A stretch of DNA of 64,000 nt, from contig DASWFI010000007.1 of NCBI GenBank assembly GCA_036394315.1, positions 3,984 through 67,983 of the forward strand, in the 5' to 3' direction. A program made the translations under genes and the position numbers. Below are positions 1 through 64,000 of the stretch, piece by piece. Every line of letters starts with the position of its first letter. Positions within the stretch are counted from its first letter, which is position 1. This DNA is from Patescibacteria group bacterium. Its GTDB lineage: Bacteria > Patescibacteriota > Doudnabacteria > UBA920 > O2-02-FULL-48-8. The notes under the pieces are model-generated. The model did no database searches. It worked only from the letters and a program-made list of their open reading frames with translations, and was not told the DNA's origin.

Positions 1-702
1 TTTGCCCTGTATAGATTTAAACCAAATTTTTCCACCTGAAGCCTCAATGAAAGCTTTGGCAATAAACAACCCCAGGCCAGTGCCTACAGATTCTACTTTA
101 TAAACATTGCTGCCTCGAAAAAATTTATTAAACACTTGCGCTTGTTGATTCTTGGGAATACCCATGCCTGTGTCAGTGATCGCGCACTCTAAAGTTTTAA
201 GGTCATTTTCCTTGACCCGAAGATCGATCGTGACTTTGCCGTGTTGCGGAGTGTAGGCCAAGGCATTGTTAATGAGATTATTAAACGCCTGCTTGATCTT
301 ACTCGCTTCCGTGCGGACCACCGGAAAAGGCTCGTGTTCGACAGTGAAGGACACTTGCAACCCTTTTCTTTGGATTTCTTTTTCTTTCTCTTTAAGGAGG
401 CTACGGATAATCACGGTAAGATCAGTGGGCTGTAGATAGAGTTTGGTTTCCCCTTTTTCCACACGCGAAACTTCCAGCAAGTCATTCACCAGTGCAATTA
501 AGCGTTCGTTAAAAAAAACTGTTTTTTCTATATATTCTTTTTGTTTCTTGCTCAGGGGACCGGAGCTTGGCCGCTGGAGCAATTCCAGCATCCATTTCAT
601 GCCTGATAGCGGTGTTCGCAGTTGATGCGAAGCCAAGTTGGCGAAATCCGACGCAAAGTCGCCTTCTTTTTCTTTTTTTAACTTTGATCTTTTGCCTGCC
701 AT
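1..702 (-). CDS. Sensor histidine kinase lacking a sensor domain (HisKA + HATPase_c only); C-terminus truncated by the window edge
   Basis: Reverse-strand translation from ATG at 700-702: MAGKRSKLKK...HQLRTPLSGM (H-box)...NALAYTP (N-box)...DTGMGIP...GTGLGL (G-boxes). No TM or sensor domain before the H-box. The six-frame track missed it because no stop lies inside the window. Confidence 0.8.
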   Translation of the reverse strand, partial: MAGKRSKLKKEKEGDFASDFANLASHQLRTPLSGMKWMLELLQRPSSGPLSKKQKEYIEKTVFFNERLIALVNDLLEVSRVEKGETKLYLQPTDLTVIIRSLLKEKEKEIQRKGLQVSFTVEHEPFPVVRTEASKIKQAFNNLINNALAYTPQHGKVTIDLRVKENDLKTLECAITDTGMGIPKNQQAQVFNKFFRGSNVYKVESVGTGLGLFIAKAFIEASGGKIWFKSIQGK

Positions 703-711
703 TTTTTAAAT

Positions 712-2448
712 TTATTTACTGACTATAGGTAAATGCGCCAAAAAAGTCGAGCCCTTCCCGGCCTGCGAGAATGCTTCCACTTTACCGCCGTGCGCTTCCG
801 CAATCCCTTTGGCGATAACTAACCCTAAGCCCGTGCCTTTTTTTTCCGACATAACACCTTGTTCCAACTGAGTAAATTTATTAAATAATTTGTGCAAATG
901 CTCTTCCGGAATACCAACCCCTGTGTCTGTGACGGCCAAAACGAGCTGGTCAGAATCAAAAGATATTTCCTTAATTCCTGGCCAGATCATACCCAAACTG
1001 CTTACTTTTTTAAGCAGGCTCTCCCCGTCCTTCATAAAGAAGACGGATGTTGTGATTTTACCTTGTTGCGTGAATTTGATCGCATTTGATAAAAAATTAT
1101 TCAAAACCTGAGAAATTTTATTTTCATCCAAAGAAAAACTGGCTGGTAATTCTGGATCTATTTTGGTTTCCAAAATGACATGATTTTCGGCCGCCAAGGA
1201 TGCGAATGATTGAGTACGATTTTTTACGACATCAGCGATGTTGGTGTCTCTTCGCAGCAATTGAAATTTCCCTGCCTCAAGTTTGGCCACATCCAACAGA
1301 TCATTGACCAAGTCGAGCATGGACGCGGCATTAGAGACGATCAGCTCGATAAACTCCTGATATTTCTTTTGTTCGTTTTTAATTTTATCTTCTTTCAATA
1401 AGTTGGCTATGGATCGGATGCCAGTGAGCGGGCTTCGGAGTTCGTGGACCATCATAGAAGTAAAATCATCGCGCATTTTTTCTACCGCTTTTTCCTTGGT
1501 GATGTCGTGAAATAAAACTACGACACCCAAAGGCTCGTTTTGTGTATCTTTCACCGGACTTATAAGCACGCGCAAAACTTTATCCGAGAGCTTCAGTTGT
1601 TCCTCCACAATCAGTTTGTCATTGCGCATGCTTTCTTCCATCTTCGTCCGCAAATCCATTTTGGAGGAAAGCTTGTCCAAAATATCCAGAATTGTCGGCT
1701 GGGATTTCGAAATGGAAAGCATTTGCTTGGCCGTGGGATTGATAACCAACAATCGGTTTCTGGTGTCCACCATGAGTACGCCATCAGCCATGGATTCGAC
1801 CATAGCATTGAGTTTGCCTTTTTCCTGGTTTAAAATATTTTCCAGTTTGGAAACCGCTGTCGAAGCCTGGTGCATGATGGTATAAAGGATCATCATTTCC
1901 TCTTCTTTGTATAATCCTACTTTAGTGGAAGAAACATTAAGCAACCCCACCGGCTGATCATTGATTACGACTGGCACGTTAAATAAAGATTTTATGGTAT
2001 GTTTGTTGGATTCGTCAGTGATGGTGCCGGAGATGCTTTCATCCACGTTTTCCAATTTGATTTCCCGGGCAGTAAGGGCAGTCAGCGATGCGATCATCCG
2101 GTTTTCTACATCATCAATAAATTTTTTGTTCACCGATTCTTCGACTATGCAGTGGAAAATTACCCGGCCTTCTTCGCCTAAAATAAGATAAGACACTGTG
2201 GAGTAATCCATTAGTTTTCGCAGAGAACTGGTCACCACGTCCACAATTTTTTGTACGTTTAAAGAATAACCGATGCGATCCCCCAATTCTTTCAAGATGG
2301 AGACTTCATACATCCGCCTTTGCATTTCGAATTCCTTGCTCTTCAAATTGTTGCGTATGCGGGCATTTTCTATCCAAACAAAAACAAAGACAATCACTGT
2401 GTAAATTGCCAGCACTATAAAAAATTGTCCTGATTCAAATCCCGCCAT
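712..2448 (-). CDS. Membrane sensor histidine kinase (N-terminal TM, GAF/PAS-like region, HisKA, HATPase_c)
   Basis: 578 aa ORF: hydrophobic N-terminus, HELRSPLTGI H-box, NAIKFT N-box, DTGVGIP and GTGLGL G-boxes. Confidence 0.85.
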   Translation of the reverse strand: MAGFESGQFFIVLAIYTVIVFVFVWIENARIRNNLKSKEFEMQRRMYEVSILKELGDRIGYSLNVQKIVDVVTSSLRKLMDYSTVSYLILGEEGRVIFHCIVEESVNKKFIDDVENRMIASLTALTAREIKLENVDESISGTITDESNKHTIKSLFNVPVVINDQPVGLLNVSSTKVGLYKEEEMMILYTIMHQASTAVSKLENILNQEKGKLNAMVESMADGVLMVDTRNRLLVINPTAKQMLSISKSQPTILDILDKLSSKMDLRTKMEESMRNDKLIVEEQLKLSDKVLRVLISPVKDTQNEPLGVVVLFHDITKEKAVEKMRDDFTSMMVHELRSPLTGIRSIANLLKEDKIKNEQKKYQEFIELIVSNAASMLDLVNDLLDVAKLEAGKFQLLRRDTNIADVVKNRTQSFASLAAENHVILETKIDPELPASFSLDENKISQVLNNFLSNAIKFTQQGKITTSVFFMKDGESLLKKVSSLGMIWPGIKEISFDSDQLVLAVTDTGVGIPEEHLHKLFNKFTQLEQGVMSEKKGTGLGLVIAKGIAEAHGGKVEAFSQAGKGSTFLAHLPIVSK

Positions 2449-2476
2449 TATTTTTTGTTTCTCGTGAACGTGGTAG

Positions 2477-2782
2477 CTAAACTTTGGTACCCGATGCTAA
2501 TTTGGAAAATCCCAATCCCAAAAAAACCAACCCTATCAAACTCATGATGTCCTGAAGAATTGCAGACTGTAAAGTTGGCTTTATAATCGAAAAATTGACC
2601 AATGCGTGCTCAATCGCTGAGAGAGAGAAAAATATAATCCCAATACCCAAGAGCCGAATAGCCTTGCCCACTATTCCACCATATGCCTTAGTAGTGATCA
2701 TAAAATTATAAAAGACCCCAATCAGGACAACGGCTATACAGCCTTGTATAAACAAATTAGTAGTAGATTCAAATTGAAACAT
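2477..2782 (-). CDS. Small integral membrane protein (hypothetical)
   Basis: 101 aa with about three hydrophobic helices, between the HK and RR genes. Confidence 0.5.
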   Translation of the reverse strand: MFQFESTTNLFIQGCIAVVLIGVFYNFMITTKAYGGIVGKAIRLLGIGIIFFSLSAIEHALVNFSIIKPTLQSAILQDIMSLIGLVFLGLGFSKLASGTKV

Positions 2783-2804
2783 TTTGGTTTTTACCTCGCT
2801 ATAT

Positions 2805-3077
2805 TTAATTAATGTTAATTTTTATTTCAGGGTATTTGGCCAGAACAGGGTTAAGAACATTTTTCACGATCTGGCCTGAGAGAGCGATGTATTCATCGAT
2901 CAGGTTTTGTAGGACAGTTTGCGGATCCCCTTCGATATTCTCCACCATGCCATCCTTAGCCAAAGTTAATCCTGGGACACTACGGGCTTTGAGTAAAACA
3001 ATATCAGATCCTAAAATTATTGTTTGTTTGACAATAATATCATTAATTAGTTTTTTATAATCTTCTAATTGTGCCAT
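2805..3077 (-). CDS. Hypothetical protein, same operon as the response regulator
   Basis: 90 aa ORF packed tightly between neighbouring genes on the same strand. Confidence 0.45.
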   Translation of the reverse strand: MAQLEDYKKLINDIIVKQTIILGSDIVLLKARSVPGLTLAKDGMVENIEGDPQTVLQNLIDEYIALSGQIVKNVLNPVLAKYPEIKININ

Positions 3078-3081
3078 GGGT

Positions 3082-3480
3082 TTATTTAGGCAGTTCGCCG
3101 CGTCGCTTCATCACGGTTTTAATTTTAGCCACCAATTCTTCCAAACGATAATTCGCCTTTACCAGGTAATCCATAGCTCCCAACGACAAAGCCTCTGAAA
3201 CTTTATCATAATCCGAGAGGTTGGTCAGAATCACCACCTGAATATCTTTTGTCTCCGGGTTTTCTTTCATCTGCTTGAGTGCACCTATCCCATCGAGTCG
3301 GGGCATGACTAAATCCAGCAGGATCAGATCGGGTTTTTCCGAAACGGCTTTTTCCACTCCTTCCATTCCATCCTTGGCGCCCACGACCTCAAAACCCTCT
3401 TGTTTCAGCTCCTCGCAAAGCGCGGTAAGCAAGATTTCCTCGTCCTCGACGATCAAAACCTTAATTTTTTTATCTACCAT
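3082..3480 (-). CDS. Stand-alone response regulator receiver domain (CheY-like)
   Basis: KVLIVEDE...LILLDLVMP...phospho-acceptor Asp context...ILTNLSD...K; 132 aa with no output domain. Confidence 0.85.
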   Translation of the reverse strand: MVDKKIKVLIVEDEEILLTALCEELKQEGFEVVGAKDGMEGVEKAVSEKPDLILLDLVMPRLDGIGALKQMKENPETKDIQVVILTNLSDYDKVSEALSLGAMDYLVKANYRLEELVAKIKTVMKRRGELPK

Positions 3481-3604
3481 ATTTTTGTGTCTTTTCTTGT
3501 TAAATTGACTGTAATATTATAGCATATACTGACTAAAAAGAAAAAACCCAGCTAATCTATCCCACGAACGACGAACCACCCCCTTATTAAAACCTACTAT
3601 CCAA

Positions 3605-3640
3605 AGAAAAAAGTCTTTGACTTCTATCAAAGACTTTTTT
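3605..3640. terminator. Bidirectional rho-independent terminator
   Basis: aaaaaAGTCTTTGActtctatCAAAGACTtttttt: a 9-10 bp stem flanked by an A-tract and a T-tract, directly 3' of the tRNA-Tyr 3' end. Confidence 0.7.
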
Positions 3641-3641
3641 C

Positions 3642-3912
3642 TGGTGGGGAGTGAAGGATTTGCACCTTCGAAGGCTAAAGCCAGCTGATTTCATTTTTTC
3701 CTAAGGTTTCCCAAAGGCATGGACTATATCATCACCATTTCAGGTGTTCCAGTATCTAGTCTCTACGGGCTCTCTTTTGGAGATTCCCACGGTATTGGCT
3801 TGGCTTTCGCTTTAGCGTTCACCGTTATCCTGGAATGTTCATCTTGAAGTTTCCCCCAAGAGCTGCAATTGTTCTCACAGTCAGCCCCGTTTGACTACTT
3901 CGGTAACTCCCC
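3642..3912 (-). tRNA. tRNA-Tyr(GUA) precursor interrupted by a group I intron; exon 1 at 3877-3912, intron at 3692-3876, exon 2 at 3642-3691, CCA encoded
   Basis: Exons fold as a type II tRNA. Acceptor GGGGAGU pairs with ACUCCCC, A73, then CCA. Anticodon stem GCUGA/UCAGC and loop CUGU|AAA, giving anticodon GUA. T-arm is GAAGG-UGCAAAU-CCUUC, the same T-stem as E. coli tRNA-Tyr, and the variable arm is long. The intron sits between nt 35 and 36 of the anticodon loop. Confidence 0.72.
3692..3876 (-). ncRNA. Group I intron (~185 nt) inside the tRNA-Tyr anticodon loop
   Basis: The 5' exon ends in U and the intron ends in G (omega-G). P1 can form between exon CUGU and internal guide GCAG with U.G at the splice site. 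R-like element GUAGAGACUAGA and S-like element GAUAUAGUCC form P7 (GACUA/UAGUC). A P-like element AAUUGCAGC..GGGAAAC is present. Confidence 0.68.
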
Positions 3913-3936
3913 ATATCTTTTAACCAACTATCTTTC

Positions 3937-4010
3937 TGGAGCCCCCGGGTAGAATCGAACTACCGCCTACAGTTTACAAAACTGTTGTTCTGCCACTGAA
4001 CTAAGGGGGC
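3937..4010 (-). tRNA. tRNA-Thr(UGU), CCA encoded
   Basis: Reverse complement GCCCCCUUAGUUCAGUGGCAGAACAACAGUUUUGUAAACUGUAGGCGGUAGUUCGAUUCUACCCGGGGGCUCCA. Anticodon loop UUUGUAA, T-loop UUCGAUU, discriminator U73, one U-C mismatch at 7:66. Confidence 0.85.
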
Positions 4011-4036
4011 AAAAATTGCTAACAACTAATTTTATC

Positions 4037-4888
4037 TTAAATCTTAAGCCTCATCAACTTTTCACGGGCGGTTTTATTGCCCGGTTCAAGCGCCAGGATT
4101 TGTTCCAGGACTTCCTCTGCACGCACGTAATTTTCCAATTTCACATAAGCATCTGCCAGCAAGCTGAGGTAATTAACATTTAATTTATCCAGCTGGACCG
4201 CGGAAGAAAGGGCTTTTACAGCTTTGGTATAATCCTCCAGTGCTTCAAAGCACAGCCCCAAATTTACCCACCGCGTGGGTATTTTGCTGTTAATGCTCAG
4301 GGCTTTCTCGTATGCCTCTTTCGCCTTTTGGTATTCCTTCAGCGAATAATGCGACATTCCCAAATTGCTGTAATAAATATCTCTGGTCGGATCAAGTTTG
4401 ACCAGATATTCATAAGTCTGTACTGCATCAGCGTAATTTTTATTTTGCAGATACAATCTGCCCAGCGCCTCATAAGCTTCTCGATCGTGGGGATTTTTTT
4501 TAATCGCCGCCAGATAAAGATCTTCGGGGGTTTGGTTCGCGGAAGGCTTAATGCTCAACTCAGCCGCCTCAGGCAGCCACTGCGGATCGGCTGTAGAAGA
4601 TCTGATACGGATCCGAAAAGCGCTTTTCACTTTTTCGTATTGACTCTCAAAAGTTTTCGTGGCGGCGGGTTTCAAATCCTTCGCTTCCAAAATAAAACGC
4701 CAAAGCTTGTGAGCCACGATTCCCAACTTCTGCTTGATGTAAGGCCAAAGATCGTAATGATGAGTTGTCGTTGGTGTAATTCGCAATCGAATCTGCGGCC
4801 GGCTGTTAAGCTGGCCGAGTTTGAATAAAAACAAACTCACAGCAACCAAAACCGCGACTGCTAAAACAACAACTAAGGAGATAATCAT
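4037..4888 (-). CDS. Membrane-anchored TPR-repeat protein
   Basis: N-terminal hydrophobic helix, then repeated Y/A/L-rich 34-residue TPR-like units (AYEALGRLYLQNKNYADAVQTYEYLVKLDP...). Confidence 0.6.
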   Translation of the reverse strand: MIISLVVVLAVAVLVAVSLFLFKLGQLNSRPQIRLRITPTTTHHYDLWPYIKQKLGIVAHKLWRFILEAKDLKPAATKTFESQYEKVKSAFRIRIRSSTADPQWLPEAAELSIKPSANQTPEDLYLAAIKKNPHDREAYEALGRLYLQNKNYADAVQTYEYLVKLDPTRDIYYSNLGMSHYSLKEYQKAKEAYEKALSINSKIPTRWVNLGLCFEALEDYTKAVKALSSAVQLDKLNVNYLSLLADAYVKLENYVRAEEVLEQILALEPGNKTAREKLMRLKI

Positions 4889-4889
4889 C

Positions 4890-5477
4890 TTACTCCGCTC
4901 CGACTACGAACCGTGAAAATCTACGAACTTGGATGTTTTCGCCCAGTTTCGCCACTCTTTCAGCGATCAAGTCTTTGACTTTTTTCTCCGGCTCGCGCAC
5001 GTAAGGCTGGTCCAGCAGACAAACCTGTTCGTAATATTTTTCTAATTTGCCGGTGAGAATCTGCTCCTGCATATTTGCCGGTTTGCCTTTGATCTGCTCA
5101 GCGTAAATCTGTTTTTCGTTATCTATGGCATTCTGCGGCACTTCCTCGCGCGAGACGTATAAAGGCGAGGCCGCGGCTACGTGCAGAGCAATTTCCTGGG
5201 CCAATGCCTGAAAATCTTCATTTCTGGCCACAAAGTCAGTTTCACAATTAAGCTCCAGCAGTACACCCACTTTGCCGCCGGCGTGAATGTAGGAAGTGAC
5301 GATTCCCTCTTTCGTGGTCCTACTAGATTTTTTGGCAAGTGAAGCATGACCTTTTTTGCGTAAAATGGTTATGGCTTCATGAAAATCCTTTGCTTCTTGC
5401 AAAGCTTTCTTTGCATCCATCATTCCCGCGCCCGTAACATCTCGAAGTTTCTTAATATCTTCTGTTGTAATTTGCAT
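4890..5477 (-). CDS. tsf: Elongation factor Ts
   Basis: MQITTEDIKKLRDVTGAGMMDAKKAL... UBA-like N-terminus typical of EF-Ts, immediately downstream of rpsB. Confidence 0.9.
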   Translation of the reverse strand: MQITTEDIKKLRDVTGAGMMDAKKALQEAKDFHEAITILRKKGHASLAKKSSRTTKEGIVTSYIHAGGKVGVLLELNCETDFVARNEDFQALAQEIALHVAAASPLYVSREEVPQNAIDNEKQIYAEQIKGKPANMQEQILTGKLEKYYEQVCLLDQPYVREPEKKVKDLIAERVAKLGENIQVRRFSRFVVGAE

Positions 5478-5501
5478 TTTGTACTCCTTTTATACTTTAT
5501 A

Positions 5502-6233
5502 CTATTTGGCTACTGCCGCGCCCTCAGTTTGAGCCATGATCGTTTGAGCCATATTATTGCGGCCCTCGTTGATCGCATCCGCCATGACCGAAGTCATGTA
5601 GCTTATCACCTTGATCGCATCATCGTTAGATGGAATCATATAGTCGACGTTGGTCGGATCCGAGTTTGTATCCACGAGACCGATCACTTTGACTTTTGAC
5701 TGGCGGGCTTCTTCCACCGGAATGTGATCATATTTAGTGTCGAGCACGAAAATTGCTTCAGGCAACTTTTTCATATCCTTGATTCCGGAAAAGAAAGTTT
5801 TCATCTTTTCCACTTCACGCGCGATCATCAACTGCTCTTTCTTGGTATATTTTTTGATCTCCCCGCTTTCGATCATCTTTTCCATCTTTTCCATCTTCTT
5901 GATGGTTCTTTGAATGGTACGGAAATTAGTGAAAGTCCCACCCAGCCAGCGTGTGACCACATAAGGCATGTTACAGGACTCGGCAGCTTTGCGCACTTCT
6001 TCTTTTGCCTGTCTTTTGGTTCCGACAAATAAAACCGTTCCGCCTCGAGCAACTGTTTCTTTGGCAAAGTTCAAAGCTTCAGTCAGCTTCTTGCGAGTTT
6101 TTTCCAAATCCAAAATATGGATATTGTTGCGCTGCGTGTATATATAAGATGCCATTTTAGGATTCCACAAGGAAGTCTTGTGGCCAAAATGCACGCCAGC
6201 CTTAAGCATCTCCATCAAATTGATGGTTTTCAT
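5502..6233 (-). CDS. rpsB: 30S ribosomal protein S2
   Basis: MLKAGVHFGHKTSLWNPKMASYIY...; conserved rpsB-tsf gene order. Confidence 0.95.
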   Translation of the reverse strand: MKTINLMEMLKAGVHFGHKTSLWNPKMASYIYTQRNNIHILDLEKTRKKLTEALNFAKETVARGGTVLFVGTKRQAKEEVRKAAESCNMPYVVTRWLGGTFTNFRTIQRTIKKMEKMEKMIESGEIKKYTKKEQLMIAREVEKMKTFFSGIKDMKKLPEAIFVLDTKYDHIPVEEARQSKVKVIGLVDTNSDPTNVDYMIPSNDDAIKVISYMTSVMADAINEGRNNMAQTIMAQTEGAAVAK

Positions 6234-6396
6234 AAATTATTGATCCTTTATACTTCTGCTCCCGTCATCTGTTTTAGGAATCTCGAGGTTCATTGTCTTG
6301 ATCCTCGAAACAAGGCCTAAACACATCAGGTGAGCATGTATGATTAATAGCTCATGGATTCTAGCATATAAAAGTGCTGGTGGCAAGAGCAGGATT

Positions 6397-6452
6397 TGTC
6401 TACATTTAAACGCGACATTTGAAAAATGTTGTCGGAATTTGACGCGAAGGAG
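6397..6452. repeat. Conserved ~56 nt intergenic element, copy A (upstream of the rpsB promoter); copy B is at 10247-10302
   Basis: gtctacatttaaacgcgacatttgaaaaatgttgtcggaatttgacgcgaaggag versus gtcagcagttaccgcgacacttggaaaaatttagtcagaatttgacgcaaacgag. About 80% identity by hand alignment; shared core cgcgaca.ttg.aaaaat.t.gtc.gaatttgacgc.aa.gag. Confidence 0.6.
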
Positions 6453-6552
6453 TAAGCCTGCAGCCCAGGGGAAATTTGCCGCTGTCCGAGCGACTAAAAA
6501 TCGGCTTTGATTTGTCCATGTCGCGAGTCCGGCAAATTTCCGACTTTTTTTG

Positions 6553-6580
6553 CGCTACTTTTCTTCTAGAAGAAAAGTAG
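6553..6580. promoter_or_regulatory. Perfect 13 bp inverted repeat GCTACTTTTCTTC-tag-GAAGAAAAGTAGC; a homologous hairpin sits at 10405-10432
   Basis: Perfect palindrome. The same GCTACTTTT...AAAAGTAGC-type hairpin recurs in the other r-protein upstream region with one mismatch. Confidence 0.5.
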
Positions 6581-6615
6581 CAAATAAAAAAGCCTTGCCG
6601 GTTTGCCCGGAAAGG
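6581..6615 (-). terminator. Rho-independent terminator of the upstream minus-strand gene
   Basis: On the minus strand: GCCTTTCCGGGcaaaCCGGCAAGGC followed by TTTTTTATTT. Confidence 0.65.
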
Positions 6616-6619
6616 CTTA

Positions 6620-7089
6620 TTACTGAATCCCGCCGTAGCCAAAGAAGAGTTTTCGCACATCCGGCGGTAGCCGTTTGGCGGGTTCGATACAGTTCCTCAC
6701 GAAGATATTCGGATGTGATTTCTGTCCCTCGAGAGGAGGTATAAACATTCCATTTTTCATCTTCTTCTCACTAAAAACGTGTGGAGACTGACGTCTTCCA
6801 TTGATGTAGATGACAGTATTGGAACTGGTATCACCACGCTGTTCCGATGCGTTCAGTTGAAGGCCTTTGCGATCTTTCAGAACGAACACACTGCAGCCTG
6901 GAATTGAGTAGTACGGTCTTTCAAAGATCTTGAGTAATTCTTCACTCCTCAGATCCTCGACTTTCCACTCCTGTGCCTGTGTTTCGACCACGCGCACGTT
7001 TGTCGGCGCCCTCGGAGGATTCGGCTTCCGCGTCTGCTCACCGGTCAGGGCCAGAACTGCCACGAGAACGATCAACACATGAGTCATGA
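6620..7089 (-). CDS. Small secreted hypothetical protein with a signal peptide (start chosen at MTHVLIV..)
   Basis: The track ORF is 6620-7129. The ATG at 7087-7089 is preceded by GAGGTG and followed by a hydrophobic signal sequence MTHVLIVLVAVLALTG. Confidence 0.5.
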
Positions 7090-7225
7090 TTTCACCTCTT
7101 TTTGCGAAGCTGGTTTCGTCGGATGACAAGGATGCGTCGGATGATCAACGATAGAAAAACAATTGCAATGGCTACGATTTGCACACATCCTCCTTCCCTT
7201 TGCTAACAACCAATAATATCCTGTC

Positions 7226-7254
7226 TTGACTTATATGTCAATCTACGCTATAAT
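7226..7254 (+). promoter_or_regulatory. Consensus sigma-70 promoter for rpmE
   Basis: TTGACT (7226-7231), 17 nt spacer, TATAAT (7249-7254), about 10 nt upstream of the rpmE ATG. Confidence 0.65.
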
Positions 7255-7263
7255 CCCATAGCT

Positions 7264-7512
7264 ATGAAAATAAATTTACACCCACAATATTTTACTAACG
7301 CCAAGGTTGTCTGTGCTTGCGGCAATACCTTTACCACGGGTTCCACTAGACAGGAACTCCATGTTGAAATTTGCTCCAACTGCCATCCATTCTATACTGG
7401 CAAGCAAAACCTCATCGACGCCGCCGGTACGATTGATAAATTCAAAAAACGAACTTCCAAAGCCGCTGAGTTGAAATCCAAACGCATCACGAAGAAACTA
7501 GCCAAAGTTTAG
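7264..7512 (+). CDS. rpmE: 50S ribosomal protein L31
   Basis: [29 protein letters not shown], the L31 CxxC zinc-ribbon signature. Confidence 0.9.
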
Positions 7513-7589
7513 ATACTCAAAAGACGTCATTTAAGATACAATATCTTTGATGGCGTCTTTTTAATTCGTAATTCGCCTTTCGTTAATAT

Positions 7590-8645
7590 ATGGAACTCAA
7601 CTATTTACATCTGCAAAAAGAATACGATCAGATAAACGATAAACTTTCCCAAACGACTGATCGACAGGAATTAGCTAAGCTCGGCAAACGGCAATCCGAG
7701 CTTTTGCCAGTGGTGACTAAAATCAACCGGCTGGAAAAAGTAAAATCAGAGATTGCCGAGCACGAAAAACTGATCGCGGAAGAATCCGAACTTTCTGAAA
7801 TGGCCCAGGCCGAGCTCCCCTCCCTTCAATCCGAGCAGGAAAAGCTTCTGGAAGAAATCCGTGTCTTCATGCTGCCAAAAGATCCTTACGATGAAAAAAA
7901 CATCATTGTGGAAATTCGCGCCGGTGCTGGGGGTGATGAGTCGGCATTATTTGCGGCTGAATTGTTTCGAATGTATAGCAAATATGCGGAAAGGTTAGGC
8001 TATAAAGTGGTCGTGGCTTCATCAAGCCGGAACTCTCTGGGCGGGTTCAAAGAAATAATTTTCGAAGTCTTGGGGCATGGAGCTTATTCCAAATTTAAAT
8101 ACGAATCCGGCGTGCATCGCGTGCAAAGAGTTCCCGAAACTGAAAAATCCGGCCGCGTCCATACTTCAACGGTCACTGTGGCAGTGATGCCGGAAATCGA
8201 AGAGGTAGATTTCAAAATCGATCCGAAAGATTTAAAGATGGAAGCCACCACGGCCTCTGGTCACGGCGGTCAGTCTGTAAACACCACTTACTCTGCCATT
8301 CGGCTGACTCACTTGCCTACGGGGATTACCGTGGTCATGCAGGACGAACGATCGCAGGCTCAAAACCGGGAGAAAGCCTTTGCCATCATGCGCGCCCGAG
8401 TCTTGGCTTTGGAAGAAGAACGTAAAAGGAAAGAATTGAGCGATAAACGAAAATCTCAGATCGGTACAGGTGATCGGTCTGAAAAAATCCGCACTTATAA
8501 TTTCCCCCAGGACAGAATCACAGATCATCGCATCAACCAAAATTGGAACCAGATCAACATGATCATCGACGGTGAACTAGGACAAATCACAGAGGCCATG
8601 ATTGCTGAAGATCAAAAAAGACAATTGGAAGCCGCGAACAAATGA
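7590..8645 (+). CDS. prfA: Peptide chain release factor 1
   Basis: GGQ motif ([11 protein letters not shown]) and an RF1-type P-x-T tripeptide (PET); followed by prmC as in canonical prfA-prmC operons. Confidence 0.9.
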
Positions 8646-9538
8646 CCATTCACGATCTCATAAATCTTGGGATAAAAAAACTCACAATCAGCGCCTCCAG
8701 AGCTTTAGATGCCGAGGTGCTTTTGTCTTTTGTCTTGAATAAACCCAAGGAATTTTTACTGGCCAACCCGCGCCAAAAAATTGATCCAAAACTGGAAAAA
8801 AAATTCCTCATGCTTATCAATCGCCGCCTTTTAGGGTGGCCAGTAGCATATCTTACGAAAAGCAAAGAATTTTACAAACTAAAGCTTTATGTCGACAAAA
8901 ATGTTTTGATCCCCAGACCTGAGACAGAAGGCTTAGTCGAACTCGCAATGGAAGAGATTAAAGGTTTAAGGTTAAAGTTTAAAGATAAAAAACCTTTGAG
9001 AATTCTCGACGTTGGTACTGGTTCTGGAAACATTATCATCAGCCTGGGAAAACAACTCCGTACTCTGTCCCCTGTACCCCATACTCAGCTATTCGCTTCT
9101 GATATTTCTCCCAAAACTATCGTTGTGGCCAGAAAAAATGCGAAACTTCACAAGGTGAAAATAAAATTTGCGGATGGTCACCTGCTGGAACCCTGGGGCA
9201 AACAGCGCTTCGATGTAATCATTGCCAATCTTCCATATTTAGCCAAGCTCGTGGATCCCTCTACCAAACATGAACCAATCGGGGCCTTAGTTGCGGCCAA
9301 AAAAGGCCTGAAGTTGTACCAGGAGCTTTTTAAACAACTCCGTACTCTGTCCCCCATCCCTTGTACCCTGTTTATAGAAATCGGCAGGGATCAGGGACTT
9401 CCAATCAAAAAGCTGGCAAAGAAACTTCTGCCAGCTTTTAAAACCAAAATTTATAAAGATTTATCCGGTCGCGATCGGTATGCTGTTATTTCTTCTCTTC
9501 CTTTTTCTCTTTTTTCTGATCATCCGTTGGAGCAGTAG
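8642..9538 (+). CDS. prmC: Release factor glutamine N5-methyltransferase (HemK/PrmC)
   Basis: SAM-binding DVGTGSGNI and an NPPY-like IIANLPYL motif; start overlaps the prfA stop by 4 nt. Confidence 0.85.
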
Positions 9539-10214
9539 TAGCTGTAGCAGTCTCTTCAGGTTTGACCACGCCTTCCACAGCAGCCACATCTTCTTTGATT
9601 TCAGCATTTAGCGCGTTAATTTCTTCTTCTGATCGAGGGGCAGCCACAGTGACCATAACTTCATCAGCTGGAGTCAAAATTACCACCTTGTCGTCATGAG
9701 GAAGACTAGAAACGCGGATCGCATCTTCGAAAGTATTAAGCAGAGAAATATCAATTTCATAGCTTGGCGGGATATCTCCTGGCAAACATTCCACTTCAAC
9801 TTCAGATAAATTTTTAACTAAAGTGCCGCCCAAAGCTTTCACAGCCTGTGATTCTCCGACGAAATGAACCGGCACATGGACCTTTAATTTCTCAGTCATG
9901 TTCACGGCATAAAAATCCACATGGATAGGACGGCCATGAAGGTAATGATGCTGAACTTCGTGAATCAGTACCTGTTGGGTTTTACCGTCTACAACGAGAT
10001 TGATCAGGGTGCTTTCGCCAGCGCTCTTAAATGCCTTGGCAAAATCCCGTTCTGAAATCTCGATCTGCTTATTTTCTACGTTGTGTCCATACAAAACAGC
10101 CGGCAGTTTACCTGCGGTTCGTAAGGATTTGACTCGTTTGCCCAAAACTTCTCGTTTTGTTCCTGTAATTGCAATTTTTTCCATAGCCGACATATAGTAG
10201 CACTTTTCAGCCAA
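9486..10214 (-). CDS. rplY: 50S ribosomal protein L25 / general stress protein Ctc; true start probably the MEKIAITG codon near 10184
   Basis: MEKIAITGTKREVLGKRVKSLRTAGKLPAVLYG, then a Ctc-type C-terminal extension rich in E/K/T/A. A TTGACC-17-TACTAT promoter lies directly upstream. Confidence 0.85.
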   Translation of the reverse strand: MAEKCYYMSAMEKIAITGTKREVLGKRVKSLRTAGKLPAVLYGHNVENKQIEISERDFAKAFKSAGESTLINLVVDGKTQQVLIHEVQHHYLHGRPIHVDFYAVNMTEKLKVHVPVHFVGESQAVKALGGTLVKNLSEVEVECLPGDIPPSYEIDISLLNTFEDAIRVSSLPHDDKVVILTPADEVMVTVAAPRSEEEINALNAEIKEDVAAVEGVVKPEETATATTAPTDDQKKEKKEEKK

Positions 10215-10246
10215 CCGGTCAACTTGCTTGATTTACTTAAGGGTTA

Positions 10247-10302
10247 GTCAGCAGTTACCGCGACACTTGGAAAAATTTAGTCAGAATTTGACGCAAACGA
10301 GG
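10247..10302. repeat. Conserved ~56 nt intergenic element, copy B (upstream of the rplY promoter)
   Basis: See copy A at 6397-6452. Confidence 0.6.
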
Positions 10303-10314
10303 CATAAGGGTAAA

Positions 10315-10350
10315 CAAAAATCGCGCCGTCGATTAGGCGTCGCGATTTTT
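10315..10350. terminator. Bidirectional rho-independent terminator
   Basis: aaaaATCGCGCCGTCGattagGCGTCGCGATttttt: a GC-rich stem flanked by A and T tracts. Confidence 0.65.
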
Positions 10351-10436
10351 GGTACCGAGTGAGCTATAAATTCTGGTAAATTTTCCCGTGTCGCCAGTTT
10401 TTGACGCTACTTTTTTGCTGTCAAAAAAATAGCAAA

Positions 10437-10796
10437 TTATTTCTTAAGTGCTTGTTTAAAGTCTCCGTCAAAGCTTCGCAGAAACTCGTGAGTAGCCAAG
10501 ACTTCGTCAGAAGTAATGGGGCTGCTGTTTTTAAATTTATTCGTATCCTGCGAGGTAAGATCTGTAACCATGCCAATCGAAAAAATTTCCGGACCATCTA
10601 TGGCAATCGAGAACACTACTGAGCTCTTGCATCGCTCGCAATCAGTGTGCACCAGCAAACTCCGACCATTCAGAGGTTTGTCCTCACCGGAATCGATAAT
10701 TTTGGTCTGCTCAGCACTATATTTTTGTCCACAAACAGGACACTTCAGTATATAGGCCAACCATTGAATTATTTTGTTAAAATCAAATTTTGGCAT
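10437..10796 (-). CDS. Hypothetical Cys-rich protein (possible zinc ribbon CPVC...C..C)
   Basis: 119 aa with CPVCGQ...DCERC; no family recognised. Confidence 0.45.
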   Translation of the reverse strand: MPKFDFNKIIQWLAYILKCPVCGQKYSAEQTKIIDSGEDKPLNGRSLLVHTDCERCKSSVVFSIAIDGPEIFSIGMVTDLTSQDTNKFKNSSPITSDEVLATHEFLRSFDGDFKQALKK

Positions 10797-10842
10797 ATTG
10801 TCTGGTTGATTTAATTGTAGAATGTTTATATTTTCACGTCAA

Positions 10843-11946
10843 TCAATTGCCAAACCTCAGGGCTTTCTGACGAGCTACTATGCTCTGTACCAGGCCCAAA
10901 GCCAGCATGGTGGTAATAAGCGAGCTGCCGCCATAACTTAAGAAAGGCAAAGGAATGCCGGTTACGGGGAGTAGTCCGGTGTTCATTCCGATATTAATAA
11001 CCACCTGAACTAAAAACATAAAAAATATTCCCAGGGCCAGGTACATCCCGAAGTTGTCGCGTGCATGCCTGGTAGCTTTGATCAATCTGAAAAAAATTAC
11101 GCCGAACAATCCAATGATAAATGTACTGCCGAATAATCCCAGTTCTTCAGCCGTCGAAGCAAAAATAAAGTCAGTTTGTCTTTCCGGCAAAAACTTAAGC
11201 TGAGATTGCAAGCCTCGGCCCACGCCTCTGCCCGTAATGCTGCCTGAGCCGACTGCTATAATCGATTGCAAGACGTTATATCCGGCTCCTTTCGGATCAT
11301 AGCTGGGATTTATAAAAGTATAAATACGGGTTTTCTGATAGTCTTTAATCACAAAAAACCAGCTAAAGGAAGAAAGCACCAATCCGACCAAAAGCAATCC
11401 AGCCAAATGCTTTTTATTTATTTTCGAAAACAGCAGCATGGCAAACCACGTGAAAAAAATCACCAGCGCTGAACCAAGATCCGGTTCGATCAAAACCAAA
11501 CCGGCCGGGATAGCCACATACAACACGCACAAAATAACATACCGGATATCTTTTAATTTCTCCCCGCTTTGATCGAAAAACTTAGCCATGATAATGACGA
11601 TTACTAATTTCGCAAACTCAGCTGGCTGGATCCGAAAAATTCCCAAATCAATCCAGCGCGAAGAGCCGCGAATTTGTAATCCCACAAACCAGACGAATAC
11701 TAACGCTGCGACAATCACCACATACAGAATCGGGGTTAGGCTTTTTAATTTACGGTAATCAAAAAAAGCCAAAGCAAACATGCAAAAAAACCCGAGAATG
11801 GCGTAGACCAATTGGCGCGTCAGCAAATTCACAGGACTTTCAAGCGTGGTGGAATAAATCATCAGCAAACCTAAAACGAGCAGCAGAAGACTGCTGCCGA
11901 ATATATAAATATCAAAGTAACGAAAGTTATTTAACCAATTGCGCAT
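10843..11946 (-). CDS. SEDS-family peptidoglycan glycosyltransferase (FtsW/RodA)
   Basis: About 10 TM helices and a conserved C-terminal region ...RQTDFIFASTAEELGLFG...LPFLSYGGSS. Confidence 0.85.
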   Translation of the reverse strand: MRNWLNNFRYFDIYIFGSSLLLLVLGLLMIYSTTLESPVNLLTRQLVYAILGFFCMFALAFFDYRKLKSLTPILYVVIVAALVFVWFVGLQIRGSSRWIDLGIFRIQPAEFAKLVIVIIMAKFFDQSGEKLKDIRYVILCVLYVAIPAGLVLIEPDLGSALVIFFTWFAMLLFSKINKKHLAGLLLVGLVLSSFSWFFVIKDYQKTRIYTFINPSYDPKGAGYNVLQSIIAVGSGSITGRGVGRGLQSQLKFLPERQTDFIFASTAEELGLFGSTFIIGLFGVIFFRLIKATRHARDNFGMYLALGIFFMFLVQVVINIGMNTGLLPVTGIPLPFLSYGGSSLITTMLALGLVQSIVARQKALRFGN

Positions 11947-11949
11947 AGA

Positions 11950-12807
11950 TCAGAATGATGATCCTCCCGGGCCTACCTGAAATATATTACGGTCAAAAAT
12001 ATTTACCTCAGGTGCAATTTCCGCTCTTACCGCTCCCGCCACTGCTCTAGGCCAAGTGTATTGAAATGTCCTGGTTTCTCCGGATAATAAATCGTCGATG
12101 TAGGTAAAATTCACGGCCACCAATTCATTTCGGGAATTGAGCACGGCCACGGGCAAATTTACATGCGTTATAGTAAAAGGAGTCGTGTTTTTAATTCCAG
12201 CTGAAACTACCAAACCTGATGAATTATTATTGACGTTCAACCTCTCTATCTCATAGTTGAAATTGCGCTGCGGCCGGTGGGTGAACTTTGTGGCTCCCAA
12301 AGTAAATATCATTTGTTCAGGTTTTTGGGCTGCTTTGAACCGGGAAAACACTACTAGCTTTTCCCCCACCGGCAGGACGAAGGTGGAGCTTGCAACTTTC
12401 GTGATGCTGGTCCCACCCAAAGTTTTGAATTCAGCCGTATAATCCTGAATTGGAACTCCCCAGTCGTATTCGATATTTTTTATTTTTACGTACGCCGAAT
12501 AATTATTATCGCCCAAATCAAAAATTCCTTTGCCTATGATTTCAAGAGGCTGTTTGACCGCAGTCGTGTGAATTATCCTGGGAGCTTGATAATTAAGCAT
12601 GGTCAATTTCACAAAACCCGCCTTGGCTGCGTAATATAACGGAGTAGTCGCAATTATAGTAATCAAAAGCCCGTACCACCATTTTTTATCTACAAGTGAT
12701 AATTTATCGCCTGCTACGAGTACAAACTCCTGCAGTCTTTCATTCTCATCTAAAGCCATGAAATTTGTTCTGATAAGGATTGAAAATCTATATGGAGCTA
12801 GCTCCAT
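11950..12807 (-). CDS. Hypothetical membrane-anchored protein co-operonic with the FtsW/RodA gene
   Basis: 285 aa with one predicted TM near the N-terminus; start overlaps the neighbour. Confidence 0.4.
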   Translation of the reverse strand: MELAPYRFSILIRTNFMALDENERLQEFVLVAGDKLSLVDKKWWYGLLITIIATTPLYYAAKAGFVKLTMLNYQAPRIIHTTAVKQPLEIIGKGIFDLGDNNYSAYVKIKNIEYDWGVPIQDYTAEFKTLGGTSITKVASSTFVLPVGEKLVVFSRFKAAQKPEQMIFTLGATKFTHRPQRNFNYEIERLNVNNNSSGLVVSAGIKNTTPFTITHVNLPVAVLNSRNELVAVNFTYIDDLLSGETRTFQYTWPRAVAGAVRAEIAPEVNIFDRNIFQVGPGGSSF

Positions 12808-12859
12808 ATAGTCATCACGCGCTCACATTGGATCAAGAAAAATTTCTTGATCAGTTCGC

Positions 12860-15800
12860 TTGATCGACTATAAAAATTATACCATAATGAAACCAGTTAT
12901 GGGGAAATTCACACATTTACACGTTCACTCGCATTATTCCCTACTTGACGGCCTTTCCAAAGTCGACGAGCTGGTTAGCCGTGTCAAAGAATTAGGCATG
13001 GAGTCCCTGGCACTGACTGACCATGGGGTAATGTATGGCACAATCCAATTTTATAACGCCTGCTGGGACGCCGGGATCAAACCGATTATCGGAGTGGAGG
13101 CTTACATCGCTCCCCGCGGCCTGCATAATAAAGACGGAAAAGTGGATGCTGATTATCATCACTTAACCCTACTGGCTGCCGATAATCAGGGCTATAAAAA
13201 TTTACTGAAGCTGACTACCATCGCTCATATCGATGGTTTCTACTATAAGCCTAGAATTGACCTGGAAGTTTTAAAACAACTTTCGCAGGGACTAATCTGT
13301 CTGTCAGGTTGCATGCGCGGCGAGCTTTCCCGCGCCGTTGCCCATAAATCCGATTCTGAAGTTCAGGCTGTCCTTGAAAAATATCTGGATATTTTTGGCC
13401 GGGACAATTTTTATATTGAAATCCAGCGCAATGGCAAAGGAATCGGTTCTCCAGAGGAAATTGAAAAAGAATCTCAGACAAAAAAATTAATCGCATTGGC
13501 AAAAAAAGAAAATCTTAAACTGGTCGCGACTGCCGATTGCCATTATATCCATCCCGAGGACGCTGAAGCCCAGGATGTATTGGTATGCATAGGCACTGCT
13601 CGAACCGTAAACGACACCGACCGCCTGGACATGCGAGGTTGGGATTTGTCACTCAAATCAGAAGAACAAATGCTGGAGCGATTCAAAGACATTCCTGAAG
13701 CCGTTTATAATACTGCAGAAATTGCAGGCAAATGCAATCTTAAAATTGAAACTAACCAACGATACTTTCCGAAAGTCGAAGTGCCGGCCGGAAAAACTAC
13801 TGCTGAATATCTGCGCGACTTAACTTACGAACGCGCCCTTCCTTTATACGGCAAAAACGGAGTCATTCCCGAAGAAACTCAAAAGAGAATTGATTACGAA
13901 CTTTCCGTCATTATTAAAACCGGGTTCGATACTTATTTTCTGATGGTCGCCGACGTCGTGGAAGGCGCGCACAAAATCGGGGCGATTACTAATACCAGAG
14001 GCAGTGCGGCTGGATCAATCGTCGGTCGCATCTTAGGTATCACCAACGTTGACCCTCTTTATTATGAATTGCCATTTGAGCGGTTCTTGACCGAATTCCG
14101 CCCCGCTCCCCCTGATATTGATTTGGATATCGCTGACAACCGCCGAGATGAAGCGATCGCGTATATCACCCAACGATACGGACAGGAAAAAGTCGCTCAA
14201 ATCATTACATTCGGAACTATGAAGGCTAGAGCTGCGCTGCGCGATGTCGGTCGCGCCCTGGGAGTCCCTTACAGCAAATGCGATCTGATCGCGAAAATGA
14301 TTCCTTTTGGCAAACAAGGGTTTGACATGAATATAGATAAAGCTATAGAAATCAGCTCTGAACTGAAATCAGTTTACGAAAGAGATCCGGAAACCAAAAA
14401 AATTATTGATATCGCGAAAAAACTGGAAGGCGGCGCCAGACACGCTTCTGTGCATGCGGCGGGTATCGTGATCACGCCCACAGAGTTGACGGACTACATG
14501 CCGCTGCAGCATGAACCTGACGGTGAGCGCGTAATTACTCAGTTTGATATGTACGCACTAGACGTTAACGCCAATAGCAAGGCTATTGGTGTCGTGAAGC
14601 TGGATCTTTTAGGCATTCGCAACTTATCGATTTTGGAAGCTGCGGTAAAAATCGTGCAGAAGCGTCGCGATGTAGAAATCGATATTTACAATCTGCCACA
14701 ACCAGACCGCAAAACATTTAAACTTTTATCCGAAGGTTATACTTTCGGCGTCTTCCAAATGGGATCTTCGGGCATGACTCGCTATCTTATGGATCTGCGA
14801 CCAAACAGCATTTTTGACATCATGGCCATGATCGCCCTGTATCGCCCGGGTCCGATGCAATTCATTCCTGATTACATCAAGCGCAAACACAATCCCCGGC
14901 TCGTAACTTACATGGATCCGGCTTTGGAAAAAATCCTTAAACGAACTTATGGCATTTTGGTTTACCAGGATGATCTTCTGACCATCGCTCACGACTTAGC
15001 GGGATACACGTGGGAAGAAGTCGACAAATTCCGCAAAGCCGTGGGTAAAAAAATTCCGGCTGAAATGGCCAAACAAAAAGAAAAATTCATCAAAGGCTGC
15101 ATGCAGACTTCCGGCTGGAGCAAGGAAAAAGCCAGCGAGATCTGGGCGTGGATCGAGCCTTTCGCCGCTTACGGCTTTAACAAGTCCCATTCCGCTTCAT
15201 ACTGCATCGTCAGCTATCAGACAGCATACATGAAAGCCAACTATACTGTGGAATTTATGGCGGCCCTGATGACCGCTGAAGCCGGAGATATGCCCACTAT
15301 CGCCGAAGCTGTGGAAGAATGCAAAAAAATGAATATCCAGGTCCTGCCTCCCGATGTCAACGAAAGTCTGGCCAACTTTACGGTGGTCGATGAAAATAAT
15401 ATTCGGTTCGGCCTTACTGCCATTAAAAATCTCGGATCCGATGTGGTGGATATTATTATCCAGCAACGAAAAAACGACGGGAAATTTTCTTCAATACATG
15501 ATTTCGTCAAACGCGTCCAAACTAAAAATTTCAACAAAAAATCCTGGGAAGCGCTGGCAAAATCAGGCGCCCTTGATTCTTTGGGTGAACGAAACCAATT
15601 TTTGGCCAATACGGAAGCTGTTCTGGAATTTGCGCGAAACCAAAATAAAACCACTGATCAGGTAAGCTTGTTCAGCACGGAATTGATGCCGCAAACCAAA
15701 CTACAACTCAGAGAAGTCGAGCCGGCCACCAAACGCGAACGGCTGGCTTGGGAAAAAGAATTACTCGGTCTCTATGTCAGTTCTCATCCTCTGGAGGAAT

Positions 15801-16318
15801 ACGCCGAGAAACTTAAAAAAATTACCCAATCTATCAAACCGGTGATCGAAAATAAGATCGGCAATCCGACATTGGGCGGCATTATTACCCGGGTTCAAAA
15901 AATTCTTACTAAAAAAGGCGAACAAATGGCCTTTGTGGATTTGGAAGACACCACCGGCACGATTGAAGTTATAGTCTTCCCTGCCCTGTTCAATAAATAT
16001 AAAGATTTAATCATGGAGGGAAAAATTCTTTTGGTCACAGGCAAACTTTCTGACAAAGATGGCGAGGCGAAATTTCTGGCAGATGAAATCCGGGAATTCG
16101 GTCAATCAACTCTGCCTGCGGAGCCGACTTCCGTTACGATCAAAATCCCAGAAGCGGCCACCGAGGAATTTTTCGGCCAGCTCAAACAGCTTTTCGAATC
16201 CGCTCCCGGGGAGATGAGTGTCAATCTCATGATCAAAGAGCAAAAAGTCCGAACACCTTTTCGAATCAATTTAAATGAAGATTTAAAACTAAAAATAAAA
16301 CAACTCCTTGGCAATTAA
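12860..16318 (+). CDS. dnaE: DNA polymerase III alpha subunit
   Basis: PHP domain HLHVHSHYSLLDG, polymerase core, and a C-terminal OB/tau-binding region; 1152 aa. Confidence 0.95.
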   Translation: MIDYKNYTIMKPVMGKFTHLHVHSHYSLLDGLSKVDELVSRVKELGMESLALTDHGVMYGTIQFYNACWDAGIKPIIGVEAYIAPRGLHNKDGKVDADYHHLTLLAADNQGYKNLLKLTTIAHIDGFYYKPRIDLEVLKQLSQGLICLSGCMRGELSRAVAHKSDSEVQAVLEKYLDIFGRDNFYIEIQRNGKGIGSPEEIEKESQTKKLIALAKKENLKLVATADCHYIHPEDAEAQDVLVCIGTARTVNDTDRLDMRGWDLSLKSEEQMLERFKDIPEAVYNTAEIAGKCNLKIETNQRYFPKVEVPAGKTTAEYLRDLTYERALPLYGKNGVIPEETQKRIDYELSVIIKTGFDTYFLMVADVVEGAHKIGAITNTRGSAAGSIVGRILGITNVDPLYYELPFERFLTEFRPAPPDIDLDIADNRRDEAIAYITQRYGQEKVAQIITFGTMKARAALRDVGRALGVPYSKCDLIAKMIPFGKQGFDMNIDKAIEISSELKSVYERDPETKKIIDIAKKLEGGARHASVHAAGIVITPTELTDYMPLQHEPDGERVITQFDMYALDVNANSKAIGVVKLDLLGIRNLSILEAAVKIVQKRRDVEIDIYNLPQPDRKTFKLLSEGYTFGVFQMGSSGMTRYLMDLRPNSIFDIMAMIALYRPGPMQFIPDYIKRKHNPRLVTYMDPALEKILKRTYGILVYQDDLLTIAHDLAGYTWEEVDKFRKAVGKKIPAEMAKQKEKFIKGCMQTSGWSKEKASEIWAWIEPFAAYGFNKSHSASYCIVSYQTAYMKANYTVEFMAALMTAEAGDMPTIAEAVEECKKMNIQVLPPDVNESLANFTVVDENNIRFGLTAIKNLGSDVVDIIIQQRKNDGKFSSIHDFVKRVQTKNFNKKSWEALAKSGALDSLGERNQFLANTEAVLEFARNQNKTTDQVSLFSTELMPQTKLQLREVEPATKRERLAWEKELLGLYVSSHPLEEYAEKLKKITQSIKPVIENKIGNPTLGGIITRVQKILTKKGEQMAFVDLEDTTGTIEVIVFPALFNKYKDLIMEGKILLVTGKLSDKDGEAKFLADEIREFGQSTLPAEPTSVTIKIPEAATEEFFGQLKQLFESAPGEMSVNLMIKEQKVRTPFRINLNEDLKLKIKQLLGN

Positions 16319-16389
16319 CCGAGGAGGATAATCCAGATGAACGTATACGCTTTTTTGACGGATTTGTCAATAGAGACTATAATTTTGAT

Positions 16390-16632
16390 ATGGCTGAATT
16401 AACTAAAGAATATCTAGATCAAAACCTCCAAAACCTTGCGACCAAGGAAGACCTTAAAAACCTTGCGACCAAGGAAGACCTTAAAGATGCCGGTGAAGAA
16501 TTAGCACGCCTTGTTAACGACGGATTTCAAGCACAACAAGAATTCTTAATTGAAAAACTTGACGTACGAGATCGTATGGCTGAACTTGAAAAAGACATGG
16601 TTCGTATCAAAGAAGCTTTGCATATCAAATAA
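16390..16632 (+). CDS. Small coiled-coil hypothetical protein containing a perfect 27 nt tandem duplication (LATKEDLKN x2)
   Basis: 80 aa heptad-like sequence. Repeat units at 16432-16458 and 16459-16485 are identical. A 22-codon micro-ORF (16337-16402) with a perfect GAGGAGG SD overlaps its start. Confidence 0.4.
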   Translation: MAELTKEYLDQNLQNLATKEDLKNLATKEDLKDAGEELARLVNDGFQAQQEFLIEKLDVRDRMAELEKDMVRIKEALHIK

Positions 16633-16635
16633 TCT

Positions 16636-16762
16636 TTAAGAGTAATAACGCGACTACCAATCGCCGAGCCCTTACGCTAAACTCTTGCGTTAAAGAGTAA
16701 ACGAAGCAAGATTTGGGTGGAACCATCCGCGAGGATCCCAAGCCGTAGTGCTTGGTTTTTTT
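16636..16762 (+). promoter_or_regulatory. Candidate short-stem-I T-box riboswitch leader of thrS (Thr specifier ACC/ACU; T-box UGGA bulge; terminator)
   Basis: Stem AAGAGU...ACUCUU encloses a loop containing ACUACCA. The T-box-like sequence UUUGGGUGGAACC..CGCG matches the consensus GGGUGGNACCGCG. An antiterminator UUGGG/CCCAA competes with the terminator CCCAAGCcguagugCUUGG + U7. The UGGA bulge complements the U73-CCA of the tRNA-Thr in this window. Confidence 0.55.
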
Positions 16763-16777
16763 ATTAACTTAAAAACT

Positions 16778-18589
16778 ATGAAAAACGATTCAGAAAAACT
16801 ACACAATCTCCGCCACTCGCTCGCTCATATATTAGCCAGTGCTGTTTTGGAAATGTTTCCGAAAGCGCAGCTAGGTGTGGGGCCCGTGATTGAAAATGGT
16901 TTCTTTTACGATTTCCTCCTCCCCCGCCCGCTTACTCCTGAAGATCTGGCAAAAATTGAAAAAAGAATGAGGGCTTTAGTAAAAGAAGGATTGCCATTTG
17001 AACGGCAGGAAATGTCGATCCACGAAGCCAAAACGTATTTTAACCACGCGGTTCAACCATTCAAAGTTGAGCTGATCAAAGATATAGAAAAATTTGGGAC
17101 CACGGAGATGGATAAAATTCTTAACACTGATGAATCACTCAAAGACGAACAAAAAGTCAGCAAATCAGAACAACTCACTGTCTCGCTTTATAAAACCGGA
17201 AAATTCACGGATCTTTGTCGCGGGGGACACGTGAAAAATACTTCGGAGATTGATCCGCAAAGCTTTAAGCTGAATAAAATGTCCGGCGCTTACTGGCGCG
17301 GCGATCAGGCCAATCCTCAAATGCAGCGCGTCTACGGTCTGGCTTTTGAGAGTAAAAAAGAGTTGGATGAATATATAAAACTTCAGGAAGAAGCTGAGAA
17401 ACGCGATCACAAAAAACTTGGGCCGAAATTGGGTTTGTTCATGTTCCATCACACTGCCCCAGGCATGCCCTACTGGCTGCCGAAAGGTGTGGCGTTATAC
17501 AATGAGCTGGTGAACTTTTGGCGCACCGAACATAATAAGAGAAACTATCACGAAATTGTCTCCCCGCTTTTGAATAAAAAAGAACTTTATCAGACTTCCG
17601 GCCACTACGAACATTATTGGCAAGATATGTTTGTCGTGCAGACCAAAGACAAGGAAGAATATGGCGTAAAAGCCATGAACTGCCCCAATGCCATGATTGT
17701 TTTTGGTTCGCAATTGCGCAGCTACAAAGATCTGCCCCTGCGTTTGTCTGATACGGATACGCTGCATCGCAACGAAATTTCCGGCGCACTCAATGGATTG
17801 CTGCGGGTACGTGAATTCCGCCAAGACGACGCGCATTGCTTTGTCACAGAAGATCAAATCGGCGAAGAATACGAAGAAATTTTTGAAATCGTGGAAAAAT
17901 TTTATTCGATCTTTGGATTAGAATACTCTTTCCGTTTAGGAACCAGACCCGAAAGTTTTATGGGGGAAATTAAAACTTGGGATAAGGCCGAAAAAACCCT
18001 CAAGGATATTCTCGCCAAAAGCAAAAAGAAATTTACTATCGCGGAAAAAGACGGCGCGTTTTATGGACCCAAGGTGGATATTCTTATGAAAGATATTTTG
18101 GGACGAGAATGGCAGATGGGTACCATCCAGCTTGATTTCCAGCAACCATTGCGGTTCAAACTTGAATACACAGCCCCTGACGGAAGCAAAAAAACACCAG
18201 TAGCCATCCACCGCGTGGTATATGGATCGCTGGAAAGATTTATCGGCATTCTTATCGAACACTACGCCGGCGCGTTTCCGGTTTGGATCTCCCCTGTTCA
18301 GGCTAAGATTCTTCCGATTTCCGAGAAACAAAATAAATATGCCAAGGAAGTTTATGAGGCTCTCAAAGAAAGTGGTATCCGTGTGGAGTTTGACGATCGC
18401 GACGAGTCCGTCGGCAAAAAAATCCGCGAAGCGGAAATGGAAAAAGTACCCTACATGTTGATTGTCGGCGAAAAAGAGCAGAAAGCCAAATCTGTAGCCG
18501 TCCGTGGCCGCAATCAGAAAGACTTGGGAGTTATGAAATTGAATAAATTCGTAAAGCAAATTTCCGAAGAGATCCAAGATCGAGCATAA
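16778..18589 (+). CDS. thrS: Threonyl-tRNA synthetase (start moved to MKNDSEK, downstream of the leader terminator)
   Basis: N2 domain HSLAHILA, class II catalytic core and anticodon-binding domain. The track ORF start at 16748 would lie inside the terminator hairpin. Confidence 0.93.
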   Translation: MKNDSEKLHNLRHSLAHILASAVLEMFPKAQLGVGPVIENGFFYDFLLPRPLTPEDLAKIEKRMRALVKEGLPFERQEMSIHEAKTYFNHAVQPFKVELIKDIEKFGTTEMDKILNTDESLKDEQKVSKSEQLTVSLYKTGKFTDLCRGGHVKNTSEIDPQSFKLNKMSGAYWRGDQANPQMQRVYGLAFESKKELDEYIKLQEEAEKRDHKKLGPKLGLFMFHHTAPGMPYWLPKGVALYNELVNFWRTEHNKRNYHEIVSPLLNKKELYQTSGHYEHYWQDMFVVQTKDKEEYGVKAMNCPNAMIVFGSQLRSYKDLPLRLSDTDTLHRNEISGALNGLLRVREFRQDDAHCFVTEDQIGEEYEEIFEIVEKFYSIFGLEYSFRLGTRPESFMGEIKTWDKAEKTLKDILAKSKKKFTIAEKDGAFYGPKVDILMKDILGREWQMGTIQLDFQQPLRFKLEYTAPDGSKKTPVAIHRVVYGSLERFIGILIEHYAGAFPVWISPVQAKILPISEKQNKYAKEVYEALKESGIRVEFDDRDESVGKKIREAEMEKVPYMLIVGEKEQKAKSVAVRGRNQKDLGVMKLNKFVKQISEEIQDRA

Positions 18590-18623
18590 AAAAAGAACGC
18601 CGGCCGAGTTAGGCAGACGTGAG

Positions 18624-18992
18624 TTACTTTGGTTCAGAAGAAAGGCCCCGAATCGGTTTGAGCTCGGCTAGTTCCGCAGCTAAGTAATTATCCGCATCCG
18701 AGTAATCGATTTGTATGTTATGACCACGGACCGGATCAGGATGAGGGTACTTCTGGGCAGCTGCTATAGCTTGCTCACAGAGTAGCCGATATCGGGAAGC
18801 AATGAGCTGATGCGTCTCATCGCAGTAGATATTTCGACCTTCTTCGACTCCTCCTTCCTCGATTGAACGACTGCAACAATCGCAACGACGGACCCCCGCG
18901 TCGCTCCAGGGCAACCCGGGATAACACTTGATTACCTGAACCTTGCCAGCTTTCTTGCCAGCTTTCGCCGGTATTATCCGGGTTTTTCTCAT
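18624..18992 (-). CDS. Cys-rich hypothetical protein on a GC-rich (~52-55%) islet with a strong GGAGG SD
   Basis: 122 aa with CDCCSRS...YCDETH. The local GC is well above the ~40% background; GGAGG lies 5 nt upstream of the ATG. Confidence 0.5.
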   Translation of the reverse strand: MRKTRIIPAKAGKKAGKVQVIKCYPGLPWSDAGVRRCDCCSRSIEEGGVEEGRNIYCDETHQLIASRYRLLCEQAIAAAQKYPHPDPVRGHNIQIDYSDADNYLAAELAELKPIRGLSSEPK

Positions 18993-19209
18993 CCCCCCTC
19001 CAGGACATCATCATAGCAAATTAAAACTTGTGGATATTATGCCGAAAAAAACTGAACACAATCTAAAAGCTGAACGACGGGAAATCAAAAAACGTCCCCG
19101 CATGAAAATTTCCGGGGCGTCTTTGAAGCACCCCTCCAAATTCGCCGGACTCAAGATTGTAAAGAAAAAATAACATGTCTAGGCACAAAGGTGGCTAAAA
19201 AATAATACT

Positions 19210-20094
19210 ATGAATAAACTTATTGTCATCTTGGGTCCCACATCATCTGGCAAATCGTCGCTTGCCATCAAACTCGCCAAAAAATTCAAGGGCGAGATTA
19301 TTTCTGCCGACTCCCGCCAGGTTTACCAAGGCATGAACATCGGCACTGGCAAAGTGACTAGAGTCGAACAAAAAATGGTCCCCCATCACCTGCTGGATAT
19401 TGCCAACCCGAAAAAACAATTTTCAGTCGCGGAATTTAAACCATACGCGAATTTGGCGATAAGTAAAATTACGTCGAAAGACAAAGTTCCTTTTTTAGTC
19501 GGCGGCACGCCGTTTTGGATTTATGCTGTAATAGATGATTTACAAATTCCCGAAGTCGCACCGAATTTGAAACTTCGCAAACAGCTGGAAAAAAAATCCA
19601 CTTCTGAACTTTTTGCCATGCTCAAAAAACTGGATCCGAGGCGCGCAAAAAATATTGACGCGAAAAATCCACGCCGATTGATTCGCGCAATTGAGATTGT
19701 CAAAACTACAGGTAAGCCAGTCCCGGTTTCCGAACGGGTATTGCGTAAGGAATCTCTTTTAATTGGCCTTAAAAAAAATCAGAATAAATTATATAAACTA
19801 ATCGACGAGCGGCTTGAGACAAGGCTTAAACAAGGTATGATTGCAGAAGTTAAAAAGCTCTTAAAACAAAAAGTCAGCCATAAGCGGCTGCAGGAAATGG
19901 GACTAGAATATCGTTTTGTTTCATTGCATTTGCAAGGACATTTAACTTACGAGGAAATGGTGGTCCAGCTTAAAAATGCGATTCACAAATTCTCCAAACG
20001 CCAAATGAACTGGTTTAAGACCGACTCCCGCATCAAATGGATTACCACCGAAAAACAAGCCGAGAAACTAATTAACAAGTATTTAGACAGATAA
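19210..20094 (+). CDS. miaA: tRNA dimethylallyltransferase
   Basis: P-loop ILGPTSSGKS and ADSRQVYQGMNIGTGK. Confidence 0.9.
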   Translation: MNKLIVILGPTSSGKSSLAIKLAKKFKGEIISADSRQVYQGMNIGTGKVTRVEQKMVPHHLLDIANPKKQFSVAEFKPYANLAISKITSKDKVPFLVGGTPFWIYAVIDDLQIPEVAPNLKLRKQLEKKSTSELFAMLKKLDPRRAKNIDAKNPRRLIRAIEIVKTTGKPVPVSERVLRKESLLIGLKKNQNKLYKLIDERLETRLKQGMIAEVKKLLKQKVSHKRLQEMGLEYRFVSLHLQGHLTYEEMVVQLKNAIHKFSKRQMNWFKTDSRIKWITTEKQAEKLINKYLDR

Positions 20095-20122
20095 AACCGC
20101 CGTATTAGCGGCGGTTTTATCT
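20095..20122 (+). terminator. Rho-independent terminator after miaA
   Basis: AAACCGCCGtattaGCGGCGGTTTTATCT. Confidence 0.7.
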
Positions 20123-20437
20123 GGAAAACATTCTTTCGTATTTTTTAACAAGATTTTTCTGTTCATCATTAGCAGCTCTAACAGCTGCGCCAACAACTTT
20201 TTTACGTTCTTCCGAAGAGGCTTCAGTAAAAAAGGAATATACGCTTCTGTGCTTAGGTTTATTACCAAATATAATTCTAATTAGTTCTTTCATGTTATTA
20301 TTTTAACATATTTCCAAGCTATTGGTAGTTGAACAGTATAGTTAACGCCAGTTGCCGAGCCTATATATTTAGAAATTAATTCTTTCTTATGACTCCGAAC
20401 ATATGCCAACGCTTCATCAGAAGCTTTCTTTTCTTCA

Positions 20438-21898
20438 TCATTCATTAGAATTTTTCAATTCTTTCTTAAGTAACTCATTTATTTTTTGTGGATTCCCTTT
20501 GCCTTTCAGCTCTTTCATAGTCTGGCCGACGAGAAAGCCAAAAGACTTTTCGCCTTTTGTTTTTGCATCCTCGACTCCCTTAGGATTTGCAGCTATTACT
20601 TTCTTCACCGCTTCTAAAATTACACTTTCGTCCGAAACCTGATGCAAACCAAGCTCGTCCAAAATATTGGATGGATCTTCTCCAGTCACAAACATTTTCG
20701 CAAACACGTCTTTGGCCGCTAAGTTAGAAACTTTCCCCTCCCCGATCAGTTTGATCAGCTCGGCGAAACTCTCAGCGGTAACTTTTGATTGTTCGGGCAA
20801 TAAATTTTTCTCATTGATCGCGGCCAGAAACGGACCCAAAATCCAGCCTGCGACCATGGAACCTCGTTTTTGATCTGATTTAGTCCATTCCGCCAATTCA
20901 CTCATAACCTGCTCAAAATAGACTGAAAGCTCTTTGTAAGACACCAAGGTCTGCGATTCTTTTTCGTTCAACCCATATTCGTCCATGAACCGCGCCTTTC
21001 GTACTTTTGGCAATTCCGGCAATTGTTTTCGCAATTCCTCCAGCCATCCTTTCGTAAAATGCATGACGGGCAGATCCGGTTCCGGGAAATATCGGTAATC
21101 CTGGGATTCTTCTTTTGATCGCTGCGAGACGGTGATTGATTTATCATCGACCCAGCCCCGGGTTTCTTTGTCAGGAATTTTTCCTTCGTCCAAAAGTTCG
21201 GACTGGCGCGTAATTTCAAACTCGATCGCATTCGCCACGGCTCGAAAAGAATTCATATTTTTAACCTCCACCTTGTATGGTGGGAATCCTGTTTCGCCTT
21301 TTTTGCGCAAACTGATGTTCGCATCACAGCGCAAATGACCTTTTTCCATATCCGCATCTGACACGCCTAAATAGCGCATAATATTCTGTAATTCTTGTAG
21401 ATACTGCTTCGCTTCTTCCGAAGATCTGATGTCCGGTTCACTGACAATTTCCAGTAATGGCGTGCCGGCGCGATTCAGATCAACCAAACTAAAACCCTTC
21501 GCGTGAACCAACTTGCCCGCGTCTTCTTCCAGATGTGCCCTTGTAATTCCGATTTTTCTCACTTCACCGCCGATCACGACTTCCATCACCCCTTTGCCGT
21601 TGATGGGGTGGTCGAACTGCGAGATCTGATAGCCTTTCGGCAAATCGGGATAAAAATAATTTTTCCGGTCAAATTTCGAATATTCGGCAATTTCGCAATT
21701 CAATGCCAAACCAACCATGACGGATTTAAGCACTGCTTCGCGATTGATCACAGGCAAGGTTCCTGGCTGGCCAGTGCAGACCTCGCAAATATGCACGTTT
21801 GGCACCTGGCTTTCGGCATTTTTGCTCGAGCAAAACATTTTGCTCTGAGTTTTTAGCTGGACATGGACTTCAAGTCCTATAACTGGTTCGTAGGTCAT
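20438..21898 (-). CDS. gatB: Asp/Glu-tRNA(Asn/Gln) amidotransferase subunit B
   Basis: MTYEPVIGLEVHVQL... GatB/GatE N-terminus and a C-terminal GatB-YqeY domain. Confidence 0.95.
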   Translation of the reverse strand: MTYEPVIGLEVHVQLKTQSKMFCSSKNAESQVPNVHICEVCTGQPGTLPVINREAVLKSVMVGLALNCEIAEYSKFDRKNYFYPDLPKGYQISQFDHPINGKGVMEVVIGGEVRKIGITRAHLEEDAGKLVHAKGFSLVDLNRAGTPLLEIVSEPDIRSSEEAKQYLQELQNIMRYLGVSDADMEKGHLRCDANISLRKKGETGFPPYKVEVKNMNSFRAVANAIEFEITRQSELLDEGKIPDKETRGWVDDKSITVSQRSKEESQDYRYFPEPDLPVMHFTKGWLEELRKQLPELPKVRKARFMDEYGLNEKESQTLVSYKELSVYFEQVMSELAEWTKSDQKRGSMVAGWILGPFLAAINEKNLLPEQSKVTAESFAELIKLIGEGKVSNLAAKDVFAKMFVTGEDPSNILDELGLHQVSDESVILEAVKKVIAANPKGVEDAKTKGEKSFGFLVGQTMKELKGKGNPQKINELLKKELKNSNE

Positions 21899-22320
21899 GG
21901 ATTTGTGCTACGGATCCTGCTCGGCGATGTGGTTTGAGGAGAACTGTTTATTCCCTCTAAGGATTTAAGATTAAAATTTACTAAATCAGGATTAATCTCG
22001 TTTAAAAGCAAATAAGCACAGAAGAGAATCACAACTCCGATCAAGGCGCCTGTGATATATTCTTTTCCTTTGGTAGCTTGTTCTGCATTGCCAGCCGCAG
22101 TCATAAGATAATATCCACCCAACACCATCATCAGAAGAGCGAGCAATACTGCAACACCTAGCGACCAGACATAAATTTGGTTAATGCATCGCGGCAAAGC
22201 GCTGGCTTTATCTGCACTCCCCTGCACTGCGGACACGGTGCACGGATTAGTTTGAGCTATTGCTAACAGAGGAGCAAAGGCCATAGTAAAAATAAAAATA
22301 AATAATATTAATTTTTTCAT
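21895..22320 (-). CDS. Small secreted or membrane protein (signal peptide plus 2 TM; TrbC/VirB2-like topology) inserted between gatA and gatB
   Basis: MKKLILFIFIFTMAFAPLLAIAQ signal sequence, then two hydrophobic helices; 141 aa. Confidence 0.45.
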   Translation of the reverse strand: MKKLILFIFIFTMAFAPLLAIAQTNPCTVSAVQGSADKASALPRCINQIYVWSLGVAVLLALLMMVLGGYYLMTAAGNAEQATKGKEYITGALIGVVILFCAYLLLNEINPDLVNFNLKSLEGINSSPQTTSPSRIRSTNP

Positions 22321-23768
22321 AGTTTTGGTTTTAATTTCAGATTTAAAGCTTTTTCCAAAGCATGGCCTGCGTGGAATAATTTTTCTTCCGCAAAATGATT
22401 CGCGATCAACTGAATTCCCACTGGTAAACCTTCTTTCGTTACTCCAGCCGGAACGGACATGCCAGGCACGCCAGCGATATTTAAACCGACTGTAAAAATA
22501 TCCGCCAGATACATGGACAGCGGATCTGATTTTTCGCCAAACTTAAACGCTGGCGTGGGAGTGGTCGGGGTCACGATCAAATCAAATTTTTTGAATGCAT
22601 CAATGAAATCCTTGCGGATAAGCTGTTGCGCGGCACGGGCTTTTTTGTAATAAGCGTCGAAGTAGCCGGCCGAGGATGCGTATGTCCCGATCATGATTCG
22701 CCGCTTGGGCTCCGGGCCAAAGCCCTGAGATCTCGTATTATAATAAACTTCTTCCAGCGTCTGGCCTGGGATCGACAGCGGATAACGGATGCCATCGTAG
22801 CGGGAAAGATTGGCAGAAATTTCCACTGGCAAAATAATGTAATAACAAGCCAAGGCCAGCGAAAAATGCGGCAAGCTCATTTCAGAAACTGTTCCTCCCA
22901 TTTCTTCCATTTTCTTGATCGCTGACTGGATCACGGCTTTAACCTCTGGGTCTATGCCCTCACCAAAACATTCTTTAGGCACGCCGATTTTCATGCCCTT
23001 CAAATCTTCTTTCAGAAATTGCGAATAATCAGGAACTGGTTTGAGTAAAGCGGTCGAATCATGGACATCGCTACCTGCCATGAGTTGGAGCACGGCGGCG
23101 GCATCTTCCACGGTTTTGGCCAAAACCCCGGGCTGGTCCAAAGACGAACCCAATGCTATCAGTCCATATCTGGAACAGCGGCCATATGTGGGCTTAAATC
23201 CCACAATGCCACAGAAAGACGCGGGCTGACGTACCGAACCCCCCGTGTCAGTCCCTAAGGCAAACAAAACCTGGCCTGACGCCACAGCCACAGCCGAACC
23301 CCCGGATGAGCCTCCGGGGACGCGCGAAGTATCAAAAGGATTTCGAGATGGACCGAACGCCGAATTTTCCGTGGATGATCCCATGGCAAACTCATCAAGG
23401 TTGGTCTTGCCCATGAGTACCGGTGATTCTTCGTTCAATTTTTTTACAATTGTCGCGTCATAAGTGGCTTTATAGCCTTCCAAAATTTTGGATGCTGCCG
23501 TGGCCTGCATGCCTTTATATAAAATGTTATCCTTAAGCGCGTATGGAATTCCGGTCAACGAAAAGTTTTCTCCCTCCGCAATCACCATCTCGTCCACGTT
23601 CTGGGCCTGCACCAGTGATTCTTTTTCAGCCACATACAAAAAAGCGTGCAGTTTGTCATCCACTTCCTTGATTCGTTTCAGCGACATCTCGGCCAATTCC
23701 TTGGCGGAGACTTTCTTGTGCGCGATCAGCTCAGCCGCGGACTTGATTGTAAGATCTGTAAAGTCCAT
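22317..23768 (-). CDS. gatA: Glutamyl-tRNA(Gln) amidotransferase subunit A
   Basis: Amidase signature GGSSGGSAVAVASG. Confidence 0.95.
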   Translation of the reverse strand: MDFTDLTIKSAAELIAHKKVSAKELAEMSLKRIKEVDDKLHAFLYVAEKESLVQAQNVDEMVIAEGENFSLTGIPYALKDNILYKGMQATAASKILEGYKATYDATIVKKLNEESPVLMGKTNLDEFAMGSSTENSAFGPSRNPFDTSRVPGGSSGGSAVAVASGQVLFALGTDTGGSVRQPASFCGIVGFKPTYGRCSRYGLIALGSSLDQPGVLAKTVEDAAAVLQLMAGSDVHDSTALLKPVPDYSQFLKEDLKGMKIGVPKECFGEGIDPEVKAVIQSAIKKMEEMGGTVSEMSLPHFSLALACYYIILPVEISANLSRYDGIRYPLSIPGQTLEEVYYNTRSQGFGPEPKRRIMIGTYASSAGYFDAYYKKARAAQQLIRKDFIDAFKKFDLIVTPTTPTPAFKFGEKSDPLSMYLADIFTVGLNIAGVPGMSVPAGVTKEGLPVGIQLIANHFAEEKLFHAGHALEKALNLKLKPKL

Positions 23769-24053
23769 TTATTCCAGGATGCTCTTAACTTTAATAAATT
23801 TCCCTTCTCTTGCCGGTGCTTGTGCCAAGAAAATTTCCGGATCAGTCATTTCTTCCGCCACATCATCCCGCATTAGATTTAAAGCGTCCGCGTCATAGGT
23901 TTCTGTCTCTACTTTATCACCCACGGCTTTGAGCTGGTCCACATAATTCAAAATCTCCGACAGCTCGTGCTGTAATTTTTGTTTCTCTTCATCAGAAAAA
24001 GAAAGCCTCGCGAGCTTTGCAATTCTGTTGACTTCATCCAGGGAAATTGCCAT
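23769..24053 (-). CDS. gatC: Glutamyl-tRNA(Gln) amidotransferase subunit C
   Basis: About 94 aa, MAISLDEVNRIAKLARLSFSDEEK, directly upstream of gatA. Confidence 0.85.
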   Translation of the reverse strand: MAISLDEVNRIAKLARLSFSDEEKQKLQHELSEILNYVDQLKAVGDKVETETYDADALNLMRDDVAEEMTDPEIFLAQAPAREGKFIKVKSILE

Positions 24054-24104
24054 ATTTGATAATTAATTATACCACATTTATAATGAGCTTAGAAAGGACT
24101 AATT

Positions 24105-24680
24105 ATGTTATATTTTTGGATAATATTGATATTGCTGGTGTTAGGGCTGATCGGCATCTATAACAGCCTCATCCAGTCCCGTAATCGGGTGGATGAAGCG
24201 TGGTCAGACATCGAAGTTCAGCTCAAACGCCGCTACGATCTGATCCCCAATCTGGTCAATACGGTAAAGGGCTATGCGGCTCATGAGCAAGGGACTTTGG
24301 ATAAAGTTACGGAGGCAAGGGCCCACGCCACGAGTATTACCATGGATCCGACTAAACTCGATGCCGCACAGATGGCCAAATTCCAGGCTGCACAGGGCGA
24401 ATTGAGTTCTGCCTTAGGGCGACTGCTCGCGGTGGCGGAACAATACCCGGATCTAAAGGCCAATCAAAATTTCCTGAATCTGCAATCCAATCTTACGGAC
24501 ACGGAAGACAAGATCCAGGCAGCCAGACGATTCTACAATGGCAACGTCCGCGACTACAATACTAAACTCCAAGTGTTCCCAACCAACATGATTGCCGGCT
24601 TGTTCCATTTCACTACCCGTACTTTCTTCGACATCGATGACAAAGGACCGGAAAGCCAGCCAGTGAACGTACAATTTTAA
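24105..24680 (+). CDS. lemA: LemA family membrane protein
   Basis: N-terminal TM, then ...RNRVDEAWSDIEVQLKRRYDLIPNLV..., a LemA signature; paired with htpX. Confidence 0.8.
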   Translation: MLYFWIILILLVLGLIGIYNSLIQSRNRVDEAWSDIEVQLKRRYDLIPNLVNTVKGYAAHEQGTLDKVTEARAHATSITMDPTKLDAAQMAKFQAAQGELSSALGRLLAVAEQYPDLKANQNFLNLQSNLTDTEDKIQAARRFYNGNVRDYNTKLQVFPTNMIAGLFHFTTRTFFDIDDKGPESQPVNVQF

Positions 24681-24757
24681 AAAAGGGACAAAATAAAAAG
24701 TATTTAGTATCAAAGAGGCGATGCCCTTTATACTTTATACTACCCTTTAAACTTTCC

Positions 24758-25669
24758 ATGATTTACTCCGAAATTTCTTCTAACAAACGAAAGACTGCTT
24801 TATTGATCACATTTTTCCTGGTGCTGATCATCGCGTTAGGATACGTCTTTTCGCTTTATGCGAATCAACCGCTGCTTCTCCCGATCGCTGTGGGCATCTC
24901 CGTGGCCATGAGTTTTTTCAGTTATTTCTTTTCAGATAAAATTGTATTGGCCATGTCCCAGGCGCACGAAATCCAACGTGCGGATGATGAAGAGCTTTAT
25001 CGCACCGTAGAAAATCTGGCCATTGCCGCAGGCTTGCCTACTCCTAAAATTTATCTGATCGACGATACGGCACCCAACGCTTTTGCCACAGGCAGGGATC
25101 CGCAGCATGCGGTGGTTGCGATTACCACGGGTCTTCGCCAAAAATTGACCAAACCGGAATTGGAAGGGGTTATGGCGCACGAGCTATCCCACATCGGTAA
25201 TTATGACATTCGGCTTAGCACCATTATTGTAGTTTTGGTAGGCGTGGTTACGCTCCTTGCGGATTGGATGCTGCGGATGTCATTCTATGGCCGGCGGAGA
25301 TCCGACTCCAGTGAAGGTGGCCAGGTAGGAGCGATTATTATGATTGTGGGGGTCGTGCTGGCTCTGCTCTCCCCCATCGCCGCAACTTTGATTCAGCTTG
25401 CCATCTCCAGAAAACGAGAATATTTAGCCGACGCTTCCGGCGCGCTGCTAACTAGATATCCGGAAGGACTGGCTTCAGCGCTTAAAAAAATCGCTGAGGA
25501 TAGCGAACCATTGGAAGCGGCAAATAAAGCCACGGCGCACCTATACATAGTCAACCCGCTCAAAGAACATAGTGGCAGCAGTAATGGAGTTAGTTGGTTT
25601 GCGAACCTCTTCCAAACCCACCCCCCGATCCAGGAACGAATTGAAAGATTGGAAGAGATGGAAAAATAA
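24758..25669 (+). CDS. htpX: M48-family zinc metalloprotease HtpX
   Basis: HELSHIGNYD (HExxH) and multiple TM helices; a terminator hairpin follows at about 25690-25725. Confidence 0.85.
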   Translation: MIYSEISSNKRKTALLITFFLVLIIALGYVFSLYANQPLLLPIAVGISVAMSFFSYFFSDKIVLAMSQAHEIQRADDEELYRTVENLAIAAGLPTPKIYLIDDTAPNAFATGRDPQHAVVAITTGLRQKLTKPELEGVMAHELSHIGNYDIRLSTIIVVLVGVVTLLADWMLRMSFYGRRRSDSSEGGQVGAIIMIVGVVLALLSPIAATLIQLAISRKREYLADASGALLTRYPEGLASALKKIAEDSEPLEAANKATAHLYIVNPLKEHSGSSNGVSWFANLFQTHPPIQERIERLEEMEK

Positions 25670-25823
25670 TTCTTGGCGAGTGAAATAGAGCCTTCAAAAA
25701 GGCTCTATTTTGTTTTGAAGACCCTAGCGCGGCCAGCCTTTTCTCATTCTCGCAGCCCATCTTAATCTTCTCGCCTCTTTAATTCTTGCGCTTTACGCCC
25801 GGTCGAGAATATTTTGCAATATC

Positions 25824-26252
25824 TCATTTCTGCCTATTCGAAATTATTTTACTTATTATTTCTGAACGAAAACCTTTGCGTTGCAATTTCTGGGCGAGTT
25901 TTAATTTATCTGTTTCTTTTTCTCGCTCAACCACTCGCATTGCTATCTGCAATTCGTCCTCGACGGACAAATTTTCTTTTAACAAAATTTCTGCTTCATT
26001 GCTTGCAATCCCCCGCTGCATTAGTTTAGCCTTAAGCATATAGAAACCAAAAGTTTTATTTCGTAGCAATTCATCCAGATACATTTGGGCAAAGTTCTCA
26101 TTGTCAAACAGCTTTTCATGGGCTAATTTTTGGATAACAGCCGCTACAACGTCACGATCAAAGCCTCGCATAAGAAGCTTTTTGGTCAGCTCTGCCGAAT
26201 GATGTGGCCTGATTTTCAGCAACTTTATGGCTTTTTCATAAGCTTTTTCCAT
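25824..26252 (-). CDS. recX: RecX-like regulatory protein
   Basis: 142 aa alpha-helical repeat protein with RecX-like repeats ...SAELTKKLLMRGFDRDVVAAVIQKL..; no recA in the window. Confidence 0.65.
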   Translation of the reverse strand: MEKAYEKAIKLLKIRPHHSAELTKKLLMRGFDRDVVAAVIQKLAHEKLFDNENFAQMYLDELLRNKTFGFYMLKAKLMQRGIASNEAEILLKENLSVEDELQIAMRVVEREKETDKLKLAQKLQRKGFRSEIISKIISNRQK

Positions 26253-26320
26253 GATACTTGACCTTTATATACTAAGGACTTGACTTATCTGGTATAATAT
26301 AAGTATAGTATATCTCAAAT

Positions 26321-28843
<2,523 letters not shown>

Positions 28844-28932
28844 ATTAGTGTTCAGAAAATCTAAAAAAACTAGGCAGGGAATTCCTTGACCTAGTTTTTC
28901 ATATTTCTTGCCTTGTTTGCAACAAAGAAATC

Positions 28933-29833
28933 TTATTTGTGTGAAAGTTGCCAACTGTCCCCGACTAACCGGGAAGAGTCAGTGCTATCTAAATTATATG
29001 CGCTCACGAAGATGAGCCACTTACCAGCACGAGCAGTATATTCCGGATATTCTCCAACTTTTCGCTCTGCAAATAGCCAATAAACGTCTTTTACGTGTGA
29101 GGGCTTGATTTCTTCTGTCATATTTATAGAATACAGACAATTTGACTCTGCTATTGACAAAGCCTCAAAACCAGCTATAATGTAATCAAACATCAGCTGA
29201 ACACCGACCTTCCGGCGGGTCTCTCGCAAGAGATAGGCTGTTCCACCTAACCATGGTGGTTTTTTAATTGGTCTGGATTTTTTGTAGAATACCTTTCTGA
29301 AACACCCACTCAAATTCTTTTGTGTATTTCTGGCCTTCCAAATAATCCCTGACAAATCCAGCAATAGCGTCAGCAAGACGAAGCAAGGGATCGCTTTCGT
29401 CTCTCATGCCTCGGACTTTGCGAACATTAATGCGAAGATGTCTTAAACTTGCGGCAAATTGCATGGCTTCGGGATATCTCAATCCATCAACCACAATTGT
29501 CGCTTTATAATCAGCTTCACCAGCTTTCATTAAGATAGCACGAGCAGTTGCTAAAATCGTAAGGTCAAGATAGGCACTAGTATGCTCGTAGCTAGCGAAA
29601 AATAATGAATTGATAAATAGAGGCGAGGAAAAAATAGCTTTAATGTATTCAATCTTTCGAGAAAAAACTGCACGCCGCCACTTCTTTAAGCTTTTACCGG
29701 TTTCTTTCTCAATCCGTTCAGCTTCAGTAGTAAGTTTATCACGCTCGTCATCTGTCACGACCAAGGCAACCAAAAATAACTCACCCTTGGTATCCTGACC
29801 TGTTTCGTCTACATAACAATAGAGCTTTTGCAT
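28933..29833 (-). pseudogene. DUF3800-like gene apparently disrupted by a frameshift at an A-run (two overlapping ORFs, 29264-29833 and 28933-29376)
   Basis: N-terminal YCYVDETG motif typical of DUF3800. The two reading frames overlap across caaaaaatc / ttaaaaaacc homopolymers around 29264-29376. Adjacent to tRNA-Ser. Confidence 0.45.
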
Positions 29834-29918
29834 TTTTTAACTGCTTTTTTTCATTTGCCAAGAAAATCTATTATCCAACATTTTAGGTACTCGAGTCTTG
29901 TTCGATAACAGGTTCTCT

Positions 29919-30009
29919 TGGCGGAGAGAGTGGGATTCGAACCCACGGGACGGCTATTAACCGTCGCAGGTTAGCAACCTGCTGCCTTAAGCCACTCGGC
30001 CATCTCTCC
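29919..30009 (-). tRNA. tRNA-Ser(GCU), type II, CCA encoded
   Basis: GGAGAGAUGGCCGAGUGG...GCAGG-UUGCUAA-CCUGC...long variable arm...GUGGGUUCGAAUCCCAC-UCUCUCC-G-CCA. Confidence 0.9.
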
Positions 30010-30107
30010 ACGATACAGCTAATTTTAGCCCAAATTTGAGGCTTAAGTCAATTATGCTACACTAAATTTGACTTTGTAACAAATTTTCAGGATAATCGTC
30101 TTAGTTT

Positions 30108-30653
30108 ATGACGGAAGAACAGTTAAAACAAATATTCAAGGAAGCTCAAAATGGCGATACAGCGGCCTTTGCCTTGATTTACGACCATTTTTCTGCCAAG
30201 ATTTATAAATTTATATTCTTCCGCGTCGGCCACAAAGAAGTTGCCGAAGACGTTCTTTCCGATACTTTCGTTAAGGGTTGGCAGAAAATCAATCAAGTAA
30301 ACTCCCCTAGCGCTCTCTCCGCCTGGCTCTATCAGATCGCGAAAAATAACATCATTGACTATTATCGCCTAAAGAAAGAAACTGTGGCGCTGGAAGATGT
30401 TCAGGATTTTCTCGAAGATGAAGTTAATCCCATCGATCTGACCAGCCTGAATATCCAACAGAAAAAAATCCTCGATGTTCTGCATGAATTACCGGCTGAG
30501 CAGCAAGAAGTGATTAAATATAAATATTTTGAAGATTTATCAAACGAAGAAATAGCCTACATTCTCGGCAAAAATGAAGGTACCATACGAGTAATCCAGC
30601 ATAGGGCCTTAGCCAAGCTTAAAGAAATACTTCAGCAAAAATATGGAAACTAA
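30108..30653 (+). CDS. ECF-type sigma-70 family RNA polymerase sigma factor
   Basis: Region 2 (..FALIYDHFSAKIYKF..) and region 4 HTH (..EVIKYKYFEDLSNEEIAYILGKNEGTIRVIQHRALAKL). A TTGACT-17-GATAAT promoter lies upstream. Confidence 0.8.
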   Translation: MTEEQLKQIFKEAQNGDTAAFALIYDHFSAKIYKFIFFRVGHKEVAEDVLSDTFVKGWQKINQVNSPSALSAWLYQIAKNNIIDYYRLKKETVALEDVQDFLEDEVNPIDLTSLNIQQKKILDVLHELPAEQQEVIKYKYFEDLSNEEIAYILGKNEGTIRVIQHRALAKLKEILQQKYGN

Positions 30654-31587
30654 GGACGAATTAATTGAAAAGCTTTTGAAAAGCGTGTCGCGGACCCAAG
30701 TCCCCGCTTTTGACTTTGCCCGCGTCCGCAATCAAATTCTGGATCGAATATCAGTCCCGCAAATGGCCAAGTCCGGCGTGCTCGCCAGACTCAATGCCTT
30801 CGTTCCTTATTTGCGCATGGGCGGGGGTGTCTTGGCTTCCCTACTCATAGTCACAAGCTTAACATTGGCCACTTCTGTAGCAGCGCTGCAGAGTGCTCCA
30901 GGCTCAATGATTTATCCTTTGAAAAAAATTGTGGAGAACATCCAATTACGATTAGCTCCGGCAGACCAACGGACGAATCTCCAGCTGAAATTTGCCGACA
31001 ACCGCGCCGATGAATTACAGCAAGTTTTGGATCAAAATCAGCAAGGCAAAATTTCTAATCAAGAAGCAGAAACCATCGTGGCTAACACTGTTAAGGAATT
31101 ACAAAATACCACTGCCGCTGCGATTACTGCCAACAAAACCAAGCCGAAATCCAATTCTATAGTCAATAAACTGGCGAATATCAGTAACAAATTACTGGCT
31201 GCTTCCGTTCAAAGTGAAGGACAGCTCAAAATCGAATTGGAAAAGGCTTTCGAATCCACAAAAATCACACAGGAAGAAGCTATCAAAAACCTCGAACAAG
31301 CAGGCCTCAAGGTAGAAAACGCTCCTATAACTATAGATGACTTCGTCAAAGCCTCGGGCAAATTAACCGCGGTCACTACCGATTCTGTAAGCATTGGCAC
31401 AGCCAAATTCCTTTTAACCAAAGATACTAAATTCACGGGTTTGGAGGCTAAAGATTTGAAAGCGGGAGTATTAGTTGACATAAATGGTCAAATCAAAGAT
31501 AATAAATCGTACGCGGTCCAAATAACCAAACTCTCTGAAATCAAGACAGAAACCACTGCTCCTGCTACCACGACTGTAACTCAGTAA
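30643..31587 (+). CDS. Putative anti-sigma factor / membrane protein coupled to the ECF sigma
   Basis: Overlaps the sigma gene stop by 11 nt; a single TM at about aa 65-85 and a long extracytoplasmic region. Confidence 0.45.
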   Translation: METKDELIEKLLKSVSRTQVPAFDFARVRNQILDRISVPQMAKSGVLARLNAFVPYLRMGGGVLASLLIVTSLTLATSVAALQSAPGSMIYPLKKIVENIQLRLAPADQRTNLQLKFADNRADELQQVLDQNQQGKISNQEAETIVANTVKELQNTTAAAITANKTKPKSNSIVNKLANISNKLLAASVQSEGQLKIELEKAFESTKITQEEAIKNLEQAGLKVENAPITIDDFVKASGKLTAVTTDSVSIGTAKFLLTKDTKFTGLEAKDLKAGVLVDINGQIKDNKSYAVQITKLSEIKTETTAPATTTVTQ

Positions 31588-31791
31588 GCTTTATTACTTT
31601 TCTAATTATGGATTAAAACCATAATTATTTATCCGCGGAAGCTTTTAAAGCGAAAGCGGAATCTCAGCCGCTGAAATAAAACCCCAAAAGGGGGGCTGAA
31701 ACTCATATGAAGACGAGTCCACAGGTAAAACTGTGGGCTTTTCTTATCCTGAAAAAAAAGGTAAAATTAAGCAGTATCCCATTGGTACCAA

Positions 31792-31881
31792 GGTGGGGTC
31801 GCATAGTGGTTTAGTGCACCGGTCTTGAAAACCGGAGTCGGTTAACGCCGACCGAGAGTTCGAATCTCTCCCCCACCGCCA
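31792..31881 (+). tRNA. tRNA-Ser(UGA), type II, CCA encoded
   Basis: GGUGGGG...CCGGU-CUUGAAA-ACCGG...long variable arm...GAGAG-UUCGAAU-CUCUC-CCCCACC-G-CCA. Confidence 0.88.
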
Positions 31882-31893
31882 GAAAGACAAAAT

Positions 31894-32373
31894 ATGCAAA
31901 ATCAAAAAATACCTGAAACTTTAACATGGAAAGCGCCGAGTCATATTAAACACCAACGTTCTTCTGCTTGGTATTTAATATTCTCCCTGTGTGGATTAGC
32001 ACTTCTCGCATTCGCTTTTTATATTCGAAGCATAACTGCGGGTTTAACTTTTTTTCTAATTGTAGTTGTATTGCTCATAATCTCAACCCAGTCCAGCCGC
32101 GAAGTCACTTATAAGGTCACGAAAACCGGAATTGCAGCCGGAAACATGATCTATCCTTTTAAGATCATTAAAAGATTTTGGATTATCTACAACCCGCCGG
32201 AAGTGAAAACATTGCATTTCGAAACCACGGCTTACTTAAACAGTCAGGTCACGCTACAGCTGGGACCACAGGATCCAGTAGAGCTCAAATTAGTGCTTGG
32301 GGGCTACTTACCGGAAGATATAGAGATGGAAGAGTCTATTACCGAGAGCCTGGCCAGAAGGCTGAAGATTTGA
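31894..32373 (+). CDS. Hypothetical membrane protein between two tRNA genes
   Basis: 159 aa with two N-terminal TM helices. Confidence 0.45.
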   Translation: MQNQKIPETLTWKAPSHIKHQRSSAWYLIFSLCGLALLAFAFYIRSITAGLTFFLIVVVLLIISTQSSREVTYKVTKTGIAAGNMIYPFKIIKRFWIIYNPPEVKTLHFETTAYLNSQVTLQLGPQDPVELKLVLGGYLPEDIEMEESITESLARRLKI

Positions 32374-32394
32374 TAGTATTTACAAGTTAAACAA

Positions 32395-32469
32395 GCGCTC
32401 GTCGTTCAACGGATAGGACTCAAGCTTGCGGAGCTTGTAATCGAGGTTCGATTCCTCGCGAGCGCACCA
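32395..32469 (+). tRNA. tRNA-Arg (anticodon reads GCG), CCA encoded
   Basis: GCGCUCG...CAAGC-UUGCGGA-GCUUG...CGAGG-UUCGAUU-CCUCG-CGAGCGC-A-CCA; the acceptor stem is perfect. Confidence 0.85.
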
Positions 32470-32505
32470 GAAAAATGATATTATACTTTTAAGAGCGGCA
32501 TACAT

Positions 32506-34575
32506 TTGCTGTTTTTTTGTTATAATGAACCCATGTCATTTGACCTTTCCATCCCAATAGAACAACTTTACTTAGTAGGTCCTGCGCGGGCCAAGCTTTT
32601 GAAAAATCTTGGCATTGAAACGCTGAACGATCTGCTTTTTTATTTTCCTCGGGCCCACCACGACCTTTCGAAATTTACATCAATCATAGACCTGAAAGCC
32701 GGCGAAAACGCCAATATCAAGGGCCGAATTTTGGAAGTCAAAAGCTTTCGAACCAAAGTCCGCCGATTCAGCCTGACACAAGCATTGGTGGAAGATGGGA
32801 CGGGAAGCATTATTTGCGTTTGGTTCAATCAGCCTTTTTTGGCCAAAGTTATAAAACCGCATGAAGAATTCGTTTTCTCCGGCAAAGTAACAATTGCCAA
32901 AAATAAACTACAATTGCAAAATCCAGTTTACGAACCAGTGCGAGCCGAACAAATTCATACCTCGCGATTAGTCCCGCTCTACTCCCTCACTGCCAGCCTG
33001 ACTCAAAAACAACTTCGTTATATTATTAAAACTTACCTGGACAAGGTTATTCTGCCGGAATATTTACCAGCTGATATTTTGCGCAAGGAAAAACTGTTTA
33101 GTCAGGATAACGCAGTCAAGACTTTTCATTTCCCCCAAGATTATGCTTCGCTGAAACTTGCGCAAAGCAGACTGGCTTTTGACGAAATTTTTCAAACACA
33201 ACTGCGCGTCATGCGCTATAAAAAACAACGCGAATATCGCTCAAGCGTGAAAATTGATACCAGCATCGACCTCTCCCAAAAAATCAAACAACTCCCTTTC
33301 GAGCTGACCGATGGACAAAAAGTCGCTTTGAGTGAAATCATTTCAGATTTCAAAAAACCTTTTCCTGCCAACCGTTTGCTCGAAGGCGACGTGGGCAGCG
33401 GCAAAACGATCATTGCGGCTCTGGCTATGTGGCTTGTGGCTCAAAACAACCTCCAAACAGCTCTGCTTTCGCCTACCGAGGTTTTGGCCACCCAGCACTA
33501 CAACAATCTGGTTAATTTTTTCTCAGCGGATAATATCGACGTTGCCCTGCTAACTTCCACCCAATCAAAACTAAATGGTAATCCGGTTTCCAAGGCTACA
33601 GTGTTGGCACAGATCAAATCAGGACAAGTAAAAATTGCCATCGGCACTCATGCTTTGCTGGAAAAACAGGTAGATTTTAAAAATTTAAGCTTGATAATTA
33701 TTGATGAGCAGCATCGATTTGGAGTGGAGCAACGATCAGCATTAAAGCAAAACAGCAATGCTCATTTGTTGACTATGAGCGCCACTCCTATCCCCCGCAC
33801 CTTGGCATTAACCCTGTACGGGGATCTGGACTTATCCATATTGAAAGAGTCGCCCGCAGGACGGCAAAAAATCGTTACCAGGATCGTTTCCGAAGAAAAT
33901 CGAGCGAAGGCTTATGAATTTATCGCCCAACAGATCCAATTAGGCCGCCAAGTATTCGTTATTTGTCCGTTAGTCGAAGAGTCAGATAAACTTGGAGTAA
34001 AATCCGCCACAGCTGAGTACAAAAAACTTTCTACAGAAATTTTCCCGCAATTCAAAGTCGGGTTACTACATGGACGGCTAAAACCTGCGCAAAAAGAAAA
34101 AGTCATGGCAGAATTTAAAGACAATCAACTGCAGATTTTAGTTTCAACTTCCGTCATCGAGGTTGGAGTCGATGTGCCTAATGCCACGGTCATGATGATC
34201 GAAGGCGCAGAACGATTTGGTTTGGCTCAGTTACATCAATTCCGCGGTCGCGTTGGCCGCGGCGAACACAAATCTTATTGTTTTCTTTTTTCCGACGATC
34301 CGCAGTCTCTGACCAATCCCCGACTTCAGGCGATCACAGAAAGCATCAATGGCTTTGAACTGGCGGAAAAAGATTTGGAAATTCGAGGTGCTGGCGATTT
34401 ATACGGCACCCAGCAAAGCGGTTATAACTTCAAAGTTGCCACTTTAAACAATTTGGATTTGGTTCAGCGATCACGGGACTATGCTGAAGCTTTACTTGAC
34501 TCTGATATGGAATTAAAAAAATATCCCCTCCTGAAACAAAAAATCGAAGCCCAACCAATGGTGCATCTGGAGTAA
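32506..34575 (+). CDS. recG: ATP-dependent DNA helicase RecG
   Basis: Wedge/OB N-terminus; helicase motifs I (GDVGSGKT), II (DEQH) and VI (QLHQFRGRVGRG). Confidence 0.9.
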   Translation: MLFFCYNEPMSFDLSIPIEQLYLVGPARAKLLKNLGIETLNDLLFYFPRAHHDLSKFTSIIDLKAGENANIKGRILEVKSFRTKVRRFSLTQALVEDGTGSIICVWFNQPFLAKVIKPHEEFVFSGKVTIAKNKLQLQNPVYEPVRAEQIHTSRLVPLYSLTASLTQKQLRYIIKTYLDKVILPEYLPADILRKEKLFSQDNAVKTFHFPQDYASLKLAQSRLAFDEIFQTQLRVMRYKKQREYRSSVKIDTSIDLSQKIKQLPFELTDGQKVALSEIISDFKKPFPANRLLEGDVGSGKTIIAALAMWLVAQNNLQTALLSPTEVLATQHYNNLVNFFSADNIDVALLTSTQSKLNGNPVSKATVLAQIKSGQVKIAIGTHALLEKQVDFKNLSLIIIDEQHRFGVEQRSALKQNSNAHLLTMSATPIPRTLALTLYGDLDLSILKESPAGRQKIVTRIVSEENRAKAYEFIAQQIQLGRQVFVICPLVEESDKLGVKSATAEYKKLSTEIFPQFKVGLLHGRLKPAQKEKVMAEFKDNQLQILVSTSVIEVGVDVPNATVMMIEGAERFGLAQLHQFRGRVGRGEHKSYCFLFSDDPQSLTNPRLQAITESINGFELAEKDLEIRGAGDLYGTQQSGYNFKVATLNNLDLVQRSRDYAEALLDSDMELKKYPLLKQKIEAQPMVHLE

Positions 34576-34665
34576 TGGATCGCCCTGCTTGACTTGCGTA
34601 TTTTTATAGCGTAAAATTATCCTATTGTTCGTTATATGGTCACCATATCTGACAGGAGGTCACTT

Positions 34666-34863
34666 ATGCCCCAGCCGGAACTCAGCCGCAAGCAGCGCAA
34701 GCAACTGGCCAACTTCAAGAGCGAGATGGCTCACCAGGGCGTGCACAACCGTGTGCAGTTCGATGCCTTCGTTAAGAAGATGAAGCCGGAGGAATACACG
34801 CGCATTGCGGGGCTGATTCCACACGCATTCCCATCTCCGCAATCGGCGGCTCGCGCATCGTAA
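34666..34863 (+). CDS. Small hypothetical protein on a GC-rich (~55%) islet with a perfect AGGAGG SD
   Basis: ATG at 34666 lies 8 nt after AGGAGG. The islet's GC is far above the window background. Confidence 0.45.
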   Translation: MPQPELSRKQRKQLANFKSEMAHQGVHNRVQFDAFVKKMKPEEYTRIAGLIPHAFPSPQSAARAS

Positions 34864-34947
34864 GATCAACGTCGGAGGAGTCGTGGACATTCGCCCACCC
34901 TGACTAACACTACTGTAACCCACTCCAACATCAATTCCGACCACAGT

Positions 34948-35241
34948 ATGGAGACAGTAGTGGATACATTCGAACTTCGTCCTTCCGTCAAAGCGGTCGT
35001 TCAGAACGACCTTCTCTCCCAGAACCTCAAACAAGGAACAGAGGTGACGCTCGGTCGAGCCAGTCTCAGCGGCGCGCTTGCGAAAATCGAAGGCAGCAAC
35101 AAGTACGACGTGATTGCTGAATTCGATGCCGAAGCCGTCGAGGAAATAAAGAAGCAGGCAAAGGAAGCGCGCAAGATGGCCGCTATGTACTGCAGCGAGC
35201 CTGTGGTCCGTCGTCGTCCGAACATGCAACGCGTCTGGTAG
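34948..35241 (+). CDS. Small hypothetical protein on the same GC-rich islet
   Basis: 97 aa, protein-like composition; the antisense ORF 34660-35229 looks like low-complexity noise. Confidence 0.4.
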   Translation: METVVDTFELRPSVKAVVQNDLLSQNLKQGTEVTLGRASLSGALAKIEGSNKYDVIAEFDAEAVEEIKKQAKEARKMAAMYCSEPVVRRRPNMQRVW

Positions 35242-35534
35242 TCTACGCCGACCTTTAAAAGCCTGAGAGACAGATCCGGGGAAGGAACTGTCATTCTGCC
35301 TTTTAGACTTTTAACGGTGTTGCTCTAGGGTGAGAGAACGACCTTGCCTACCGGATCCAGACAGTTCCGGTAAGGAATCGACTCAGTACCCGCGGGGCAG
35401 CCTGGGTGCTCTTTCCCAGAGAGTCACCCAGCATTTTCACGCCAGTGGATCGCATCGATCCCTGGCTCTTTTTTTTGAGAATTATTTAGTAGTTACAGCA
35501 ATTCCGCCCTTTTGTCTGCACAATGGTGGCAAAA

Positions 35535-36548
35535 TCATTTACTAATCATGTATAACTTATTGTCTCGGCTGTCGGTGTAATAAATCGTATTACCGATAAG
35601 CATTACATTTTTTGATTGCACTTCGGAAGTTGGTTCAAAATAACTTTCAGATTTACCATTGCTCAAATTCAATTTTATGAACGTATCTCCGGATTTATCA
35701 GACTTGGGCACGGCGGCATAAAAAATTTTTCCAGATGCATCGGCCGTGATTTTATCTAGAGCCGTGTTTAAATTCAAATCAATAGCCAACTTATTTAAAA
35801 CATCAAATAAATAGATCTTGGAATTTTGAGCGTACAGAAACATATTCCCTACGGGAAGCCATAATACGCCGGTGTTCTTCCCAGTGTCTACCAAGGTGCT
35901 CATGGCACCGGAGTCCAGATTGGTCGCGTAAATTTTATTGGTATCACCCTCAATTTTGGAGCGATACATTAAGATAGTTTTACCGTCGGGCGAAGCTTTT
36001 AGGATCAAATCCGGCCAGAATAATGGTGCGATAATTTTGTATCCGGAGCCGTCAGCATTGGCCCTCACCAGCTGTTGAGATTTTTTGTCCGAGGCTTGCC
36101 AGACGTAAACCACCCGTTTGCCATCAGGGAGCCACTCTATCCACTGCACATTGTCCGCTAAGTTGATAAAAAACTTGTTGGCACTGTCGAAATAATCTTT
36201 ATAAAATTTATTGCCATCAACGGCAAAAGATATGAAATCGGATCCTTGCTTGGGCCAAATAACACTCCGTAGCTTGCCATTCGGCAATGGTGGCAGTGGA
36301 AATTCTGAAATATTAGTGCCGTCGGTATTGACCTTAAACAGACGCCCATCAGCATTAAAATACCAAATGGAGTTATTATCAAAAGCCCCGACTGGAGAAA
36401 TTACGGCTTCATCCAAAATTTTCTTTATGGAAGGAGGGCTCTGGGTATAAGTATTTGTTTTCTGTGACTGTTTTTTCGCATAAAATAAAACCCCGCCGAT
36501 TATCAGCAATATTATCACCCCTATGATTATAAGATTTCGTTTATTCAT
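35535..36548 (-). CDS. Membrane-anchored beta-rich hypothetical protein (possible beta-propeller), last gene of the T4SS-like operon
   Basis: N-terminal TM (IIGVIILLIIGGVLFY) followed by repetitive beta-strand-like segments. Confidence 0.45.
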   Translation of the reverse strand: MNKRNLIIIGVIILLIIGGVLFYAKKQSQKTNTYTQSPPSIKKILDEAVISPVGAFDNNSIWYFNADGRLFKVNTDGTNISEFPLPPLPNGKLRSVIWPKQGSDFISFAVDGNKFYKDYFDSANKFFINLADNVQWIEWLPDGKRVVYVWQASDKKSQQLVRANADGSGYKIIAPLFWPDLILKASPDGKTILMYRSKIEGDTNKIYATNLDSGAMSTLVDTGKNTGVLWLPVGNMFLYAQNSKIYLFDVLNKLAIDLNLNTALDKITADASGKIFYAAVPKSDKSGDTFIKLNLSNGKSESYFEPTSEVQSKNVMLIGNTIYYTDSRDNKLYMISK

Positions 36549-36551
36549 ATT

Positions 36552-37844
36552 TTAATAAGGCATATAATATTCACTGGGATTTGTAAACGCTTGAAGTTCT
36601 CCTTGTCTGCCTACACAATTCGGATCACTGGATAATCCCATATGCACATGGGCTCCGCTGGCTCGATCTGACGGCCGCCTGTATTCATCCTGGATGTATC
36701 CAAAGCCAGCTGAGCGTCCAAGAGATACCAGGGCGTCAATCCGAGCTGCATCGGCGGGCGAAGGATTTCTAGGGTCACCCACCGGAGGAATAAGCACAAA
36801 GTCGGTTGCCTCTCCTAGCATATGACAGCTATAAGCATAATTATGCGGGGCAGCGCAGTTTGGCTGCCGTAGGGCACTGGTGACCACAAAATTAATACCA
36901 GCACTGCTCTTGTTTGCAAAAACCTTATTTACTAAATCCAATTGCGCTTGTTTTACTCTTGGAAAATCACAGATCGATACTCCAAAATTATAGGAACTAA
37001 TATATGCTTGAGGGATATCAGCTAATAAACTATAACCTCCTGATGTTCCTCCGCCCCCGCTCCTGCTGGGGACTTGGGTATCAGCCGCTGAACAAAAATC
37101 TCCCCGGATCGCTGTTATAGTCGTACCAATATTAAAAGGTAAGAAATGAGCAGCTATTGCGGCTTTACCACTAGCATCGCCACAAGCAGCCCAATACCCT
37201 GAATAAATTATAACAATGAACACCAGGGGGATGATTGCGACTATAAGATTTGCAAAAAGCAAAGCTATCTGCTGGAACAGGTTCATCCGGCCAAAGATCT
37301 TGGAGCCAAATTTGGACATTATCCAATGAAAATCCAGATAGAGAAGAGCTATGGCCGCAGGGATTAACGAAACAATAGTTGGCGAAAGGATAATATCGAG
37401 TGTTAAAAAGCCAAAAGCGAACCAAAGAATAAAAGTGCTCCACGCACTTTTTGCAACTCCGCCTACGCCTTCTCCACGTAATGCCCCGGCCACAGCACCA
37501 GCAAGAGCCGCTTCTGACCCTGCTCCAAGGCTTGCTGCCTTTTCGGCGAACTTACCAGCGCTCTGACCAGCAGCTGCCTGCTTCGCAGCTCTGACTTTAG
37601 CAGAATTTATAGCATACCCAGCAAATTTTTTACCATACTTATCAGCTGCATCGGTATTAGCCAGTCCGCCACTACCTGCGAGATTGCCTCCTTCATTTAA
37701 TAAACCTGCAAATTCTTCATTACCAGATTTCTTAGCAAAATTTTCACCTAATCTAGCAGCTTTTTGGAGTCTTTGTCTTCTTTGCTGCTGCTTTAAACTG
37801 GCGAGTTCCTCTGCATTTTCCAGTTCCTCATCCAATGTTGGCAT
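36552..37844 (-). CDS. Membrane protein with a C-terminal peptidase M15 (VanY/D-Ala-D-Ala carboxypeptidase-like) cell-wall hydrolase domain
   Basis: Ala/Gly-rich N-terminus, about 4 TM helices, and a C-terminal H-x6-D (SCHMLGEATDF) plus HVHMG zinc-ligand pattern of M15 peptidases. Confidence 0.6.
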   Translation of the reverse strand: MPTLDEELENAEELASLKQQQRRQRLQKAARLGENFAKKSGNEEFAGLLNEGGNLAGSGGLANTDAADKYGKKFAGYAINSAKVRAAKQAAAGQSAGKFAEKAASLGAGSEAALAGAVAGALRGEGVGGVAKSAWSTFILWFAFGFLTLDIILSPTIVSLIPAAIALLYLDFHWIMSKFGSKIFGRMNLFQQIALLFANLIVAIIPLVFIVIIYSGYWAACGDASGKAAIAAHFLPFNIGTTITAIRGDFCSAADTQVPSRSGGGGTSGGYSLLADIPQAYISSYNFGVSICDFPRVKQAQLDLVNKVFANKSSAGINFVVTSALRQPNCAAPHNYAYSCHMLGEATDFVLIPPVGDPRNPSPADAARIDALVSLGRSAGFGYIQDEYRRPSDRASGAHVHMGLSSDPNCVGRQGELQAFTNPSEYYMPY

Positions 37845-37846
37845 AA

Positions 37847-39676
37847 CTATTCGTTGTTATTACGTTGCGCCTGCAGTTGTTTTTTTGCTTCCTCGATTTC
37901 CAGAGCGCGTTTGGGGTCAGTGGTAATAATCTGATCTTCCATATATGAAGCTATAATCTTGATCGCGACATGCTTGAGTCCAGCGAAGAAAATTCCTTCA
38001 CCCACATCAGATTCCAGGAGCAGATACTTCTCCCCTTCGGTGAGGTGGAAGGTTTCGGTGATTAGATCAATCGAAGTTGGCGACTGCTTGAGCAACATTT
38101 GAATCGAAGAATTATTTACGATCGGCGCCCCGTACGGCGATTTCAAAAAATCACCGACATCCTGAGTAATTGTAGTTACCCCCAGATAATATTTTCTCGC
38201 ACGTTTGGCGATATTCGATAAGAATAAAGCTGAGTCGTCGCGCTGCATCATCCACCAAGCTTCATCGATCACTAAAATCCGCTTCTTCAGAGACGAGCGT
38301 ACCACGTTCCAGATGTAACTCAGCGTAACATAGATCGCAATCGGCCTCAGCTGATCTTCCAAATCCCGCACTGAAAATACCACCAACTGGTTATTTAAAT
38401 TAATATTGGTCCGCTGATTAAAAATCCCTGAGAAAGTTCCTTGAGTGTATTTGGTCAGGCGCTGCGCCAGACTCTCGCCACCCACCATCCCTCCTAAAAT
38501 TTCCACCAAATCCTGCATGATTGGCGGTTCGACATTGCTTAAATTGGAATTCGCGGTAATATCTTTTTTAGCGTAAGTTTCCCAGAGTGCCCGATCCATT
38601 ATGGATTCTTCAGTGGGATCCAGCTTACCTAACATCAAATTCATAAGTCCCAAAAGACTGACCACGGCAGCGCGTAAAATATCTTCGTTGGACTCCCCTT
38701 CGATCGCACGTGGCAGATCAAACGGATTGACCCTTGAATCGGAATTCAGCGAGATATTCAGAAAAGTCCCGCCTACAGCGTTGGAGAGATGCTGGTATTC
38801 GTTTTCCGGATCTATAACGATGACATCCGTGCCCAACATAAGAGAACGCAAAATTTCAAGCTTGACCGCATAACTTTTGCCGCTGCCCGATTTGGCAAAC
38901 ACCACGGAGTTGGCATTTTCCATCTGAAACCGGTCAAACAATATCAACCCATTATTGTGGCGGTTGATTCCATAGAGTATGCCGTCGTTGGAAGTAAGCT
39001 CTGAGGAAACAAAAGGAAAAGTCGTGGACAGAGGTTCCGTATTCATATTCGTGGCAATAGCCAGTTCGTCGTTCCCCAAAGGCAATGTGGAATTAAAACC
39101 TTGCTCCATCTGCAGTATGGCAGGCTTGGCCATGATCAGCTTGGAACCCAAAATTGATTCCAAAGTAGCTGAGGTCTGATCCAGTTCTTTTTGTTCGTTG
39201 GCGTAGATCGTGAAATACACTGAAAATCGGAAATATCTTTCAGTGCCCTGCTGCAATCTGTCCCGCAGGCCCTCGATATCCTGCAGGGCGGTCTCCATCA
39301 TCGGATCGCGGACGTTTCCTTTTTCCTGGCCCATGCGCATGGAAGATTCGACTTGTCCGACTTTATTTCGCAGTTTTTTCATTATCTCCTCAGTATCCAT
39401 TGGGTATATAAACATCGACATGTCCATGGGTACATCGAGACTAATGATCGGAGCCAGCCAGTCCACGGAAATAAACCGCGGATAAGAAAGGACGAAAAAT
39501 GTCCGGGCCAGTTTACCCGAAACTTCCACGGAATTTTGAGTAACGCGAAAAGCTGAAGGCGCGATCAAATCACGCAGAGTGTTCAATCCTTTTTTGTACT
39601 CACGCTCTTTTTCTACCAGCTGCCTTTGCAGCTCGCGTTGAGGATCCAATTGTTGATTTACCTTAAATAATGCCAT
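37847..39676 (-). CDS. VirB4/TrbE/TraC-family type IV secretion ATPase
   Basis: Walker A VVFAKSGSGKSY and Walker B RILVIDEAWWMM; size and motif spacing fit the VirB4 C-terminal ATPase domain. Confidence 0.8.
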   Translation of the reverse strand: MALFKVNQQLDPQRELQRQLVEKEREYKKGLNTLRDLIAPSAFRVTQNSVEVSGKLARTFFVLSYPRFISVDWLAPIISLDVPMDMSMFIYPMDTEEIMKKLRNKVGQVESSMRMGQEKGNVRDPMMETALQDIEGLRDRLQQGTERYFRFSVYFTIYANEQKELDQTSATLESILGSKLIMAKPAILQMEQGFNSTLPLGNDELAIATNMNTEPLSTTFPFVSSELTSNDGILYGINRHNNGLILFDRFQMENANSVVFAKSGSGKSYAVKLEILRSLMLGTDVIVIDPENEYQHLSNAVGGTFLNISLNSDSRVNPFDLPRAIEGESNEDILRAAVVSLLGLMNLMLGKLDPTEESIMDRALWETYAKKDITANSNLSNVEPPIMQDLVEILGGMVGGESLAQRLTKYTQGTFSGIFNQRTNINLNNQLVVFSVRDLEDQLRPIAIYVTLSYIWNVVRSSLKKRILVIDEAWWMMQRDDSALFLSNIAKRARKYYLGVTTITQDVGDFLKSPYGAPIVNNSSIQMLLKQSPTSIDLITETFHLTEGEKYLLLESDVGEGIFFAGLKHVAIKIIASYMEDQIITTDPKRALEIEEAKKQLQAQRNNNE

Positions 39677-39683
39677 AGCAATA

Positions 39684-40379
39684 TTATTCTCTAGCTATAT
39701 CGAGCTCGTCTATACTTTTAATTTTTATCGGAGATGCTGTATCCAGGTTGTAGCTGTTGTAAACTAGTTCTATCAATTCTTCGGTGTTAAGCGCGATAGT
39801 TTTTAATCCCATTTGAGCCAAGCCGGTGGTTACTTGATTGACTCTCTTAAGTAATTCTTCGCGCGCTTTTTCGAAATCCCGGTTTTTGATAGATATTTCC
39901 TTAGCGGGATTAAACAAATTGGTAAACTTTTCAAAAAATCCTTTTTTAACAGCGCCCGTGCCTAGAGGAATAATAACGTAAAAAGTTTTATTCATAATAC
40001 TGGCAAACTCAATCAGCTTCTCTATGTACTCGACATATTCCTGGGTCTGCATCCGGAGCAGTTCATTTGTCTGCTGCTGCATCACTCCCCGCAATTTATC
40101 CAAATAAGAATTAATATCTAGCTTCCTTGATTGCATTAAAATCTGAATGGAAAATTCCAGAGCATTCAGAAAATTTTGATAAGATCCGATGAGAGCATTT
40201 TGCTCCTCCGCGCTTTTAAGAGAAAAGTTGGTAGATGATACTGCCAACACCGCACGCAACGAACCATCTCGCAGGACCATCGTGGCTTCTTTGATCTCTT
40301 GAATATCCAAATACGCCTGCGTGGACGCAGTGGGTTTGTTGCCAGACATGGAGTTAGATTGCATTTCTTGCTTTGCCAT
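39684..40379 (-). CDS. Hypothetical protein immediately upstream of VirB4 (possibly a separately encoded VirB4 N-terminal domain)
   Basis: 231 aa soluble protein, 8 nt from the VirB4 start. VirB4 here is about 200 aa shorter than typical. Confidence 0.4.
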   Translation of the reverse strand: MAKQEMQSNSMSGNKPTASTQAYLDIQEIKEATMVLRDGSLRAVLAVSSTNFSLKSAEEQNALIGSYQNFLNALEFSIQILMQSRKLDINSYLDKLRGVMQQQTNELLRMQTQEYVEYIEKLIEFASIMNKTFYVIIPLGTGAVKKGFFEKFTNLFNPAKEISIKNRDFEKAREELLKRVNQVTTGLAQMGLKTIALNTEELIELVYNSYNLDTASPIKIKSIDELDIARE

Positions 40380-40822
40380 TATGATTTTTGTTCTAACAGC
40401 TTTTTTTCCTCTTCCGTTTTCTGGTCCAGGAGATAAGCCAGTTTTTTCAAACGGCTTTCGTTCGGTTCATCTAATTTATTCTTGGCCAAAACTATAGTTT
40501 CTGCTTTTTTTTCTGTCTTAAAAGACATGTTCACGCTGACATCCTCCCGCTTAAAAATCCTCACTTGGGGTCTTGATGTAAAAGCCACAAACACTCCAAT
40601 ATAACTGAAGAGTGGTCGGCCGTTAAATTTACCAAACGTAAGTCCTAACCCTAATAAGGAAGTAGGGATTGCAAAAAAGTAAAAGAAGATGGACAGCTTA
40701 AGCAGGGAGTAAAAAAACATGACTATGCCGCCGGTTGCTAGAATAATCAAAAACTGCTTTAAAGTCAGAGGGCCAATCAGTTTATCTTCGACTTCTGTGA
40801 ATTGTGGTACAGCGTATTGCAT
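40379..40822 (-). CDS. Small 2-TM membrane protein (VirB3/PrgI-like position and topology)
   Basis: 147 aa with two adjacent hydrophobic helices; translationally coupled to its neighbour. Confidence 0.45.
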   Translation of the reverse strand: MQYAVPQFTEVEDKLIGPLTLKQFLIILATGGIVMFFYSLLKLSIFFYFFAIPTSLLGLGLTFGKFNGRPLFSYIGVFVAFTSRPQVRIFKREDVSVNMSFKTEKKAETIVLAKNKLDEPNESRLKKLAYLLDQKTEEEKKLLEQKS

Positions 40823-40966
40823 TTGTTTTGAGGGTGATTTTGTTTCAAAAACTGTCTAAAACTTCTCAAACATTATACCACAAAAGATCAATCTAATCAA
40901 AAAAATCCTTACGTAGACACCCTAGAACCTTTCAAAGTCGGTCGGGAATGGGATACTCCGTATAAT

Positions 40967-41410
40967 CTAACGCACAAAGTTTCTCAGCCATTTAGCCCAC
41001 CCCTCTCCTTCATCCTCATAAATGCTCCAAAATTCAGCAGGCCGGACAATCTTAACGCCCTTGTATTTTTCTATCTTCAAAAGATGCCTATCAGAAGTGA
41101 TTAGATAATCAGCAAAGCTGGCCACAGCCGATTCCAAAATTTTATTATCTTCATTGTCTTCTTCCACCACACTCAGGCGTTGCGAATTGTTTACGGGTTT
41201 GATGGTATCGAAAAAGTACTCCAGTTTTTTTAAATATCCTTCATCAGAAATTTTTTTATTCGCCAAAAACTTATTTTCTCTCAATGTTGCTGTGTTGGCG
41301 TAAGCTTCTATTTGCCCGCCAATAACCAGATCAACTATCCGATTACTGTAATTATAAAAATCGGATGAGCCGTCAATAAGAAGATTTGTATCTATTACAA
41401 TTTTATACAT
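40967..41410 (-). CDS. PIN-domain nuclease (VapC-like) embedded in the T4SS-like operon
   Basis: MYKIVIDTNLLID...D...SDR: the acidic residues of the PIN fold are present; 147 aa. Confidence 0.65.
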   Translation of the reverse strand: MYKIVIDTNLLIDGSSDFYNYSNRIVDLVIGGQIEAYANTATLRENKFLANKKISDEGYLKKLEYFFDTIKPVNNSQRLSVVEEDNEDNKILESAVASFADYLITSDRHLLKIEKYKGVKIVRPAEFWSIYEDEGEGWAKWLRNFVR

Positions 41411-41512
41411 AAATGACTAATTACAAATTTCCAGGGACAAATAAATAATGCCCAATTTTCAACTTGGACATTATATCATTTTATTTGAAACTTGTAATTT
41501 GATATTCAATGC

Positions 41513-43111
41513 TTACAATCTTTGTATTTCTTTTCTCAAATCTGCTATGGCTTCAAATTCTTGTTTAGTCAAATCATTATTTGTTTCCACTCCTGAAAAT
41601 ATCGCTTGGCCGTGAGCCATATAGGATCGGAACAGCGGACTTTCTTCAAAAGCAGTCAAAGCATAATAAGGTATAACTCTATTTGAAAGCGCCAGATCCA
41701 CAATTTTTGTTTTCAAACGCTGAATTTGCTGATCCAATGGGCCTCGTCTCAAATGACTCAACATGATCTTTTTCAAATCATCCATATTTTTTATGTCTGA
41801 AAAGGTCGCCTCAAAAGTGGAAACCGGCCTGGTTATTTTCTCTGGTCCGATAGATGTCGAGTCGGATGACCGGACAGATGATGGAGCAATACTGGCCGGA
41901 GTTACTACTGGCATAGGTGTTTGGAGTATTATTGGTATAGCTGGAGCTACAGTTGCCACTGGGGCCGGTGGTTTAACTACGGGTGCAGACGGTGCAGTTA
42001 TAGCCTTAGGTGCCACATACCGAACTTGTTTCGGGATCTCTGTGTGGGGCGGCAATTCAGGCGTTGAAACCTCTCTCTTGATCTCAGAATTTATTTTATT
42101 CAAATCAGGGTTATTCTTAACCACGGGAGGGGGTATTGGCTTTACTTGCGCTTCCATTCGATGCTTCAAAACTTCTAAATCAGCTCCGTGCCCGGCCGGT
42201 GGAGGAGCAGAAACTTCAGCTAGTTTTTTCTCAAAGGCAGTAATTTCTTTAACCGCTTGCGGGGCGGAGGGTATGAGTGGTTTAGCCATTACAGATGTTG
42301 TAGGCTTAAATGTTGGCACTGAGGATAAAACTGGTTGTGGCTCAGGCCTTAGTGGTTTTGGAACTGGTGGTCGAGTAACGGAAACTGGCTTAGGTACTGG
42401 AATAGGTGCGGGTTGTAATGCTTCTTCCTTTTCTATTACGGGGACATAATTTGGATATTTTAACAAATTATAAATACCTAACACTGAAGACAACAATTGT
42501 TTATCGCCAGGACTCAATGTCTTAACATTTGGACTTGAATAAAAATATTGAGTCATTTGATAGCTGACCCCGCTTAAAGATTTGGGATCAATATAACCCA
42601 AGTAATCTTTAATCCAATTACCAAGGGTATTACGAACGCTCTCTCCGGTTTTTAAACTTACCTGTTGGGTACCGATAGTTTCCTCATTTTGTGCCAGAGC
42701 ACGGATGAGCTTTTGCCTTTCCTCAAAATCCGGCTCTGCTCCGAACTCAAATAGCCGCAAGTACTTCTGAAGGTAATCGATAACACTCGTATTGTTCTTC
42801 ATAGAAACCACTATAATTTCAGAAAGGGTCTGTTCCCGAAATTTATTACCCAACATCTGAAACGCTTGCCAGCCGAGTTTCATTTGAATTTTCTTAAGCC
42901 TGGTATAAATCTCTGTCCCGTTAATCACGCCGGCATATTTATCGACTAATGCACCCAAAGTTTCGTAAAGTTCCGCTCCCTGACCCGGCTCGTAATCATA
43001 CATCGGATCCGATGCCAGTTTTTCAATCAAACCCAAAACTTTCGGATCTTTTAATTGATCCGCTGTCAATCCATTCAAGCTCTCAACTGATAAATTATTC
43101 AGATCTGTCAT
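41513..43111 (-). CDS. Pro-rich hypothetical protein (two globular domains joined by a ~200 aa P/V/K-rich linker)
   Basis: 532 aa; the antisense Gly-rich ORF 41763-42449 is an artefact of the Pro codons. Confidence 0.5.
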   Translation of the reverse strand: MTDLNNLSVESLNGLTADQLKDPKVLGLIEKLASDPMYDYEPGQGAELYETLGALVDKYAGVINGTEIYTRLKKIQMKLGWQAFQMLGNKFREQTLSEIIVVSMKNNTSVIDYLQKYLRLFEFGAEPDFEERQKLIRALAQNEETIGTQQVSLKTGESVRNTLGNWIKDYLGYIDPKSLSGVSYQMTQYFYSSPNVKTLSPGDKQLLSSVLGIYNLLKYPNYVPVIEKEEALQPAPIPVPKPVSVTRPPVPKPLRPEPQPVLSSVPTFKPTTSVMAKPLIPSAPQAVKEITAFEKKLAEVSAPPPAGHGADLEVLKHRMEAQVKPIPPPVVKNNPDLNKINSEIKREVSTPELPPHTEIPKQVRYVAPKAITAPSAPVVKPPAPVATVAPAIPIILQTPMPVVTPASIAPSSVRSSDSTSIGPEKITRPVSTFEATFSDIKNMDDLKKIMLSHLRRGPLDQQIQRLKTKIVDLALSNRVIPYYALTAFEESPLFRSYMAHGQAIFSGVETNNDLTKQEFEAIADLRKEIQRL

Positions 43112-43114
43112 GTT

Positions 43115-45826
43115 TTAAATGGGATTACCTCTATCATCTGTAAGTATAACGCGAGGTGTTTCTGGTTCTGGAGCTCTACTCCTACCCCCTTCTCCACCGT
43201 CGCCTCCTCCACCTGAACGCGAACTTCTAACAGCCGCTTTAATTACTGTTTTATCTCCACTTGGATCAATATACTCAGTTGTATTGTCATAAGTCACGTT
43301 CCCAATTGTAATTTTAGGTCCTGTATATTTGATTCTGACATTTGTTAATTTATTTCGGAACTTTGTATCCATATTCAATTTTTCAGCATACATGGCTCGA
43401 ACCCCATCAGGTTTGACTTCCCAAGCTTCTTTGATTTTCCTCAATTCAAATGGGTCCCTAATTATCACTGCGCCGAAGTCATTACTGCTTTCGTCATCAA
43501 CCATTTCAGAAGTCAAAATACGATCTTTGGTTCTAATTTGAACATTTTGCATACGATTAATAACTTGATCTTCACTAAACTGATCATTAATCTTATGATA
43601 GTGTGCTTGCGAAGCTTTTGTAATATTCATAGGACCCCAAATAATTGACTGGATTTCCTTTTCTCCCGTGACTGGACTTCCATCCTTAGCGTAGCTAGTA
43701 ATAATCTTTCCAGTCTTTTTATCCACTCTCGCCAGTTGTGGTCGCAAAGCATGCGGTGCCGTAGCGATTATATCATTTGCTTTCTTTTTCTCCCATTCAC
43801 CCGCAGCATAGGATGCTTGATGAGTATTTTCCAGTTCATCAATGTTTTCTCCCAGCGCATTCTTAACTTTGTTACCCGTCTTTTTCATGCCCCACTCCCA
43901 TTTATTATTGTTTATATCAAAATAAGAATGTCCAAGATATTCAGCATGACCAGTATTCTTCCCTGCTTCTTCCATATCTTCTCCTACAAATCTCATAGCT
44001 TGTTCGCTATTACCCAAGAAACCTTTTAAGAATCTCTGAATTGAATCCGGACTACTTAAAAGGACAGCATCGTCTCCATTCTCATCTTTTACAACTTCAC
44101 CGTATTTGGCAGCAAAATGCTCCATTCTCAACACATCGTCCTGAAAACCATTTGACAGAGCAGCTTTCATAGCGGCAAGTCTGGTAGTTTCGCCTTCATG
44201 GCCGCCTATCTTCTCAGCCTCAACTAAATAGTTCATTAACTGTTCTTTCTTCATATCGATCAAATATTTCAACTTTTCGTTTTCAGCTCTTCTTTCAGCA
44301 AACTGCGCTCGAGGCAAATTAGTACCCGTAAATACTTTTTCTGCAACTTCTTGTCCTCTTGCTTCTGCAACTTCCTGCGCATGATGGGATAGTTCGTGAG
44401 ATCTTTTTTGAGCTCCTTTAAACGCTGCAACTGGATTGAGCACAGCAAATGCTGCTCTTCGGGTCCATCCAGGTTGCCCGCCATCATGCGGTTGCATTAT
44501 ATGCGAAGTTGCTTCATTCCACTTACGTCCTGCATATCCTCCAGCCATATGTGCTACGCCATGGCTAAACTTTTCTGCAGCTTGCACTACTGCTTTTCCA
44601 CCAACCATACCCGCGTGTTCGGCGACAATTACTGCTCCCCAAATAAATCCCATTAAGATAACATAATTAAAAGCTGAATCCGACGCTGTAAAAGATTTAT
44701 CTTTAGCTACCAACACAGCTAACTGCAACATAAACAAAGCTACCGGTGGCCAGATCAAATATTTGATAAAGTACTGCCACCATTCATGAGCATAATGTTT
44801 CGTAGCGGGTAATACATGCAGAGCATAAGCCAGTGGCGAAAAAATAACCAAAACGTACACGCCCACGATTCGTATAACAAATAATCCAGCTAATGCTAAA
44901 AAACTCGCCAGAGCAACAAAGGTGAAAACGATTTTGGTTATACCTTGGAATAATCCAGCCATCCAGCCGTTTGGCAGCGAACCCAAATCGCTAAAATTAA
45001 CATACCGATAAACAAAAGCCCATATTTCACCGTGATTGGTGCGGAAAACACTAGTCAAGACATTCACCGTATCAAGCAAGGTAGTAGCAATGACCATGCT
45101 AAAATTGACCAATAATGCCATCATTACAGTTTCTGCTAAAAGATGCCGATAATCATAACTTTCAATCCTAAGAATTGCCGCAAGGCCGATGACGATCAGA
45201 ATTAAAATAAAGAACATATTGCTAATATCACGCACAATTGTCCATCCTACAGCCACAAAGGCTGGCATAGTACCTGCTAAAATCCAGTTAACTGCAGTCG
45301 TGAAAATATCTCCGGCTAAAGCCGTCATCCATAAAAGAAAAGCATTCACTGCTGATAATACAAAATTTAAACTCCAACCAATTAACTTACTCGGCCATGC
45401 CGCTGCATTTTGAGCATTCATATCATCCAGATATGCTTTATAAATATCTTTAGATGAAAGTCCGCTTCCCTGCTCTATTCTATTTTGGAGATCATATGAA
45501 CCTGGCGGCTGCTCTACTCGGCCGGCTGAAGTTGCTGAGTATCCAAGATTCTGAGGAAGTATGGTACATCTGGTAATGTTGCCAGTTCGAGTAGGAGTAA
45601 TAACATATAAAGTAGTAAACCTTTTCCCAGTCGCATCTTCAATTTCTTTTCTAAGAGTACCTTCACAAATTGTCTGAGTTTTGTGTGCCTCACCCATTTT
45701 CTTGGCATCTATCTTTATGTCCTGACCTGGTGCTGCCGGCGCAGGCTGTTGGGCAAAAGCAAAATTAACCAGCAACAGGTTTGAGAGGACGAAAATTACG
45801 ATTAATTTTGTAAAATTTATTTTCAT
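43115..45826 (-). CDS. Large polytopic membrane protein with a signal peptide (VirB6/TrbL-like core) plus a ~480 aa C-terminal soluble domain
   Basis: 903 aa; cleavable N-terminal signal, about 6-7 TM helices at aa 130-400, and a C-terminal domain containing an HELSH (HExxH) motif. Confidence 0.55.
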   Translation of the reverse strand: MKINFTKLIVIFVLSNLLLVNFAFAQQPAPAAPGQDIKIDAKKMGEAHKTQTICEGTLRKEIEDATGKRFTTLYVITPTRTGNITRCTILPQNLGYSATSAGRVEQPPGSYDLQNRIEQGSGLSSKDIYKAYLDDMNAQNAAAWPSKLIGWSLNFVLSAVNAFLLWMTALAGDIFTTAVNWILAGTMPAFVAVGWTIVRDISNMFFILILIVIGLAAILRIESYDYRHLLAETVMMALLVNFSMVIATTLLDTVNVLTSVFRTNHGEIWAFVYRYVNFSDLGSLPNGWMAGLFQGITKIVFTFVALASFLALAGLFVIRIVGVYVLVIFSPLAYALHVLPATKHYAHEWWQYFIKYLIWPPVALFMLQLAVLVAKDKSFTASDSAFNYVILMGFIWGAVIVAEHAGMVGGKAVVQAAEKFSHGVAHMAGGYAGRKWNEATSHIMQPHDGGQPGWTRRAAFAVLNPVAAFKGAQKRSHELSHHAQEVAEARGQEVAEKVFTGTNLPRAQFAERRAENEKLKYLIDMKKEQLMNYLVEAEKIGGHEGETTRLAAMKAALSNGFQDDVLRMEHFAAKYGEVVKDENGDDAVLLSSPDSIQRFLKGFLGNSEQAMRFVGEDMEEAGKNTGHAEYLGHSYFDINNNKWEWGMKKTGNKVKNALGENIDELENTHQASYAAGEWEKKKANDIIATAPHALRPQLARVDKKTGKIITSYAKDGSPVTGEKEIQSIIWGPMNITKASQAHYHKINDQFSEDQVINRMQNVQIRTKDRILTSEMVDDESSNDFGAVIIRDPFELRKIKEAWEVKPDGVRAMYAEKLNMDTKFRNKLTNVRIKYTGPKITIGNVTYDNTTEYIDPSGDKTVIKAAVRSSRSGGGGDGGEGGRSRAPEPETPRVILTDDRGNPI

Positions 45827-45859
45827 GTGAGCTTAAAGTCTACTAATTTATTGCAATGT

Positions 45860-47245
45860 CTATGGTGATCCCGGTGGTTGAGGTGGCGGGAATCCCGAAG
45901 GAGGTGGACCAGCAGGAGGGAGGGTGCCTCCGCTATTTAGAATAGTGGCTGACCCAATACAATTATTGGGAGGAGTACCACCGAAGATACAATGATCAAT
46001 AATGCCAGTGCCGGAATAACTTACAGCGTCCGCGATACCATCGCCATCAATATCAATATCACCTGGGGACAATTGACCTGGGGCGGGCGTCGTCGCATTC
46101 GGATCACCATAGTCAGTACCAGCATAAACATTAGGGCTGTCTGTCAAAACCCCACCAGTTTTATCTAACCCCAGTTGATTCCAAATAAATTTTCCGAAAG
46201 ATTTGCCGACTTGTGTCCAAAAATCCGTAGAAGGATTATATAAATTGTTGAAATGCTGGCTGATAGCAGCATCCAAATTCTTTTCAATAAATGCAGTTGG
46301 ATTATCGATAAATGACCTGGCTTGATCCACCAGTGAAGCTTGCCATTCCCCTCCTCCGGCCTTGCATGCTGCAGGAGACGTATTAGGGTCAGCTACCGCT
46401 TGCGCCGAAGCAACTTTGATAATACCTAGTTTGTTTAATATGGAGGCTAAAGGGCTCAGCATATTTGGATTATAAGCTCCGCCGGGAGGTGTTGGAAGAG
46501 GCACAACAGTGCCAGGCAATTGTCCTGGTGGAATACCCGGAGTAACTTGATTTGATGGAATTCCTCCTTTACAGCTTCCGCCGATAATTCTTCCGTTCTT
46601 AATCCCCTTGCCCGCCAAAATTTCCAACTGTGAGGCGGAGGTGGCAGAGGATTGGAAAGCGCCGAATTCGCCTTGCAGATTTTGTTCCGTAAAGCTTGGC
46701 GGATTGGAGAAGTAAGCTTGGGCTGCTGCAAAGTATTCCCGATCAGAATTGAAGCTGGATGGATTATAAATTTTCTGCGGATCAATCCCGCCTCTATTAG
46801 TGTATGCCTTATTGATGGCTTTATTTAATCTCGGAATCAATGCTTTGCTCGGATTAATCCCCCCAGTAGTGCCTGTGGGTTGTCCCGTTATAGCAGCCCG
46901 CTCCATTAAAGAATAAACATCTCTTAAATCCGGATCAGTAATATTATCAGCGATATATCGATTCAAATAATAATCCGTCAGTACCCTATCGTAATAAAGG
47001 TAGTTACGGATTTTATACTTATCTACCAATTTATTGGTAAATCGTGTAAGAAATTGTTCTGTGAATCTTTCCAAAACGCCGCGAGCAATACCAATCCCAA
47101 TACGCTCCGCAACCCAACGTATATCAATAGTTGGAAACACTGCCTGCGCTGTTTTTGGAGCAATCAATATACCACCCGTAACTTGAGTGGCTATCAGGAT
47201 TGCGAGAATCGCTCCGGTAATTAATTTAGAAAGTTTGGCTTTCAT
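45860..47245 (-). CDS. Secreted Gly/Pro-rich hypothetical protein
   Basis: Signal peptide MKAKLSKLITGAILAILIATQVTGG and a C-terminal PPAGPPPSGFPPPQPPGSP tail. Confidence 0.5.
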   Translation of the reverse strand: MKAKLSKLITGAILAILIATQVTGGILIAPKTAQAVFPTIDIRWVAERIGIGIARGVLERFTEQFLTRFTNKLVDKYKIRNYLYYDRVLTDYYLNRYIADNITDPDLRDVYSLMERAAITGQPTGTTGGINPSKALIPRLNKAINKAYTNRGGIDPQKIYNPSSFNSDREYFAAAQAYFSNPPSFTEQNLQGEFGAFQSSATSASQLEILAGKGIKNGRIIGGSCKGGIPSNQVTPGIPPGQLPGTVVPLPTPPGGAYNPNMLSPLASILNKLGIIKVASAQAVADPNTSPAACKAGGGEWQASLVDQARSFIDNPTAFIEKNLDAAISQHFNNLYNPSTDFWTQVGKSFGKFIWNQLGLDKTGGVLTDSPNVYAGTDYGDPNATTPAPGQLSPGDIDIDGDGIADAVSYSGTGIIDHCIFGGTPPNNCIGSATILNSGGTLPPAGPPPSGFPPPQPPGSP

Positions 47246-47246
47246 T

Positions 47247-48179
47247 TTAGTTCAATCGTTTGATTTTTTCTTTTTCAATAGCGATTTTTTGAAGTAAGAC
47301 AAAATACGCCTGCGCGTCATCGTACCAAAGATTATTCGCACTGGTGTCAGTTCCCAAAGAAGCCGCGTCCGGCATGCTCACGACTTTCGGAATCAACTGC
47401 ACCAAGCCGATGAAATATTTATGAAGCTGTGCCGTGCTTGGTGGTGTGGGCAAAGCCTTTAGATCAATAGATAATTTCAGAGCGCGGATTTTAATCTCGT
47501 CGATCTGATCTATGTTTCCAGTCTTTGCGGCAGATTTGAGAGTTTGCTCAACGTCGAAATTAAAATATTTTTGCGCAGCCAGATTTAATTTATTAAGGTA
47601 ATCCGTCCGCGCTTCCTTCGAATCGTCTTTCGATACGATGATCTCCTCGGTTTTGACTTCCGGCAATTTTATTTTTGATGAATCAGTCATGTCGTTGATC
47701 AGCTGCTTGACCGAACTATCAAAAACCAAACTCTCTCCCAGTATACTTTCGTCGGTAACGACCTGATCAAAAGGGACTTTTCCTGGTTTACTCGGATCCA
47801 AATTATTTGCCACCATCTGGCCGTCGGTCATGCCATTGTTATTTGAGTCTGGGTTGAGCGGATCCGTATGATAAAAATATTCCTGGGCATTGGTAAGCCC
47901 ATCGTGATCAGGATCGGCATCCGGCCTGCAGTTATCCTGATTACAGACGCTTGTGCCAAAATATTTTTGCAGCCACCACCCTGGAAGTTCTGAATTCGAA
48001 ACAGCCGTCGTGGTACTACTGACAGTCGTTTTATTTTTTGGCTTTATACTCAAATATACGCTAGTGGCAAGAATAAAAATAAGTAAAGCAAATACAAAAT
48101 TTTTCTTTCTGAAAAAATTGTTTTTTCGCTTTACTTCAAAACTTCCGGACTCTTTTTTTTTGTTTTTGTTTCTAAACAT
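47247..48179 (-). CDS. Membrane-anchored protein with thrombospondin type 3-like Ca-binding repeats (DPDHDGLTNAQE..DPLNPDSNNNGMTDGQ); first gene of the operon
   Basis: Lys-rich N-terminus, one TM helix, and a DxDxDG-type motif. Confidence 0.5.
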   Translation of the reverse strand: MFRNKNKKKESGSFEVKRKNNFFRKKNFVFALLIFILATSVYLSIKPKNKTTVSSTTTAVSNSELPGWWLQKYFGTSVCNQDNCRPDADPDHDGLTNAQEYFYHTDPLNPDSNNNGMTDGQMVANNLDPSKPGKVPFDQVVTDESILGESLVFDSSVKQLINDMTDSSKIKLPEVKTEEIIVSKDDSKEARTDYLNKLNLAAQKYFNFDVEQTLKSAAKTGNIDQIDEIKIRALKLSIDLKALPTPPSTAQLHKYFIGLVQLIPKVVSMPDAASLGTDTSANNLWYDDAQAYFVLLQKIAIEKEKIKRLN

Positions 48180-48221
48180 CGGATTTAATTAGCCAAGGCT
48201 CGGGCCCAAGATTAAAACGGC

Positions 48222-48241
48222 CACCATATAACCATATGGTG
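48222..48241. promoter_or_regulatory. Perfect inverted repeat CACCATAT-aacc-ATATGGTG in the leader of the T4SS-like operon (candidate operator)
   Basis: 8 bp arms and a 4 nt spacer, between the predicted TSS (~48384) and the first ATG (48179). Confidence 0.5.
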
Positions 48242-48390
48242 AACAAAGTGATTGGTCGCTTTATGTATTCTCTCAAACATACCGGATTGATTGGCCATAA
48301 AGAAAAACAGGTCTGCCCTCTTCCCTCATTGGCCTTTATTTCTCTCGTTAATTTTTATTTTTTGTTTCTAAAACCACTTAACTTAAATAT

Positions 48391-48419
48391 ATTATAGCAC
48401 AAAACTCCAACCTTTGCAA
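48391..48419 (-). promoter_or_regulatory. Consensus sigma-70 promoter driving the T4SS-like operon
   Basis: Minus strand reads TTGCAA-aggttggagttttgtgc(17)-TATAAT. Confidence 0.6.
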
Positions 48420-48487
48420 GGGCTGGAGTAAATTTCTAATTACTATTCGACCAAATTTCTAAATAATCTTACAATCGTAATCCAAGT

Positions 48488-49318
48488 TTAGTTATCGAAG
48501 GTTTTATAAAGACTAATCCAGTCTTGAATTGCTAAATCTTGTGGGCGGAGGTTGGGGTTAATATTTGCTTTTTCGAGCCACGATAAAACTTTGTTTCTTT
48601 CCATCTTAAATCCGTGTGCCAGAGTATTCTGGATCATCTTTCGTTTTCCGGCGAAAGCGATTTTGATAATGCGAAAAAATAATTTCCGGTCCCGGATTCC
48701 CGGATGTTTGTTTTTCGGCGTAATTTTCAAAACTACTGAGTCAACTTTTGGCACCGGCCAAAAACTATTTTTAGAAACTGAAGCTGCGATTTCCACGTCC
48801 GCATAAACCTGCACGGAAATTCCGAGTATAGACAAATTCCCCTCGCTCGCCACGACTCTCTCCCCCACTTCCTTCTGGATCATCAGGACCATCAACTTTG
48901 GCGGCTGTGGTTGTTCCAAAAAAAACTGCAAAAGTTTCGAAGTTAAATAATACGGAATATTCGCAACCACTTTATACTCGGATAAAATATTTCTGCTGAC
49001 ATGAAAGCGCAAGATATCCTCATTGATAATTTTTAATTTTTTTTCGCCAGCAAATTCAATTTTAAGCATGGCGGCAAGTTTGGGATCCTTTTCAACTGCC
49101 CAAACTTCTTTTACTACAGCCACCAGCTCCCCTGTCAGAATTCCCAAACCGGGACCGACTTCTAAAACCACATCCGAAGATTTCAATTCCGATACGCTTA
49201 TGATTTTTGAAAGCACATCTTCATCAATCAAAAAATTCTGCCCCATGTAATCGCGGGGTTTAAAATTACGTGCCCTAAGATAATTTTTGAGTTGATCAAC
49301 GTCTGTGAGTTTATTCAT
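48488..49318 (-). CDS. rsmA: 16S rRNA (adenine1518/1519-N6)-dimethyltransferase
   Basis: GQNFLIDEDVLSKI..LEVGPGLGILT, the KsgA SAM-binding motif. Confidence 0.9.
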   Translation of the reverse strand: MNKLTDVDQLKNYLRARNFKPRDYMGQNFLIDEDVLSKIISVSELKSSDVVLEVGPGLGILTGELVAVVKEVWAVEKDPKLAAMLKIEFAGEKKLKIINEDILRFHVSRNILSEYKVVANIPYYLTSKLLQFFLEQPQPPKLMVLMIQKEVGERVVASEGNLSILGISVQVYADVEIAASVSKNSFWPVPKVDSVVLKITPKNKHPGIRDRKLFFRIIKIAFAGKRKMIQNTLAHGFKMERNKVLSWLEKANINPNLRPQDLAIQDWISLYKTFDN

Positions 49319-49382
49319 TAAAGTAATTATAGTAATTTGCTTCGCGTAATTAATAATAATTTTTGTAACGACTTAATTACAA

Positions 49383-51377
49383 TTAATTACCATCAGATAT
49401 ATCCAATAATTCTTTGGGGATTGCTTTTAGAAACCGGGAAGGTATGGAAACGTTTCTGGATCCGAATTGCTTTCGGGTTTGGGCGCATAACATATATAAT
49501 CTTTTTTTTGCGCGCGTCACTCCGACGTAAGCGAGCCGAACTTCTTCCGCGATGTCCTTCGGATCCATCAGGGAACGCGCATGAGGCAAAATCCCCTCTT
49601 CTAATCCTACCAGAAATACCGTATCGAATTCCAGTCCTTTGGCCTGGTGCAAAGTCATAAGCGTCACTTTCGGAGAATTCAGATCCAATTCATCTACTGA
49701 CGTCATGAGTGCCACTTCTTCCAAAAATTTAGTCAAACCTTCTTTCCAATTCATTTTACTGAAACTTGCAGCCACGTTGAAAAGTTCCTGAATGTTTTCC
49801 CATCGCCCTTCCCCTTCAGGTGATCCATCGCGCAAAAAAGCTTCATAACCAGAAAGTTTTAAAACTTGTTTGAGCACATCCAACAAGCCGGCGTTTTCTT
49901 CGATGTTGTTCAGAAGATTCAACATCTCAAAAAAATGTTTGATCGGAGGCTTGGTTTCCAAAACCTTGGCCAGTGCTTGCTCATCTTTTTCTATCAAAGC
50001 TTCTTTAAGAAAATCGAAGGTCTTGGGCCCTATGCCGCGCGGAGGCACGTTGATCACTCTTTTAAGACTGACTAAATCATTCGGATTAACCAGCAATCGG
50101 AGATAACTTAAAATATCCTTAATTTCTTTTCGTTCATAAAACTTCAATCCCCCGATGATCTGATAAGGAATGGAGGATTCTATCATAACCTCTTCCAATA
50201 CGCGGGATTGGGCATGGGTGCGGTAAAGCACGGCGATATTGTTTAAACCATTGCGATTTTTAAGTTTGGACAATATTTTCGAGCGGGCATTGCGCATTAT
50301 CCGGCCCAAGATAGTGTCATCTTCTTCGGATTCGTACGAAAGTTCCTTGGATTTTGTCGAGCCATCTTGAATTTCTAAAATCTTGGAAGCGACGAAGTAG
50401 GCTTCACCAAGCTCATCCTGGGCGGAAAAAAAAACTGGCATCTGACCTATCAAATTTTCTGTCCACAATGTTTTTCGGTGTTGAAGCGGATTTAAATCAA
50501 TGACTTTTTGGGCAATCGAGAGGATCGGTGCGGTGGAACGATAGTTTTGTTCCAGCCGAACAACTTTTGCCTCTGGATAGTCGCTCTCAAAATCCAGAAT
50601 GTTTTGTAGATTCGCGCCTCTAAATCCATAAATAGCCTGGGCGTCGTCGCCGACGACAAAAATATTTTTATGAGCGGCTGCCAAAAGCTTGCTGAATTTA
50701 TACTGAACAGCGTTGGTATCCTGGTATTCATCAACTAAAATATACTGCCAAAGCTTTTGGTATTTTTGCAAAACTTCGGGATGCTCCTCAAATATACGAA
50801 CCGGCAAAACCAATAAGTCGCCGAAGTCCACGGCATTATTTTTTTTCATCTCTTCTTCGTAAGTTTCAAAAACTCTTTTGGCAGTTTTATCGAAGGTATT
50901 TTCCTGGGGCAGATCAGCGGGTCCTTCCATATTATTTTTTGCCCGGTCAATAATATGTGCAAACAACGAAGGTTTGTATTTGGTCGGATCAATTCTCAAT
51001 CGAAGCAAAATATCTTTCAATAGGCTTTCCTGATCGGAATTATCATAAATAACAAAATTTTGATCCAAGCCCGTATACTTATATTCAATCCGCAGCAATC
51101 TTACTCCGATCGAATGGAAAGTGCCCATGGTCGGAAGATGCTCAATATCTTTTCCCAAAAGTTTAGTGATTCTTTCCTTCATCTCCCCTGCTGCCTTGTT
51201 TGTAAAAGTCACAGCGAGTATGTTTCTGGGGTGAATATTCATCTTTTTTATAAGGTAAACAATCCGCATGGTTAAAGCGCGGGTCTTGCCGCTGCCCGCT
51301 CCAGCCAATATTAAAACAGGTCCCAAAGGAGCCTTTACTGCTTCTAATTGTGCTTCATTTAAACCTAGTTCTGCCAT
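49383..51377 (-). CDS. pcrA: ATP-dependent DNA helicase PcrA/UvrD
   Basis: LNEAQLEAV...ILAGAGSGKTRALT (motif I), DEYQDTN (motif II), and ...VGVTRAKKRL (motif VI region). Confidence 0.9.
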   Translation of the reverse strand: MAELGLNEAQLEAVKAPLGPVLILAGAGSGKTRALTMRIVYLIKKMNIHPRNILAVTFTNKAAGEMKERITKLLGKDIEHLPTMGTFHSIGVRLLRIEYKYTGLDQNFVIYDNSDQESLLKDILLRLRIDPTKYKPSLFAHIIDRAKNNMEGPADLPQENTFDKTAKRVFETYEEEMKKNNAVDFGDLLVLPVRIFEEHPEVLQKYQKLWQYILVDEYQDTNAVQYKFSKLLAAAHKNIFVVGDDAQAIYGFRGANLQNILDFESDYPEAKVVRLEQNYRSTAPILSIAQKVIDLNPLQHRKTLWTENLIGQMPVFFSAQDELGEAYFVASKILEIQDGSTKSKELSYESEEDDTILGRIMRNARSKILSKLKNRNGLNNIAVLYRTHAQSRVLEEVMIESSIPYQIIGGLKFYERKEIKDILSYLRLLVNPNDLVSLKRVINVPPRGIGPKTFDFLKEALIEKDEQALAKVLETKPPIKHFFEMLNLLNNIEENAGLLDVLKQVLKLSGYEAFLRDGSPEGEGRWENIQELFNVAASFSKMNWKEGLTKFLEEVALMTSVDELDLNSPKVTLMTLHQAKGLEFDTVFLVGLEEGILPHARSLMDPKDIAEEVRLAYVGVTRAKKRLYMLCAQTRKQFGSRNVSIPSRFLKAIPKELLDISDGN

Positions 51378-51836
51378 AACCTATGCATTATAGAGAATAA
51401 TGAATAACGAATAAAGAATTAGGATAAAACTGCCCATAATTCATGATTCTTAATTCTTTTTTTCTTTGTGGTTCCTTCCTGTGGATATTAACACAATAAA
51501 ACCCCTTTAAATTGTCTAGTTTTTTGAACTTATATACAAAACACCCCCTCTAGAGTGTTGACTCTTAATAGCTATTTTGGTAATATTTGGTCTGTGGTTA
51601 TTGTATTTTGTAAGAACAGTTAGTCCACAAGATCGCTTGCTTTGCTGTTGAAATAGACCCATTATTGCGGTTGCATAAAGTAAGCTTTCTACTGGAATTT
51701 ATAAGGAGTTCTTATTTTCCCCCTCACTCGAAAGGTTGCTCCCCAACCTCTTAAACAAAAGATTATTTCCCGGGTACTCCGAATTTCCCAAACTTGGAAA
51801 TCAAACAGTAAATTCACAATCCATCCGTTTAAGTCT

Positions 51837-53012
51837 TTGCACTCAAAGCATCTCCTTCCCCTTTCCCTGTCGGACTATGTGGCGCGTTTTAGTTTGGAGT
51901 TTGTTGTTTTAGGTATTGCTGTCCTGGCGGTGTATACTAATCTTTCCCTCATCCGTCACGCTAACGTCGTTTCAGCAAATGACCAAAGCGTGATTTTTTC
52001 ATTTCTGAAAAATAATCCAAAACTTAACGACGCACTCTTGACGCAGACGGAGACCACCACGATTTTGGCCAAATCTGATCAGTTGATTTCTAAAGCCCTG
52101 GCTCAATCGACATCGGGTATCCTTTTAACTTCTTCCCAATCTGCCCCCTCTGCAATTAATCACACGACTATCCAAAATGATGTGATTGTGAAAACCAATC
52201 CTGCAGACACTCAAAGCTTTTACCGCCATGGGTTGACCCAATACAAAGTTCAGACAGGAGATACTGTCATCGGCATCGCATCCAGCTTCGGTATTTCTCC
52301 CGCCACCATCATGAAGGAAAACAAGATGGATGAAACTACAACTTTAAAGCCAGGACAAGAATTAACGATTCTGCCCACCACTGGGATTACGTATACTCTC
52401 AAAGAAGGTGATGCGCAAGAATCGCTTTTAAATAAATACAAGATTACAGAAGAGGCCTTCCTGGATGCAAATAATATCGAATCATTCGATGACTTGGCCG
52501 TAGGTGCAGTGGTTGTAATTCCTATGGATAGTGTGAACGTTCCTGCTGTATCCAAACCGGCTTCTAAATTCGTCCGAAGTGACGCAGGCAAGGTTTCTCT
52601 AAAAACAGCCGATTCTCCAGTGGACTTTGTCGGTGGCGCTCTAAGCTTCATTTGGCCCACAGCCGTAAGATCTATCACCCAAGGATTTTCTTCCCGTCAT
52701 ACGGGACTTGATATTTCTGACAGTAAGAAAGAGCCAATCTTTGCCGCTGCCGATGGATTCGTGGAAATCTCCGGTTATCAAGCCAATGGTTATGGTAATA
52801 CAATCGTTATCAACCATGGTAATGGTTTAAAAACCCGCTATGGCCATGCTTCGGAGTTGTATGTTTCAGCTGGCGAGTATGTGAAACAAGGACAAACAAT
52901 TGCCAAACAAGGCAATACGGGACGTGTCAGAGGCACTACTGGCATTCACTTACACTTCGAAGTTATGAAGAACGGTACACGAGTAAATCCCCTAAGCTAC
53001 GTCAGACCATAA
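51837..53012 (+). CDS. LysM-domain M23 family peptidase
   Basis: Two LysM-like repeats (YKVQTGDTVIGIASSFG.. and YTLKEGDAQESLLNKYK..) plus the M23 signature HTGLDIS...GNTGRVRGTTGIHLHFEV. Preceded by a ~460 nt untranslated leader. Confidence 0.85.
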   Translation: MHSKHLLPLSLSDYVARFSLEFVVLGIAVLAVYTNLSLIRHANVVSANDQSVIFSFLKNNPKLNDALLTQTETTTILAKSDQLISKALAQSTSGILLTSSQSAPSAINHTTIQNDVIVKTNPADTQSFYRHGLTQYKVQTGDTVIGIASSFGISPATIMKENKMDETTTLKPGQELTILPTTGITYTLKEGDAQESLLNKYKITEEAFLDANNIESFDDLAVGAVVVIPMDSVNVPAVSKPASKFVRSDAGKVSLKTADSPVDFVGGALSFIWPTAVRSITQGFSSRHTGLDISDSKKEPIFAAADGFVEISGYQANGYGNTIVINHGNGLKTRYGHASELYVSAGEYVKQGQTIAKQGNTGRVRGTTGIHLHFEVMKNGTRVNPLSYVRP

Positions 53013-53090
53013 AAGAGGTTATAGTAAGTAGACTATAGAAATTTAAAACCCAGGAATGTCCTGGGTTTTTTCTACAACCTATAACCTGCT

Positions 53091-54860
53091 TTACTGCACT
53101 GTTGTTCCTTTACTATTCATAACGTCATCCTGGAGATCGGCTACGGTGATGCTCTGAATGTTATCGCTTTTTACTTCCAGATTTGTAAACGCATCGGTTC
53201 CGATTGCTTGGACTTGGGTCAGCAACCCCATGACTTTATTTCTATCTGCTTCCGTGGGAGTAACTTCCAACTGAAAAGTTACTTTTAACGCTGGAGTATA
53301 CCTGCCTACAAACGCAGCGAGGTCGCCGATATTCCAGGTAATCTTTCCCGAATTCGGATCATAGCTCAAACGATTTTTTTCTGTATCAGGAATGATCACG
53401 TTTTTCCAAGCCGAGACGGGCAGAGGCAGAGATGCCACAACTTTTGTATTGGATAAATCATTGCTCAAATTAGACAGAAGAAAAGTGATTGCAAACAGAG
53501 TCGGCTGATTCACCTGCATGGGAGCAGCTCCGGAAACATAATTACCTGTCACACTTAAGTCCACCACTGTTCCCAGCTTCAAACTTACCTCTGGGGTCTT
53601 GGTCGGCTTGGAAATTTCCTGCGAAGAAATCATGGCCGAAGCTTTGATGGTTTGATTTTTAAGATTAGTATTCAGGTTTTGTACCAAGGGAACACTGAAG
53701 CGGATTTCTCCTTTCTGGCTTGGCGAAAGTACGCTTAAACCGGGCGAAGTTGCGGCCTTCCAGGTCAGCGTTCGCCCTTTGATAATGGCATCTGGAGCCG
53801 AGAGCCTGGCAAAATCCAAAGCCGTACCTTCCAGATTTACGACTATAGTCAGATTGTTTAAGCCGATGCGGCCCTGGTTTGAATAATTTATTTTATAATT
53901 AATCGAATTGCCTAATTTAACAACATTATTCTTTACATCGGAAGCAAGCAGGATGGCCAGCGCTGACGGGATCAGCTTGAACGTTGCCGTGGAAGTCAAC
54001 TGCGGGGCAAATATATCATTGATTATTTGACCCAAATCCGCCTTCACTAATTTAGTTTCAGTGTCATTGCCTACAAAGCTACCGGTGATCTCAATACTGG
54101 CCGAGCTATTGCTTCGCAGTTTGGGAAGCAACCAGTAATTATTGTTTTTCGAAACCGCAGGATTGCTGGAAGTAAAGCTAAATCCCTCGGGATAAGCCAC
54201 CTGCAATGCCAAATTGTCGAAATCTTGATTCGTCACATTGGTAAATGTCACGGTATATGTCGTGTCCTGACCATTGACCACATCCACAGGACCATTTACA
54301 TCCATAGTTAGATTCGGCGGCAATATACTAGTCTTGATAGTTTGTTCTACGGCGAATTCAGAATTAAAATTGGACAACCGATAATGAAGCATGGCCTTGA
54401 TTTGTTTATCCTCACCCGTAGAGCCGGCGAGTTTGCCGCGAATCACTACTTCCCCATCTTTTCCTTGCTTCACCACAGGCAAGTTAAAGATATTGCCACC
54501 CGAAGAAATAGATGCGAGAGTTGCGGACTTAAATTTAAAACCAGCCGGATAAAACATTTCTAAAGAAATATTTACCAGGTCAGCATTCTCGCCATTGCGG
54601 TAAACCACGCGGTATTCCGCTTCATTGCCGGACATCAGCTGGTCCGGTCCTTTGATTAGAAGCACGACATTGTTGGAAGTGGGAGCCACCGGCTTTTGAT
54701 TCCCGAAGAAATACCAACCGATGAATACGATTACCACAAAGGCCAGGCTTGAAAAAACTATCGTCTTGTTTTTCAAAACCTGCTTCCATTTTGGTTCCTG
54801 CGGATTGTAGTTCACAGGGATTTCCAATCTTGATTTGTCGTCTAAAATTTGATCATCCAT
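53091..54860 (-). CDS. Large membrane-anchored surface protein with repeated beta-rich domains (hypothetical)
   Basis: 589 aa; N-terminal TM (VFSSLAFVVIVFIGWYFF), then repetitive T/S/N-rich beta segments. Confidence 0.45.
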   Translation of the reverse strand: MDDQILDDKSRLEIPVNYNPQEPKWKQVLKNKTIVFSSLAFVVIVFIGWYFFGNQKPVAPTSNNVVLLIKGPDQLMSGNEAEYRVVYRNGENADLVNISLEMFYPAGFKFKSATLASISSGGNIFNLPVVKQGKDGEVVIRGKLAGSTGEDKQIKAMLHYRLSNFNSEFAVEQTIKTSILPPNLTMDVNGPVDVVNGQDTTYTVTFTNVTNQDFDNLALQVAYPEGFSFTSSNPAVSKNNNYWLLPKLRSNSSASIEITGSFVGNDTETKLVKADLGQIINDIFAPQLTSTATFKLIPSALAILLASDVKNNVVKLGNSINYKINYSNQGRIGLNNLTIVVNLEGTALDFARLSAPDAIIKGRTLTWKAATSPGLSVLSPSQKGEIRFSVPLVQNLNTNLKNQTIKASAMISSQEISKPTKTPEVSLKLGTVVDLSVTGNYVSGAAPMQVNQPTLFAITFLLSNLSNDLSNTKVVASLPLPVSAWKNVIIPDTEKNRLSYDPNSGKITWNIGDLAAFVGRYTPALKVTFQLEVTPTEADRNKVMGLLTQVQAIGTDAFTNLEVKSDNIQSITVADLQDDVMNSKGTTVQ

Positions 54861-55378
54861 ACTGGCCTTTCTAAAACATATTCGATAAATTTATTAATAT
54901 CAGTATGATTGGGATTTGGGTTGTGAGGAAATTTGAATCCCAAAGCGTCCAAAAGATCCAGAGAAAAACTATCCAGCAATCCGTAATCTACGGCAAAGTA
55001 ACTTGGTTTGTCTAAATTGATCAGAAATTCCTTCAGTAATAGAAATACTGTTTCATTTGGATGCTCATCCGCCGTCAATTTCAACATCAGCTCGGCAGCA
55101 TAGAATCCAATTGCGGTTTTCTGCAAATCTTCCCGCAAGCTTCCAAATTGCCGGATGCACTTGGCTCCAATCAAAACCGGCAATTGAGAACCAACAATAT
55201 CTATCTCTGACAACCCCAGATCCTGTACGGCGTAATTCAGCTTGCTTTTGGGCAGCCGGAGAGATTTTGCCAATACTCGCACCTTGCCTGCTTCTTGCGT
55301 CCATACAGTCAATATTTGATCGGCTTCCTTATAATTTTGTTTCTTTAGGATAACTCCGGTGAGTTTCTTATATTTCAT
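54842..55378 (-). CDS. recO: DNA repair protein RecO (short form: OB-fold N-domain plus helical domain)
   Basis: MKYKKLTGVILKKQNYKEADQILTVWTQEAGKVRVLAKSLR matches the RecO N-terminal OB fold. Confidence 0.7.
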   Translation of the reverse strand: MKYKKLTGVILKKQNYKEADQILTVWTQEAGKVRVLAKSLRLPKSKLNYAVQDLGLSEIDIVGSQLPVLIGAKCIRQFGSLREDLQKTAIGFYAAELMLKLTADEHPNETVFLLLKEFLINLDKPSYFAVDYGLLDSFSLDLLDALGFKFPHNPNPNHTDINKFIEYVLERPVWMIKF

Positions 55379-58300
55379 TTAGTCAACGCGATGTCCACAC
55401 TTTTGCCTTCAACTTCAAACTTTTCTCCCCCCGCTTCCTTAGAAATCTTATTGATATAGGTCTTTTTTGTGTCGAAAAGGTCAAAAGCGGCGATTAATTC
55501 GTCATCATCAGTATTATAAGATAAATTGACGATTTCCCCAACTTTTAAGCCGGATTTTTTCCGCAAATCCTGCACAGCGCGTTCCAGCTCCCGAGCCAAG
55601 CCTTCTTTTTTAAGCTCAGATGTTAGATTTAGATCAAATTCCAATTTATCGCCGAATTTCACCGTCTTTACATTCAATTCCTCAGCCAGAATATCAGTAT
55701 AATCTTTGCGAAGTTCGTTCTTGTCATTATATGTTACCGAGGCCAATGGTTGACGTAATTTTATATTCGCGGCTTTTCTAAGCCCATGACCCTGCTCAAC
55801 TAAGTTGCGCACCAATTCCATTTGCTCCAAAACTTCCTTTTGATCTTTGCTCAATTCTTTCTTTTCCGGCCACTTGGCTAAATGAACTGAAAGCACGGCC
55901 GGATTTTTATTCAGATTACTGTAAATTAATTCCGACATATAAGGTATTACCGGAGCTGAAACTTTAGCCATTACCAGAAGTGCATGACGCAAGCTGCCGA
56001 AGAAATGACTGTCCTTTCGTCCGCGACTTCTTCGCAAGTACCAAGTCGATAATTCATTTATATATTCCTCGATCGCTCTGGTGGCACGCACAGTATTGTA
56101 TCCATCCAATTCATCTGTAACGGTATTTACCAACTCCTGCGTCTTAGCAACAATCCAAAGATCCAGGACATTCGTCAAATCCGGTTTGTATCCTGCTGGC
56201 TTGGGTTCCCACCCTGCTTCATTGGCGTACGTGACGAAATAATTATATACGTTCCATAAAATCAAAATATTTTTTCTGTAAATCACACTTAATTCTCTTT
56301 CACTAAAATTCAGATTATCGGCATTCATCACTGGCGAGTTCATTAGATAAAATCTCATAGCATCTACGCCATACTTCCCCATGACTTCCCATGGATCGGG
56401 ATAATTATTTTTTGACTTACTCATCTTAGAACCATCTTCAGCCAAAATTGTTCCGGTGGTCACCACGCTTTGGAATGGTGCTTTGCCGAACAAATTATAT
56501 GATATGACATGCATGACATAAAACCACGCACGCGTTTGAGCGATGTATTCGGCTACGAATTGTGCTGGGAACCGGCTTTCGAAAACCTCTTTCTGGTCAA
56601 ACGGATAATGATATTCGGCAAACGGCATAGAGCCTGCTTCCACCCAAGAATCGAATATTTCTGGGGTTCTATGGGCATCCTTGCCACACTCTTTGCATTT
56701 CAAAACCACATCGTCAATATACGGTCGATGCAAATCTACAATCGAAACATTTATCTCGAAAACTTCCACATATTTCGGGTACGGTCTTTCAGACCCAAAG
56801 TGTCTCATTAAAACCAAAAGCGGATCTCCATGACCCACTACTAAAATCTTCTTACCTTCATATTTCTGATTAACTTCATTCACAAAATCAACCATTCGTT
56901 TTTGAACTTCTGCCCAGGTTTCTCCGCCCTTGGGTGCTTCTGTCCATAGATCGTGCTTATTTGCGAATTCATTCTGCCATTCTTTTTCCGATTTGCCCTC
57001 AAATTCACCGACGTTATATTCCCGCAGTCTCTCATCAGTCTTTATTTCCAACCCTATTTTTTTCGCCAATATTTCTGCCGTATGCCTTGTCCGTAAAAAA
57101 TCAGACGTGAAAATCAAATCTATGCCGAGCTCTTTAATCTGCCTGGCTAAATTTTCCGCTTGTGATAATCCTTCCTTTGACAAACCAAACCGATCTTTCT
57201 CAATGGAATTAGAAATAACATTCAAAACATTTTTTTCTGACTCCGCGTGCCGGACAAAATAAAAAGTATTTTTTTCCAAACCTAAATCTTTAATACTGCC
57301 GGCCACCGTGTTGTGTCCGTCTTCGCACTTCCAAACCGGGATCGGATTGCCCCAGTATCTATTTCGAGAAATATTCCAATCAGGAGCCGCTTCTACACTC
57401 TTTTGATACCGACCGTGCTTCAGATGTTCCGGATACCAGTTGATTTCTTTTTCGTTAGTTTCCAGGAGTCCTGATTTGATCTTTTGAATATTCATAAACC
57501 ATGCAGGAATGGCATTGTAGAAAAGCGTCGTGCCACAACGCCAGCAGTGCGGATACGAATGCTGGTGTTGTTGTTTGGCAAACATCAATCCCCTACTCTC
57601 CAAATCTTTCTTGATCAATTTTTCTGAATCTTTAAAATACATTCCTCGAATCAGCTCCGGAGCTAAGGTATTAAACTTTCCCTTTTCATCCAGCAGCGGA
57701 ACGACAGGCAAACCCACTTTCATTCCCAAATTATAGTCATCTTCTCCGTAGACAACAGCTGTGTGCACAATTCCAGTACCCTCTTCTGTATTTACAAAAT
57801 CTGCAGCGTAAACTTTAAAGGCCTTGTCAGATTGAACAGCTGGCACATCAAATAAAGGTTCATATTCAAGGCCAACCAAGTCGGAACCCTTATACTGCTC
57901 TTTTGTGCGATCGTCAATTTTAGTAGTATCCCCAAAGACAGAATTTACTCTATCTATTGCAATAATATAAAATTCATCGCCGACTTTTATTTTGAGATAG
58001 TGAATATCTTCTCCGACTGCCAAAGCCACGTTGCCTGGCAAAGTCCAGGGAGTGGTGGTCCAAGCTAATAAATAAGTATTTTCTTGGCCTTTGACTTTAA
58101 ACTTAACTGTCACTGCTTCTTCCGTCACTTCCTTATAACTATTATCCATGGCGACTTCAAAGTTGGAAATCGGTGTCTCACAACGCGGACAATACAATAA
58201 TACGCGACGGCCTTCGTAAACAAGTCCCTTGTCGTAAATTTGCTTGAACGCCCACCATACGGATTCCATGTAATCACGATCCATAGTTTTGTAAGAATCG

Positions 58301-58746
58301 TCAAACTCCACCCAGCGCGCAATCCGGCGGATGGTTTTTTTCCACTCATCAGCGAATTGCAAAACCATACTGCGACAAGTTTCATTGAACTTTTTAATTC
58401 CCAATTTTTCAATATCTTTTTTTCCGGAAATTCCAAGCTTGCGCTCGACTAACTCTTCTATCGGCAAGCCGTGGCAATCCCACCCCCAGCGCCGACGCAC
58501 ATAGCGCCCGTGCATAGTTTGATAACGGGGAAATAAATCTTTGACAGTGGAAGCTAAAATATGTCCGTAATGAGGCAAACCTGTGGCAAAGGGCGGGCCA
58601 TCGTAAAAAGTATACGGTTGGCCGTTTTTGGTTTGTTCTAGAGATTTCTCGAAAATCTGATTCTCTTCCCAAAACTTCAAAACCTCTTCCTCAAGTTTCG
58701 GAAAGTCTGGTTTTGGATCAATTGGTTTGAAAGGTTGTTTACTCAT
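55375..58746 (-). CDS. ileS: Isoleucyl-tRNA synthetase carrying an inserted histidine-phosphatase (PGAM-like) domain
   Basis: HIGH-class motif PHYGH, CP1 editing region, KMSKS (DGSKMSKSKNN) and the anticodon-binding region. The insert at aa ~494-668 carries FVRHAESEKN (RHG-type), ...IDLIFTSDFLRTRHTAEIL..., ERLREYNVGEFEG and VVGHGDPLL (GHG-type). Confidence 0.93.
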   Translation of the reverse strand: MSKQPFKPIDPKPDFPKLEEEVLKFWEENQIFEKSLEQTKNGQPYTFYDGPPFATGLPHYGHILASTVKDLFPRYQTMHGRYVRRRWGWDCHGLPIEELVERKLGISGKKDIEKLGIKKFNETCRSMVLQFADEWKKTIRRIARWVEFDDSYKTMDRDYMESVWWAFKQIYDKGLVYEGRRVLLYCPRCETPISNFEVAMDNSYKEVTEEAVTVKFKVKGQENTYLLAWTTTPWTLPGNVALAVGEDIHYLKIKVGDEFYIIAIDRVNSVFGDTTKIDDRTKEQYKGSDLVGLEYEPLFDVPAVQSDKAFKVYAADFVNTEEGTGIVHTAVVYGEDDYNLGMKVGLPVVPLLDEKGKFNTLAPELIRGMYFKDSEKLIKKDLESRGLMFAKQQHQHSYPHCWRCGTTLFYNAIPAWFMNIQKIKSGLLETNEKEINWYPEHLKHGRYQKSVEAAPDWNISRNRYWGNPIPVWKCEDGHNTVAGSIKDLGLEKNTFYFVRHAESEKNVLNVISNSIEKDRFGLSKEGLSQAENLARQIKELGIDLIFTSDFLRTRHTAEILAKKIGLEIKTDERLREYNVGEFEGKSEKEWQNEFANKHDLWTEAPKGGETWAEVQKRMVDFVNEVNQKYEGKKILVVGHGDPLLVLMRHFGSERPYPKYVEVFEINVSIVDLHRPYIDDVVLKCKECGKDAHRTPEIFDSWVEAGSMPFAEYHYPFDQKEVFESRFPAQFVAEYIAQTRAWFYVMHVISYNLFGKAPFQSVVTTGTILAEDGSKMSKSKNNYPDPWEVMGKYGVDAMRFYLMNSPVMNADNLNFSERELSVIYRKNILILWNVYNYFVTYANEAGWEPKPAGYKPDLTNVLDLWIVAKTQELVNTVTDELDGYNTVRATRAIEEYINELSTWYLRRSRGRKDSHFFGSLRHALLVMAKVSAPVIPYMSELIYSNLNKNPAVLSVHLAKWPEKKELSKDQKEVLEQMELVRNLVEQGHGLRKAANIKLRQPLASVTYNDKNELRKDYTDILAEELNVKTVKFGDKLEFDLNLTSELKKEGLARELERAVQDLRKKSGLKVGEIVNLSYNTDDDELIAAFDLFDTKKTYINKISKEAGGEKFEVEGKSVDIALTK
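56745..57270 (-). other. Histidine phosphatase / phosphoglycerate-mutase-like domain inserted within ileS
   Basis: All branch-1 histidine phosphatase motifs are present in order (RH(A/G)ES..N; LS..G..QA; ..SS/TSD.LRT..TA; E.L.E.N.G..EG; GHG). The insert is flanked by the IleRS segments GSIKDLGLEKN and VDLHRPYIDDV, which are normally separated by only ~25 aa. Confidence 0.75.
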
Positions 58747-59381
58747 ATTTTTTTAAATTCCCAAAAACCTGCATGCTTTTTTTCTCCGTGTACCTCCAGG
58801 GCTTTTTTTAATTTAGAAAGTTTAAATATTCGCCATTTTGGAAATCGAGGAGATGGATCAATTAATCGAACTGAATCTTTCCCGACCAACCTATCAATCA
58901 CCGAAACATGCCCATCTCTTTCCGGCAGATCGTTGAGTGTACCAAAATCAAAGCATACAATAACATCTTTATCTTTCTTCACCGCATCAGAAATGTAGTT
59001 CTTAAAACTTGCCACGTTTGGGAACTGATTAATCGGCCTATAAGTCATGCGCAATGGAATTTTTAAACTGGAAAATACTTTGTTCGGGTCCACTTCGCGT
59101 CCACTTAACCTGGTCCCATAACCGGCTCTTGGTTTTTTACCTTTTCTGGCATTCCAAAATAAATACCTAAACTCGGGTGCCACTGTTAAACCCAAATGGT
59201 ATCCTAATAATTCCTGCGCGATTAATGGAATTTTTTGCTTATACATTATCATCCAAATACAAGTCGGGACACAGCTCGATCTTTGCTGCGTAAATGGAAT
59301 ATATCGGCTATCTTTAGGAACGATCTCTTTCATAAAAATAAAAAAGCCGCTGATTTTGCGATCCCTTTCGGGAGGTACCAT
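58743..59381 (-). CDS. Hypothetical protein, possible papain-like (C39/transglutaminase-like) cysteine peptidase
   Basis: Q-x5-C (QQRSSCVPTCIWMI) with a downstream His (DGHVSVID); overlaps the ileS start by 4 nt. Confidence 0.35.
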   Translation of the reverse strand: MVPPERDRKISGFFIFMKEIVPKDSRYIPFTQQRSSCVPTCIWMIMYKQKIPLIAQELLGYHLGLTVAPEFRYLFWNARKGKKPRAGYGTRLSGREVDPNKVFSSLKIPLRMTYRPINQFPNVASFKNYISDAVKKDKDVIVCFDFGTLNDLPERDGHVSVIDRLVGKDSVRLIDPSPRFPKWRIFKLSKLKKALEVHGEKKHAGFWEFKKI

Positions 59382-59514
59382 CGCAATTCCTTTTGGCTCT
59401 TAATTATGCTTTTTACGCTAAGCTTACGTGCAGTTCTAGGCTTTAAAAGCTTTTTCTGCAAAAACTCCCCGCTGATAACGGATCCACGCTTTTATACTTT
59501 GATTATAGCACATT

Positions 59515-61206
59515 TTACATCTCTTCCAAAGCTTCAATCCCTAGTAAATCCAAACCTCGGCTTAGAGCTTTTTTGGCACTAAAAACAAGCGCGATTCGAT
59601 AATTTTTCACTGCTTCATCCGGCTCCTGCGTTACCGGGCTTTCGTGATAAAATCGATTTAGCAAAGTTGCGAAGTTATAAAGATAATTGGCCAACACATT
59701 CGGCAAATAATCTTCAAGGCTATCTGCCACTATTTCGGGAAGGATGGCGGTTTGAAAAAGAATTTGCCTCTCCGTGAGGCTCATGACTATTGTCCCCTGT
59801 AACCTGTCCCCTATAACATGATTTCCCGCCTTCCTAAGAATGCTGGCTAGGCGCGCATGCGTGTACTGCAAATAAGGCCCGCTGTTGCCTTCGAAATCCA
59901 AAGCTTTGTCCCAATCAAACTCAATGTCACTATGACGGTTATGGGAAAGTATGAAATACTTGATAGCTGCCTGGGCCACGGCTGGAATGACATAATCCGC
60001 ATCACTAAGATTGGGATTTTTTTCCGCGATGATCTTCTCCACTTTTTCTTTGGCTTGAGCAATAACGTCTTCAGCTAAAACCATGTTGCCTTTCCTGCTG
60101 GACAAGGCCTCACCTTTAAAACTCATAAAACCATAATCGATGTGCACGGCTTCCTCATCGTGCATGTAGCCAAGCAGTTTTAAGATGGCGAACAATTGTT
60201 TGAACGCGTGTGCTTGCCGCACATCCACCACATAAAGCTGCTTATTGAAGCCAAGTGATTTTCTATAAACAAAAGTTGCAAGGTCGCGCAGCAAATAAGT
60301 AGTGCCTCCGTCGGATTTTACAATCAAGGCAATTCCTAATCCCTGGCTTTCTAAATCTACAATCTGCGCTCCTTGAGATTCCTTCAATAAACCTCTGCCC
60401 TTAAGATCCATGAGGATTGCGGGCATTTTGTCCTGATAAAAACTTTCCGGCCAGTGATGATCGAAAAGTTGAATATTCATCAGCTCGTTAATCTTCAAAT
60501 GTTTTTCGAGACTCCAATCCACAAACTTTTTCCAGATTGCCCTGTTTTCGGAATCACCTTTTTCCAATTTCACAAACTCCTCCTTGGCTTCTTCGTGAAG
60601 CGTTGGATGCTTGGTAATCTCTTCGTTTATCTTTACATAAAGCTTGTTCAGTTCGTTAATCGGATCGGATTCTACGATGCCTTCATTGCCATATTTTTTG
60701 TAAGCTAAAAGCAGCTGGCCAAATTGCGTTCCCCAATCCCCCATGTGAGTATCGGATTCTACTTGGTGACCCAAATATTTTAACTGGCGATAAATAGTAT
60801 CGCCGATGACTGCTGTTTCCAAATGGCCTAAATGCAAAGGCTTGGCCACATTGGGCTGAAAATATTCCACTAGAATTTTTTCAGGCTTTGTTATCTGTTC
60901 ACTGCTATCTATTATCTTACTTACGAGTGCCTCGGGTTTGAGTCTGAAATTAATAAACCCAGGGCCCGCGACTTCTACCTTTTCAAAATCACTGACATTC
61001 ATTTTAGCGATAAGCTGGGTTGCCAGTTCCACTGGCTTCATCTTGGCTTCTTTTGCCAAAATCAAAGCCGCATTCGTCGCATAGTCCCCGATTTTGGCAT
61101 CTGGATATGTGACAGTAATTTTTGATTTCAGTTCATCTGAAATCAAAACACCTGTCGCCTCTGCTGCTTCTATCACTAATTGTTGGATTTCTTTCTTCAT
61201 TAGCAT
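59515..61206 (-). CDS. argS: Arginyl-tRNA synthetase
   Basis: Class I HIGH-like PNVAKPLHLGHL; anticodon-binding DALR domain at the C-terminus. Confidence 0.9.
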   Translation of the reverse strand: MLMKKEIQQLVIEAAEATGVLISDELKSKITVTYPDAKIGDYATNAALILAKEAKMKPVELATQLIAKMNVSDFEKVEVAGPGFINFRLKPEALVSKIIDSSEQITKPEKILVEYFQPNVAKPLHLGHLETAVIGDTIYRQLKYLGHQVESDTHMGDWGTQFGQLLLAYKKYGNEGIVESDPINELNKLYVKINEEITKHPTLHEEAKEEFVKLEKGDSENRAIWKKFVDWSLEKHLKINELMNIQLFDHHWPESFYQDKMPAILMDLKGRGLLKESQGAQIVDLESQGLGIALIVKSDGGTTYLLRDLATFVYRKSLGFNKQLYVVDVRQAHAFKQLFAILKLLGYMHDEEAVHIDYGFMSFKGEALSSRKGNMVLAEDVIAQAKEKVEKIIAEKNPNLSDADYVIPAVAQAAIKYFILSHNRHSDIEFDWDKALDFEGNSGPYLQYTHARLASILRKAGNHVIGDRLQGTIVMSLTERQILFQTAILPEIVADSLEDYLPNVLANYLYNFATLLNRFYHESPVTQEPDEAVKNYRIALVFSAKKALSRGLDLLGIEALEEM

Positions 61207-61532
61207 ATGACTATTTTATCAGATATAATAACCTAGAACAATAAAAAAGAGCAGGGCAAAAAGTCCTACTCGACAACACATTTTCCCCCATGGAATTCAA
61301 CTGTGGTTTGCCCCAAGCGTAGAAGCCCGTTGACATAGAGTACTGGTTTACATCAGCAACCCTTTAAACCAGTAAAGGACTGATGTTTACTCTTGAATGC
61401 TGGCGATCTTGGAGTCCTGTCCCACTGCTAGGATGGTCGAACGATCTACCAATACGTCGCGTGATATCGCAGATATGGCGTTCTCCGCACCACACTCTGG
61501 ACCAAACCACAGTCAGCATATTATAAATAGTT

Positions 61533-61982
61533 ATGACTAGTCTTGCAAATAATCGAAAAGCGCTGCACAACTATTCCATCGAAGATCAGATCGAGGCGGG
61601 TTTGGTATTGGCAGGGCACGAAGTCAAAAGCATCAGAAACGGCCAGGCCAGTTTGGATGGAGCGTACGTCACGATCCGAAACGGCGAGGCTTTCTTGCGC
61701 AACGCTTACATCGGTAAATACAAGCAAGCAGCAAACCTGGAAGGTTACGATGAGTCCAGAGAACGGAAATTGTTATTGCACAAAAATGAACTATTGCGAC
61801 TTCAATCAAAGACCAAAGAAAAAGGTCTAACATTAGTCCCTTTGCAGATCTACACTTCCAAGCGGCGCCTTAAACTCAAAATTGGTCTCGGACGTGGAAA
61901 GAAACAATACGACAAACGCGAATCAATTAAGAAAAAAGAAACAAAAAGAAGTCTGGACAGAACTATCCGAACCAGAGTATAA
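61533..61982 (+). CDS. smpB: SsrA-binding protein
   Basis: ..KALHNYSIEDQIEAGLVLAGHEVKSIRNGQASLDGAYV.., the SmpB signature; tmRNA lies ~460 nt downstream. Confidence 0.9.
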   Translation: MTSLANNRKALHNYSIEDQIEAGLVLAGHEVKSIRNGQASLDGAYVTIRNGEAFLRNAYIGKYKQAANLEGYDESRERKLLLHKNELLRLQSKTKEKGLTLVPLQIYTSKRRLKLKIGLGRGKKQYDKRESIKKKETKRSLDRTIRTRV

Positions 61983-62012
61983 AAAAGAACCGCGACCTCG
62001 ATGGCGGCGGTT

Positions 62013-62339
62013 TTAGTTATGCGGCTTGAAATAGTAGTTCCTCGTATGGTGGTAGAGCAACTCGGTCTTCCAGAGCCAAGCCTCGGCTTCCAGCCAGTCT
62101 TGTTCAGGACTACTCATGATCCCAACGTCACATCTTCTCTCGGAGATGACATGCGCCAGACTCGCAATACTCGCTCTCGATGGAGCCATATCACGCTCCG
62201 CAGCGATCCAGTCCCCTTCGGGCGTGCCCTCGATTTCATGAGCTTCGCGATGGCGCGAATTAGACCAGGCGCGATGCCTGATCACATCCCGACGAACTTC
62301 AGTCAATCTGCGAATCTGTTCCGCGTCCAATGGAAACAT
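62013..62339 (-). CDS. Hypothetical protein on a GC-rich (~55%) islet inserted between smpB and ssrA; strong GGAGG SD
   Basis: 108 aa; GGAGG lies 9 nt upstream of the ATG; composition is anomalous relative to its neighbours. Confidence 0.45.
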   Translation of the reverse strand: MFPLDAEQIRRLTEVRRDVIRHRAWSNSRHREAHEIEGTPEGDWIAAERDMAPSRASIASLAHVISERRCDVGIMSSPEQDWLEAEAWLWKTELLYHHTRNYYFKPHN

Positions 62340-62446
62340 GCCATACCTCCTCGAGATTGTGTGTGCCTATCATACAACATTAACCCTTGCCAAACAAGTC
62401 TTTTTTTGATAGAATTGATTGACCTCAAAAGAGGTCGCAAAAACAC

Positions 62447-62827
62447 GGGGCTGAATTGATTCGACAGGTGTTCCTTCAAAATCACAGCAAGTCCGATTAG
62501 CCTAATCTCTCGGTTAAAAAGAAAAGGTAAATCATAAATGCCAAAAATTTGGTAAGCAGATTCGTGAATGCTTTTGCATTCTCACCTGCTATGGTTGCTG
62601 CTTAATTAAGTAACAACCCATCAGCCTTTCGGTGTTCTTCCGAAAGTACCTGGTGTTATATTAAGAACTTACTTTGATCGGTACTCGACGATCAAAAGGA
62701 CATTTAGAGCAACCTTAAACTGTTTTCGTTTCGCTTCTATAGTTTAAGATAAACAAGCGAAACTAAACTTGTAGAAGTGGCTTTGAAAAACTCTTGGACG
62801 GGAGTTCACTGCTCCCCAGCTCCACCA
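62447..62827 (+). ncRNA. ssrA: tmRNA (SsrA)
   Basis: 5' GGGGCUGAAUUGAUUCGACAGG matches the canonical GGGGCUGAUUCUGGAUUCGACGGG. 3' GGACGGGAGUUCACUGCUCCCCAGCUCCACCA matches E. coli GGACGCGGGUUCAACUCCCGCCAGCUCCACCA. The G3:U70 pair and A73 are present. A tag ORF ends ...SPAMVAA and is followed by UAA. Confidence 0.82.
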
Positions 62828-62886
62828 GTTGACTTTTAGGTCAAAAGTCATTATAATTTGAATGGTTAAAAATTAAAGTAACTACA

Positions 62887-63402
62887 ATAGCACTAAGAAA
62901 CAGGCTCAACAATCAAATACGCGTTCCTGAAGTCCGGGTCATTGATTCTGACGGAAAAATGATTGGAATTATGAAAACAGAAGAAGCCCTGGCTTTGGCA
63001 CGCGAAAAAGAAGTTGATTTGGTGGAAATCTCTCCGCAAGCCAAACCGCCGGTGGTAAAACTGCTCAATTACGACAAGTACCGCTATCAGCAGGAAAAAC
63101 AGGCCCAGGAAGCCAGGAAGAAAGTAAAGAAAGTCACAGTCAAAGGCATCCGCCTCTCGGTCCGTATTGGCGAGCACGATCTTAATTTTAAATCCAAAAA
63201 AACCACGGAATTCATAACCGAAGGCAACAAAGTAAAAGTGGATGTGGTCATGCGCGGCCGTGAACAAGCCCATCCCGAACTGGCATTTGATCTAATCAAA
63301 AAATTCCAAACATTAATCAGCGTCCCCTTTGTAAAAGAAACCGGCCCGACTAAAATGGGCAATACCGTTTCGATCATAGTGGGCCCTCAAGCTAAACAAT
63401 AA
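62887..63402 (+). CDS. infC: Translation initiation factor IF-3, probably starting at a non-AUG codon (AUA at 62887)
   Basis: The in-frame upstream extension encodes the IF3 N-domain motif NNQIRVPEVRVIDSDGKMIG. The first in-frame ATG (62959) would delete it. Confidence 0.8.
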   Translation: MALRNRLNNQIRVPEVRVIDSDGKMIGIMKTEEALALAREKEVDLVEISPQAKPPVVKLLNYDKYRYQQEKQAQEARKKVKKVTVKGIRLSVRIGEHDLNFKSKKTTEFITEGNKVKVDVVMRGREQAHPELAFDLIKKFQTLISVPFVKETGPTKMGNTVSIIVGPQAKQ

Positions 63403-63403
63403 T

Positions 63404-63595
63404 ATGCCTAAGCAGAAGACAAATAAGCGGGTAGCCAAAACTTTCTGGAAAACAGGTTCCGGCAAGCTTATGCGCCGCAAATCCGGTCAAGCTCATTTTA
63501 ACGCCCGTGAATCCGGAAAAACTACGAAGAGCAAACGACGTGATTTAACAATGCATAAAACCAATCTTAAGATCGGTGAATTAATCCGAGGATAA
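63404..63595 (+). CDS. rpmI: 50S ribosomal protein L35
   Basis: MPKQKTNKRVAKTFWKTGSGKLMRRKSG. Confidence 0.9.
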   Translation: MPKQKTNKRVAKTFWKTGSGKLMRRKSGQAHFNARESGKTTKSKRRDLTMHKTNLKIGELIRG

Positions 63596-63598
63596 TTT

Positions 63599-63943
63599 AT
63601 GACGAGAATAAAACGCGGAGTTGCCGCGCACAAACGAAGAAAATACGTTTTAAAAAGAACCAAGGGCTTTACCAACCGCAGAAGCACCAACGCCATAGCG
63701 GCTAAAGAAGCTCTGCTTCACGCGGATTCTTACGCTTACGGCCATCGCCGCCTGCGCAAGCGCGATTTCAAAAAACTCTGGACTATCAGAATTAATGCCG
63801 CGTCCCGAGAACAAGGCGTTAAATTTTCCACACTCATGGGTAATATGCGCAAGCAAAAAATCGGTCTGAACAAGAAAATGCTCGCAGAATTGGCAGTGCG
63901 CAACCCGAAAGCTTTCGAATCAATCGTTGCTTCAGTTAAATAA
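63599..63943 (+). CDS. rplT: 50S ribosomal protein L20
   Basis: MTRIKRGVAAHKRRKYVLKRTKGF...; infC-rpmI-rplT gene order. Confidence 0.95.
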   Translation: MTRIKRGVAAHKRRKYVLKRTKGFTNRRSTNAIAAKEALLHADSYAYGHRRLRKRDFKKLWTIRINAASREQGVKFSTLMGNMRKQKIGLNKKMLAELAVRNPKAFESIVASVK

Positions 63944-64000
63944 ATGCCCGAAAGCAAACTAAGAGCCATTTCACATGGCTCTTTAATTATAGATAAAATT

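Follow-up and report, generated by a model that had tools for sequence, protein, structure and literature searches.

A compact, probably self-splicing group I intron between anticodon positions 35 and 36 of tRNA-Tyr(GUA) in a Patescibacteria-like genome

Introduction

The site between anticodon positions 35 and 36 has recently been described as an insertion site for introns that is enriched in the tRNAs of Patescibacteria (Nakagawa et al. 2026, mSystems, PMC13011429). In that survey 25 of the 28 introns at this site fall in subgroup IA, none of the tRNA introns of Patescibacteria falls in IC, and the classical bacterial tRNA introns are placed in IC3. Two introns at 35/36, one in tRNA-Asn and the other in tRNA-Asp, were reported to splice themselves precisely in vitro, and a single tRNA-Tyr(GUA) case, from Candidatus Doudnabacteria GCA_016699995.1, appears in Table 1 of the study (PMC13011429). 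tRNAscan-SE 2.0 names fMet and Ile2 introns only. tFind calls the published tRNA-Tyr case correctly; in the preprint describing tFind, introns of the U/g type at anticodon-loop position 4, such as Asn.4Ug, are recognised, and the interrupted bacterial tRNA classes are extended from 4 to 21 (Williams 2020, bioRxiv 10.1101/2020.01.27.920355).

Here we examine a tRNA-Tyr(GUA) gene interrupted at the same position on a 64,000-nt stretch of contig, hereafter the window, in whose coordinates all features are given. The gene was pointed out in an earlier note, which read it as a split tRNA-Tyr hosting a group I intron. The gene anatomy, a family of homologues and the pattern of base changes among them make it very likely, as far as sequence can tell, that the interrupted gene is functional and that its compact intron splices itself.

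Results

Anatomy of the interrupted gene

The gene runs from 3912 to 3642 on the minus strand and is composed of a 36-nt exon 1 (GGGGAGUUACCGAAGUAGUCAAACGGGGCUGACUGU; 3877..3912), a 185-nt intron beginning GAGAAC and ending AAAAAAUG (3876..3692), and a 50-nt exon 2 (AAAUCAGCUGGCUUUAGCCUUCGAAGGUGCAAAUCCUUCACUCCCCACCA; 3691..3642, from AAAUCAGC to ACUCCCCACCA). Exon 1, which ends in CUGU, supplies the 5' strand of the acceptor stem, a D arm with an A18 variant D loop, the 5' strand of the anticodon stem, and C32, U33, G34 and U35. Exon 2 supplies A36, A37 and A38, the 3' strand of the anticodon stem, the long variable arm, a T arm with the loop UGCAAAU, the 3' strand of the acceptor stem, A73 and CCA. 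The insertion point thus lies between U35 and A36, and the joined exons form an 86-nt tRNA-Tyr(GUA) of type II with a long variable arm.

Neither ARAGORN with default settings nor Rfam at its gathering thresholds reported the locus, and more permissive modes were therefore used. With introns permitted, ARAGORN reported tRNA-Tyr(gta) i(37,185). Presented with the 86-mer spliced in silico, it again recognised tRNA-Tyr(gta), in which G3-C70 belongs to an acceptor stem of 7 bp, the variable arm is long and A73 is followed by CCA. An alignment covering 98% of the spliced tRNA shows 76% identity to E. coli tRNA-Tyr, and the two have the same T stem, GAAGG/CCUUC. Exon 2 also matches annotated phage tRNA-Tyr genes. 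The earlier note had given the same exon and intron lengths, type II Tyr identity, A73 plus CCA and T-stem identity with E. coli, and its anticodon loop CUGUAAA is what the CUGU|AAAUC junction of the spliced product yields. Its placement of the insertion at 35/36, as opposed to the classical tRNA-Leu site at 34/35, is borne out by these boundaries and by the relatives described below.

The hallmarks of tmRNA are a G3.U70 wobble in the acceptor stem, the lack of an anticodon arm and a tag reading frame. A tmRNA identity, already rejected in the note on the strength of the G3-C70 pair, is ruled out by that pair, by the anticodon arm restored on splicing and by the real tmRNA of the window, which lies far from the tRNA-Tyr locus at 62447..62827.

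Group I model match and helix model

The group I covariance model of Rfam, RF00028, matched over its entire length (model positions 1-253) at 3886..3700 on the minus strand, with a score of 34.6 bits and an E-value of 3.8e-7 on a 601-nt stretch and 4.1e-5 on the whole 64-kb window. The score falls below the RF00028 gathering score of 50, an operational cut-off and not a biological feature, which was exceeded by 7 of the 18 relatives tested (53-62 bits), including the Doudnabacteria locus L067. The outcome that the note named as refuting, no hit to the group I covariance model, did not arise: the match is statistically significant, if sub-threshold, and homologues lie above the threshold. The R- and S-like elements of the intron align to the most conserved stretches of the model, AGACUA and GAUAUAGUC.

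A helix model spanning P1 to P9, with 51 modelled pairs, was derived from the window sequence; all its elements lie on the minus strand. In P1, exon CUGU and intron GA (3875..3880) pair with the internal guide sequence UUGCAG (3863..3868), whose GCAG is invariant in the family. The pairing of CUGU with GCAG had been recognised before as a helix of four base pairs; the pairing stands, and its length is corrected to six. The 5' splice site, between 3877 (U35) and 3876, carries the expected U.G pair in all 65 family members. P2 is the hairpin CUUGGGG-GAAA-CUUCAAG with a GNRA-type loop (3843..3860). The 5' strand of P3, UUCCAG (3830..3835), pairs with CUGGAA (3747..3752), and P4, ACGGUG/UACCGU, encloses a reduced P5 (GCU/AGC and GC-GAAA-GC) within 3789..3825. 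P6 and P6a (GGG..CCC and UCUC/GAGA) follow at 3767..3788.

P7, the helix expected to bind guanosine, joins GACUA (3757..3761), inside the conserved GUAGAGACUAGA, to UAGUC (3722..3726), inside GAUAUAGUCC; these are the two strands that align to the conserved RF00028 stretches, in agreement with the P7 first proposed. P8 is the hairpin CACC-UGAAAU-GGUG (3733..3746), and P9 the hairpin CCUUUGG-GAAA-CCUUAGG (3700..3717), which has two internal U.U mismatches in the window copy. The intron ends, also as proposed, in an omega-G at 3692, with the 3' splice site between 3692 and 3691; the U preceding omega-G is likewise invariant in the family, without being forced by the search pattern described below. 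P3 and P7 form a pseudoknot in this model, and the core helices P3-P4-P6 and P7-P8 are all present and canonical in the window.

Relatives of the interrupted tRNA-Tyr

Relatives were sought with a pattern combining the intron core with the 3' exon of tRNA-Tyr: TAGAGACTA, a gap, ATATAGTC, a second gap and GAAATC. The pattern matches the window once and none of 100 shuffles of the window. Among bacterial and archaeal contigs, one genome per species, it returned 89 loci, of which about 16 were estimated to be chance matches. Because the intron mode of ARAGORN gave inconsistent isotypes and boundaries on these loci, each upstream U was tried in turn as the 5' splice site and the resulting product submitted to intron-less tRNA calling.

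By this exhaustive test, 64 of the 89 loci are tRNA-Tyr(GUA) genes with an identical insertion site and introns of 182-237 nt. Exon 1 is 36 nt long and ends in CUGU in 62 of them, and is 35 nt long in the other two. Recurrence of the architecture in 64 independent genomes, with no pattern match in the shuffles, places it well outside chance. Loci L064, L070 and L076 contain the same gene, either damaged or truncated at the edge of the sequence analysed. The remainder are tRNA-Arg(UCU) introns of Acidobacteriota and other hosts, introns with flanks that read as 23S rRNA, three chance matches and two further cores that resemble introns.

The hosts of the 64 relatives are mostly Patescibacteria: Magasanik-, Moran-, Doudna-, Yanofsky- and Saccharibacteria, Peri/Peregrinibacteria and others. 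The titles of a few TPA metagenome-assembled genomes name Gammaproteobacteria or Bdellovibrionales; these are doubtful, since the sequences are nearly identical to CPR ones. Global pairwise identity proved non-discriminating (tRNA-Leu of Nostoc reaches 78% over aligned columns), and a leave-one-out nhmmer profile built from the 64 relatives was adopted for this reason. It recovered the window intron end to end at 141.9 bits (E = 3e-44). A separate search of phages gave fragmentary matches only, among them unannotated regions in several phages that resemble the intron core, and a phage origin of the intron was dropped.

Covariation

The 65 sequences were aligned with MAFFT in the ordinary way, with no fitting to a structure, and base pairs were counted on the result. 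The helix model has 93.6% of cells paired, a figure that drops to 35-45% once the 3' partners are displaced by 1-3 columns in slid controls, and the covariation score is 0.389, against at most 0.109 in the slid controls. None of 500 shuffles attained any of the observed covariation measures. Both sides have changed in 31 of the 51 modelled pairs.

Such both-side changes back P2, P3, P4, P6, P8 and P9. They occur in all seven pairs of P2 (96.7% of cells pairing), in five of the six pairs of P3 (100%), in three of the four pairs of P8 (100%) and in four of the five modelled pairs of P9 (92.9%), while 99.7% of cells pair in P4. The two parts of P5 pair in 72.8% and 93.1% of cells; support is weaker here because the region varies in length and was aligned by MAFFT. 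In P1 all 65 sequences keep the guide GCAG unchanged, although it lies outside the search pattern, and covariation extends to the two pairs on the intron side, which occur as AU, GU, CG, GC and UA. The search pattern itself fixes P7 and omega-G, and their invariance in the family set lends them no independent support. The fifth pair of P7 does covary among the more distant tRNA introns sampled from the literature, where GACUU/AAGUC, GACUC/GAGUC and GACUG/CAGUC take the place of the GACUA/UAGUC found here. As a whole, the P1-P9 model is strongly backed by covariation.

Genomic context and descent

A tRNA-Thr(UGU) gene with an encoded CCA (3937..4010, minus strand; called by ARAGORN and by RF00005 at 63 bits) lies upstream of tRNA-Tyr, separated from it by a spacer of exactly 24 nt, the arrangement that the earlier note had described. 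Upstream of tRNA-Thr, a promoter-like site, TTGATG and TAAAAT spaced by 17 nt (4029..4057, minus strand), matches the consensus and is a candidate start for a joint Thr-Tyr transcript. A consensus scan gave no promoter-like or terminator-like site in the 24-nt spacer. Directly after the CCA of tRNA-Tyr, where a terminator had been anticipated, stands an intrinsic-terminator-like hairpin followed by a U-tract (3601..3641, minus strand), with a folding energy of -21.5 kcal/mol (z = -5.96) that none of 200 shuffles matched. The consensus scan missed this hairpin because its stem has too few G-C pairs. The stem, formed from an A-run and a U-run, could act as a bidirectional terminator.

The promoter-like site, the lack of such signals in the spacer and the hairpin after CCA together render co-transcription of the two tRNAs plausible, and we infer it on these grounds. 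In 12 of the 64 relatives a tRNA-Thr(UGU) gene likewise lies upstream of tRNA-Tyr, at 18-62 nt, so that the arrangement is recurrent, not universal. Threonine and tyrosine tRNAs are also neighbours in the E. coli operon thrU-tyrU-glyT-thrT-tufB.

The 64-kb window contains no rRNA gene. The flanking rpmE, prfA, rpsB and tsf genes, together with those for a TPR protein and a response regulator, find their best matches in the Doudnabacteria loci L067, L075 and L074, where they occur in the same order and their products share 55-68% amino-acid identity. Indirectly, these matches indicate an uncultured, ultra-small host among the Patescibacteria (CPR), probably nearest to Candidatus Doudnabacteria. 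Near-identical contigs are present in JGI sample 3300002917 and in SRR10360644.

Divergence of the intron core is correlated with divergence of the exons (Mantel r = 0.525, a value that none of 2000 permutations reached). By intron and by exon alike, L075 and L067 stand closest to the window. Coupled with the shared rpsB-tsf-TPR neighbourhood, this correlation indicates that the intron has long resided in tRNA-Tyr, passed on mainly by vertical descent.

Discussion

Proposed splicing pathway

The anatomy suggests a conventional group I pathway. Transcription would start from the promoter near 4057..4029, probably taking in tRNA-Thr(UGU), and stop at the hairpin 3641..3601. The intron would then fold into its P1-P9 core, in which UUGCAG pairs with exon CUGU and intron GA and places U35 in the U.G wobble. 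An exogenous guanosine bound at P7 (GACUA/UAGUC) would attack the bond after U35, at 3877/3876. In the second step the omega-G at 3692 may be expected to take over the guanosine site while the 3'-OH of U35 attacks the 3692/3691 bond, joining CUGU to AAAUC and restoring the anticodon loop CUGUAAA. Ordinary end-processing would complete the 86-nt tRNA.

Alternative readings

The intron might be a genuine group I intron whose splicing depends on a protein cofactor or on GTP, magnesium or temperature, and which mainly regulates how much tRNA-Tyr is supplied, acting as a gate and not as a neutral passenger that splices itself. Its retention across many highly reduced genomes, in which it has co-diverged with the host tRNA, would suit such a role; a published perspective mentions RNA-level regulation as a possibility, and the compact periphery of the window copy might reduce its autonomous stability. 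Retention is, however, equally explained by the difficulty of precise deletion from an essential, single-copy anticodon loop. Related 35/36 introns splice in vitro without protein, and the sequence bears no sign of a cofactor or sensor element. We therefore regard a mainly regulatory intron as quite improbable, and autonomous splicing as the better account.

A decaying pseudogene, in which the intron no longer splices and tyrosine is decoded by another copy of tRNA-Tyr, would be compatible with several features of the window copy. Its 34.6 bits against RF00028 are the lowest score among the family members tested, P5 is reduced, P9 contains its U.U mismatches and the T loop is non-canonical. 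Our view also extends over 64 kb of the genome; no second tRNA-Tyr is present in that window or in the 8-kb locus of any relative. The manner in which the copy departs from its family nevertheless argues against decay. Of the positions that at least 90% of the family conserve, it differs at seven, and five of the seven changes are compensated on both strands of helices: in P3 a G-C pair has become A-U, in the window alone, and in P6a two C-G pairs have become U-A. The 51 modelled pairs are canonical without exception and every family-invariant core nucleotide is kept. Departures that are mostly compensatory reflect continued selection on the fold, and the locus is under purifying selection.

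The unusual tRNA elbow can be understood similarly. In place of the canonical G18-G19 and U54-U55-C56, the tRNA-Tyr of the window has A18-G19 and U54-G55-C56, within the T loop UGCAAAU, on which the earlier note is silent. This paired A18/G55 variant occurs in 11 of the 65 family members (10 besides the window), with no mixed cases. As the T loop is always accompanied in other genomes by the matching D-loop change, the pair is a conserved variant and not a sign of decay; the pattern points to a covarying alternative that leaves the assignment to tRNA-Tyr unaffected. The promoter-like site, the terminator, CCA and the syntenic context are intact as well, and a pseudogene accordingly appears highly improbable beside a functional gene.

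That the boundaries are misplaced, with the intron at another position of the anticodon loop and the mature tRNA not a tRNA-Tyr, is scarcely credible: the intron mode of ARAGORN did scatter many relatives among Ser, Asp and His, a 5' site shifted by two bases did produce spurious 'Leu(taa)' calls, and such two-base shifts are documented in the literature as misleading ARAGORN and tFind for Asn and Asp, but only at 35/36 does a U precede the 5' splice site of an intron that also ends in G, a shift either way alters the mature sequence and loses the U, the G or both, U35 is identified by covariation in P1 as the base in the wobble, the spliced product shows every hallmark of tRNA-Tyr and matches annotated phage and E. 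coli tRNA-Tyr, and 64 of 64 relatives give Tyr(gta) at these boundaries.

Significance of the family

With the 35/36 class and one tRNA-Tyr case already published in 2026, the functional, split tRNA-Tyr that we favour joins a class that is already known, and the picture of how 35/36 introns work is unchanged by this survey. The additions are modest. The tRNA-Tyr-hosted form now extends to at least 64 species-level genomes, as compared with one published case, which suggests that it is much commoner than a single occurrence among complete genomes implies. Co-divergence of the intron with its host tRNA, the sharing of one intron family by Tyr, Asn and Asp tRNAs and the covarying A18/G55 variant of the elbow are further additions of similarly modest weight.

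A practical consequence concerns annotation. Where intron-aware checks are omitted, a genome of this kind would seem to lack an essential tRNA and its completeness would be underestimated.

More speculatively, a lineage of introns with the GCAG guide may have colonised tRNAs with the sequence C32-U33-G34-U35 (those seen being Tyr, Asn and Asp) through guide-directed reverse splicing, dispensing with a homing endonuclease. Such a lineage would now reside in what is perhaps the sole tRNA-Tyr of many Patescibacteria, with GTP-dependent splicing gating the decoding of tyrosine. An intron of 185 nt is too short to accommodate a homing endonuclease gene. We consider this scenario as a whole unlikely, if worth stating; were splicing to gate decoding, it would offer a crude form of growth-state control in genomes stripped of most regulators.

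Comparison with known systems

The introns of the classical interrupted tRNAs of bacteria lie at 34/35 in tRNA-Leu(UAA) of cyanobacteria, at 33/34 in tRNA-fMet and at 36/37 in tRNA-Ile2 and tRNA-Arg, in contrast to 35/36 in the window; they differ from it in host tRNA and in the sequences of J3/4-P4 and P6, and they score 7-28 bits on the family profile. Of subgroup-labelled introns, the family profile gave 28 bits for an IC3-labelled and 22 bits for an IA3-labelled example; the core motifs, judged by eye, look closest to the latter. Subgroup IC3 had first been suspected from a likeness to the Azoarcus ribozyme, namely GUAGAGACUAGA, the GAAA loops and a receptor-like CUAAG...UAUG motif in P5. 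This assignment was dropped, as the profile leaves 28 (IC3) and 22 bits (IA3) unseparated and no Patescibacteria tRNA intron is placed in IC by PMC13011429.

The published Asn and Asp introns at 35/36 share with the window the position after C32-U33-G34-U35, the U before the 5' splice site and the omega-G, and two of them, in tRNA-Asn of GCA_030583765.1 (136 bits) and tRNA-Asp of GCA_023898525.1 (135 bits), belong by the family profile to the same sequence family. These scores suggest that one intron family occupies tRNA-Tyr, tRNA-Asn and tRNA-Asp. The two experimentally validated introns, in tRNA-Asn of GCA_016700035.1 (21 bits) and tRNA-Asp of GCA_001029755.1 (32 bits), are distant from that family and differ in host tRNA; the former has, on our own reading, extra helices between P7 and P3 that are absent from the window intron.

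Closest among these published cases is the tRNA-Tyr intron of GCA_016699995.1 (PMC13011429, Table S3), which has the same host tRNA, insertion site, intron family and candidate lineage as the window. It scores 149 bits on the family profile, compared with 141.9 bits for the window. Over aligned columns the identity between the two genes is 83.6%, their sequences differing by about 16-20%. The published intron is 192 nt long and carries an insertion in the P2 loop, whereas that of the window measures 185 nt, does not have this insertion and has a reduced P5. The elbows of the host tRNAs differ too, with canonical GG and UUCGAAU in GCA_016699995.1 and the A18/G55 variant in the window. Common to both introns are the GCAG guide and the core motifs GGGAUAACGGUGAA, CCGUAGAGACUAGAUACC and AAGAUAUAGUCCA.

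Apparent covariation in the tRNA-Tyr elbow

The tRNA-Tyr of the window, encoded on the minus strand, carries unusual residues in both loops of its elbow: its T loop (UGCAAAU, 3662..3656) features G in place of the near-universal U55, as well as A57, while its D loop (AAGUAGUCAAA, 3899..3889) features A in place of G18. T loops are canonical in the remaining four tRNAs of the window. Across 65 intron-bearing tRNA-Tyr genes, comprising the window copy and 64 relatives interrupted between positions 35 and 36, the two variants are perfectly associated: both loops have the canonical form in 54 genes and the variant form in 11, and no gene combines the two forms. Besides the window copy, the paired variant was found in L009, L023, L039, L046, L051, L067, L071, L075, L088 and L090 (L-numbers denote loci returned by our search for the intron core followed by a tRNA-Tyr 3' exon). 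Judged from these sequences, the two residues of the G18:U55 elbow contact apparently covary as a tertiary pair.

Other features of the window

The terminator stem 3' of the tRNA-Tyr (3601..3641) consists of an A-run and a U-run around GUCUUUGA/UCAAAGAC, and owing to this composition an equivalent hairpin with a U-tract is expected on the plus strand too. The first gene downstream of it on the minus strand encodes a response regulator (3082..3480) and is co-oriented with the tRNA genes.

At 62447..62827 on the plus strand lies the window's genuine tmRNA, a standard one-piece gene (RF00023, 120.9 bits) with the predicted tag peptide AKNLVSRFVNAFAFSPAMVAA. Exactly antisense to tRNA-Ser(GCU) (29919..30009, minus strand), Rfam gives a match to Plastid-psbl-rps4 (29922..29974, plus strand) whose 43.2 bits fall short of the gathering score of 68. 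Tel-quel acceptance is unwarranted, as tRNA-like sequence in the Rfam model has almost certainly produced this match artefactually.

Reliability of the recovered loci

Several contigs bear doubtful organism labels. The tRNA-Tyr introns and exons of TPA MAG contigs titled uncultured Gammaproteobacteria (L008, L019, L042, L050, L063, L072, L076, L077) or Bdellovibrionales (L060, L062) are near-identical to their counterparts in Magasanikbacteria or Moranbacteria MAGs, and the tsf/rpsB/prfA neighbourhood is likewise shared by L060 and L062. Such similarity suggests that these labels are probably wrong and the true source Patescibacteria. At L064 (minus strand, match 6903..6982), exon 2 of an intron-bearing tRNA-Tyr stops past the variable arm (AAATCTGCTAGCTCCGCCTTCCTAGG) and is followed by unrelated sequence; either the gene is a pseudogene that has been truncated, or the contig was joined at this point during assembly.

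Related introns in other RNAs

The core pattern also matched introns lying between exons that read as tRNA-Arg(UCU), in Acidobacteriota (L005, L020, L024, L029, L034, L047, L057, L059, L068, L082, L083), Parasphingorhabdus (L021) and Saprospiraceae (L032). Here the GAAATC of the pattern sits within an extended P9 region, not at the splice site. Several contain long, protein-coding-looking inserts upstream of the core, possibly homing endonuclease genes.

Group I cores at L043 (about 45..382) and L069 (about 5060..5396, minus strand) have flanks reading as conserved 23S rRNA (GGTACGCGAGCTGGGTTCA.ACCGT...GTGAGACAGGTTGGTCTCCTATCT). Apparently they are introns of rRNA genes from Patescibacteria MAGs, sharing with the tRNA introns a core of the style CUAUAUCGGUG...AAUACCGAGGGAA. 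L018 and L053 are possibly also group I cores with 23S rRNA-like flanks.

Nakagawa et al. 2026 (PMC13011429) discuss neither the guide sequence nor the C32-U33-G34-U35 target common to tRNA-Tyr, tRNA-Asn and tRNA-Asp; in the published sequences, the C32-U33-G34-U35 context of tRNA-Tyr is also present in the intron-bearing tRNA-Asn of GCA_030583765.1 and tRNA-Asp of GCA_023898525.1.

Follow-up and report, generated by a model that had tools for sequence, protein, structure and literature searches.

Two copies of one repeat upstream of rpsB and rplY

In the 64,000-nt stretch of DNA analysed here (the window), similar blocks of non-coding sequence lie behind the promoters of two ribosomal-protein genes, rpsB and rplY, raising the question of whether they are a shared control element of ribosomal-protein transcription or members of a small dispersed repeat family. 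The genes around both blocks are all on the minus strand, and the relevant features are as follows.

4890-5477, minus strand: tsf
5502-6233, minus strand: rpsB
6358-6386, minus strand: rpsB promoter TTGCCA-17-TAGAAT, adjoining the repeat but outside it, present in relatives without the repeat
6592-6618, minus strand: intrinsic terminator of the upstream 169-aa gene
6620-7129, minus strand: 169-aa gene
9486 to about 10184, minus strand: rplY
10194-10222, minus strand: rplY promoter TTGACC-17-TACTAT, adjoining the repeat but outside it, present in relatives without the repeat
10437-10796, minus strand: 119-aa gene

The initial annotation had described two 56-nt blocks, about 80% identical, near 6.40 and 10.25 kb. 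Both are present, pairwise alignment of 6397-6452 with 10246-10301 giving 44 identical columns out of 57 (77%). The near-identical palindromes described beside each block were also confirmed, the first (6554-6581) being a perfect 14+14 inverted repeat and the second (10406-10433) carrying one mismatch, and both sigma-70-like promoters were recovered by the promoter scan and are kept in relatives. A repeat search matched 6418-6452 with 10267-10301 (5' block, 83%) and 6546-6585 with 10398-10437 (palindrome block, 78%). Since the offset between the copies is nearly equal for the 5' block (3849 nt) and for the palindrome (3852 nt), the two delimit a single unit of about 175-195 nt; the blocks and palindromes of rpsB and rplY thus form one collinear repeat, not separate motifs. 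BLAST of copy 1 (upstream of rpsB) against the rest of the window returned copy 2 (upstream of rplY) as the sole match, with a 63-nt HSP (E 4.6e-7) and a collinear 40-nt HSP (E 8e-4), all the remaining matches being noise (E >= 0.1), and a covariance-model scan of the full window with filters off detected the two copies and no more. The 56-nt block therefore exists, but not as a stand-alone element: it is really the left arm of an inverted repeat of about 33 nt, whose right arm lies just before the palindrome, obvious in copy 2 (10260-10294 with 10363-10394) and largely deleted in copy 1.

Anatomy of the window copies

The inverted repeat forms a long imperfect hairpin, here termed P1, and the palindrome a short hairpin, P2. 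The parts of the two copies, with the matches of the covariance model (CM R1), are listed below.

6411-6585, plus strand: copy 1, degenerate unit (CM R1 match 6405-6595, 95 bits, E 3e-18)
6411-6445, plus strand: P1 left arm of copy 1, CGCGACATTTGAAAAATGTTGTCGGAATTTGACGC, the core of the 56-nt block
6470-6541, plus strand: apical module of copy 1, from folds and alignment, with an inner stem of GGAAATTTGCCG with CGGCAAATTTCC around CTGTCCGA...GCGAGTC
6554-6581, plus strand: P2 hairpin of copy 1, the perfect 28-nt palindrome GCTACTTTTCTTCT/AGAAGAAAAGTAGC, seen also in covariation
10259-10436, plus strand: copy 2, complete unit (CM R1 match 10253-10447, 157 bits, E 9e-32)
10260-10294, plus strand: P1 left arm of copy 2, GCGACAC TTG GAAAAATTTA G TCAGAATTTGACGC
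10295-10362, plus strand: variable apical insert of copy 2, with its own hairpin CAAAAATCGCG...CGCGATTTTTG
10363-10394, plus strand: P1 right arm of copy 2, GCTATAAATTCTGG TAAATTTTC CC GTGTCGC, complementary to the left arm
10406-10433, plus strand: P2 hairpin of copy 2, GCTACTTTTTTGCTGTCAAAAAAATAGC

Alignment to the copies found in two other contigs, L005 and L026 (see below), indicated that copy 1 is without about 40 nt of the P1 right arm, and that its type of apical module is also that of L005 and L026. The sequence ATGTCGCG at 6519-6526 was considered as the right arm of copy 1 and rejected, since in the same alignment it falls within the apical module, and the actual right arm is deleted. 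A T-run at 6545-6551 precedes P2 of copy 1. In copy 2 the linker between the P1 right arm and P2 is CAGTTTTTGAC, and P2 lies 3 nt from the stop codon (10437-10439) of the upstream 119-aa gene; fold z-scores of copy 2 were -4.9 and -7.2 in two folding analyses. The apical inserts of the two copies are unrelated to each other. For both copies, shuffled sequence folds much less well than either strand.

Orthologous sites in relatives are empty

The nearest named relatives by S2 protein are Doudnabacteria. The comparison covered the rpsB loci of six relatives (L002-L007, S2 identity 84-88%) and the gene coordinates of a 91% relative (P0003), and synteny is kept among relatives. Upstream of rpsB, L002, L005 and L006 present a terminator, 10-20 nt, the promoter TTGCCA/TTGTCA-17-TAGAAT and the same leader; upstream of rplY, L002, L003, L006 and L007 present merely 80-130 nt with the promoter kept; the unit is absent from all of these regions. 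In P0003 the intergenic lengths at the rpsB and rplY sites are too short to hold it. The terminator of the 169-aa gene, 10-20 nt from the rpsB -35 hexamer in relatives, is separated from it in the window by the repeat. With orthologous sites empty and promoters kept, the unit counts as an insertion when set against these genomes, and is younger than the promoters.

These observations bear directly on the proposal, made in the initial annotation, of a common transcription-factor site or UP-like element of ribosomal-protein promoters: the six relatives keep the orthologous rpsB and rplY promoters and do without the unit. Lack of the block in orthologous intergenic regions, the outcome named beforehand as speaking against a regulator, is indeed what was found.

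Between the upstream terminator and the rpsB promoter of L003, at 9683-9707, 19 nt of the P1 left arm survive on their own (AAATTTTTCCCGTGTCGCA), in the place held by copy 1 in the window; this remnant would fit either an old decayed insertion or repeated use of the site.

A separate observation concerns the start of rplY. On the minus strand, the -10 hexamer TACTAT ends just 9 nt before the likely start ATG (10182-10184), so that the mRNA is presumably leaderless or nearly so. The ATG chosen by the gene caller (10191-10193) lies directly downstream of the -10 hexamer, hence upstream of the likely transcription start.

Further copies in Doudnabacteria-like contigs

Seven copies are known altogether, the two of the window being the sole pair from one genome. 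The five others are at unrelated sites in other Doudnabacteria-like contigs (L005, L022, L023, L026 and L045), in agreement with the second option of the initial annotation, a small dispersed repeat family. The third full copy, retrieved with an nhmmer profile of the two window copies (E 1.9e-16), lies in L005, flanked by an MS-channel gene and an HTH_3 gene. A metagenome scan, based on a pattern of the 19 positions invariant in the first three copies, returned 29 loci, four of them with real copies: L022 (neighbours: an M50 peptidase gene and a 196-aa ORF), L023 (RseP and a 92-aa gene; same as L046 and L048, the host being also Doudnabacteria-like), L026 (a D-Ala carboxypeptidase-like gene) and L045 (Dus). 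Enrichment upstream of translation genes, expected of a regulator, holds for both window copies but for none of the five elsewhere, not one of which adjoins a ribosomal-protein gene and three of which lie between convergent genes with no promoter nearby. With copies scattered over unrelated sites, a role of the unit in controlling ribosomal-protein genes is not supported.

Other searches yielded no additional members. CM R1 detected no further copies in about 1.1 Mb of DNA of the fetched loci. Searching 185,579 species genomes, a collection that does not include the window's own genome, with the pattern GAATTTGACGC-N(95-125)-CGCTACTTTT gave 9 hits, all in unrelated phyla and nhmmer-negative, where about 8 are expected by chance; with only chance hits in this exact-pattern scan, the family is either rare or was missed by it. 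Scans of viral contigs with two patterns gave chance matches only, the model being positive solely for copies of L023, and a full copy had no BLAST match among plasmids or phages. Two candidates were rejected: L050, from the viral-contig scan, is coding sequence, and L032, with a 39-nt match to the 5' block, lies inside a 241-aa ORF and has neither right arm nor P2.

The L022 contig shows a further peculiarity. About 270 nt of the M50 peptidase 3' end are duplicated (1140-1410 and 2346-2612; 95% amino-acid identity), together with the terminator hairpin that follows, and the duplicates flank the repeat unit and the 196-aa ORF. This arrangement could derive from a cassette-like insertion by recombination or from an assembly chimera.

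A conserved two-hairpin fold

The family is a non-coding, structured repeat of 130-220 nt, made up of five parts on the window plus strand. First comes P1, whose two arms (about 33 nt each, of conserved sequence) pair as GCGACAC/GTGTCGC, followed by GAAAAATTTA/TAAATTTTTC, by a bulged G and lastly by TCGGAATTTGAAGC/GCTATAAATTCCGG. Within P1 sits the second part, an exchangeable apical insert of 0-90 nt, which forms its own hairpin whenever present; it is absent in L023, unrelated between some copies, and of one common module type in copy 1, L005 and L026. The third part is a linker, in which three variable bases (CAG in three copies) precede 3-7 consecutive T and a G; then comes P2, the short hairpin GCTACCTTTG...CAAAGGTAGC (palindrome GCTACTTTT...AAAAGTAGC), and finally a few A-rich bases close the unit.

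In the model-fitted alignment of the seven copies, 90.9% of cells are paired, with compensatory change in 6 pairs (11 cells); none of 500 shuffles reached the observed values, and slid partners gave 37-57% pairing. Compensatory changes occur in both hairpins, as in GTCGG/CCGG vs GTCAG/CTGG and GCTAC/GTAGC vs GCCAC/GTGGC, with G-C to A-U in P1c and T-A to C-G twice in P2. In L045 the outer stem is wholly replaced (CGGCC/GGCCG for GCGACAC/GTGTCGC) with pairing retained. The P1 rod bears, besides its invariant bulged G, two invariant wobble pairs.

As for the strand, G-U cells number 19 on the plus strand, 12 of which stem from two invariant positions, against 3 A-C cells, which would be G-U on the other strand; this tally favours the plus strand as the folded one. 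The minimum free energy of the plus strand was also the lower in all seven copies (z -4.6 to -9.6).

Position and orientation of the copies

In four copies a convergent gene has its stop codon 3-20 nt from the P2 end, and in three the P2 end is just past the terminator of the convergent gene, while the 5' end of the unit faces a divergent promoter in three copies and the terminator of a co-oriented gene in three others. Both window copies end 22-37 nt upstream of the -35 hexamers of the ribosomal-protein promoters, in the same orientation, and the L005 unit ends 18 nt from a putative -35. That P2 faces a gene 3' end in 7/7 copies was dropped as evidence of orientation: at convergent sites this is automatic, which leaves only the three co-directional sites as informative, and there the three copies share the same orientation.

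The folded strand is the C-rich strand at all six loci (6/6), a count confounded by gene orientation in the short contigs; an orientation bias relative to replication may underlie it. Over the whole window, the GC skew of the plus strand is negative.

No consistent target-site duplication was seen in the seven copies, either around P1 alone or around the whole unit, the boundaries being placed to a precision of a few nt, and no consistent terminal motif of the unit was found. The 5' flanks of six copies have no common motif. Promoter scans and inspection of the flanks likewise identified no consistent conserved promoter, whether within the unit or ahead of P1. P2 was considered as an intrinsic terminator and rejected: the T-run precedes it and A-rich sequence follows on both strands, and the scan makes no call. 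P1, followed by 3 nt and T3-7, would be at best a weak terminator.

The rpsB leader and other features of the window

The structured rpsB leader suggested in the initial annotation proved to be conserved: the 5' UTR (6234-6357, minus strand) is shared by seven relatives, with 11 covarying pairs. Its two-helix structure is 90% paired, 0/500 shuffles reach the observed values, and it has an invariant loop, AUCAAGACAAUGAA. It had no match in Rfam and is absent from the 20 leader candidates of PMC7247131. It is a plausible candidate for a new uS2 autoregulatory leader.

Some other features of the window were recorded. An isoleucyl-tRNA synthetase of 1123 aa (55375-58746, minus strand) has a His_Phos_1 (histidine-phosphatase) domain inserted at residues 495-651. 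A T4SS-pilin-like gene (21895-22320, minus strand) lies between gatB and gatA, and a VirB4/TraG-like ATPase gene and a PrgI-like gene are located at 37847-39676 and 40379-40822. Just downstream of dnaE, a 27-nt unit, AAAACCTCCAAAACCTTGCGACCAAGG, is repeated in tandem with 89% identity (16421-16474). The tmRNA gene (62447-62827, plus strand), with the unusual tag AKNLVSRFVNAFAFSPAMVAA, is directly downstream of smpB (61533-61982, plus strand).

Comparison with known repeats and structured RNAs

Neither copy gave a gathering-score match in Rfam 15 (including 6S RNA, ribosomal-protein leaders, ribozymes and HEARO), hits at E<=10 being only noise far below gathering scores, and our full-text literature searches yielded nothing published on small dispersed repeats, or on an RNA of this sort, in Patescibacteria.

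Several families of bacterial repeats offer partial parallels. REPIN and REP (BIME) elements are reportedly mobilised by RAYT transposases. Like them, the unit is a short non-coding intergenic repeat, with inverted halves that pair into a long hairpin maintained by compensatory change; both occur often between gene ends, vary in presence among relatives and are assumed to act as folded single strands. The CTAC...GTAG carried by P2 in 5/7 copies recalls the GTAG tetranucleotide of REP. Unlike in REPINs, the P1 arms are not palindromic REP units, the extra hairpin P2 stands outside the inverted repeat and the copy number is apparently low. No RAYT (Y1 HUH) gene was found in the 64-kb window.

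BOX elements of Streptococcus pneumoniae are present in more than 100 copies per genome. They resemble the unit in that outer modules pair (boxA with boxC, as the left with the right arm of P1) around an inner module (boxB, as the apical insert), and in being intergenic, about 100-200 nt long and without coding capacity; they differ in showing no sequence similarity to it and in lacking a counterpart of P2. Correia (NEMIS) elements of Neisseria possess 26-bp TIRs, a TA duplication, a promoter and IHF sites. With these, and with ERIC/IRU of enterobacteria, the unit shares the character of a 100-160-nt inverted-repeat element near genes, sometimes just upstream of promoters and thus mistakable for a regulatory site; unlike Correia elements, it is without duplication or internal promoter and has a second hairpin outside the repeat.

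The PATEs derived from IS200/IS605 are comparable for a hairpin-based, strand-specific structure with no TIR-type duplication and a possible preference for one orientation relative to the replication strand. In PATEs, however, small subterminal hairpins resembling each other mark the two ends, and insertion takes place 3' of a fixed tetra- or pentanucleotide, whereas here a P2-type hairpin is at the 3' end only and the 5' flanks of the six copies share no motif. Finally, the integron attC cores R'' (RYYYAAC) and R' (GTTRRRY) are at the ends of no copy on either strand, and the copies are solitary and beside housekeeping genes, which also argues against attC sites.

Nature of the repeat

The unit thus occupies differing, non-orthologous intergenic sites in different genomes, and the orthologous sites are empty. 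These two facts, together with the different apical modules and the decay of copy 1, fit independent insertions. Our preferred explanation, which we judge to have an even chance of being correct, is that the copies belong to a new family of non-autonomous, hairpin-forming, MITE/REPIN-like dispersed repeats in Candidatus Doudnabacteria. Independent insertions would by chance have come to rest between an upstream gene's end and promoters that rpsB and rplY already possessed. In this view the unit would behave as a non-autonomous mobile element comparable to MITEs and REPINs: an enzyme encoded elsewhere in the genome would act on it in trans, recognising its folded single strand as DNA during replication or possibly as RNA, and it would not regulate ribosomal-protein genes specifically. 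Against this explanation stand the small number of copies, just seven, with at most two seen per genome (in the 64-kb window), and the domain search of the same window, which detected no transposase, integrase or HUH gene. An autonomous partner did not turn up either, nor did a consistent target-site duplication, and the exact-pattern genome scan gave chance hits only. Moreover, arm conservation across species and compensatory changes would equally be expected of a functional RNA, and under random insertion we estimate that finding both window copies upstream of ribosomal-protein promoters is a coincidence of about 1%, given some 40 transcription units.

The copies might instead be a family of small structured RNA genes (sRNA/ncRNA) on the plus strand, with a rod-like P1 plus P2, acting in trans or binding a protein. 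The compensatory changes in both hairpins, the strong conservation of the arm sequences between species and the tolerance of G-U on one strand only (19 vs 3) are what such genes would show, and the T-run after P1 could aid termination. Still, we consider them unlikely: 12 of those 19 G-U cells come from the two invariant positions, flank inspection and scans revealed a conserved promoter upstream of P1 in no copy, and on the 5' side the window copies have the back of the rpsB and rplY promoters. Loss of the P1 right arm in copy 1, presence or absence among close relatives with a changing locus, free exchange of the apical part and the lack of an Rfam match point in the same direction.

A classical MITE of the TIR type, left by internal deletion of an insertion sequence, would also account for inverted arms of about 33 nt with conserved sequence and a variable interior, and for filled or empty sites, here at non-orthologous loci; the P1 arms would be the TIRs of a DDE transposase acting on dsDNA, their fixed left/right differences could be mere imperfections of the TIRs, and P2 would be accessory. 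We find this rather improbable, as the linker and P2 are conserved, and P2 covaries, outside the inverted repeat on one side; the outermost arm bases, which a transposase would be expected to need, are those replaced in L045 with pairing kept; and neither P1 alone nor the whole unit is flanked by a target-site duplication.

Quite improbable, in our opinion, is an intergenic or 3'-UTR RNA element read on the gene strand, serving as a stabiliser, processing site or insulator after the upstream gene. The closeness of the P2 end to stop codons or terminators and the common orientation of the three co-directional copies are in its favour, although at convergent sites the rule that P2 points to a 3' end is automatic. 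The gene strand, moreover, has no U-run after either hairpin, the conserved wobbles become A-C mismatches on it, and the three copies behind a canonical terminator would be little transcribed from it.

The shared upstream element of ribosomal-protein promoters, whether a pair of operators or UP-like, to which the position and orientation of the window copies and of the L005 unit relative to -35 hexamers had pointed, is hardly credible given the empty sites of the six relatives, the locations of the five other copies and the truncation of copy 1.

Rather than a passive MITE, the family might represent, within the Candidate Phyla Radiation, a new class of hairpin element specific to one strand: either an sRNA, whose conserved protein-binding rod would be P1 with its invariant bulged G and two invariant wobble pairs, or a ssDNA element mobilised by a mechanism so far unrecognised and coupled to the replication strand, the latter being conceivable as the folded strand is the C-rich strand at all loci. 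We put this new class forward as a speculative proposal, with the chances against it.

As a caution, two similar blocks before two ribosomal-protein genes need not signal a regulon. If a conserved, structured repeat comes and goes between close relatives, even the tiny, streamlined genomes of Patescibacteria host small mobile or selfish DNA, and the repeat could serve as a marker of strain-level variation.

Follow-up and report, generated by a model that had tools for sequence, protein, structure and literature searches.

Attenuators of the ermC, catA86 and cmlA type combine an ORF of 5–20 codons, led by a Shine–Dalgarno (SD) sequence, with a hairpin: its 5' arm lies within the footprint of the stalled ribosome, and the next gene has its SD and start codon in the 3' arm. 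In the hok/mok/sok mRNAs and in repA/tap and repZ/repY, a leader ORF is needed for translation of a small downstream ORF, the transcript is highly structured and stable, and kissing contacts take part in control. Classical arrest peptides depend on contacts with the exit tunnel, for which a peptide of six residues is too short, and slow termination after Pro-Pro was reportedly described by Hayes, Bose and Sauer in 2002. The RAPP-like, or RxPP, arrest motif is Arg-x-Pro-Pro at the C-terminus of a short upstream ORF, x being Ala, Gly, Ser or Pro, with members including SecM (RAGP), ApdA and ApdP (RAPP), ApcA (RAPG) and Streptomyces upstream ORFs (RAPP or RGPP) (PMC12992588). Stalling that depends on EF-P is strongest with Arg or His directly ahead of PPP, and RPP alone gives no stall during elongation in E. 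coli (PMC4176338).

We analysed a stretch of 64,000 nucleotides of Doudnabacteria DNA, hereafter the window, in which a GC-rich islet is bordered by the end of recG on the left (34575) and by the end of a convergent gene for a protein of 337 amino acids on the right (35535). Features are on the plus strand unless stated otherwise. On the evidence of synteny, the islet is an old cassette, particular to one clade of Doudnabacteria (Patescibacteria; candidate phyla radiation), that has been inherited at a fixed locus. As judged from alignments, its promoter, leader and RNA are a conserved chassis, and unrelated versions of ORF1 and ORF2 have been swapped between relatives. The best overall explanation of these sequences, to which we assign a probability of about 0.55, is a cassette that unites a putative stalling leader, swapped ORFs and a 3' RNA domain.

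Composition, distribution and age of the islet

The earlier note on this DNA described a GC discontinuity between recG and the convergent gene, and a sliding-window calculation bears this out. The 831 nt at 34650–35480 have a GC content of 54.9% (z = 4.1) against a mean of 43.1% (standard deviation 2.8%). The most GC-rich segment of this length in the 64 kb (34641–35471; 55%) is followed by one at 51.5%, and in steps of 50 nt the GC content rises at ~34650 and falls at ~35450. GC at third codon positions (GC3) is 0.54–0.80 in the islet ORFs versus 0.35–0.53 in four neighbouring genes of the window. The SD sites of the 41 non-overlapping ORFs of at least 150 amino acids in the window were also surveyed. 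GGAGG was found upstream of any start within the first 30 codons in none of the 41, and GGAG or GAGG in seven, and the statement that strong SDs are rare among native genes therefore stands, the islet having both AGGAGG and GGAGGAG. An ORF of 189 amino acids is present on the strand opposite the islet ORFs, and the cassette adjoins the end of a type-IV-secretion-like cluster.

Related genomes were then examined for recG directly abutting the next operon. The site was occupied in 13 loci and empty or nearly empty (0–149 nt) in four. The 13 are distinct Doudnabacteria-type loci with RecG proteins 69–84% identical, and in each of them a GC-rich islet lies between recG and the gene for the convergent 337-aa protein. 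This fixed position across relatives contradicts the recent horizontal acquisition that had been proposed. In a tree, three of the empty sites (L012, L014 and L015) form a basal group and the fourth (L032) is a single nested loss, a pattern that fits one old gain followed by one loss. The GC content of the islets is 47–57% versus 40–50% for their loci, and stays at ~52% whatever the GC content of the host (40–50%). At least four types of ORF1 and two or three types of ORF2 occur among the islets in shuffled combinations, and these coding modules form a mosaic that departs from the host tree. The mosaic modules, the high GC3 and the host-independent GC content together make it likely that coding modules were exchanged within the clade on an old chassis.

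The islet lacks the marks of a mobile element. No transposase or integrase is found among its genes, a search for att sites found no direct or inverted repeats bounding it, and its location does not vary. Comparison with phage and plasmid collections (blastn, distant setting) gave no match. A scan of viral sequences for the junction motif of the 3' RNA described below returned a single match, which was rejected as a relative of the islet: it falls by chance within a structural gene of a phage and has nothing else of the RNA. The family and repeat searches agree with the earlier remark that the islet resembles neither an IS element nor a known toxin-antitoxin pair.

The coding modules and the six-codon leader

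A sigma-70-type promoter (TTGACT, 17 nt, TAAAAT; 34589–34617) matches 10 of 12 consensus positions. The form TTGAC[A/T/G]-17-TAAAAT occurs in six islets, the promoter lies directly past the recG stop in five relatives (L030, L031, L002, L010 and L036), and the remaining islets retain the TAAAAT −10 box. A hairpin in the 5' UTR, read from the sequence (ATATGG-TCA-CCATAT; 34634–34648), is followed by the perfect AGGAGG noted before (34654–34659) and by ORF1 (type A; 34666–34863); nearly every islet has AGGAGG or GGAGG ahead of its ORF1. The second ORF (type I) is present as listed, with 97 codons from an ATG at 34948 to 35241, and has homologues in relatives. A start at GTG 34960, behind GGAGA (34950–34954), is more likely on comparative grounds since the relatives' N-termini read M-x-T/A-F-x-L, and would give a protein of 93 amino acids.

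By their pattern of substitution, both small ORFs are true coding genes, as the earlier note had held, with the correction that ORF1 encodes 65 rather than 66 amino acids. Of 13 homologous pairs, 12 show the highest nucleotide identity at codon position 2, a lower one at position 1 and the lowest at position 3; in the exception (L030/L006) it is about flat (0.43/0.42/0.37). Different codons are used at 40–70% of identical residues in the ORF1 and ORF2 comparisons, and ORF length, start position and SD are retained across the 13 loci. ORF1 shares 46–56% protein identity with its counterparts in L008 and L034, with identities by codon position of 0.66/0.82/0.43 and different codons at 14 of 34 identical residues. 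Homologues of ORF2 were found in seven loci (L016, L002, L036, L034, L010, L008 and L040) and share the core motif G-x-E-V-T-L-x-R-A-S-L-x-G; the comparison with L016 gave 0.51/0.58/0.32, with different codons at 22 of 32 identical residues.

As far as database comparison can tell, ORF1 and ORF2 are ORFans and fast-evolving modules. A word-indexed search of 5.8 billion proteins returned only the query itself for either ORF, and no module type, ORF1 included, matched a family significantly in Pfam, PHROGs, NCBIfam or PADLOC. ORF2 gained one true relative (P0098, 51% identity) from a full HMMER search over 1.84 billion representatives. Profile searches of the PDB gave weak matches to eL27, PlyCB and an antiterminator, as well as a spurious match to a designed repeat, and the ORF2 family yielded only weak matches to S1_2, eL27 and NYN. 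ORF1 is a small basic protein with three main predicted helices, which an AlphaFold2 single-sequence model (pLDDT 68) places at 8–24, 29–38 and 41–50; a Foldseek search of the PDB with this model gave no match. The corresponding ORF2 model is poor (pLDDT 56). ANTAR-type RNA-binding regulators have a three-helix domain and target an RNA with two hairpins; one ORF1 member matched Pfam ANTAR (E = 0.067), and the family profile matched the antiterminator of PDB entry 1s8n (E = 1.7), both below significance. ORF1, small and helical in its model, may bind nucleic acid.

Of the two strong SDs that had been assigned to the two ORFs, that of ORF1 holds. The other (GGAGGAG; 34874–34880), given to ORF2 in the first reading, belongs to a mini-ORF that was absent from it. 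This leader has six codons, GTG GAC ATT CGC CCA CCC TGA (34883–34903), and reads M-D-I-R-P-P-stop; its pattern is unique in the 64 kb, where 0.07 occurrences would be expected. It is conserved in relatives, being present in 10 of the 13 islets and exactly six codons long in five of these ten; L016, L041 and L037 have no R/H-P-P leader. The short leaders are MKIRAP* (L030), MKCRPP* (L008), MRIRPP* (L006), MIRPPP* (L010) and MQNTHPP* (L040), where the asterisk is the stop codon, and the longer ones are MSRRPRPPPC* (L002), MTRRPRPPPS.. (L031), ..ERPPPC.. (L036) and MGHARPPPQ.. (L034). RPPP is thus found in five relatives (L010 and the four with longer leaders). The window leader has two prolines and then TGA, that is, no three consecutive prolines, and the motif is R-A-P-stop in L030 and H-P-P-stop in L040. 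The Arg codon is CGC, CGT, CGG or AGA, the wobble bases of the Pro codons vary, and TGA, TAA and TAG are all in use as stops. Every SD-led leader has an in-frame start 4–10 nt past its SD, and in L002, L031 and L036 the mini-ORF starts 4–12 nt beyond the ORF1 stop, which fits termination-reinitiation. The alignment of these leaders establishes conservation at the level of the peptide. The leader's own GGAGG is, in predicted folds, also a pairing partner of its C-rich Pro codons, so the conservation could be partly at the level of RNA.

Past the leader, the minimum-free-energy fold of 34871–34975 contains a hairpin that masks the ribosome binding site (RBS) of ORF2. Its 5' arm, which starts 5 nt past the leader stop, consists of CACUACUGU (34908–34916) and CUCCA (34923–34927), and its 3' arm of UGGAG with the SD (34949–34953) and ACAGUAGUG with the GTG start (34954–34962). 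When the 32 nt that follow the Pro codons are paired with the ORF2 binding site, the duplex has an energy of −19.6 kcal/mol versus −10.4 ± 2.6 in shuffled sequences (p = 0.004). Different sequences form the complementarity in L030, L008, L034, L040 and L036 (p from 0.000 to 0.056). Over the ten loci analysed, the duplex reaches p ≤ 0.012 in five and 0.056 in a sixth, is weak in L002 and L031 and is not significant in L006 and L010, with a Fisher combined p-value of 1.5e-8. The ORF2 start keeps a constant distance of 50–67 nt from the motif. The duplex statistics demonstrate that the anti-RBS arm is complementary to the binding site of ORF2. The arrangement of leader and masking hairpin fits a stalling-leader attenuator, and the six-codon Arg-Pro-Pro leader probably switches on ORF2 by ribosome stalling.

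The structured 3' RNA

The GC-rich, hairpin-rich 3' region of the earlier note was recovered, including its CCGGAUCCAGACAGUUCCGG hairpin: 234 nt fold at −94.6 kcal/mol, with z = −4.9 relative to dinucleotide shuffles. The whole RNA (~190 nt; 35252–35431) is made up of two long hairpins, a kissing loop between them and a third hairpin. The first hairpin, H1 (35252–35318), is a rod of 24 pairs, 18 in P1-P2 and six in P3, with compensatory changes at 10 of the 24 and 85% of alignment cells paired in helix 1. Its loop carries an invariant GGGG (35278–35281) and the kissing strand ACUGUC (35287–35292). The second, H2 (35319–35401), comprises P4a (35319–35324 with 35396–35401; 100% paired, U-G pairs included), a GAGAGAAC junction and P5 (CCUU.GCCU.ACC / GGU.AAGG), and its loop holds the kissing partner GACAGU (35360–35365). 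P6 (CUGGGUG ... CACCCAG), with compensatory changes at five of seven pairs and 100% pairing, and a U-rich linker complete the element (35402–35431).

RNA covariation was established in an alignment of seven full sequences that was fitted to the structure by hand. In this alignment 92.3% of cells are paired, compared with 80.2% in shuffles (reached by 0 of 500) and 34–49% in slid controls, and 24 of 50 pairs are compensatory, compared with 12.0 ± 2.2. All six pairs of the kissing loop are compensatory and 100% paired in cis, and strands combined across genomes pair in only 38% of cases; the loop of L040 is a further variant (GGAGTGTG/CACACTCC). The G-U pairs fit the plus strand only, the U-G pairs of P4a being mismatches on the minus strand, and the structure is therefore not a DNA palindrome. 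Between the window and L030 the 3' RNA is 79–92% identical and recG 65–83%, and the ORFs cannot be aligned. No stretch of the neighbourhood is better conserved than this RNA. The RNAs of other islets (L002/L036, L031, L010 and L041) are unrelated at the sequence level. A search of Rfam release 15 (4227 families) with 34400–35700 at E-values up to 10 gave three matches only, all at chance level (E ≥ 1), and at the gathering threshold the whole window contains only tmRNA and tRNAs. By its sequence and pairing, the 3' element is a candidate class of structured RNA, apparently undescribed and so far confined to one clade of the candidate phyla radiation.

All complete islets end in a GC-rich hairpin and a T-rich run. 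The stem of the intrinsic terminator in the window, GCCAGUGGAUCG-CAU-CGAUCCCUGGC (35441–35466), contains the GGATCGCATCGATCC of the earlier note, whose terminator is thereby confirmed, and is followed by CUC and a run of eight U (35469–35476) rather than nine. A simple consensus scan missed this terminator because the stem has an internal mismatch and ends 3 nt before the T-run. Three ideas about the RNA were considered and rejected: a CCUCC tract as an anti-SD decoy, as the copies of the window and L030 are without CCUCC; pairing of the GGGG loop with the Pro codons, which do not covary with it, L030 having GCA and still GGGG; and a partner specific to ORF2, as module types combine freely.

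Proposed working, alternatives and known systems

In the explanation that we favour, promoter and terminator (34589–34617 and 35441–35476) would delimit one transcription unit of ~850 nt, from which ORF1 would be freely translated owing to its consensus SD. ORF2 would be silent by default since its SD and start codon are buried in the hairpin. A ribosome on M-D-I-R-P-P-stop would pause at termination on Arg-Pro-Pro, and in relatives during elongation on Arg-Pro-Pro-Pro. As the 5' arm begins 5 nt past the leader stop, the paused ribosome would cover it, the hairpin would open and ORF2 would be translated; the direction of regulation that we infer is thus activation by the stall. ORF2 output gated in this way would report the resolution of Pro-Pro stalls, and the signal sensed could be EF-P, release-factor activity, the supply of Pro-tRNA or a ligand that binds the ribosome. 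The 3' RNA would most likely be a stable 3' domain that protects the mRNA or is released as a 3'-UTR-derived RNA. More tentatively, the cassette could be a modular RNA-protein unit of a so far undescribed kind, specific to the candidate phyla radiation, with a promoter, a minimal (R/H)-P-P-stop leader as the smallest sensor of arrest or stalled termination in nature, and a kissing-loop RNA as functional core framing interchangeable ORFans, in which the RNA would serve, for example, as a scaffold, decoy or catalyst and act with the small proteins or on the adjacent type-IV-secretion-like machinery. The protein and RNA module types do not co-vary, and hence give no evidence that proteins and RNA work together.

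Several other explanations were weighed against this one. That the islet is recently acquired foreign DNA with two accessory genes agrees with its rank as the highest-GC segment of the 64 kb, the GC3 of its ORFs (0.62–0.74, above the 0.35–0.53 of four neighbouring genes) and its consensus SDs, which native genes are without, and also with ORF modules incongruent with the host tree and a GC content about constant over hosts of 40–50% GC. For the chassis, however, this origin is refuted by the occupation of the site in 13 relatives (RecG 69–84% identical), six of them with the promoter consensus, and it is quite improbable overall, given that no flanking repeats, integrase, transposase or phage or plasmid match was found, that the viral pattern match arose by chance and that the empty sites fit one old gain and one loss. 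Hardly credible is a long non-coding RNA spanning the whole islet, with ORFs that arose by chance from GC-rich sequence. The failure of the ORFs to find a relative among 5.8 billion proteins in the word-indexed search, the 189-aa ORF on the opposite strand and the frequent identity of GC-rich islands in AT-rich genomes with RNA genes would suit it, but for ORF1 and ORF2 it is refuted by proteins that are conserved where nucleotides are not, with identity in the order of codon positions 2>1>3. ORF length, start and SD are moreover retained across the 13 loci, and relatives, which carry other ORF modules, do not conserve the minus-strand ORF.

The mini-ORF might instead be untranslated, its C-rich CGN CCN CCN pairing as an RNA element with the GGAGG ahead of it and the whole stretch from ORF1 to ORF2 working only through RNA structure, for example as a processing or stability site; GGAGG is indeed paired to the CCNCC codons in the minimum-free-energy folds of the window, L008, L006, L034 and L030. 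We regard this as unlikely, because the Arg is kept across a switch between CGN and AGA and is replaced by His alone, and these two residues favour PPP stalls the most (PMC4176338). Each SD-led case also has an in-frame start 4–10 nt past the SD, five loci have exactly six codons with TGA, TAA and TAG among their stops, and the mini-ORFs 4–12 nt past the ORF1 stop in L002, L031 and L036 fit termination-reinitiation. A toxin-antitoxin, addiction or defence module, with ORF1 as a small antitoxin or regulator that binds DNA or RNA, ORF2 as a tightly repressed toxic effector and a stable 3' RNA with a part in regulation as in hok/mok/sok-type mRNAs, concerns the role of the cassette and is compatible with the attenuator mechanism. 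Two small adjacent genes in mix-and-match types are typical of such modules, and the masking of ORF2 translation with its proposed dependence on a leader ORF, the fast evolution of the ORFan modules and the position at the end of a type-IV-secretion-like cluster point the same way. This role is nonetheless rather unlikely: searches of Pfam, NCBIfam, PADLOC and PHROGs assigned no module type to a family of toxins, antitoxins or defence proteins, the genes do not overlap but are 85–100 nt apart with the leader ORF between them, and ORF2, as seen in its sequence, is not hydrophobic, in contrast to Hok-type toxins. The sole antisense promoter match (9 of 12 positions; minus strand, 34643–34616) is not convincing, and the cassette is a single chromosomal copy that is kept vertically.

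Should the leader work as proposed, no natural member of the Arg-x-Pro-Pro stalling class would be shorter, its action would take place at a stop codon, and EF-P or termination capacity would be linked directly to the expression of one gene, which is testable. The source phylum is without genetics and almost nothing is known of gene regulation there. The 3' RNA has a well-supported tertiary contact and is conserved above neighbouring essential genes, and conserved control elements with swapped coding modules represent an unusual cassette exchange with no recognisable recombinase. For annotation, the islet suggests that a GC-rich, SD-rich segment of an AT-rich genome is not necessarily a recent import, and that the key signal can reside in a mini-ORF of six codons.

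Among known systems, RxPP arrest peptides have near their C-terminus an Arg that tolerates no replacement, next a small residue or Pro, and then Pro, a pattern that the islet leaders resemble; in both, a stem encloses the downstream RBS and would open under a stalled ribosome (PMC12992588). RxPP with Pro as x, or RPPP, corresponds to the leaders of five relatives, and L030 has R-A-P. The islet leader differs in having only six codons and no N-terminal sensor; with six residues (MDIRPP) it has no room for the secretory or membrane segment by which arrest is released in monitoring substrates. In the window a stop codon takes the fourth position (R-P-P-stop), so any arrest there would occur at termination and not during peptide-bond formation with Pro-tRNA. 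The gene downstream is an ORFan, compared with a Sec, YidC or metal-homeostasis gene in RxPP systems. The RPPP of relatives and the H-P-P of L040 resemble EF-P-dependent polyproline stall sites (XPPP) (PMC4176338), whereas the islet motif is not incidental within a protein but lies in a dedicated leader ORF linked to an RBS-masking hairpin, and has two prolines in the window. Type II toxin-antitoxin pairs have recognisable domains and tight coupling or overlap, neither of which is found in ORF1 and ORF2. By analogy, the leader ORF, structured transcript and kissing loop recall hok/mok/sok, repA/tap and repZ/repY, from which the islet differs in having no antisense RNA gene, Rep protein or hydrophobic toxin and in that its kissing loop is intramolecular and lies in the 3' domain. 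In size and complexity the 3' RNA is comparable to riboswitch-class and 'ornate' RNAs of Rfam, with multiple helices, a tertiary loop-loop contact and an invariant unpaired GGGG and GAGAGAAC; it sits at the 3' end of the operon, ahead of the terminator and a convergent gene, and is therefore not a conventional 5' cis-regulator. Relative to the erm, cat and cml attenuators, the gene downstream is no recognisable resistance determinant (Pfam, NCBIfam, PADLOC and PHROGs), and we know of no drug-dependent stall motif of those systems in the islet leader, but the local anatomy of leader and hairpin is like that of the ermC, catA86 and cmlA type.

Composition and genes of the islet

The islet between recG and the convergent neighbouring gene of this Patescibacteria MAG stands out in base composition. 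Positions 34650–35480 have a GC content of 54.9% compared with a window mean of 43.1% (z = 4.1 among all 831-nt windows of the 64 kb) and form the top-ranked 831-nt window, the second reaching 51.5%. The GC content steps up at 34650 over some 50 nt and down at 35450, reproducing the discontinuity described in the earlier note. Upstream, recG (689-aa product) ends at 34575; downstream, the convergent gene, encoding a beta-propeller-like protein of 337 aa within a cluster of VirB4/TraC-like, PrgI-like, and TrbL-like genes, ends at 35535. Further short GC spikes of ~55% occur near the islet, at 30700–30899, 36600–36899, and 37400–37600, the last two within a 430-aa secretion-cluster gene whose N-terminal half is Ala/Gly-rich. 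Four tRNA genes (3937–4010, 29919–30009, 31792–31881, and 32395–32469; Thr-tgt, Ser-gct, Ser-tga, and Arg-gcg) were found in the window, with tRNA-Arg directly upstream of recG.

ORF1 (34666–34863, 65 aa) lies behind AGGAGG as described, and the 97-aa ORF2 (from 34948) is likewise present, although we favour the GTG at 34960 as its true start because family N-termini read M-x-T/A-F-x-L. Strong Shine-Dalgarno (SD) sequences are indeed rare in native genes: GGAGG occurs near the start in 0 of 41 long native ORFs, and GGAG or GAGG in 7. A second strong SD exists (34874–34880), but it precedes a mini-ORF at 34883. The 3' hairpin CCGGAUCCAGACAGUUCCGG was found, as was the terminator, with a T8 run instead of T9.

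Judged by sequence comparison, ORF1 and ORF2 are real genes. Between homologous ORF pairs, nucleotide identity by codon position follows 2 > 1 > 3 (0.66/0.82/0.43 for positions 1, 2, and 3 of ORF1 in the window and the related locus L034), and for 40–70% of identical residues the codons differ. Third-position GC is 0.54–0.80 in islet ORFs compared with 0.35–0.53 in four neighbouring genes of the window, so the compositional shift is more than an amino-acid effect. Neither ORF1 nor ORF2 had relatives among 5.8 billion proteins searched by word index; for ORF2, HMMER run in full against 1.84 billion representatives returned one. No protein module type matched a family in Pfam, PHROGs, NCBIfam, or PADLOC; the predicted fold of ORF1 is mainly three helices, and sub-threshold hints pointed to ANTAR for ORF1 and to S1 and eL27 for ORF2 type I.

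Age of the islet and exchange of its modules

Related loci (L numbers) were gathered using a RecG query, roughly 50 orthologues of the convergent 337-aa protein, a metagenome scan, and further contigs. An islet was found at the equivalent position in 13 distinct loci (640–1070 nt, 47–57% GC versus a locus GC of 40–50%). In the Candidatus Doudnabacteria genome L002, whose RecG is 77% identical, the equivalent site holds an islet with 52–59% GC. Four sites (L012, L014, L015, and L032) are empty, with recG and the neighbour abutting or 28–150 nt apart. In neighbour-joining trees, one for each flanking protein, L012, L014, and L015 branch off at the base and L032 falls within the islet carriers, consistent with a single ancient gain plus one loss. 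The earlier note had proposed recent horizontal acquisition, to be abandoned if distant relatives shared the islet at this position; because they do, that reading is not supported, and the islet is instead an old, clade-specific, mosaic cassette. No repeats bounding the islet were found, nor any islet matches in phage and plasmid collections. The sole viral pattern match, an exact one to the 20-nt RNA junction (viral contig locus L039, IMG/VR UViG_3300013121_000007, 1734–1753), lies inside a 310-aa phage ORF without other RNA features and was dismissed as chance, a caution against pattern-only scans.

The modules themselves vary. At least four ORF1 types were distinguished: A (window, L008, L034), B (L002, L006, L036), C (L016, L030), and D (L010, L031, L041), with a further MPQ-initiated version in L040; types A, B, and D appear to be remote relatives of one another. 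ORF2 comprises a type I family (core G-x-E-V-T-L-x-R-A-S-L-x-G), a zinc-ribbon-like type (CxxC...HxxC), and at least one further type. Combinations of ORF1 and ORF2 types are shuffled, both mutually and against the host tree. Between the window and L030, recG is 65–83% and the neighbour gene 58–69% identical, while the two ORFs are not alignable (28–45%), and identity is 57% in the leader region between the ORFs and 79–92% in the 3' RNA; the conserved segments of the islet coincide with its putative control elements.

Several side observations concern these loci. L037 (= L038) carries a reduced cassette lacking ORF1 and keeping RNA type 1, in which the promoter is followed by an AGGAGG-led 4-codon ORF (MCSP*), an overlapping 78-aa ORF, and a zinc-ribbon-type ORF2. 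A GTTCGTC / CGTTTCG(TC) motif recurs 3–25 nt upstream of islet GGAGG sites (e.g., window 34627–34633; also L008, L016, and L037), just 5' of the SDs of ORF1, the mini-ORF, and sometimes ORF2, at 2.0 per kb in islets versus 0.39 per kb across the whole window; candidate roles are a shared module for translation initiation, a site of protein binding, or an anchor for recombination when modules are exchanged. REP-like, GC-rich, long near-perfect palindromes fill the otherwise empty spacer (L014, about 3470–3610, e.g., CCCCACCCCGCCC...GGGCGGGTGGGG; L015, about 1085–1230) or border the islet, between the recG stop and the islet promoter in L008 and L006 and after the terminator in L034, L006, L010, L030, and L028, and might represent a distinct family of small repeats. 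In L034/L035 (about 1–2520), the secretion-like cluster has inserted GIY-YIG and PD-(D/E)XK nuclease-family genes beside a VirB4-like ATPase; the window lacks them.

A structured 3' RNA

Downstream of ORF2, the plus strand of 35252–35431 would fold into three elements: H1, a 24-pair rod (P1–P3) whose loop contains an invariant GGGG as well as the strand ACUGUC; H2, comprising P4, a GAGAGAAC junction, and P5, with a loop that contains GACAGU; and P6, followed by the terminator. Full homologues number seven (window, L030, L034, L008, L006, L016, L037), with partial copies in L028 and L029 and an additional one in L040. In this small sample, using an N-padded, manually segmented alignment fitted to the structure, 92.3% of cells were paired versus 80.2% in shuffles (0 of 500 as high), compensatory changes occurred at 24 of 50 pairs versus 12.0 ± 2.2, and sliding partners by 1–3 columns left 34–49% paired. 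All six positions of the loop–loop helix are compensatory; it is 100% paired in cis and 38% when strands are mixed across genomes. The G-U pairs of P4a are compatible with the plus strand only. The RNA is single-copy within the window, had no Rfam match, and is apparently a structured RNA not described before. The 3' ends of other islets carry different structured RNAs, one shared by L002 and L036 with its own covariation by eye, and others in L031, L010, and L041. A stretch within ORF2 (35003–35026, AGAACGACCTTCTCTCCCAGAACC) and the conserved junction/P5 strand of the RNA (35335–35358, AGAACGACCTTGCCTACCGGATCC) form a 24-nt direct repeat of 79% identity, which could be coincidence or a relic of how the RNA or ORF originated.

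A candidate leader attenuator

Between the ORFs, the SD GGAGGAG (34874–34880) precedes GTG GAC ATT CGC CCA CCC TGA (34883–34903), encoding MDIRPP*. Counterparts are MKIRAP* (L030), MKCRPP* (L008), MRIRPP* (L006), MIRPPP* (L010), MQNTHPP* (L040), and MGHARPPPQ.. (L034), and longer versions starting right behind the ORF1 stop, MSRRPRPPPC* (L002), MTRRPRPPPS.. (L031), and ..ERPPPC.. (L036). In L016 and L041 the leader is absent and ORF2 directly follows the SD. Because the Arg codons (CGC, CGT, CGG, AGA), Pro wobble bases, and stops (TGA, TAA, TAG) all vary and five copies have exactly six codons, selection appears to act at the peptide level. The pattern occurs once in the 64 kb (0.07 expected). 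The strongest EF-P-dependent stalls have Arg or His immediately before PPP, with RPPP at the top (PMC4176338).

The leader motif lies 50–67 nt from the ORF2 start. In several loci, the 32 nt following the Pro codons show complementarity to the SD and start of ORF2, with a different sequence in each (window, p = 0.004; L008 and L034, p < 0.001; L040, p = 0.001; L030, p = 0.012; L036, p = 0.056; L031, p = 0.17; L002, p = 0.22; L010, p = 0.43; L006, p = 0.55; Fisher combined p = 1.5e-8 for the 10 loci). In the window, the 5' arm, CACUACUGU (34908–34916) plus CUCCA (34923–34927), would pair with UGGAG (34949–34953, the ORF2 SD) plus ACAGUAGUG (34954–34962, including GTG 34960). Since this arm begins 5 nt past the leader stop codon, a ribosome paused at that codon would cover it, given the footprint size established for erm/cat-type attenuators. 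A tmRNA gene at 62447–62827 (tag peptide AKNLVSRFVNAFAFSPAMVAA) is relevant to the R-P-P leader, as ribosomes stalled at stop-proximal Pro-Pro are classical tmRNA substrates.

We propose that the islet constitutes a self-contained operon for small proteins, controlled after transcription, in which ribosome pausing on the R-P-P leader would gate ORF2 expression and the transcript would end with a stable kissing-loop 3' domain. Its role may be in addiction or of a defence-like kind, or it may respond to translation status. Two putative regulatory features had been overlooked, the structured RNA and a minimal leader attenuator of the RxP(P) type; with stalling itself presumed, leader and hairpin together are built like a translational attenuator with a stalling leader.

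Follow-up and report, generated by a model that had tools for sequence, protein, structure and literature searches.

We have analyzed a 64-kb stretch of DNA (the window) from a Candidatus Doudnabacteria genome, and find that it very probably carries a chromosomal, non-conjugative type IV secretion system (T4SS) typical of Patescibacteria. The cluster is genuine, strongly conserved and of a kind already published, and it derives from the conjugation machinery of monoderms (MPF-FATA, CD1110-like). An initial annotation had proposed a chromosomal T4SS-like machine for host interaction in an ultra-small episymbiont, distinct from an integrative conjugative element (ICE). This is supported by the VirB4 ATPase, the synteny and the flanking genes, and the same conclusion has been published.

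The T4SS cluster had been described as twelve minus-strand genes over 13 kb. A run of packed ORFs is indeed found at 35535-48179, but it comprises ten genes (Table 1). The intergenic gaps are -1 to 33 nt, except for those of 102 and 144 nt flanking the PIN gene; they contain no extra credible small ORFs, and every ORF of the cluster is intact.

Table 1. Features of the locus, with positions in the window
Feature	Length (aa)	Position	Strand	Description
Hairpin and U-run at -35		48404..48429	-	9-bp stem, -35 hexamer inside loop
Promoter of first unit		48391..48419	-	-35 TTGCAA, 17-nt spacer, extended -10 TGCTATAAT
Gene 1	310	47247..48179	-	Surface protein, N-terminal TM anchor 27-45
Gene 2	461	45860..47245	-	Signal peptide, secreted, Gly/Pro-rich, DIDGDG motif
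Gene 3	903	43115..45826	-	'Extended' VirB6/TrbL-like polytopic channel subunit
Gene 4	532	41513..43111	-	Cytoplasmic, no TM
Promoter-like site for PIN gene		41498..41470	-	ATTACA-17-TGATATAAT; overlaps gene 4 terminator
Terminator after gene 4		41474..41445	-	Hairpin and U-run
Gene 5	147	40967..41410	-	PIN-domain nuclease, lineage-specific
Promoter of core unit (prgI-trsD-virB4-hydrolase-propeller)		40872..40900	-	TTGATT-17-TGGTATAAT
Gene 6	147	40379..40822	-	PrgI family, VirB3-like 2-TM membrane partner of VirB4
Gene 7	231	39684..40379	-	TrsD-like; homologue of N-terminal domain of full-length VirB4
Gene 8	609	37847..39676	-	VirB4 ATPase, monoderm CD1110 / MPF-FATA type
Gene 9	430	36552..37844	-	Membrane-anchored cell-wall peptidase, LAS/M15
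Gene 10	337	35535..36548	-	N-terminally anchored PD40/TolB-like beta-propeller; last gene of cluster
Pilin gene	141	21895..22320	-	VirB2-like T4SS pilin, between gatA and gatB with 4-nt overlaps

Components of the cluster

Six or seven of the ten proteins can be assigned to families, and the earlier view that most have no recognizable family was too pessimistic, as it holds just for genes 1, 2 and 4. VirB4, PrgI, the TrsD-like protein and the PIN nuclease were assigned by HMM; no VirB8-like component was identified for the locus. Lineage-specific extras comprise the PIN nuclease and the beta-propeller with its membrane anchor, as well as a Pro-rich cytoplasmic protein and two surface proteins that are anchored or secreted. 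The descriptions of TM segments, signal peptides and Pro-rich or Gly/Pro-rich character given previously all hold.

Gene 8 encodes the ATPase, with Walker A (AKSGSGKS) and Walker B (ILVIDE) motifs as annotated. It matches NCBIfam NF045971 (CD1110) at 374 bits (cutoff 325; E 1e-111) over positions 180-733 of 752, the first ~180 residues of a full-length VirB4 being absent, and also matches PF19044, PF12846 and PF01935. The possibility that it might be another P-loop protein was checked; it is a true VirB4. We compared the locus with 80 retained loci, all of them MAG contigs and most labelled Patescibacteria. VirB4 is present in all 80, at 61-88% identity to that of gene 8 over 80 Patescibacteria species, against just 29-36% for the best plasmid VirB4s (Bacillota or Actinomycetota). 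On identity ranks only, it would fall within the published Patescibacteria VirB4 clade.

The TrsD-like protein of gene 7 is likewise encoded in 80/80 loci, as a separate ORF every time. Its NCBIfam matches are VirB4_plasma (9e-11, positions 97-234), CD1110 (positions 15-119) and TrsD (8.6e-5), and the ORF that precedes virB4 in Pontibacillus shares 29% identity with it (E 1e-30). The VirB3-like assignment of gene 6 was borne out by a match to PrgI (PF12666, 31.2 bits, cutoff 27); its TM helices lie at 25-43 and 45-63, and it occurs in 76 loci of the 80.

Gene 9 consists of a low-complexity N-terminus, a TM module with a conserved Cys pair and a C-terminal zinc-peptidase domain. The window copy has no Pfam match alone; of 24 family members, 13 give a weak VanY match and 13 a match to Peptidase_M15_3. 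We assign the domain to LAS/M15 because the catalytic motif R..SxHxxGEAxD ... HxH is invariant and the matches of the domain profile in the PDB are confined to LAS-fold structures (Ply500, 2vo9, E 0.0047; also M15C, LysB4, VanY, ChiX and the hedgehog N-domain). The family is small, with just 37 representative clusters among 1.84 billion proteins. The propeller of gene 10, anchored by a TM segment at 6-24, matches PF16472 (27.7 bits, cutoff 27), PF07676 PD40 (25.5 bits, cutoff 20.9) and a TolB propeller (5e-6), and is found at the same position in 57-59 of the 80 loci.

The PIN nuclease reported for gene 5 was confirmed by PF13470 (1e-14) and TIGR00305 (5.5e-10). Its acidic active site is intact, with no variation at D7, E45, D88 and D107 among 13 species (54-76% identity), and there is no antitoxin ORF beside it. 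The gene is present in 12/80 loci only, those with the most similar VirB4.

Of the upstream genes, the most widespread is gene 3 (62/80 loci). It encodes a signal peptide, ~7 TM helices (153-402) and a C-terminal half that is large, hydrophilic and variable, the conserved core covering residues ~145-440. No Pfam family is matched by the window copy itself, but 28 of 44 syntenic orthologues match TrbL/VirB6 (PF04610, best E 2e-8), and hhalign gives 93% for the family against a protein of 779 aa from the T4SS-like module of Pontibacillus; on these grounds the protein is VirB6-like. Gene 4 (36-45/80 loci) has a helical N-domain (10-220), a disordered Pro-rich linker of ~210 residues and a small C-terminal helical bundle. 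Its AF2 model has a mean pLDDT of 58 (80-90 in the N-domain), and Foldseek gave no match below E 1 in the PDB. Gene 1 has a single thrombospondin-type-3-like DxDxDG calcium-binding repeat (PF18884 TSP3_bac, E 2.4e-4, under the cutoff) and a helical C-terminal region, with homologues at the same position in about 14-15 loci; those of gene 2 are confined to close relatives (8-9/80).

A candidate pilin is encoded 13.6 kb from the cluster, inside gatCAB. It has a signal peptide and two TM segments, and matches PF18895 (T4SS_pilin) at 44 bits (cutoff 26.6). The order gatC-gatA-pilin-gatB recurs on a JGI contig, and pilin homologues lie within the T4SS flanks of four loci (L047, L067, L073 and L076). 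The link to the T4SS cluster is circumstantial.

Transcription signals

The TTGCAA-17-TATAAT promoter reported upstream of gene 1 was found, with a 10/12 match and the TG of an extended -10; its TTTTGTGCTATAAT core is conserved in loci L001, L004 and L007. The claim that it is the single promoter did not survive. Sites of the type TGNTATAAT number 13 in the 64-kb window against 2.6 expected, a 5-fold enrichment, and mostly precede operons; each of the three larger gaps in the cluster has one (48391, 41470 and 40872). In the prgI promoter, TTTGTGGTATAAT is almost invariant in seven species, amid spacers that are unalignable. The terminator hairpin after gene 4 has a folding energy of -13.5 kcal/mol (z -4.0, 0/200 shuffles), and a hairpin and T-run 3' of gene 4 are seen in 8/8 aligned species. 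The three promoters and the conserved terminator indicate that the cluster is not a one-promoter operon. The signals suggest about three transcription units, each read from a standard extended -10 promoter: genes 1-4, the PIN gene, and prgI to propeller. The spacer after gene 4 is a hot spot of small gene insertion.

The inverted repeat at the -35 element had been taken for an operator. It forms a hairpin of -14 kcal/mol (z -2.7) followed by UUUU, 59 nt past the rsmA stop, and in L004 the pairing of the stem is maintained despite at least five compensatory two-sided changes. Such behavior fits an RNA terminator hairpin and not an operator; most likely this is the intrinsic terminator of rsmA.

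Conservation and comparison with known systems

The nearest relatives of the locus are in Candidatus Doudnabacteria, then in other Patescibacteria MAGs. Co-occurrence in related genomes had been suggested as a check, and the ORFs are kept in the same order across up to 80 species-level Patescibacteria genomes. Housekeeping genes with conserved synteny lie on both sides, namely rsmA, uvrD/pcrA and recG (convergent in 50/80 loci), with recO and recX also near the cluster. As annotated, no ORF of the 64-kb window encodes a relaxase, integrase, VirD4/coupling protein or VirB11, and a relaxase or integrase just outside the cluster was looked for and is not among these flanking genes. Neither an att-like repeat nor a shift in composition was seen, the GC content of 0.39-0.47 being that of the remaining window.

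In the survey of Quinonero-Coronel et al. (2025, Microb Genom; PMC12102498), VirB4 was present in 2,417/3,035 Patescibacteria genomes and formed one monophyletic clade within MPF-FATA. Near virB4 lay TrsD, PrgI, VirB6 and VirB2, relaxases were rare, and ksgA (rsmA) and recG were common neighbors in several classes. The T4SS is essential in Southlakia epibionticum (locus SEML1_0006-0019; Wang et al., 2023, Cell, PMC10633639; PMC12857230), and is required for growth of the cultured relative on its host (PMC10633639). The phylum-wide conclusion of a non-conjugative T4SS is already in print (PMC12102498, PMC10633639, PMC12857230). Our locus resembles these systems (PMC12102498, PMC10633639) in being chromosomal and without relaxase, with a VirB4 of MPF-FATA ancestry, TrsD and PrgI/VirB3 immediately upstream of virB4, VirB6 farther off, a peptidase right after virB4, VirB2-like pilins in the genome, and ksgA (rsmA) and recG adjoining. 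It differs in that the one pilin gene of the window lies in gatCAB rather than in an in-cluster array, in the PIN nuclease sitting between two cluster halves, and in the anchored PD40 propeller that ends the cluster here and in 59/80 relatives. The 2025 survey (PMC12102498) mentions neither the PIN nuclease (of one subclade) nor the conserved propeller in its main text, where the terms 'PIN', 'propeller', 'TolB' and 'Doudnabacteria' are absent.

With the conjugative MPF-FATA systems (CTn2 CD1110 of C. difficile, TrsC/TrsD/TrsE of pGO1, PrgH/PrgI/PrgJ of pCF10) the locus shares a VirB4 above the CD1110 equivalog cutoff, PrgI and TrsD, a VirB6/PrgH-like polytopic protein and a wall hydrolase, and the lack of an outer-membrane core (VirB7/9/10). 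Unlike them, it has a fixed chromosomal position and a VirB4 of low identity to those of plasmids (see above), and neither a relaxase nor a T4CP, an oriT or an adhesin (PrgB) was found. In place of their SLT plus CHAP hydrolase the locus encodes a LAS/M15 peptidase, and the genome has a VirB2-like pilin, which the Gram-positive systems lack (PMC12857230).

A T4SS-like module of a Bacillota replicon is similarly arranged. In Pontibacillus sp. ALD_SL1 (898-kb non-mobilizable replicon NZ_CP062975, 351-361 kb) the order is, as here, pilin-like, large polytopic, small protein, TrsD-like, VirB4 and peptidoglycan metalloendopeptidase, with a VirB4 of ~620 aa (36% identity to gene 8) and no relaxase nearby. 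The host is not an episymbiont, however, and the module is flanked by chemotaxis and flagellar genes. PIN, the propeller and homologues of genes 1, 2 and 4 are all missing from it; no BLAST similarity to PrgI is seen in the small ORF that precedes the TrsD-like gene; and the 1050-aa hydrolase is known by its annotation as a peptidoglycan DD-metalloendopeptidase alone. The DNA uptake systems H. pylori ComB and archaeal Ced (with its VirB4-like CedB) also combine a VirB4-family ATPase with the absence of relaxase and coupling protein, and recombination genes lie in the neighborhood. Yet no ComB- or Ced-specific components were found here. The match to CedB reaches 41 bits, where the cutoff is 700, and that to CedD 20 bits.

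Possible functions of the machine

The roles of all the components are inferred by homology. The VirB4 is without its N-terminal domain, a separate TrsD-like protein that resembles this domain is encoded directly upstream, and the 2-TM PrgI/VirB3 would be the partner of VirB4. By analogy with characterized T4SSs, the extended VirB6/TrbL protein would provide the membrane translocon. For the anchored peptidase, local cleavage of peptidoglycan peptide stems is predicted, which would let the apparatus cross the wall, and a VirB2-like pilin may be supplied from gatCAB. An envelope-spanning channel, probably with a pilus or tube, would be assembled at the site of host-cell contact and could move macromolecules without a relaxase. 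As to what is moved, uptake of host macromolecules (nucleic acid) is quite conceivable, if short of an even chance; export of effector proteins is possible; a purely pilus or adhesion function seems rather improbable.

Injection or release of proteins into or onto a host bacterium, subverting or lysing it, would follow the usual direction of a T4SS, and such delivery has been speculated on in print (PMC11665869, PMC10633639). Several cluster proteins are lineage-specific, unassignable and fast-evolving (31-52% identity, against 88% for VirB4), like effectors or adhesins, and the orphan PIN nuclease could act as a toxin. However, a VirD4 coupling protein is required by most T4SSs that translocate effectors, and the cluster has none linked to it; neither recognizable effector domains nor secretion signals were found; and genes 1 and 2 bear Sec-type signals or anchors, so that they do not need the T4SS. 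We regard this version as somewhat doubtful, and equally its corollary that genes 1, 2, 4 or the PIN nuclease are cargo or adaptors. Inward transport of host DNA or RNA, as in ComB and Ced, is unlikely in our estimation, as is its extension to nucleotide salvage or recombination with the PIN nuclease processing the incoming polymer. The lack of coupling protein and relaxase, the weak CedB match, the recombination genes close by and the retention of an invariant PIN active site within the cluster in 13 species speak for import; T4SS-mediated nucleotide acquisition has been raised (PMC11665869), and host-RNA feeding and T4SS-like tubes are described for a cultivated relative (bioRxiv 10.64898/2026.06.21.733656). 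But the CedB score is far under its cutoff, the neighboring genes may simply be a consequence of genome compactness (size roughly 1 Mb), and there is no linked DNA-binding channel component (ComEC, ComEA). The rarity of the PIN gene means that it is not a core part, and PIN_3/TIGR00305 proteins are usually toxins of toxin-antitoxin pairs.

That the locus is a non-working remnant of a decayed or domesticated ICE is highly improbable. The VirB4, PrgI and TrsD set does have conjugative (CD1110/pGO1-like) ancestry, and relaxase and coupling protein are absent, as in degraded ICEs. Nevertheless, the ORFs and the Walker motifs are intact, the gene order and the chromosomal site beside recG and rsmA are conserved, the hallmarks of integration are missing, and the homologous system is essential in the cultured relative (PMC10633639); synteny and conservation largely refute this reading. 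It is also very unlikely that two unrelated modules happen to adjoin, genes 1-4 being an operon for surface proteins and genes 6-10 a minimal VirB3/TrsD/VirB4 unit, with the terminator and, equally improbably, a mobile PIN gene between them. The terminator, the independent promoters and the presence of genes 1 and 2 in only 8-15/80 loci would fit such a division. Against it, gene 3 of the upstream unit is a VirB6-like channel subunit, which a T4SS needs, and accompanies the core in the same order in the 62 loci that have it; the same VirB6-like to VirB4 order is found in Pontibacillus.

Gene content of the cluster

The cluster comprises ten ORFs on the minus strand (ORF calling), numbered here from 1 to 10 in the order of transcription and encoding proteins of 147-903 aa. 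They are tightly packed, with junctions of -1 to 33 nt except for the gaps of 102 and 144 nt that flank the 147-aa PIN gene (gene 5). The initial annotation had counted twelve genes, but no additional credible ORF is present within the gaps. The GC content of 0.39-0.47 is the same as that of the remainder of the window, without anomaly. Searched singly with HMMs, genes 2, 3, 4 and 9 gave no match. Gene 1 contains one TSP3-type calcium-binding repeat, scoring below the cutoff (E 2.4e-4), and gene 10 encodes an N-terminally anchored PD40/TolB-like beta-propeller, for which both the DUF5050 and the PD40 models exceed cutoff.

Gene 8 (609 aa) is, by homology, a VirB4 ATPase of the CD1110 family of monoderm conjugation ATPases. 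It passes the curated cutoff of the NCBIfam model NF045971 (374 bits, cutoff 325, E 1e-111), with an alignment spanning positions 180-733 of the 752 in the model, and also matches PF19044, PF12846 and TIGR02746 (6e-61). The Walker A (AKSGSGKS) and Walker B (ILVIDE) motifs are both present, as expected for the VirB4-like ATPase that had been proposed. Gene 7 (231 aa), lying 7 nt upstream of virB4, matches N-terminal VirB4 models (Mbov_0397 positions 97-234, 9e-11; CD1110 positions 15-119) and TrsD (8.6e-5), these VirB4/TrsD matches falling below the curated cutoffs. From the model alignments of the two genes we infer that a VirB4 N-terminal-like domain is made as a separate protein, and that VirB4 itself lacks this region. 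Could a single virB4 gene have been split by a frameshift? We reject this, as TrsD and VirB4 are distinct ORFs in 80/80 of the species compared, and again in a T4SS-like module on a replicon of Pontibacillus sp. ALD_SL1.

Gene 6, two genes upstream of virB4, is classed as a PrgI-family VirB3-like membrane protein; it has two TM helices and scores 31.2 bits against PF12666 (cutoff 27), in agreement with the original assignment. The gene 3 product carries a signal peptide and about seven TM helices, and its C-terminal half is large and hydrophilic. The window copy gave no match to the TrbL/VirB6 model PF04610, and its direct sequence search of the PDB returned noise alone. Since 28 of 44 syntenic orthologues do match PF04610 (best E 2e-8), gene 3 is classed as an 'extended' VirB6, and its description as VirB6/TrbL-like is upheld. 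No HMM match to a VirB8-like bitopic NTF2-fold subunit was found among the ten cluster proteins; VirB8 is rare outside class ABY1 according to a 2025 survey (Quinonero-Coronel et al.; PMC12102498).

The gene 4 protein has no TM helix. Its AF2 model (7-sequence MSA, mean pLDDT 58) has a helical N-domain, a disordered Pro-rich linker of ~210 residues and a small helical C-terminal bundle. Compared with the PDB by Foldseek, the model brought up generic helical repeats only, none of them below E 1, and a profile search of the PDB found nothing; a homologous-protein search gave 7 matches. Gene 5 encodes a PIN_3 nuclease, as had been claimed, with PF13470 (55.7 bits, cutoff 27, 1e-14) and TIGR00305 (39.6 bits, cutoff 29.15) both above cutoff. 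The four acidic active-site residues D7, E45, D88 and D107 are invariant among the compared sequences, which are 54-76% identical. No ORF of at least 40 aa that might encode an antitoxin lies in the two flanking gaps.

Coordinates of the features discussed, as positions in the window
Feature	Position	Strand	Remark
gatB	20438-21898		overlaps pilin gene by 4 nt
VirB2-like pilin gene	21895-22320	-	141 aa
gatA	22317-23768		overlaps pilin gene by 4 nt
Spacer, recG stop to propeller-gene stop	34576-35534		~960 nt; GC slightly higher
Spacer region searched in Rfam	34500-35600		chance-level match only
Small ORF in spacer	34636-34863	+	75 aa
Small ORF in spacer	34948-35241	+	97 aa; weak NYN_YacP match, 5e-4
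Genes 1-10	48179-35535	-	transcription order
prgI promoter	40900..40872
Hairpin after gene 4	41474..41445		-13.5 kcal/mol, z -4.0
First promoter	48419..48391	-	TTGCAA-17-TGCTATAAT
Second leader hairpin	48212-48248	-	9 bp, UCACCAUAUGG..UAUAUGGUGG; ~40 nt before gene 1 start codon
Leader region searched in Rfam	48100-48520		no match
GAAACAAAA sites (examples)	48360-48368, 48164-48172, 40838-40846, 2453-2461
M23 peptidase with two LysM domains	51837-53012	+	3.7 kb upstream of cluster
IleRS gene	55375-58746	-	1123 aa

Wall peptidase, pilin and conservation of the locus

Gene 9 is built of three parts: a low-complexity N-terminus, a TM module in which a pair of Cys residues is conserved, and a C-terminal domain. 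Full length it gave 3 matches in a homologous-protein search and the C-terminal domain alone gave 0; a direct PDB sequence search returned only noise. We excised the domain before building a profile, because the full-length profile was swamped by the low-complexity region. The excised domain has the invariant residues R..S-x-H-x-x-G-E-A-x-D ... H-x-H (in alignments of 12 and 24 sequences), and the H-x(3-6)-D and H-x-H zinc ligands are present in the SxHxxGxAxD ... HxH scaffold of the family. Its profile found exclusively LAS-fold proteins in the PDB. Among them was 2vo9 (E 0.0047), the L-Ala-D-Glu peptidase of phage Ply500, in whose alignment the catalytic His and Asp coincide; the others were M15C peptidases, LysB4, VanY, ChiX and hedgehog N-domains. 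Roughly half the family shows weak similarity to VanY, M15_3 or M15_4 (E 4e-4 to 4e-3), and no member reaches the Pfam threshold for M15 families. The motif and the restriction to the LAS fold support the suggestion of an M15-peptidase. A single-sequence AF2 model of the domain had a pLDDT of 35, too low to be of use. The family is rare, with 37 representative clusters among 1.84 billion proteins. The gene following virB4 in 35 other loci is mostly unassignable, with SLT in 2 and PASTA in 2; the other relatives keep the TM/Cys module and carry different domains where these are recognizable. The constancy of this module beside differing attached domains suggests that the position after virB4 is a modular 'wall-hydrolase slot' subject to domain swapping.

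Upstream of the cluster lies an M23 peptidase with two LysM domains. VirB1-like proteins bearing M23 and LysM have been noted in Patescibacteria (PMC12102498), and this protein might serve the T4SS as a further wall hydrolase.

A natural candidate for the pilin of the T4SS is encoded outside the cluster. The product of this ORF, with a signal peptide and two TM helices, matches the VirB2-like family T4SS_pilin (PF18895) with 44 bits (cutoff 26.6). The gene sits tightly between gatA and gatB, and the same arrangement is found on a JGI metagenome contig, L081 in our numbering of related loci. Four more distant relatives (L047, L067, L073 and L076) have homologues within their T4SS flanks, from which a functional link between pilin and T4SS may be drawn. 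It is odd that a pilin should be co-transcribed with the essential tRNA-amidotransferase operon.

We scanned one genome per species, obtaining 559 VirB4 relatives; the best 80 were used for locus comparison, and family alignments were built from these loci. The 80 are 61-88% identical to the window VirB4; all are MAG contigs, for the most part with a Patescibacteria label, and the closest carry that of Candidatus Doudnabacteria. The best plasmid VirB4s, of CD1110 type from Bacillota and Actinomycetota, have 29-36% identity, a ranking that is consistent with membership of the Patescibacteria VirB4 clade. The gene order recurs as VirB6-like, (gene 4), (PIN), PrgI, TrsD, VirB4, (hydrolase), propeller and convergent recG. 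TrsD and VirB4 are each present in 80/80 loci, PrgI in 76, the VirB6-like gene in 62, the propeller in 59, recG in 50, gene 4 in 36-45, gene 1 in 14-15, PIN in 12 and gene 2 in 8-9, many of the absences being contig ends. Among these best 80 of 559, the 12 loci to which PIN is confined are those with the most similar VirB4. Six loci (L008, L020, L037, L075, L078 and L080) were deposited as Verrucomicrobiia, Acidobacteriaceae, Methylomirabilota or Gammaproteobacteria MAGs; such names on near-identical Patescibacteria-type T4SS contigs probably reflect binning contamination.

The flanking genes are rsmA/ksgA, uvrD/pcrA, the M23+LysM peptidase, recO, IleRS, ArgRS, smpB and tmRNA upstream, and convergent recG, tRNAs, an ECF sigma factor, clpB, recX, gatCAB, miaA, ThrRS and dnaE downstream. 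The position of the cluster relative to recG and rsmA is fixed in many species. The spacer between recG and the propeller gene has no counterpart in L001, where these genes are 29 nt apart. The catalytic domain of the IleRS is split in two by a histidine-phosphatase domain (His_Phos_1, 1.9e-40, residues 495-651).

Relation to known systems and possible function

Is the cluster a mobile element? We found no relaxase, integrase, VirD4/TcpA or VirB11 among all ORFs of at least 480 aa in the 64-kb window, in line with the initial annotation, and neither a replication module nor oriT within the window. The genes are intact and strongly conserved, their position is fixed in the chromosome and the flanks are housekeeping genes, and we therefore reject a conjugative element or the remnant of an ICE. 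The true VirB4, the synteny, the housekeeping flanks and the absence of a linked relaxase support instead the original reading of a chromosomal, non-conjugative T4SS-like machine.

Such machines are known. Wang et al. (2023) described an unusual Gram-positive-like T4SS with pilins, lacking a coupling protein or relaxase, without which Southlakia epibionticum cannot grow as an epibiont (PMC10633639). In the 2025 survey VirB4 was found in 2,417 of 3,035 Patescibacteria genomes, as a monophyletic clade nested in MPF-FATA; TrsD, PrgI/VirB3, VirB6 and VirB2-like pilins lie near virB4, relaxases are rare, and typical neighbours are ksgA and, in ABY1, recG (PMC12102498). The window cluster agrees with the published systems in every tested respect, and is a clean and complete Doudnabacteria example rather than a new kind of system. 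Two components, the PIN nuclease and the anchored beta-propeller that closes the cluster, are absent from the main text of the survey. The Pontibacillus module, whose VirB4 is one of the best plasmid matches and which lies on an 898-kb non-mobilizable replicon, likewise has no relaxase nearby and has the same order as the window: pilin-like, large polytopic, small ORF, TrsD-like, short VirB4 and peptidoglycan metallopeptidase. Its 116-aa ORF has no BLAST similarity to the window PrgI.

By homology, VirB4 would act as the motor with its N-domain-like partner TrsD supplied in trans and PrgI/VirB3 as tether, VirB6 would form the translocon, the wall peptidase would open space in the peptidoglycan, and the VirB2-type pilin would come from the gene elsewhere. 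An envelope-spanning, probably pilus-bearing conduit would assemble at the site of host contact and work without a relaxase. Reviews describe the role of these T4SSs as 'completely unknown' and put forward effector delivery or the uptake of nucleotides (PMC11665869, PMC12857230), and a 2026 preprint links T4SS-like tubes to feeding on host RNA (bioRxiv 10.64898/2026.06.21.733656). Our estimate of direction and cargo puts uptake first, at somewhat below an even chance, then effector export as quite possible, and then a role as pilus or adhesion only, the least likely of the three. A more specific proposal, which we consider unlikely as a whole, is that the T4SS of this subclade is a nucleic-acid feeding device. 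Host RNA or DNA would be taken in through the coupling-protein-less VirB4/VirB6 channel and its VirB2-type tube, the antitoxin-less PIN nuclease within the locus, its active site invariant, would process the imported polymer, and the neighbouring recG, uvrD and recO would handle any entering DNA. If this were true, the anchored propeller after the wall peptidase would be a previously unrecognized structural part of monoderm-type T4SSs.

The T4SS is near-universal in a phylum holding a large share of bacterial diversity, and essential in the one species tested. The window offers mapped promoters and terminators, a hydrolase slot occupied by a rare LAS/M15 family, a conserved propeller and a subclade-specific PIN; the last three are concrete handles for experiments on what the T4SS moves. 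The look-alike module of Pontibacillus provides a cultivable organism in which to study the shared core.

Transcription signals and the leader

The initial annotation placed the whole cluster behind one promoter. The TTGCAA site is real, and three other species have its TTTTGTGCTATAAT core ahead of gene 1 as well, but it is not the sole promoter: all three sizeable gaps of the cluster carry TGNTATAAT, which occurs 13 times in the window (2.6 expected), mostly directly ahead of operons. The prgI promoter is almost invariant in seven species in which the surrounding spacers cannot be aligned. A hairpin followed by a T-run comes after gene 4 in 8/8 species compared, and the spacer there is a hot spot for small inserted genes. 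In view of the gap promoters and this hairpin, the cluster is best read as about three transcription units, namely genes 1-4, PIN and genes 6-10.

An inverted repeat over the first -35 had been taken for an operator. It lies 59 nt downstream of the rsmA stop and forms a 9-bp hairpin with UUUU after it. In the related locus L004 the pairing is kept through at least 5 two-sided substitutions; the retention of pairing while the sequence changes points to an RNA terminator of rsmA rather than a protein operator.

The ~200-nt leader contains a second hairpin at 48242..48221, which shows no conservation in relatives. Some loci have extra genes ahead of gene 1 (L001 543-917; L007 686-1060 and 507-686; the 5' ends of L005 and L012). 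In some close relatives a 124-aa signal-anchored protein is encoded between promoter and gene 1, with in some of these a 59-aa MerR/excisionase-type HTH protein directly upstream; both genes are absent from the window. A tblastn search gave no sign that the leader derives from the 124-aa gene of L001 and L007.

A further motif, GAAACAAAA, occurs 12 times (2.5 expected), 25-30 nt downstream of extended -10 boxes or directly before start codons. It is conserved ahead of prgI in relatives, and might act, in this lineage, as an element of the leader or of translation initiation.
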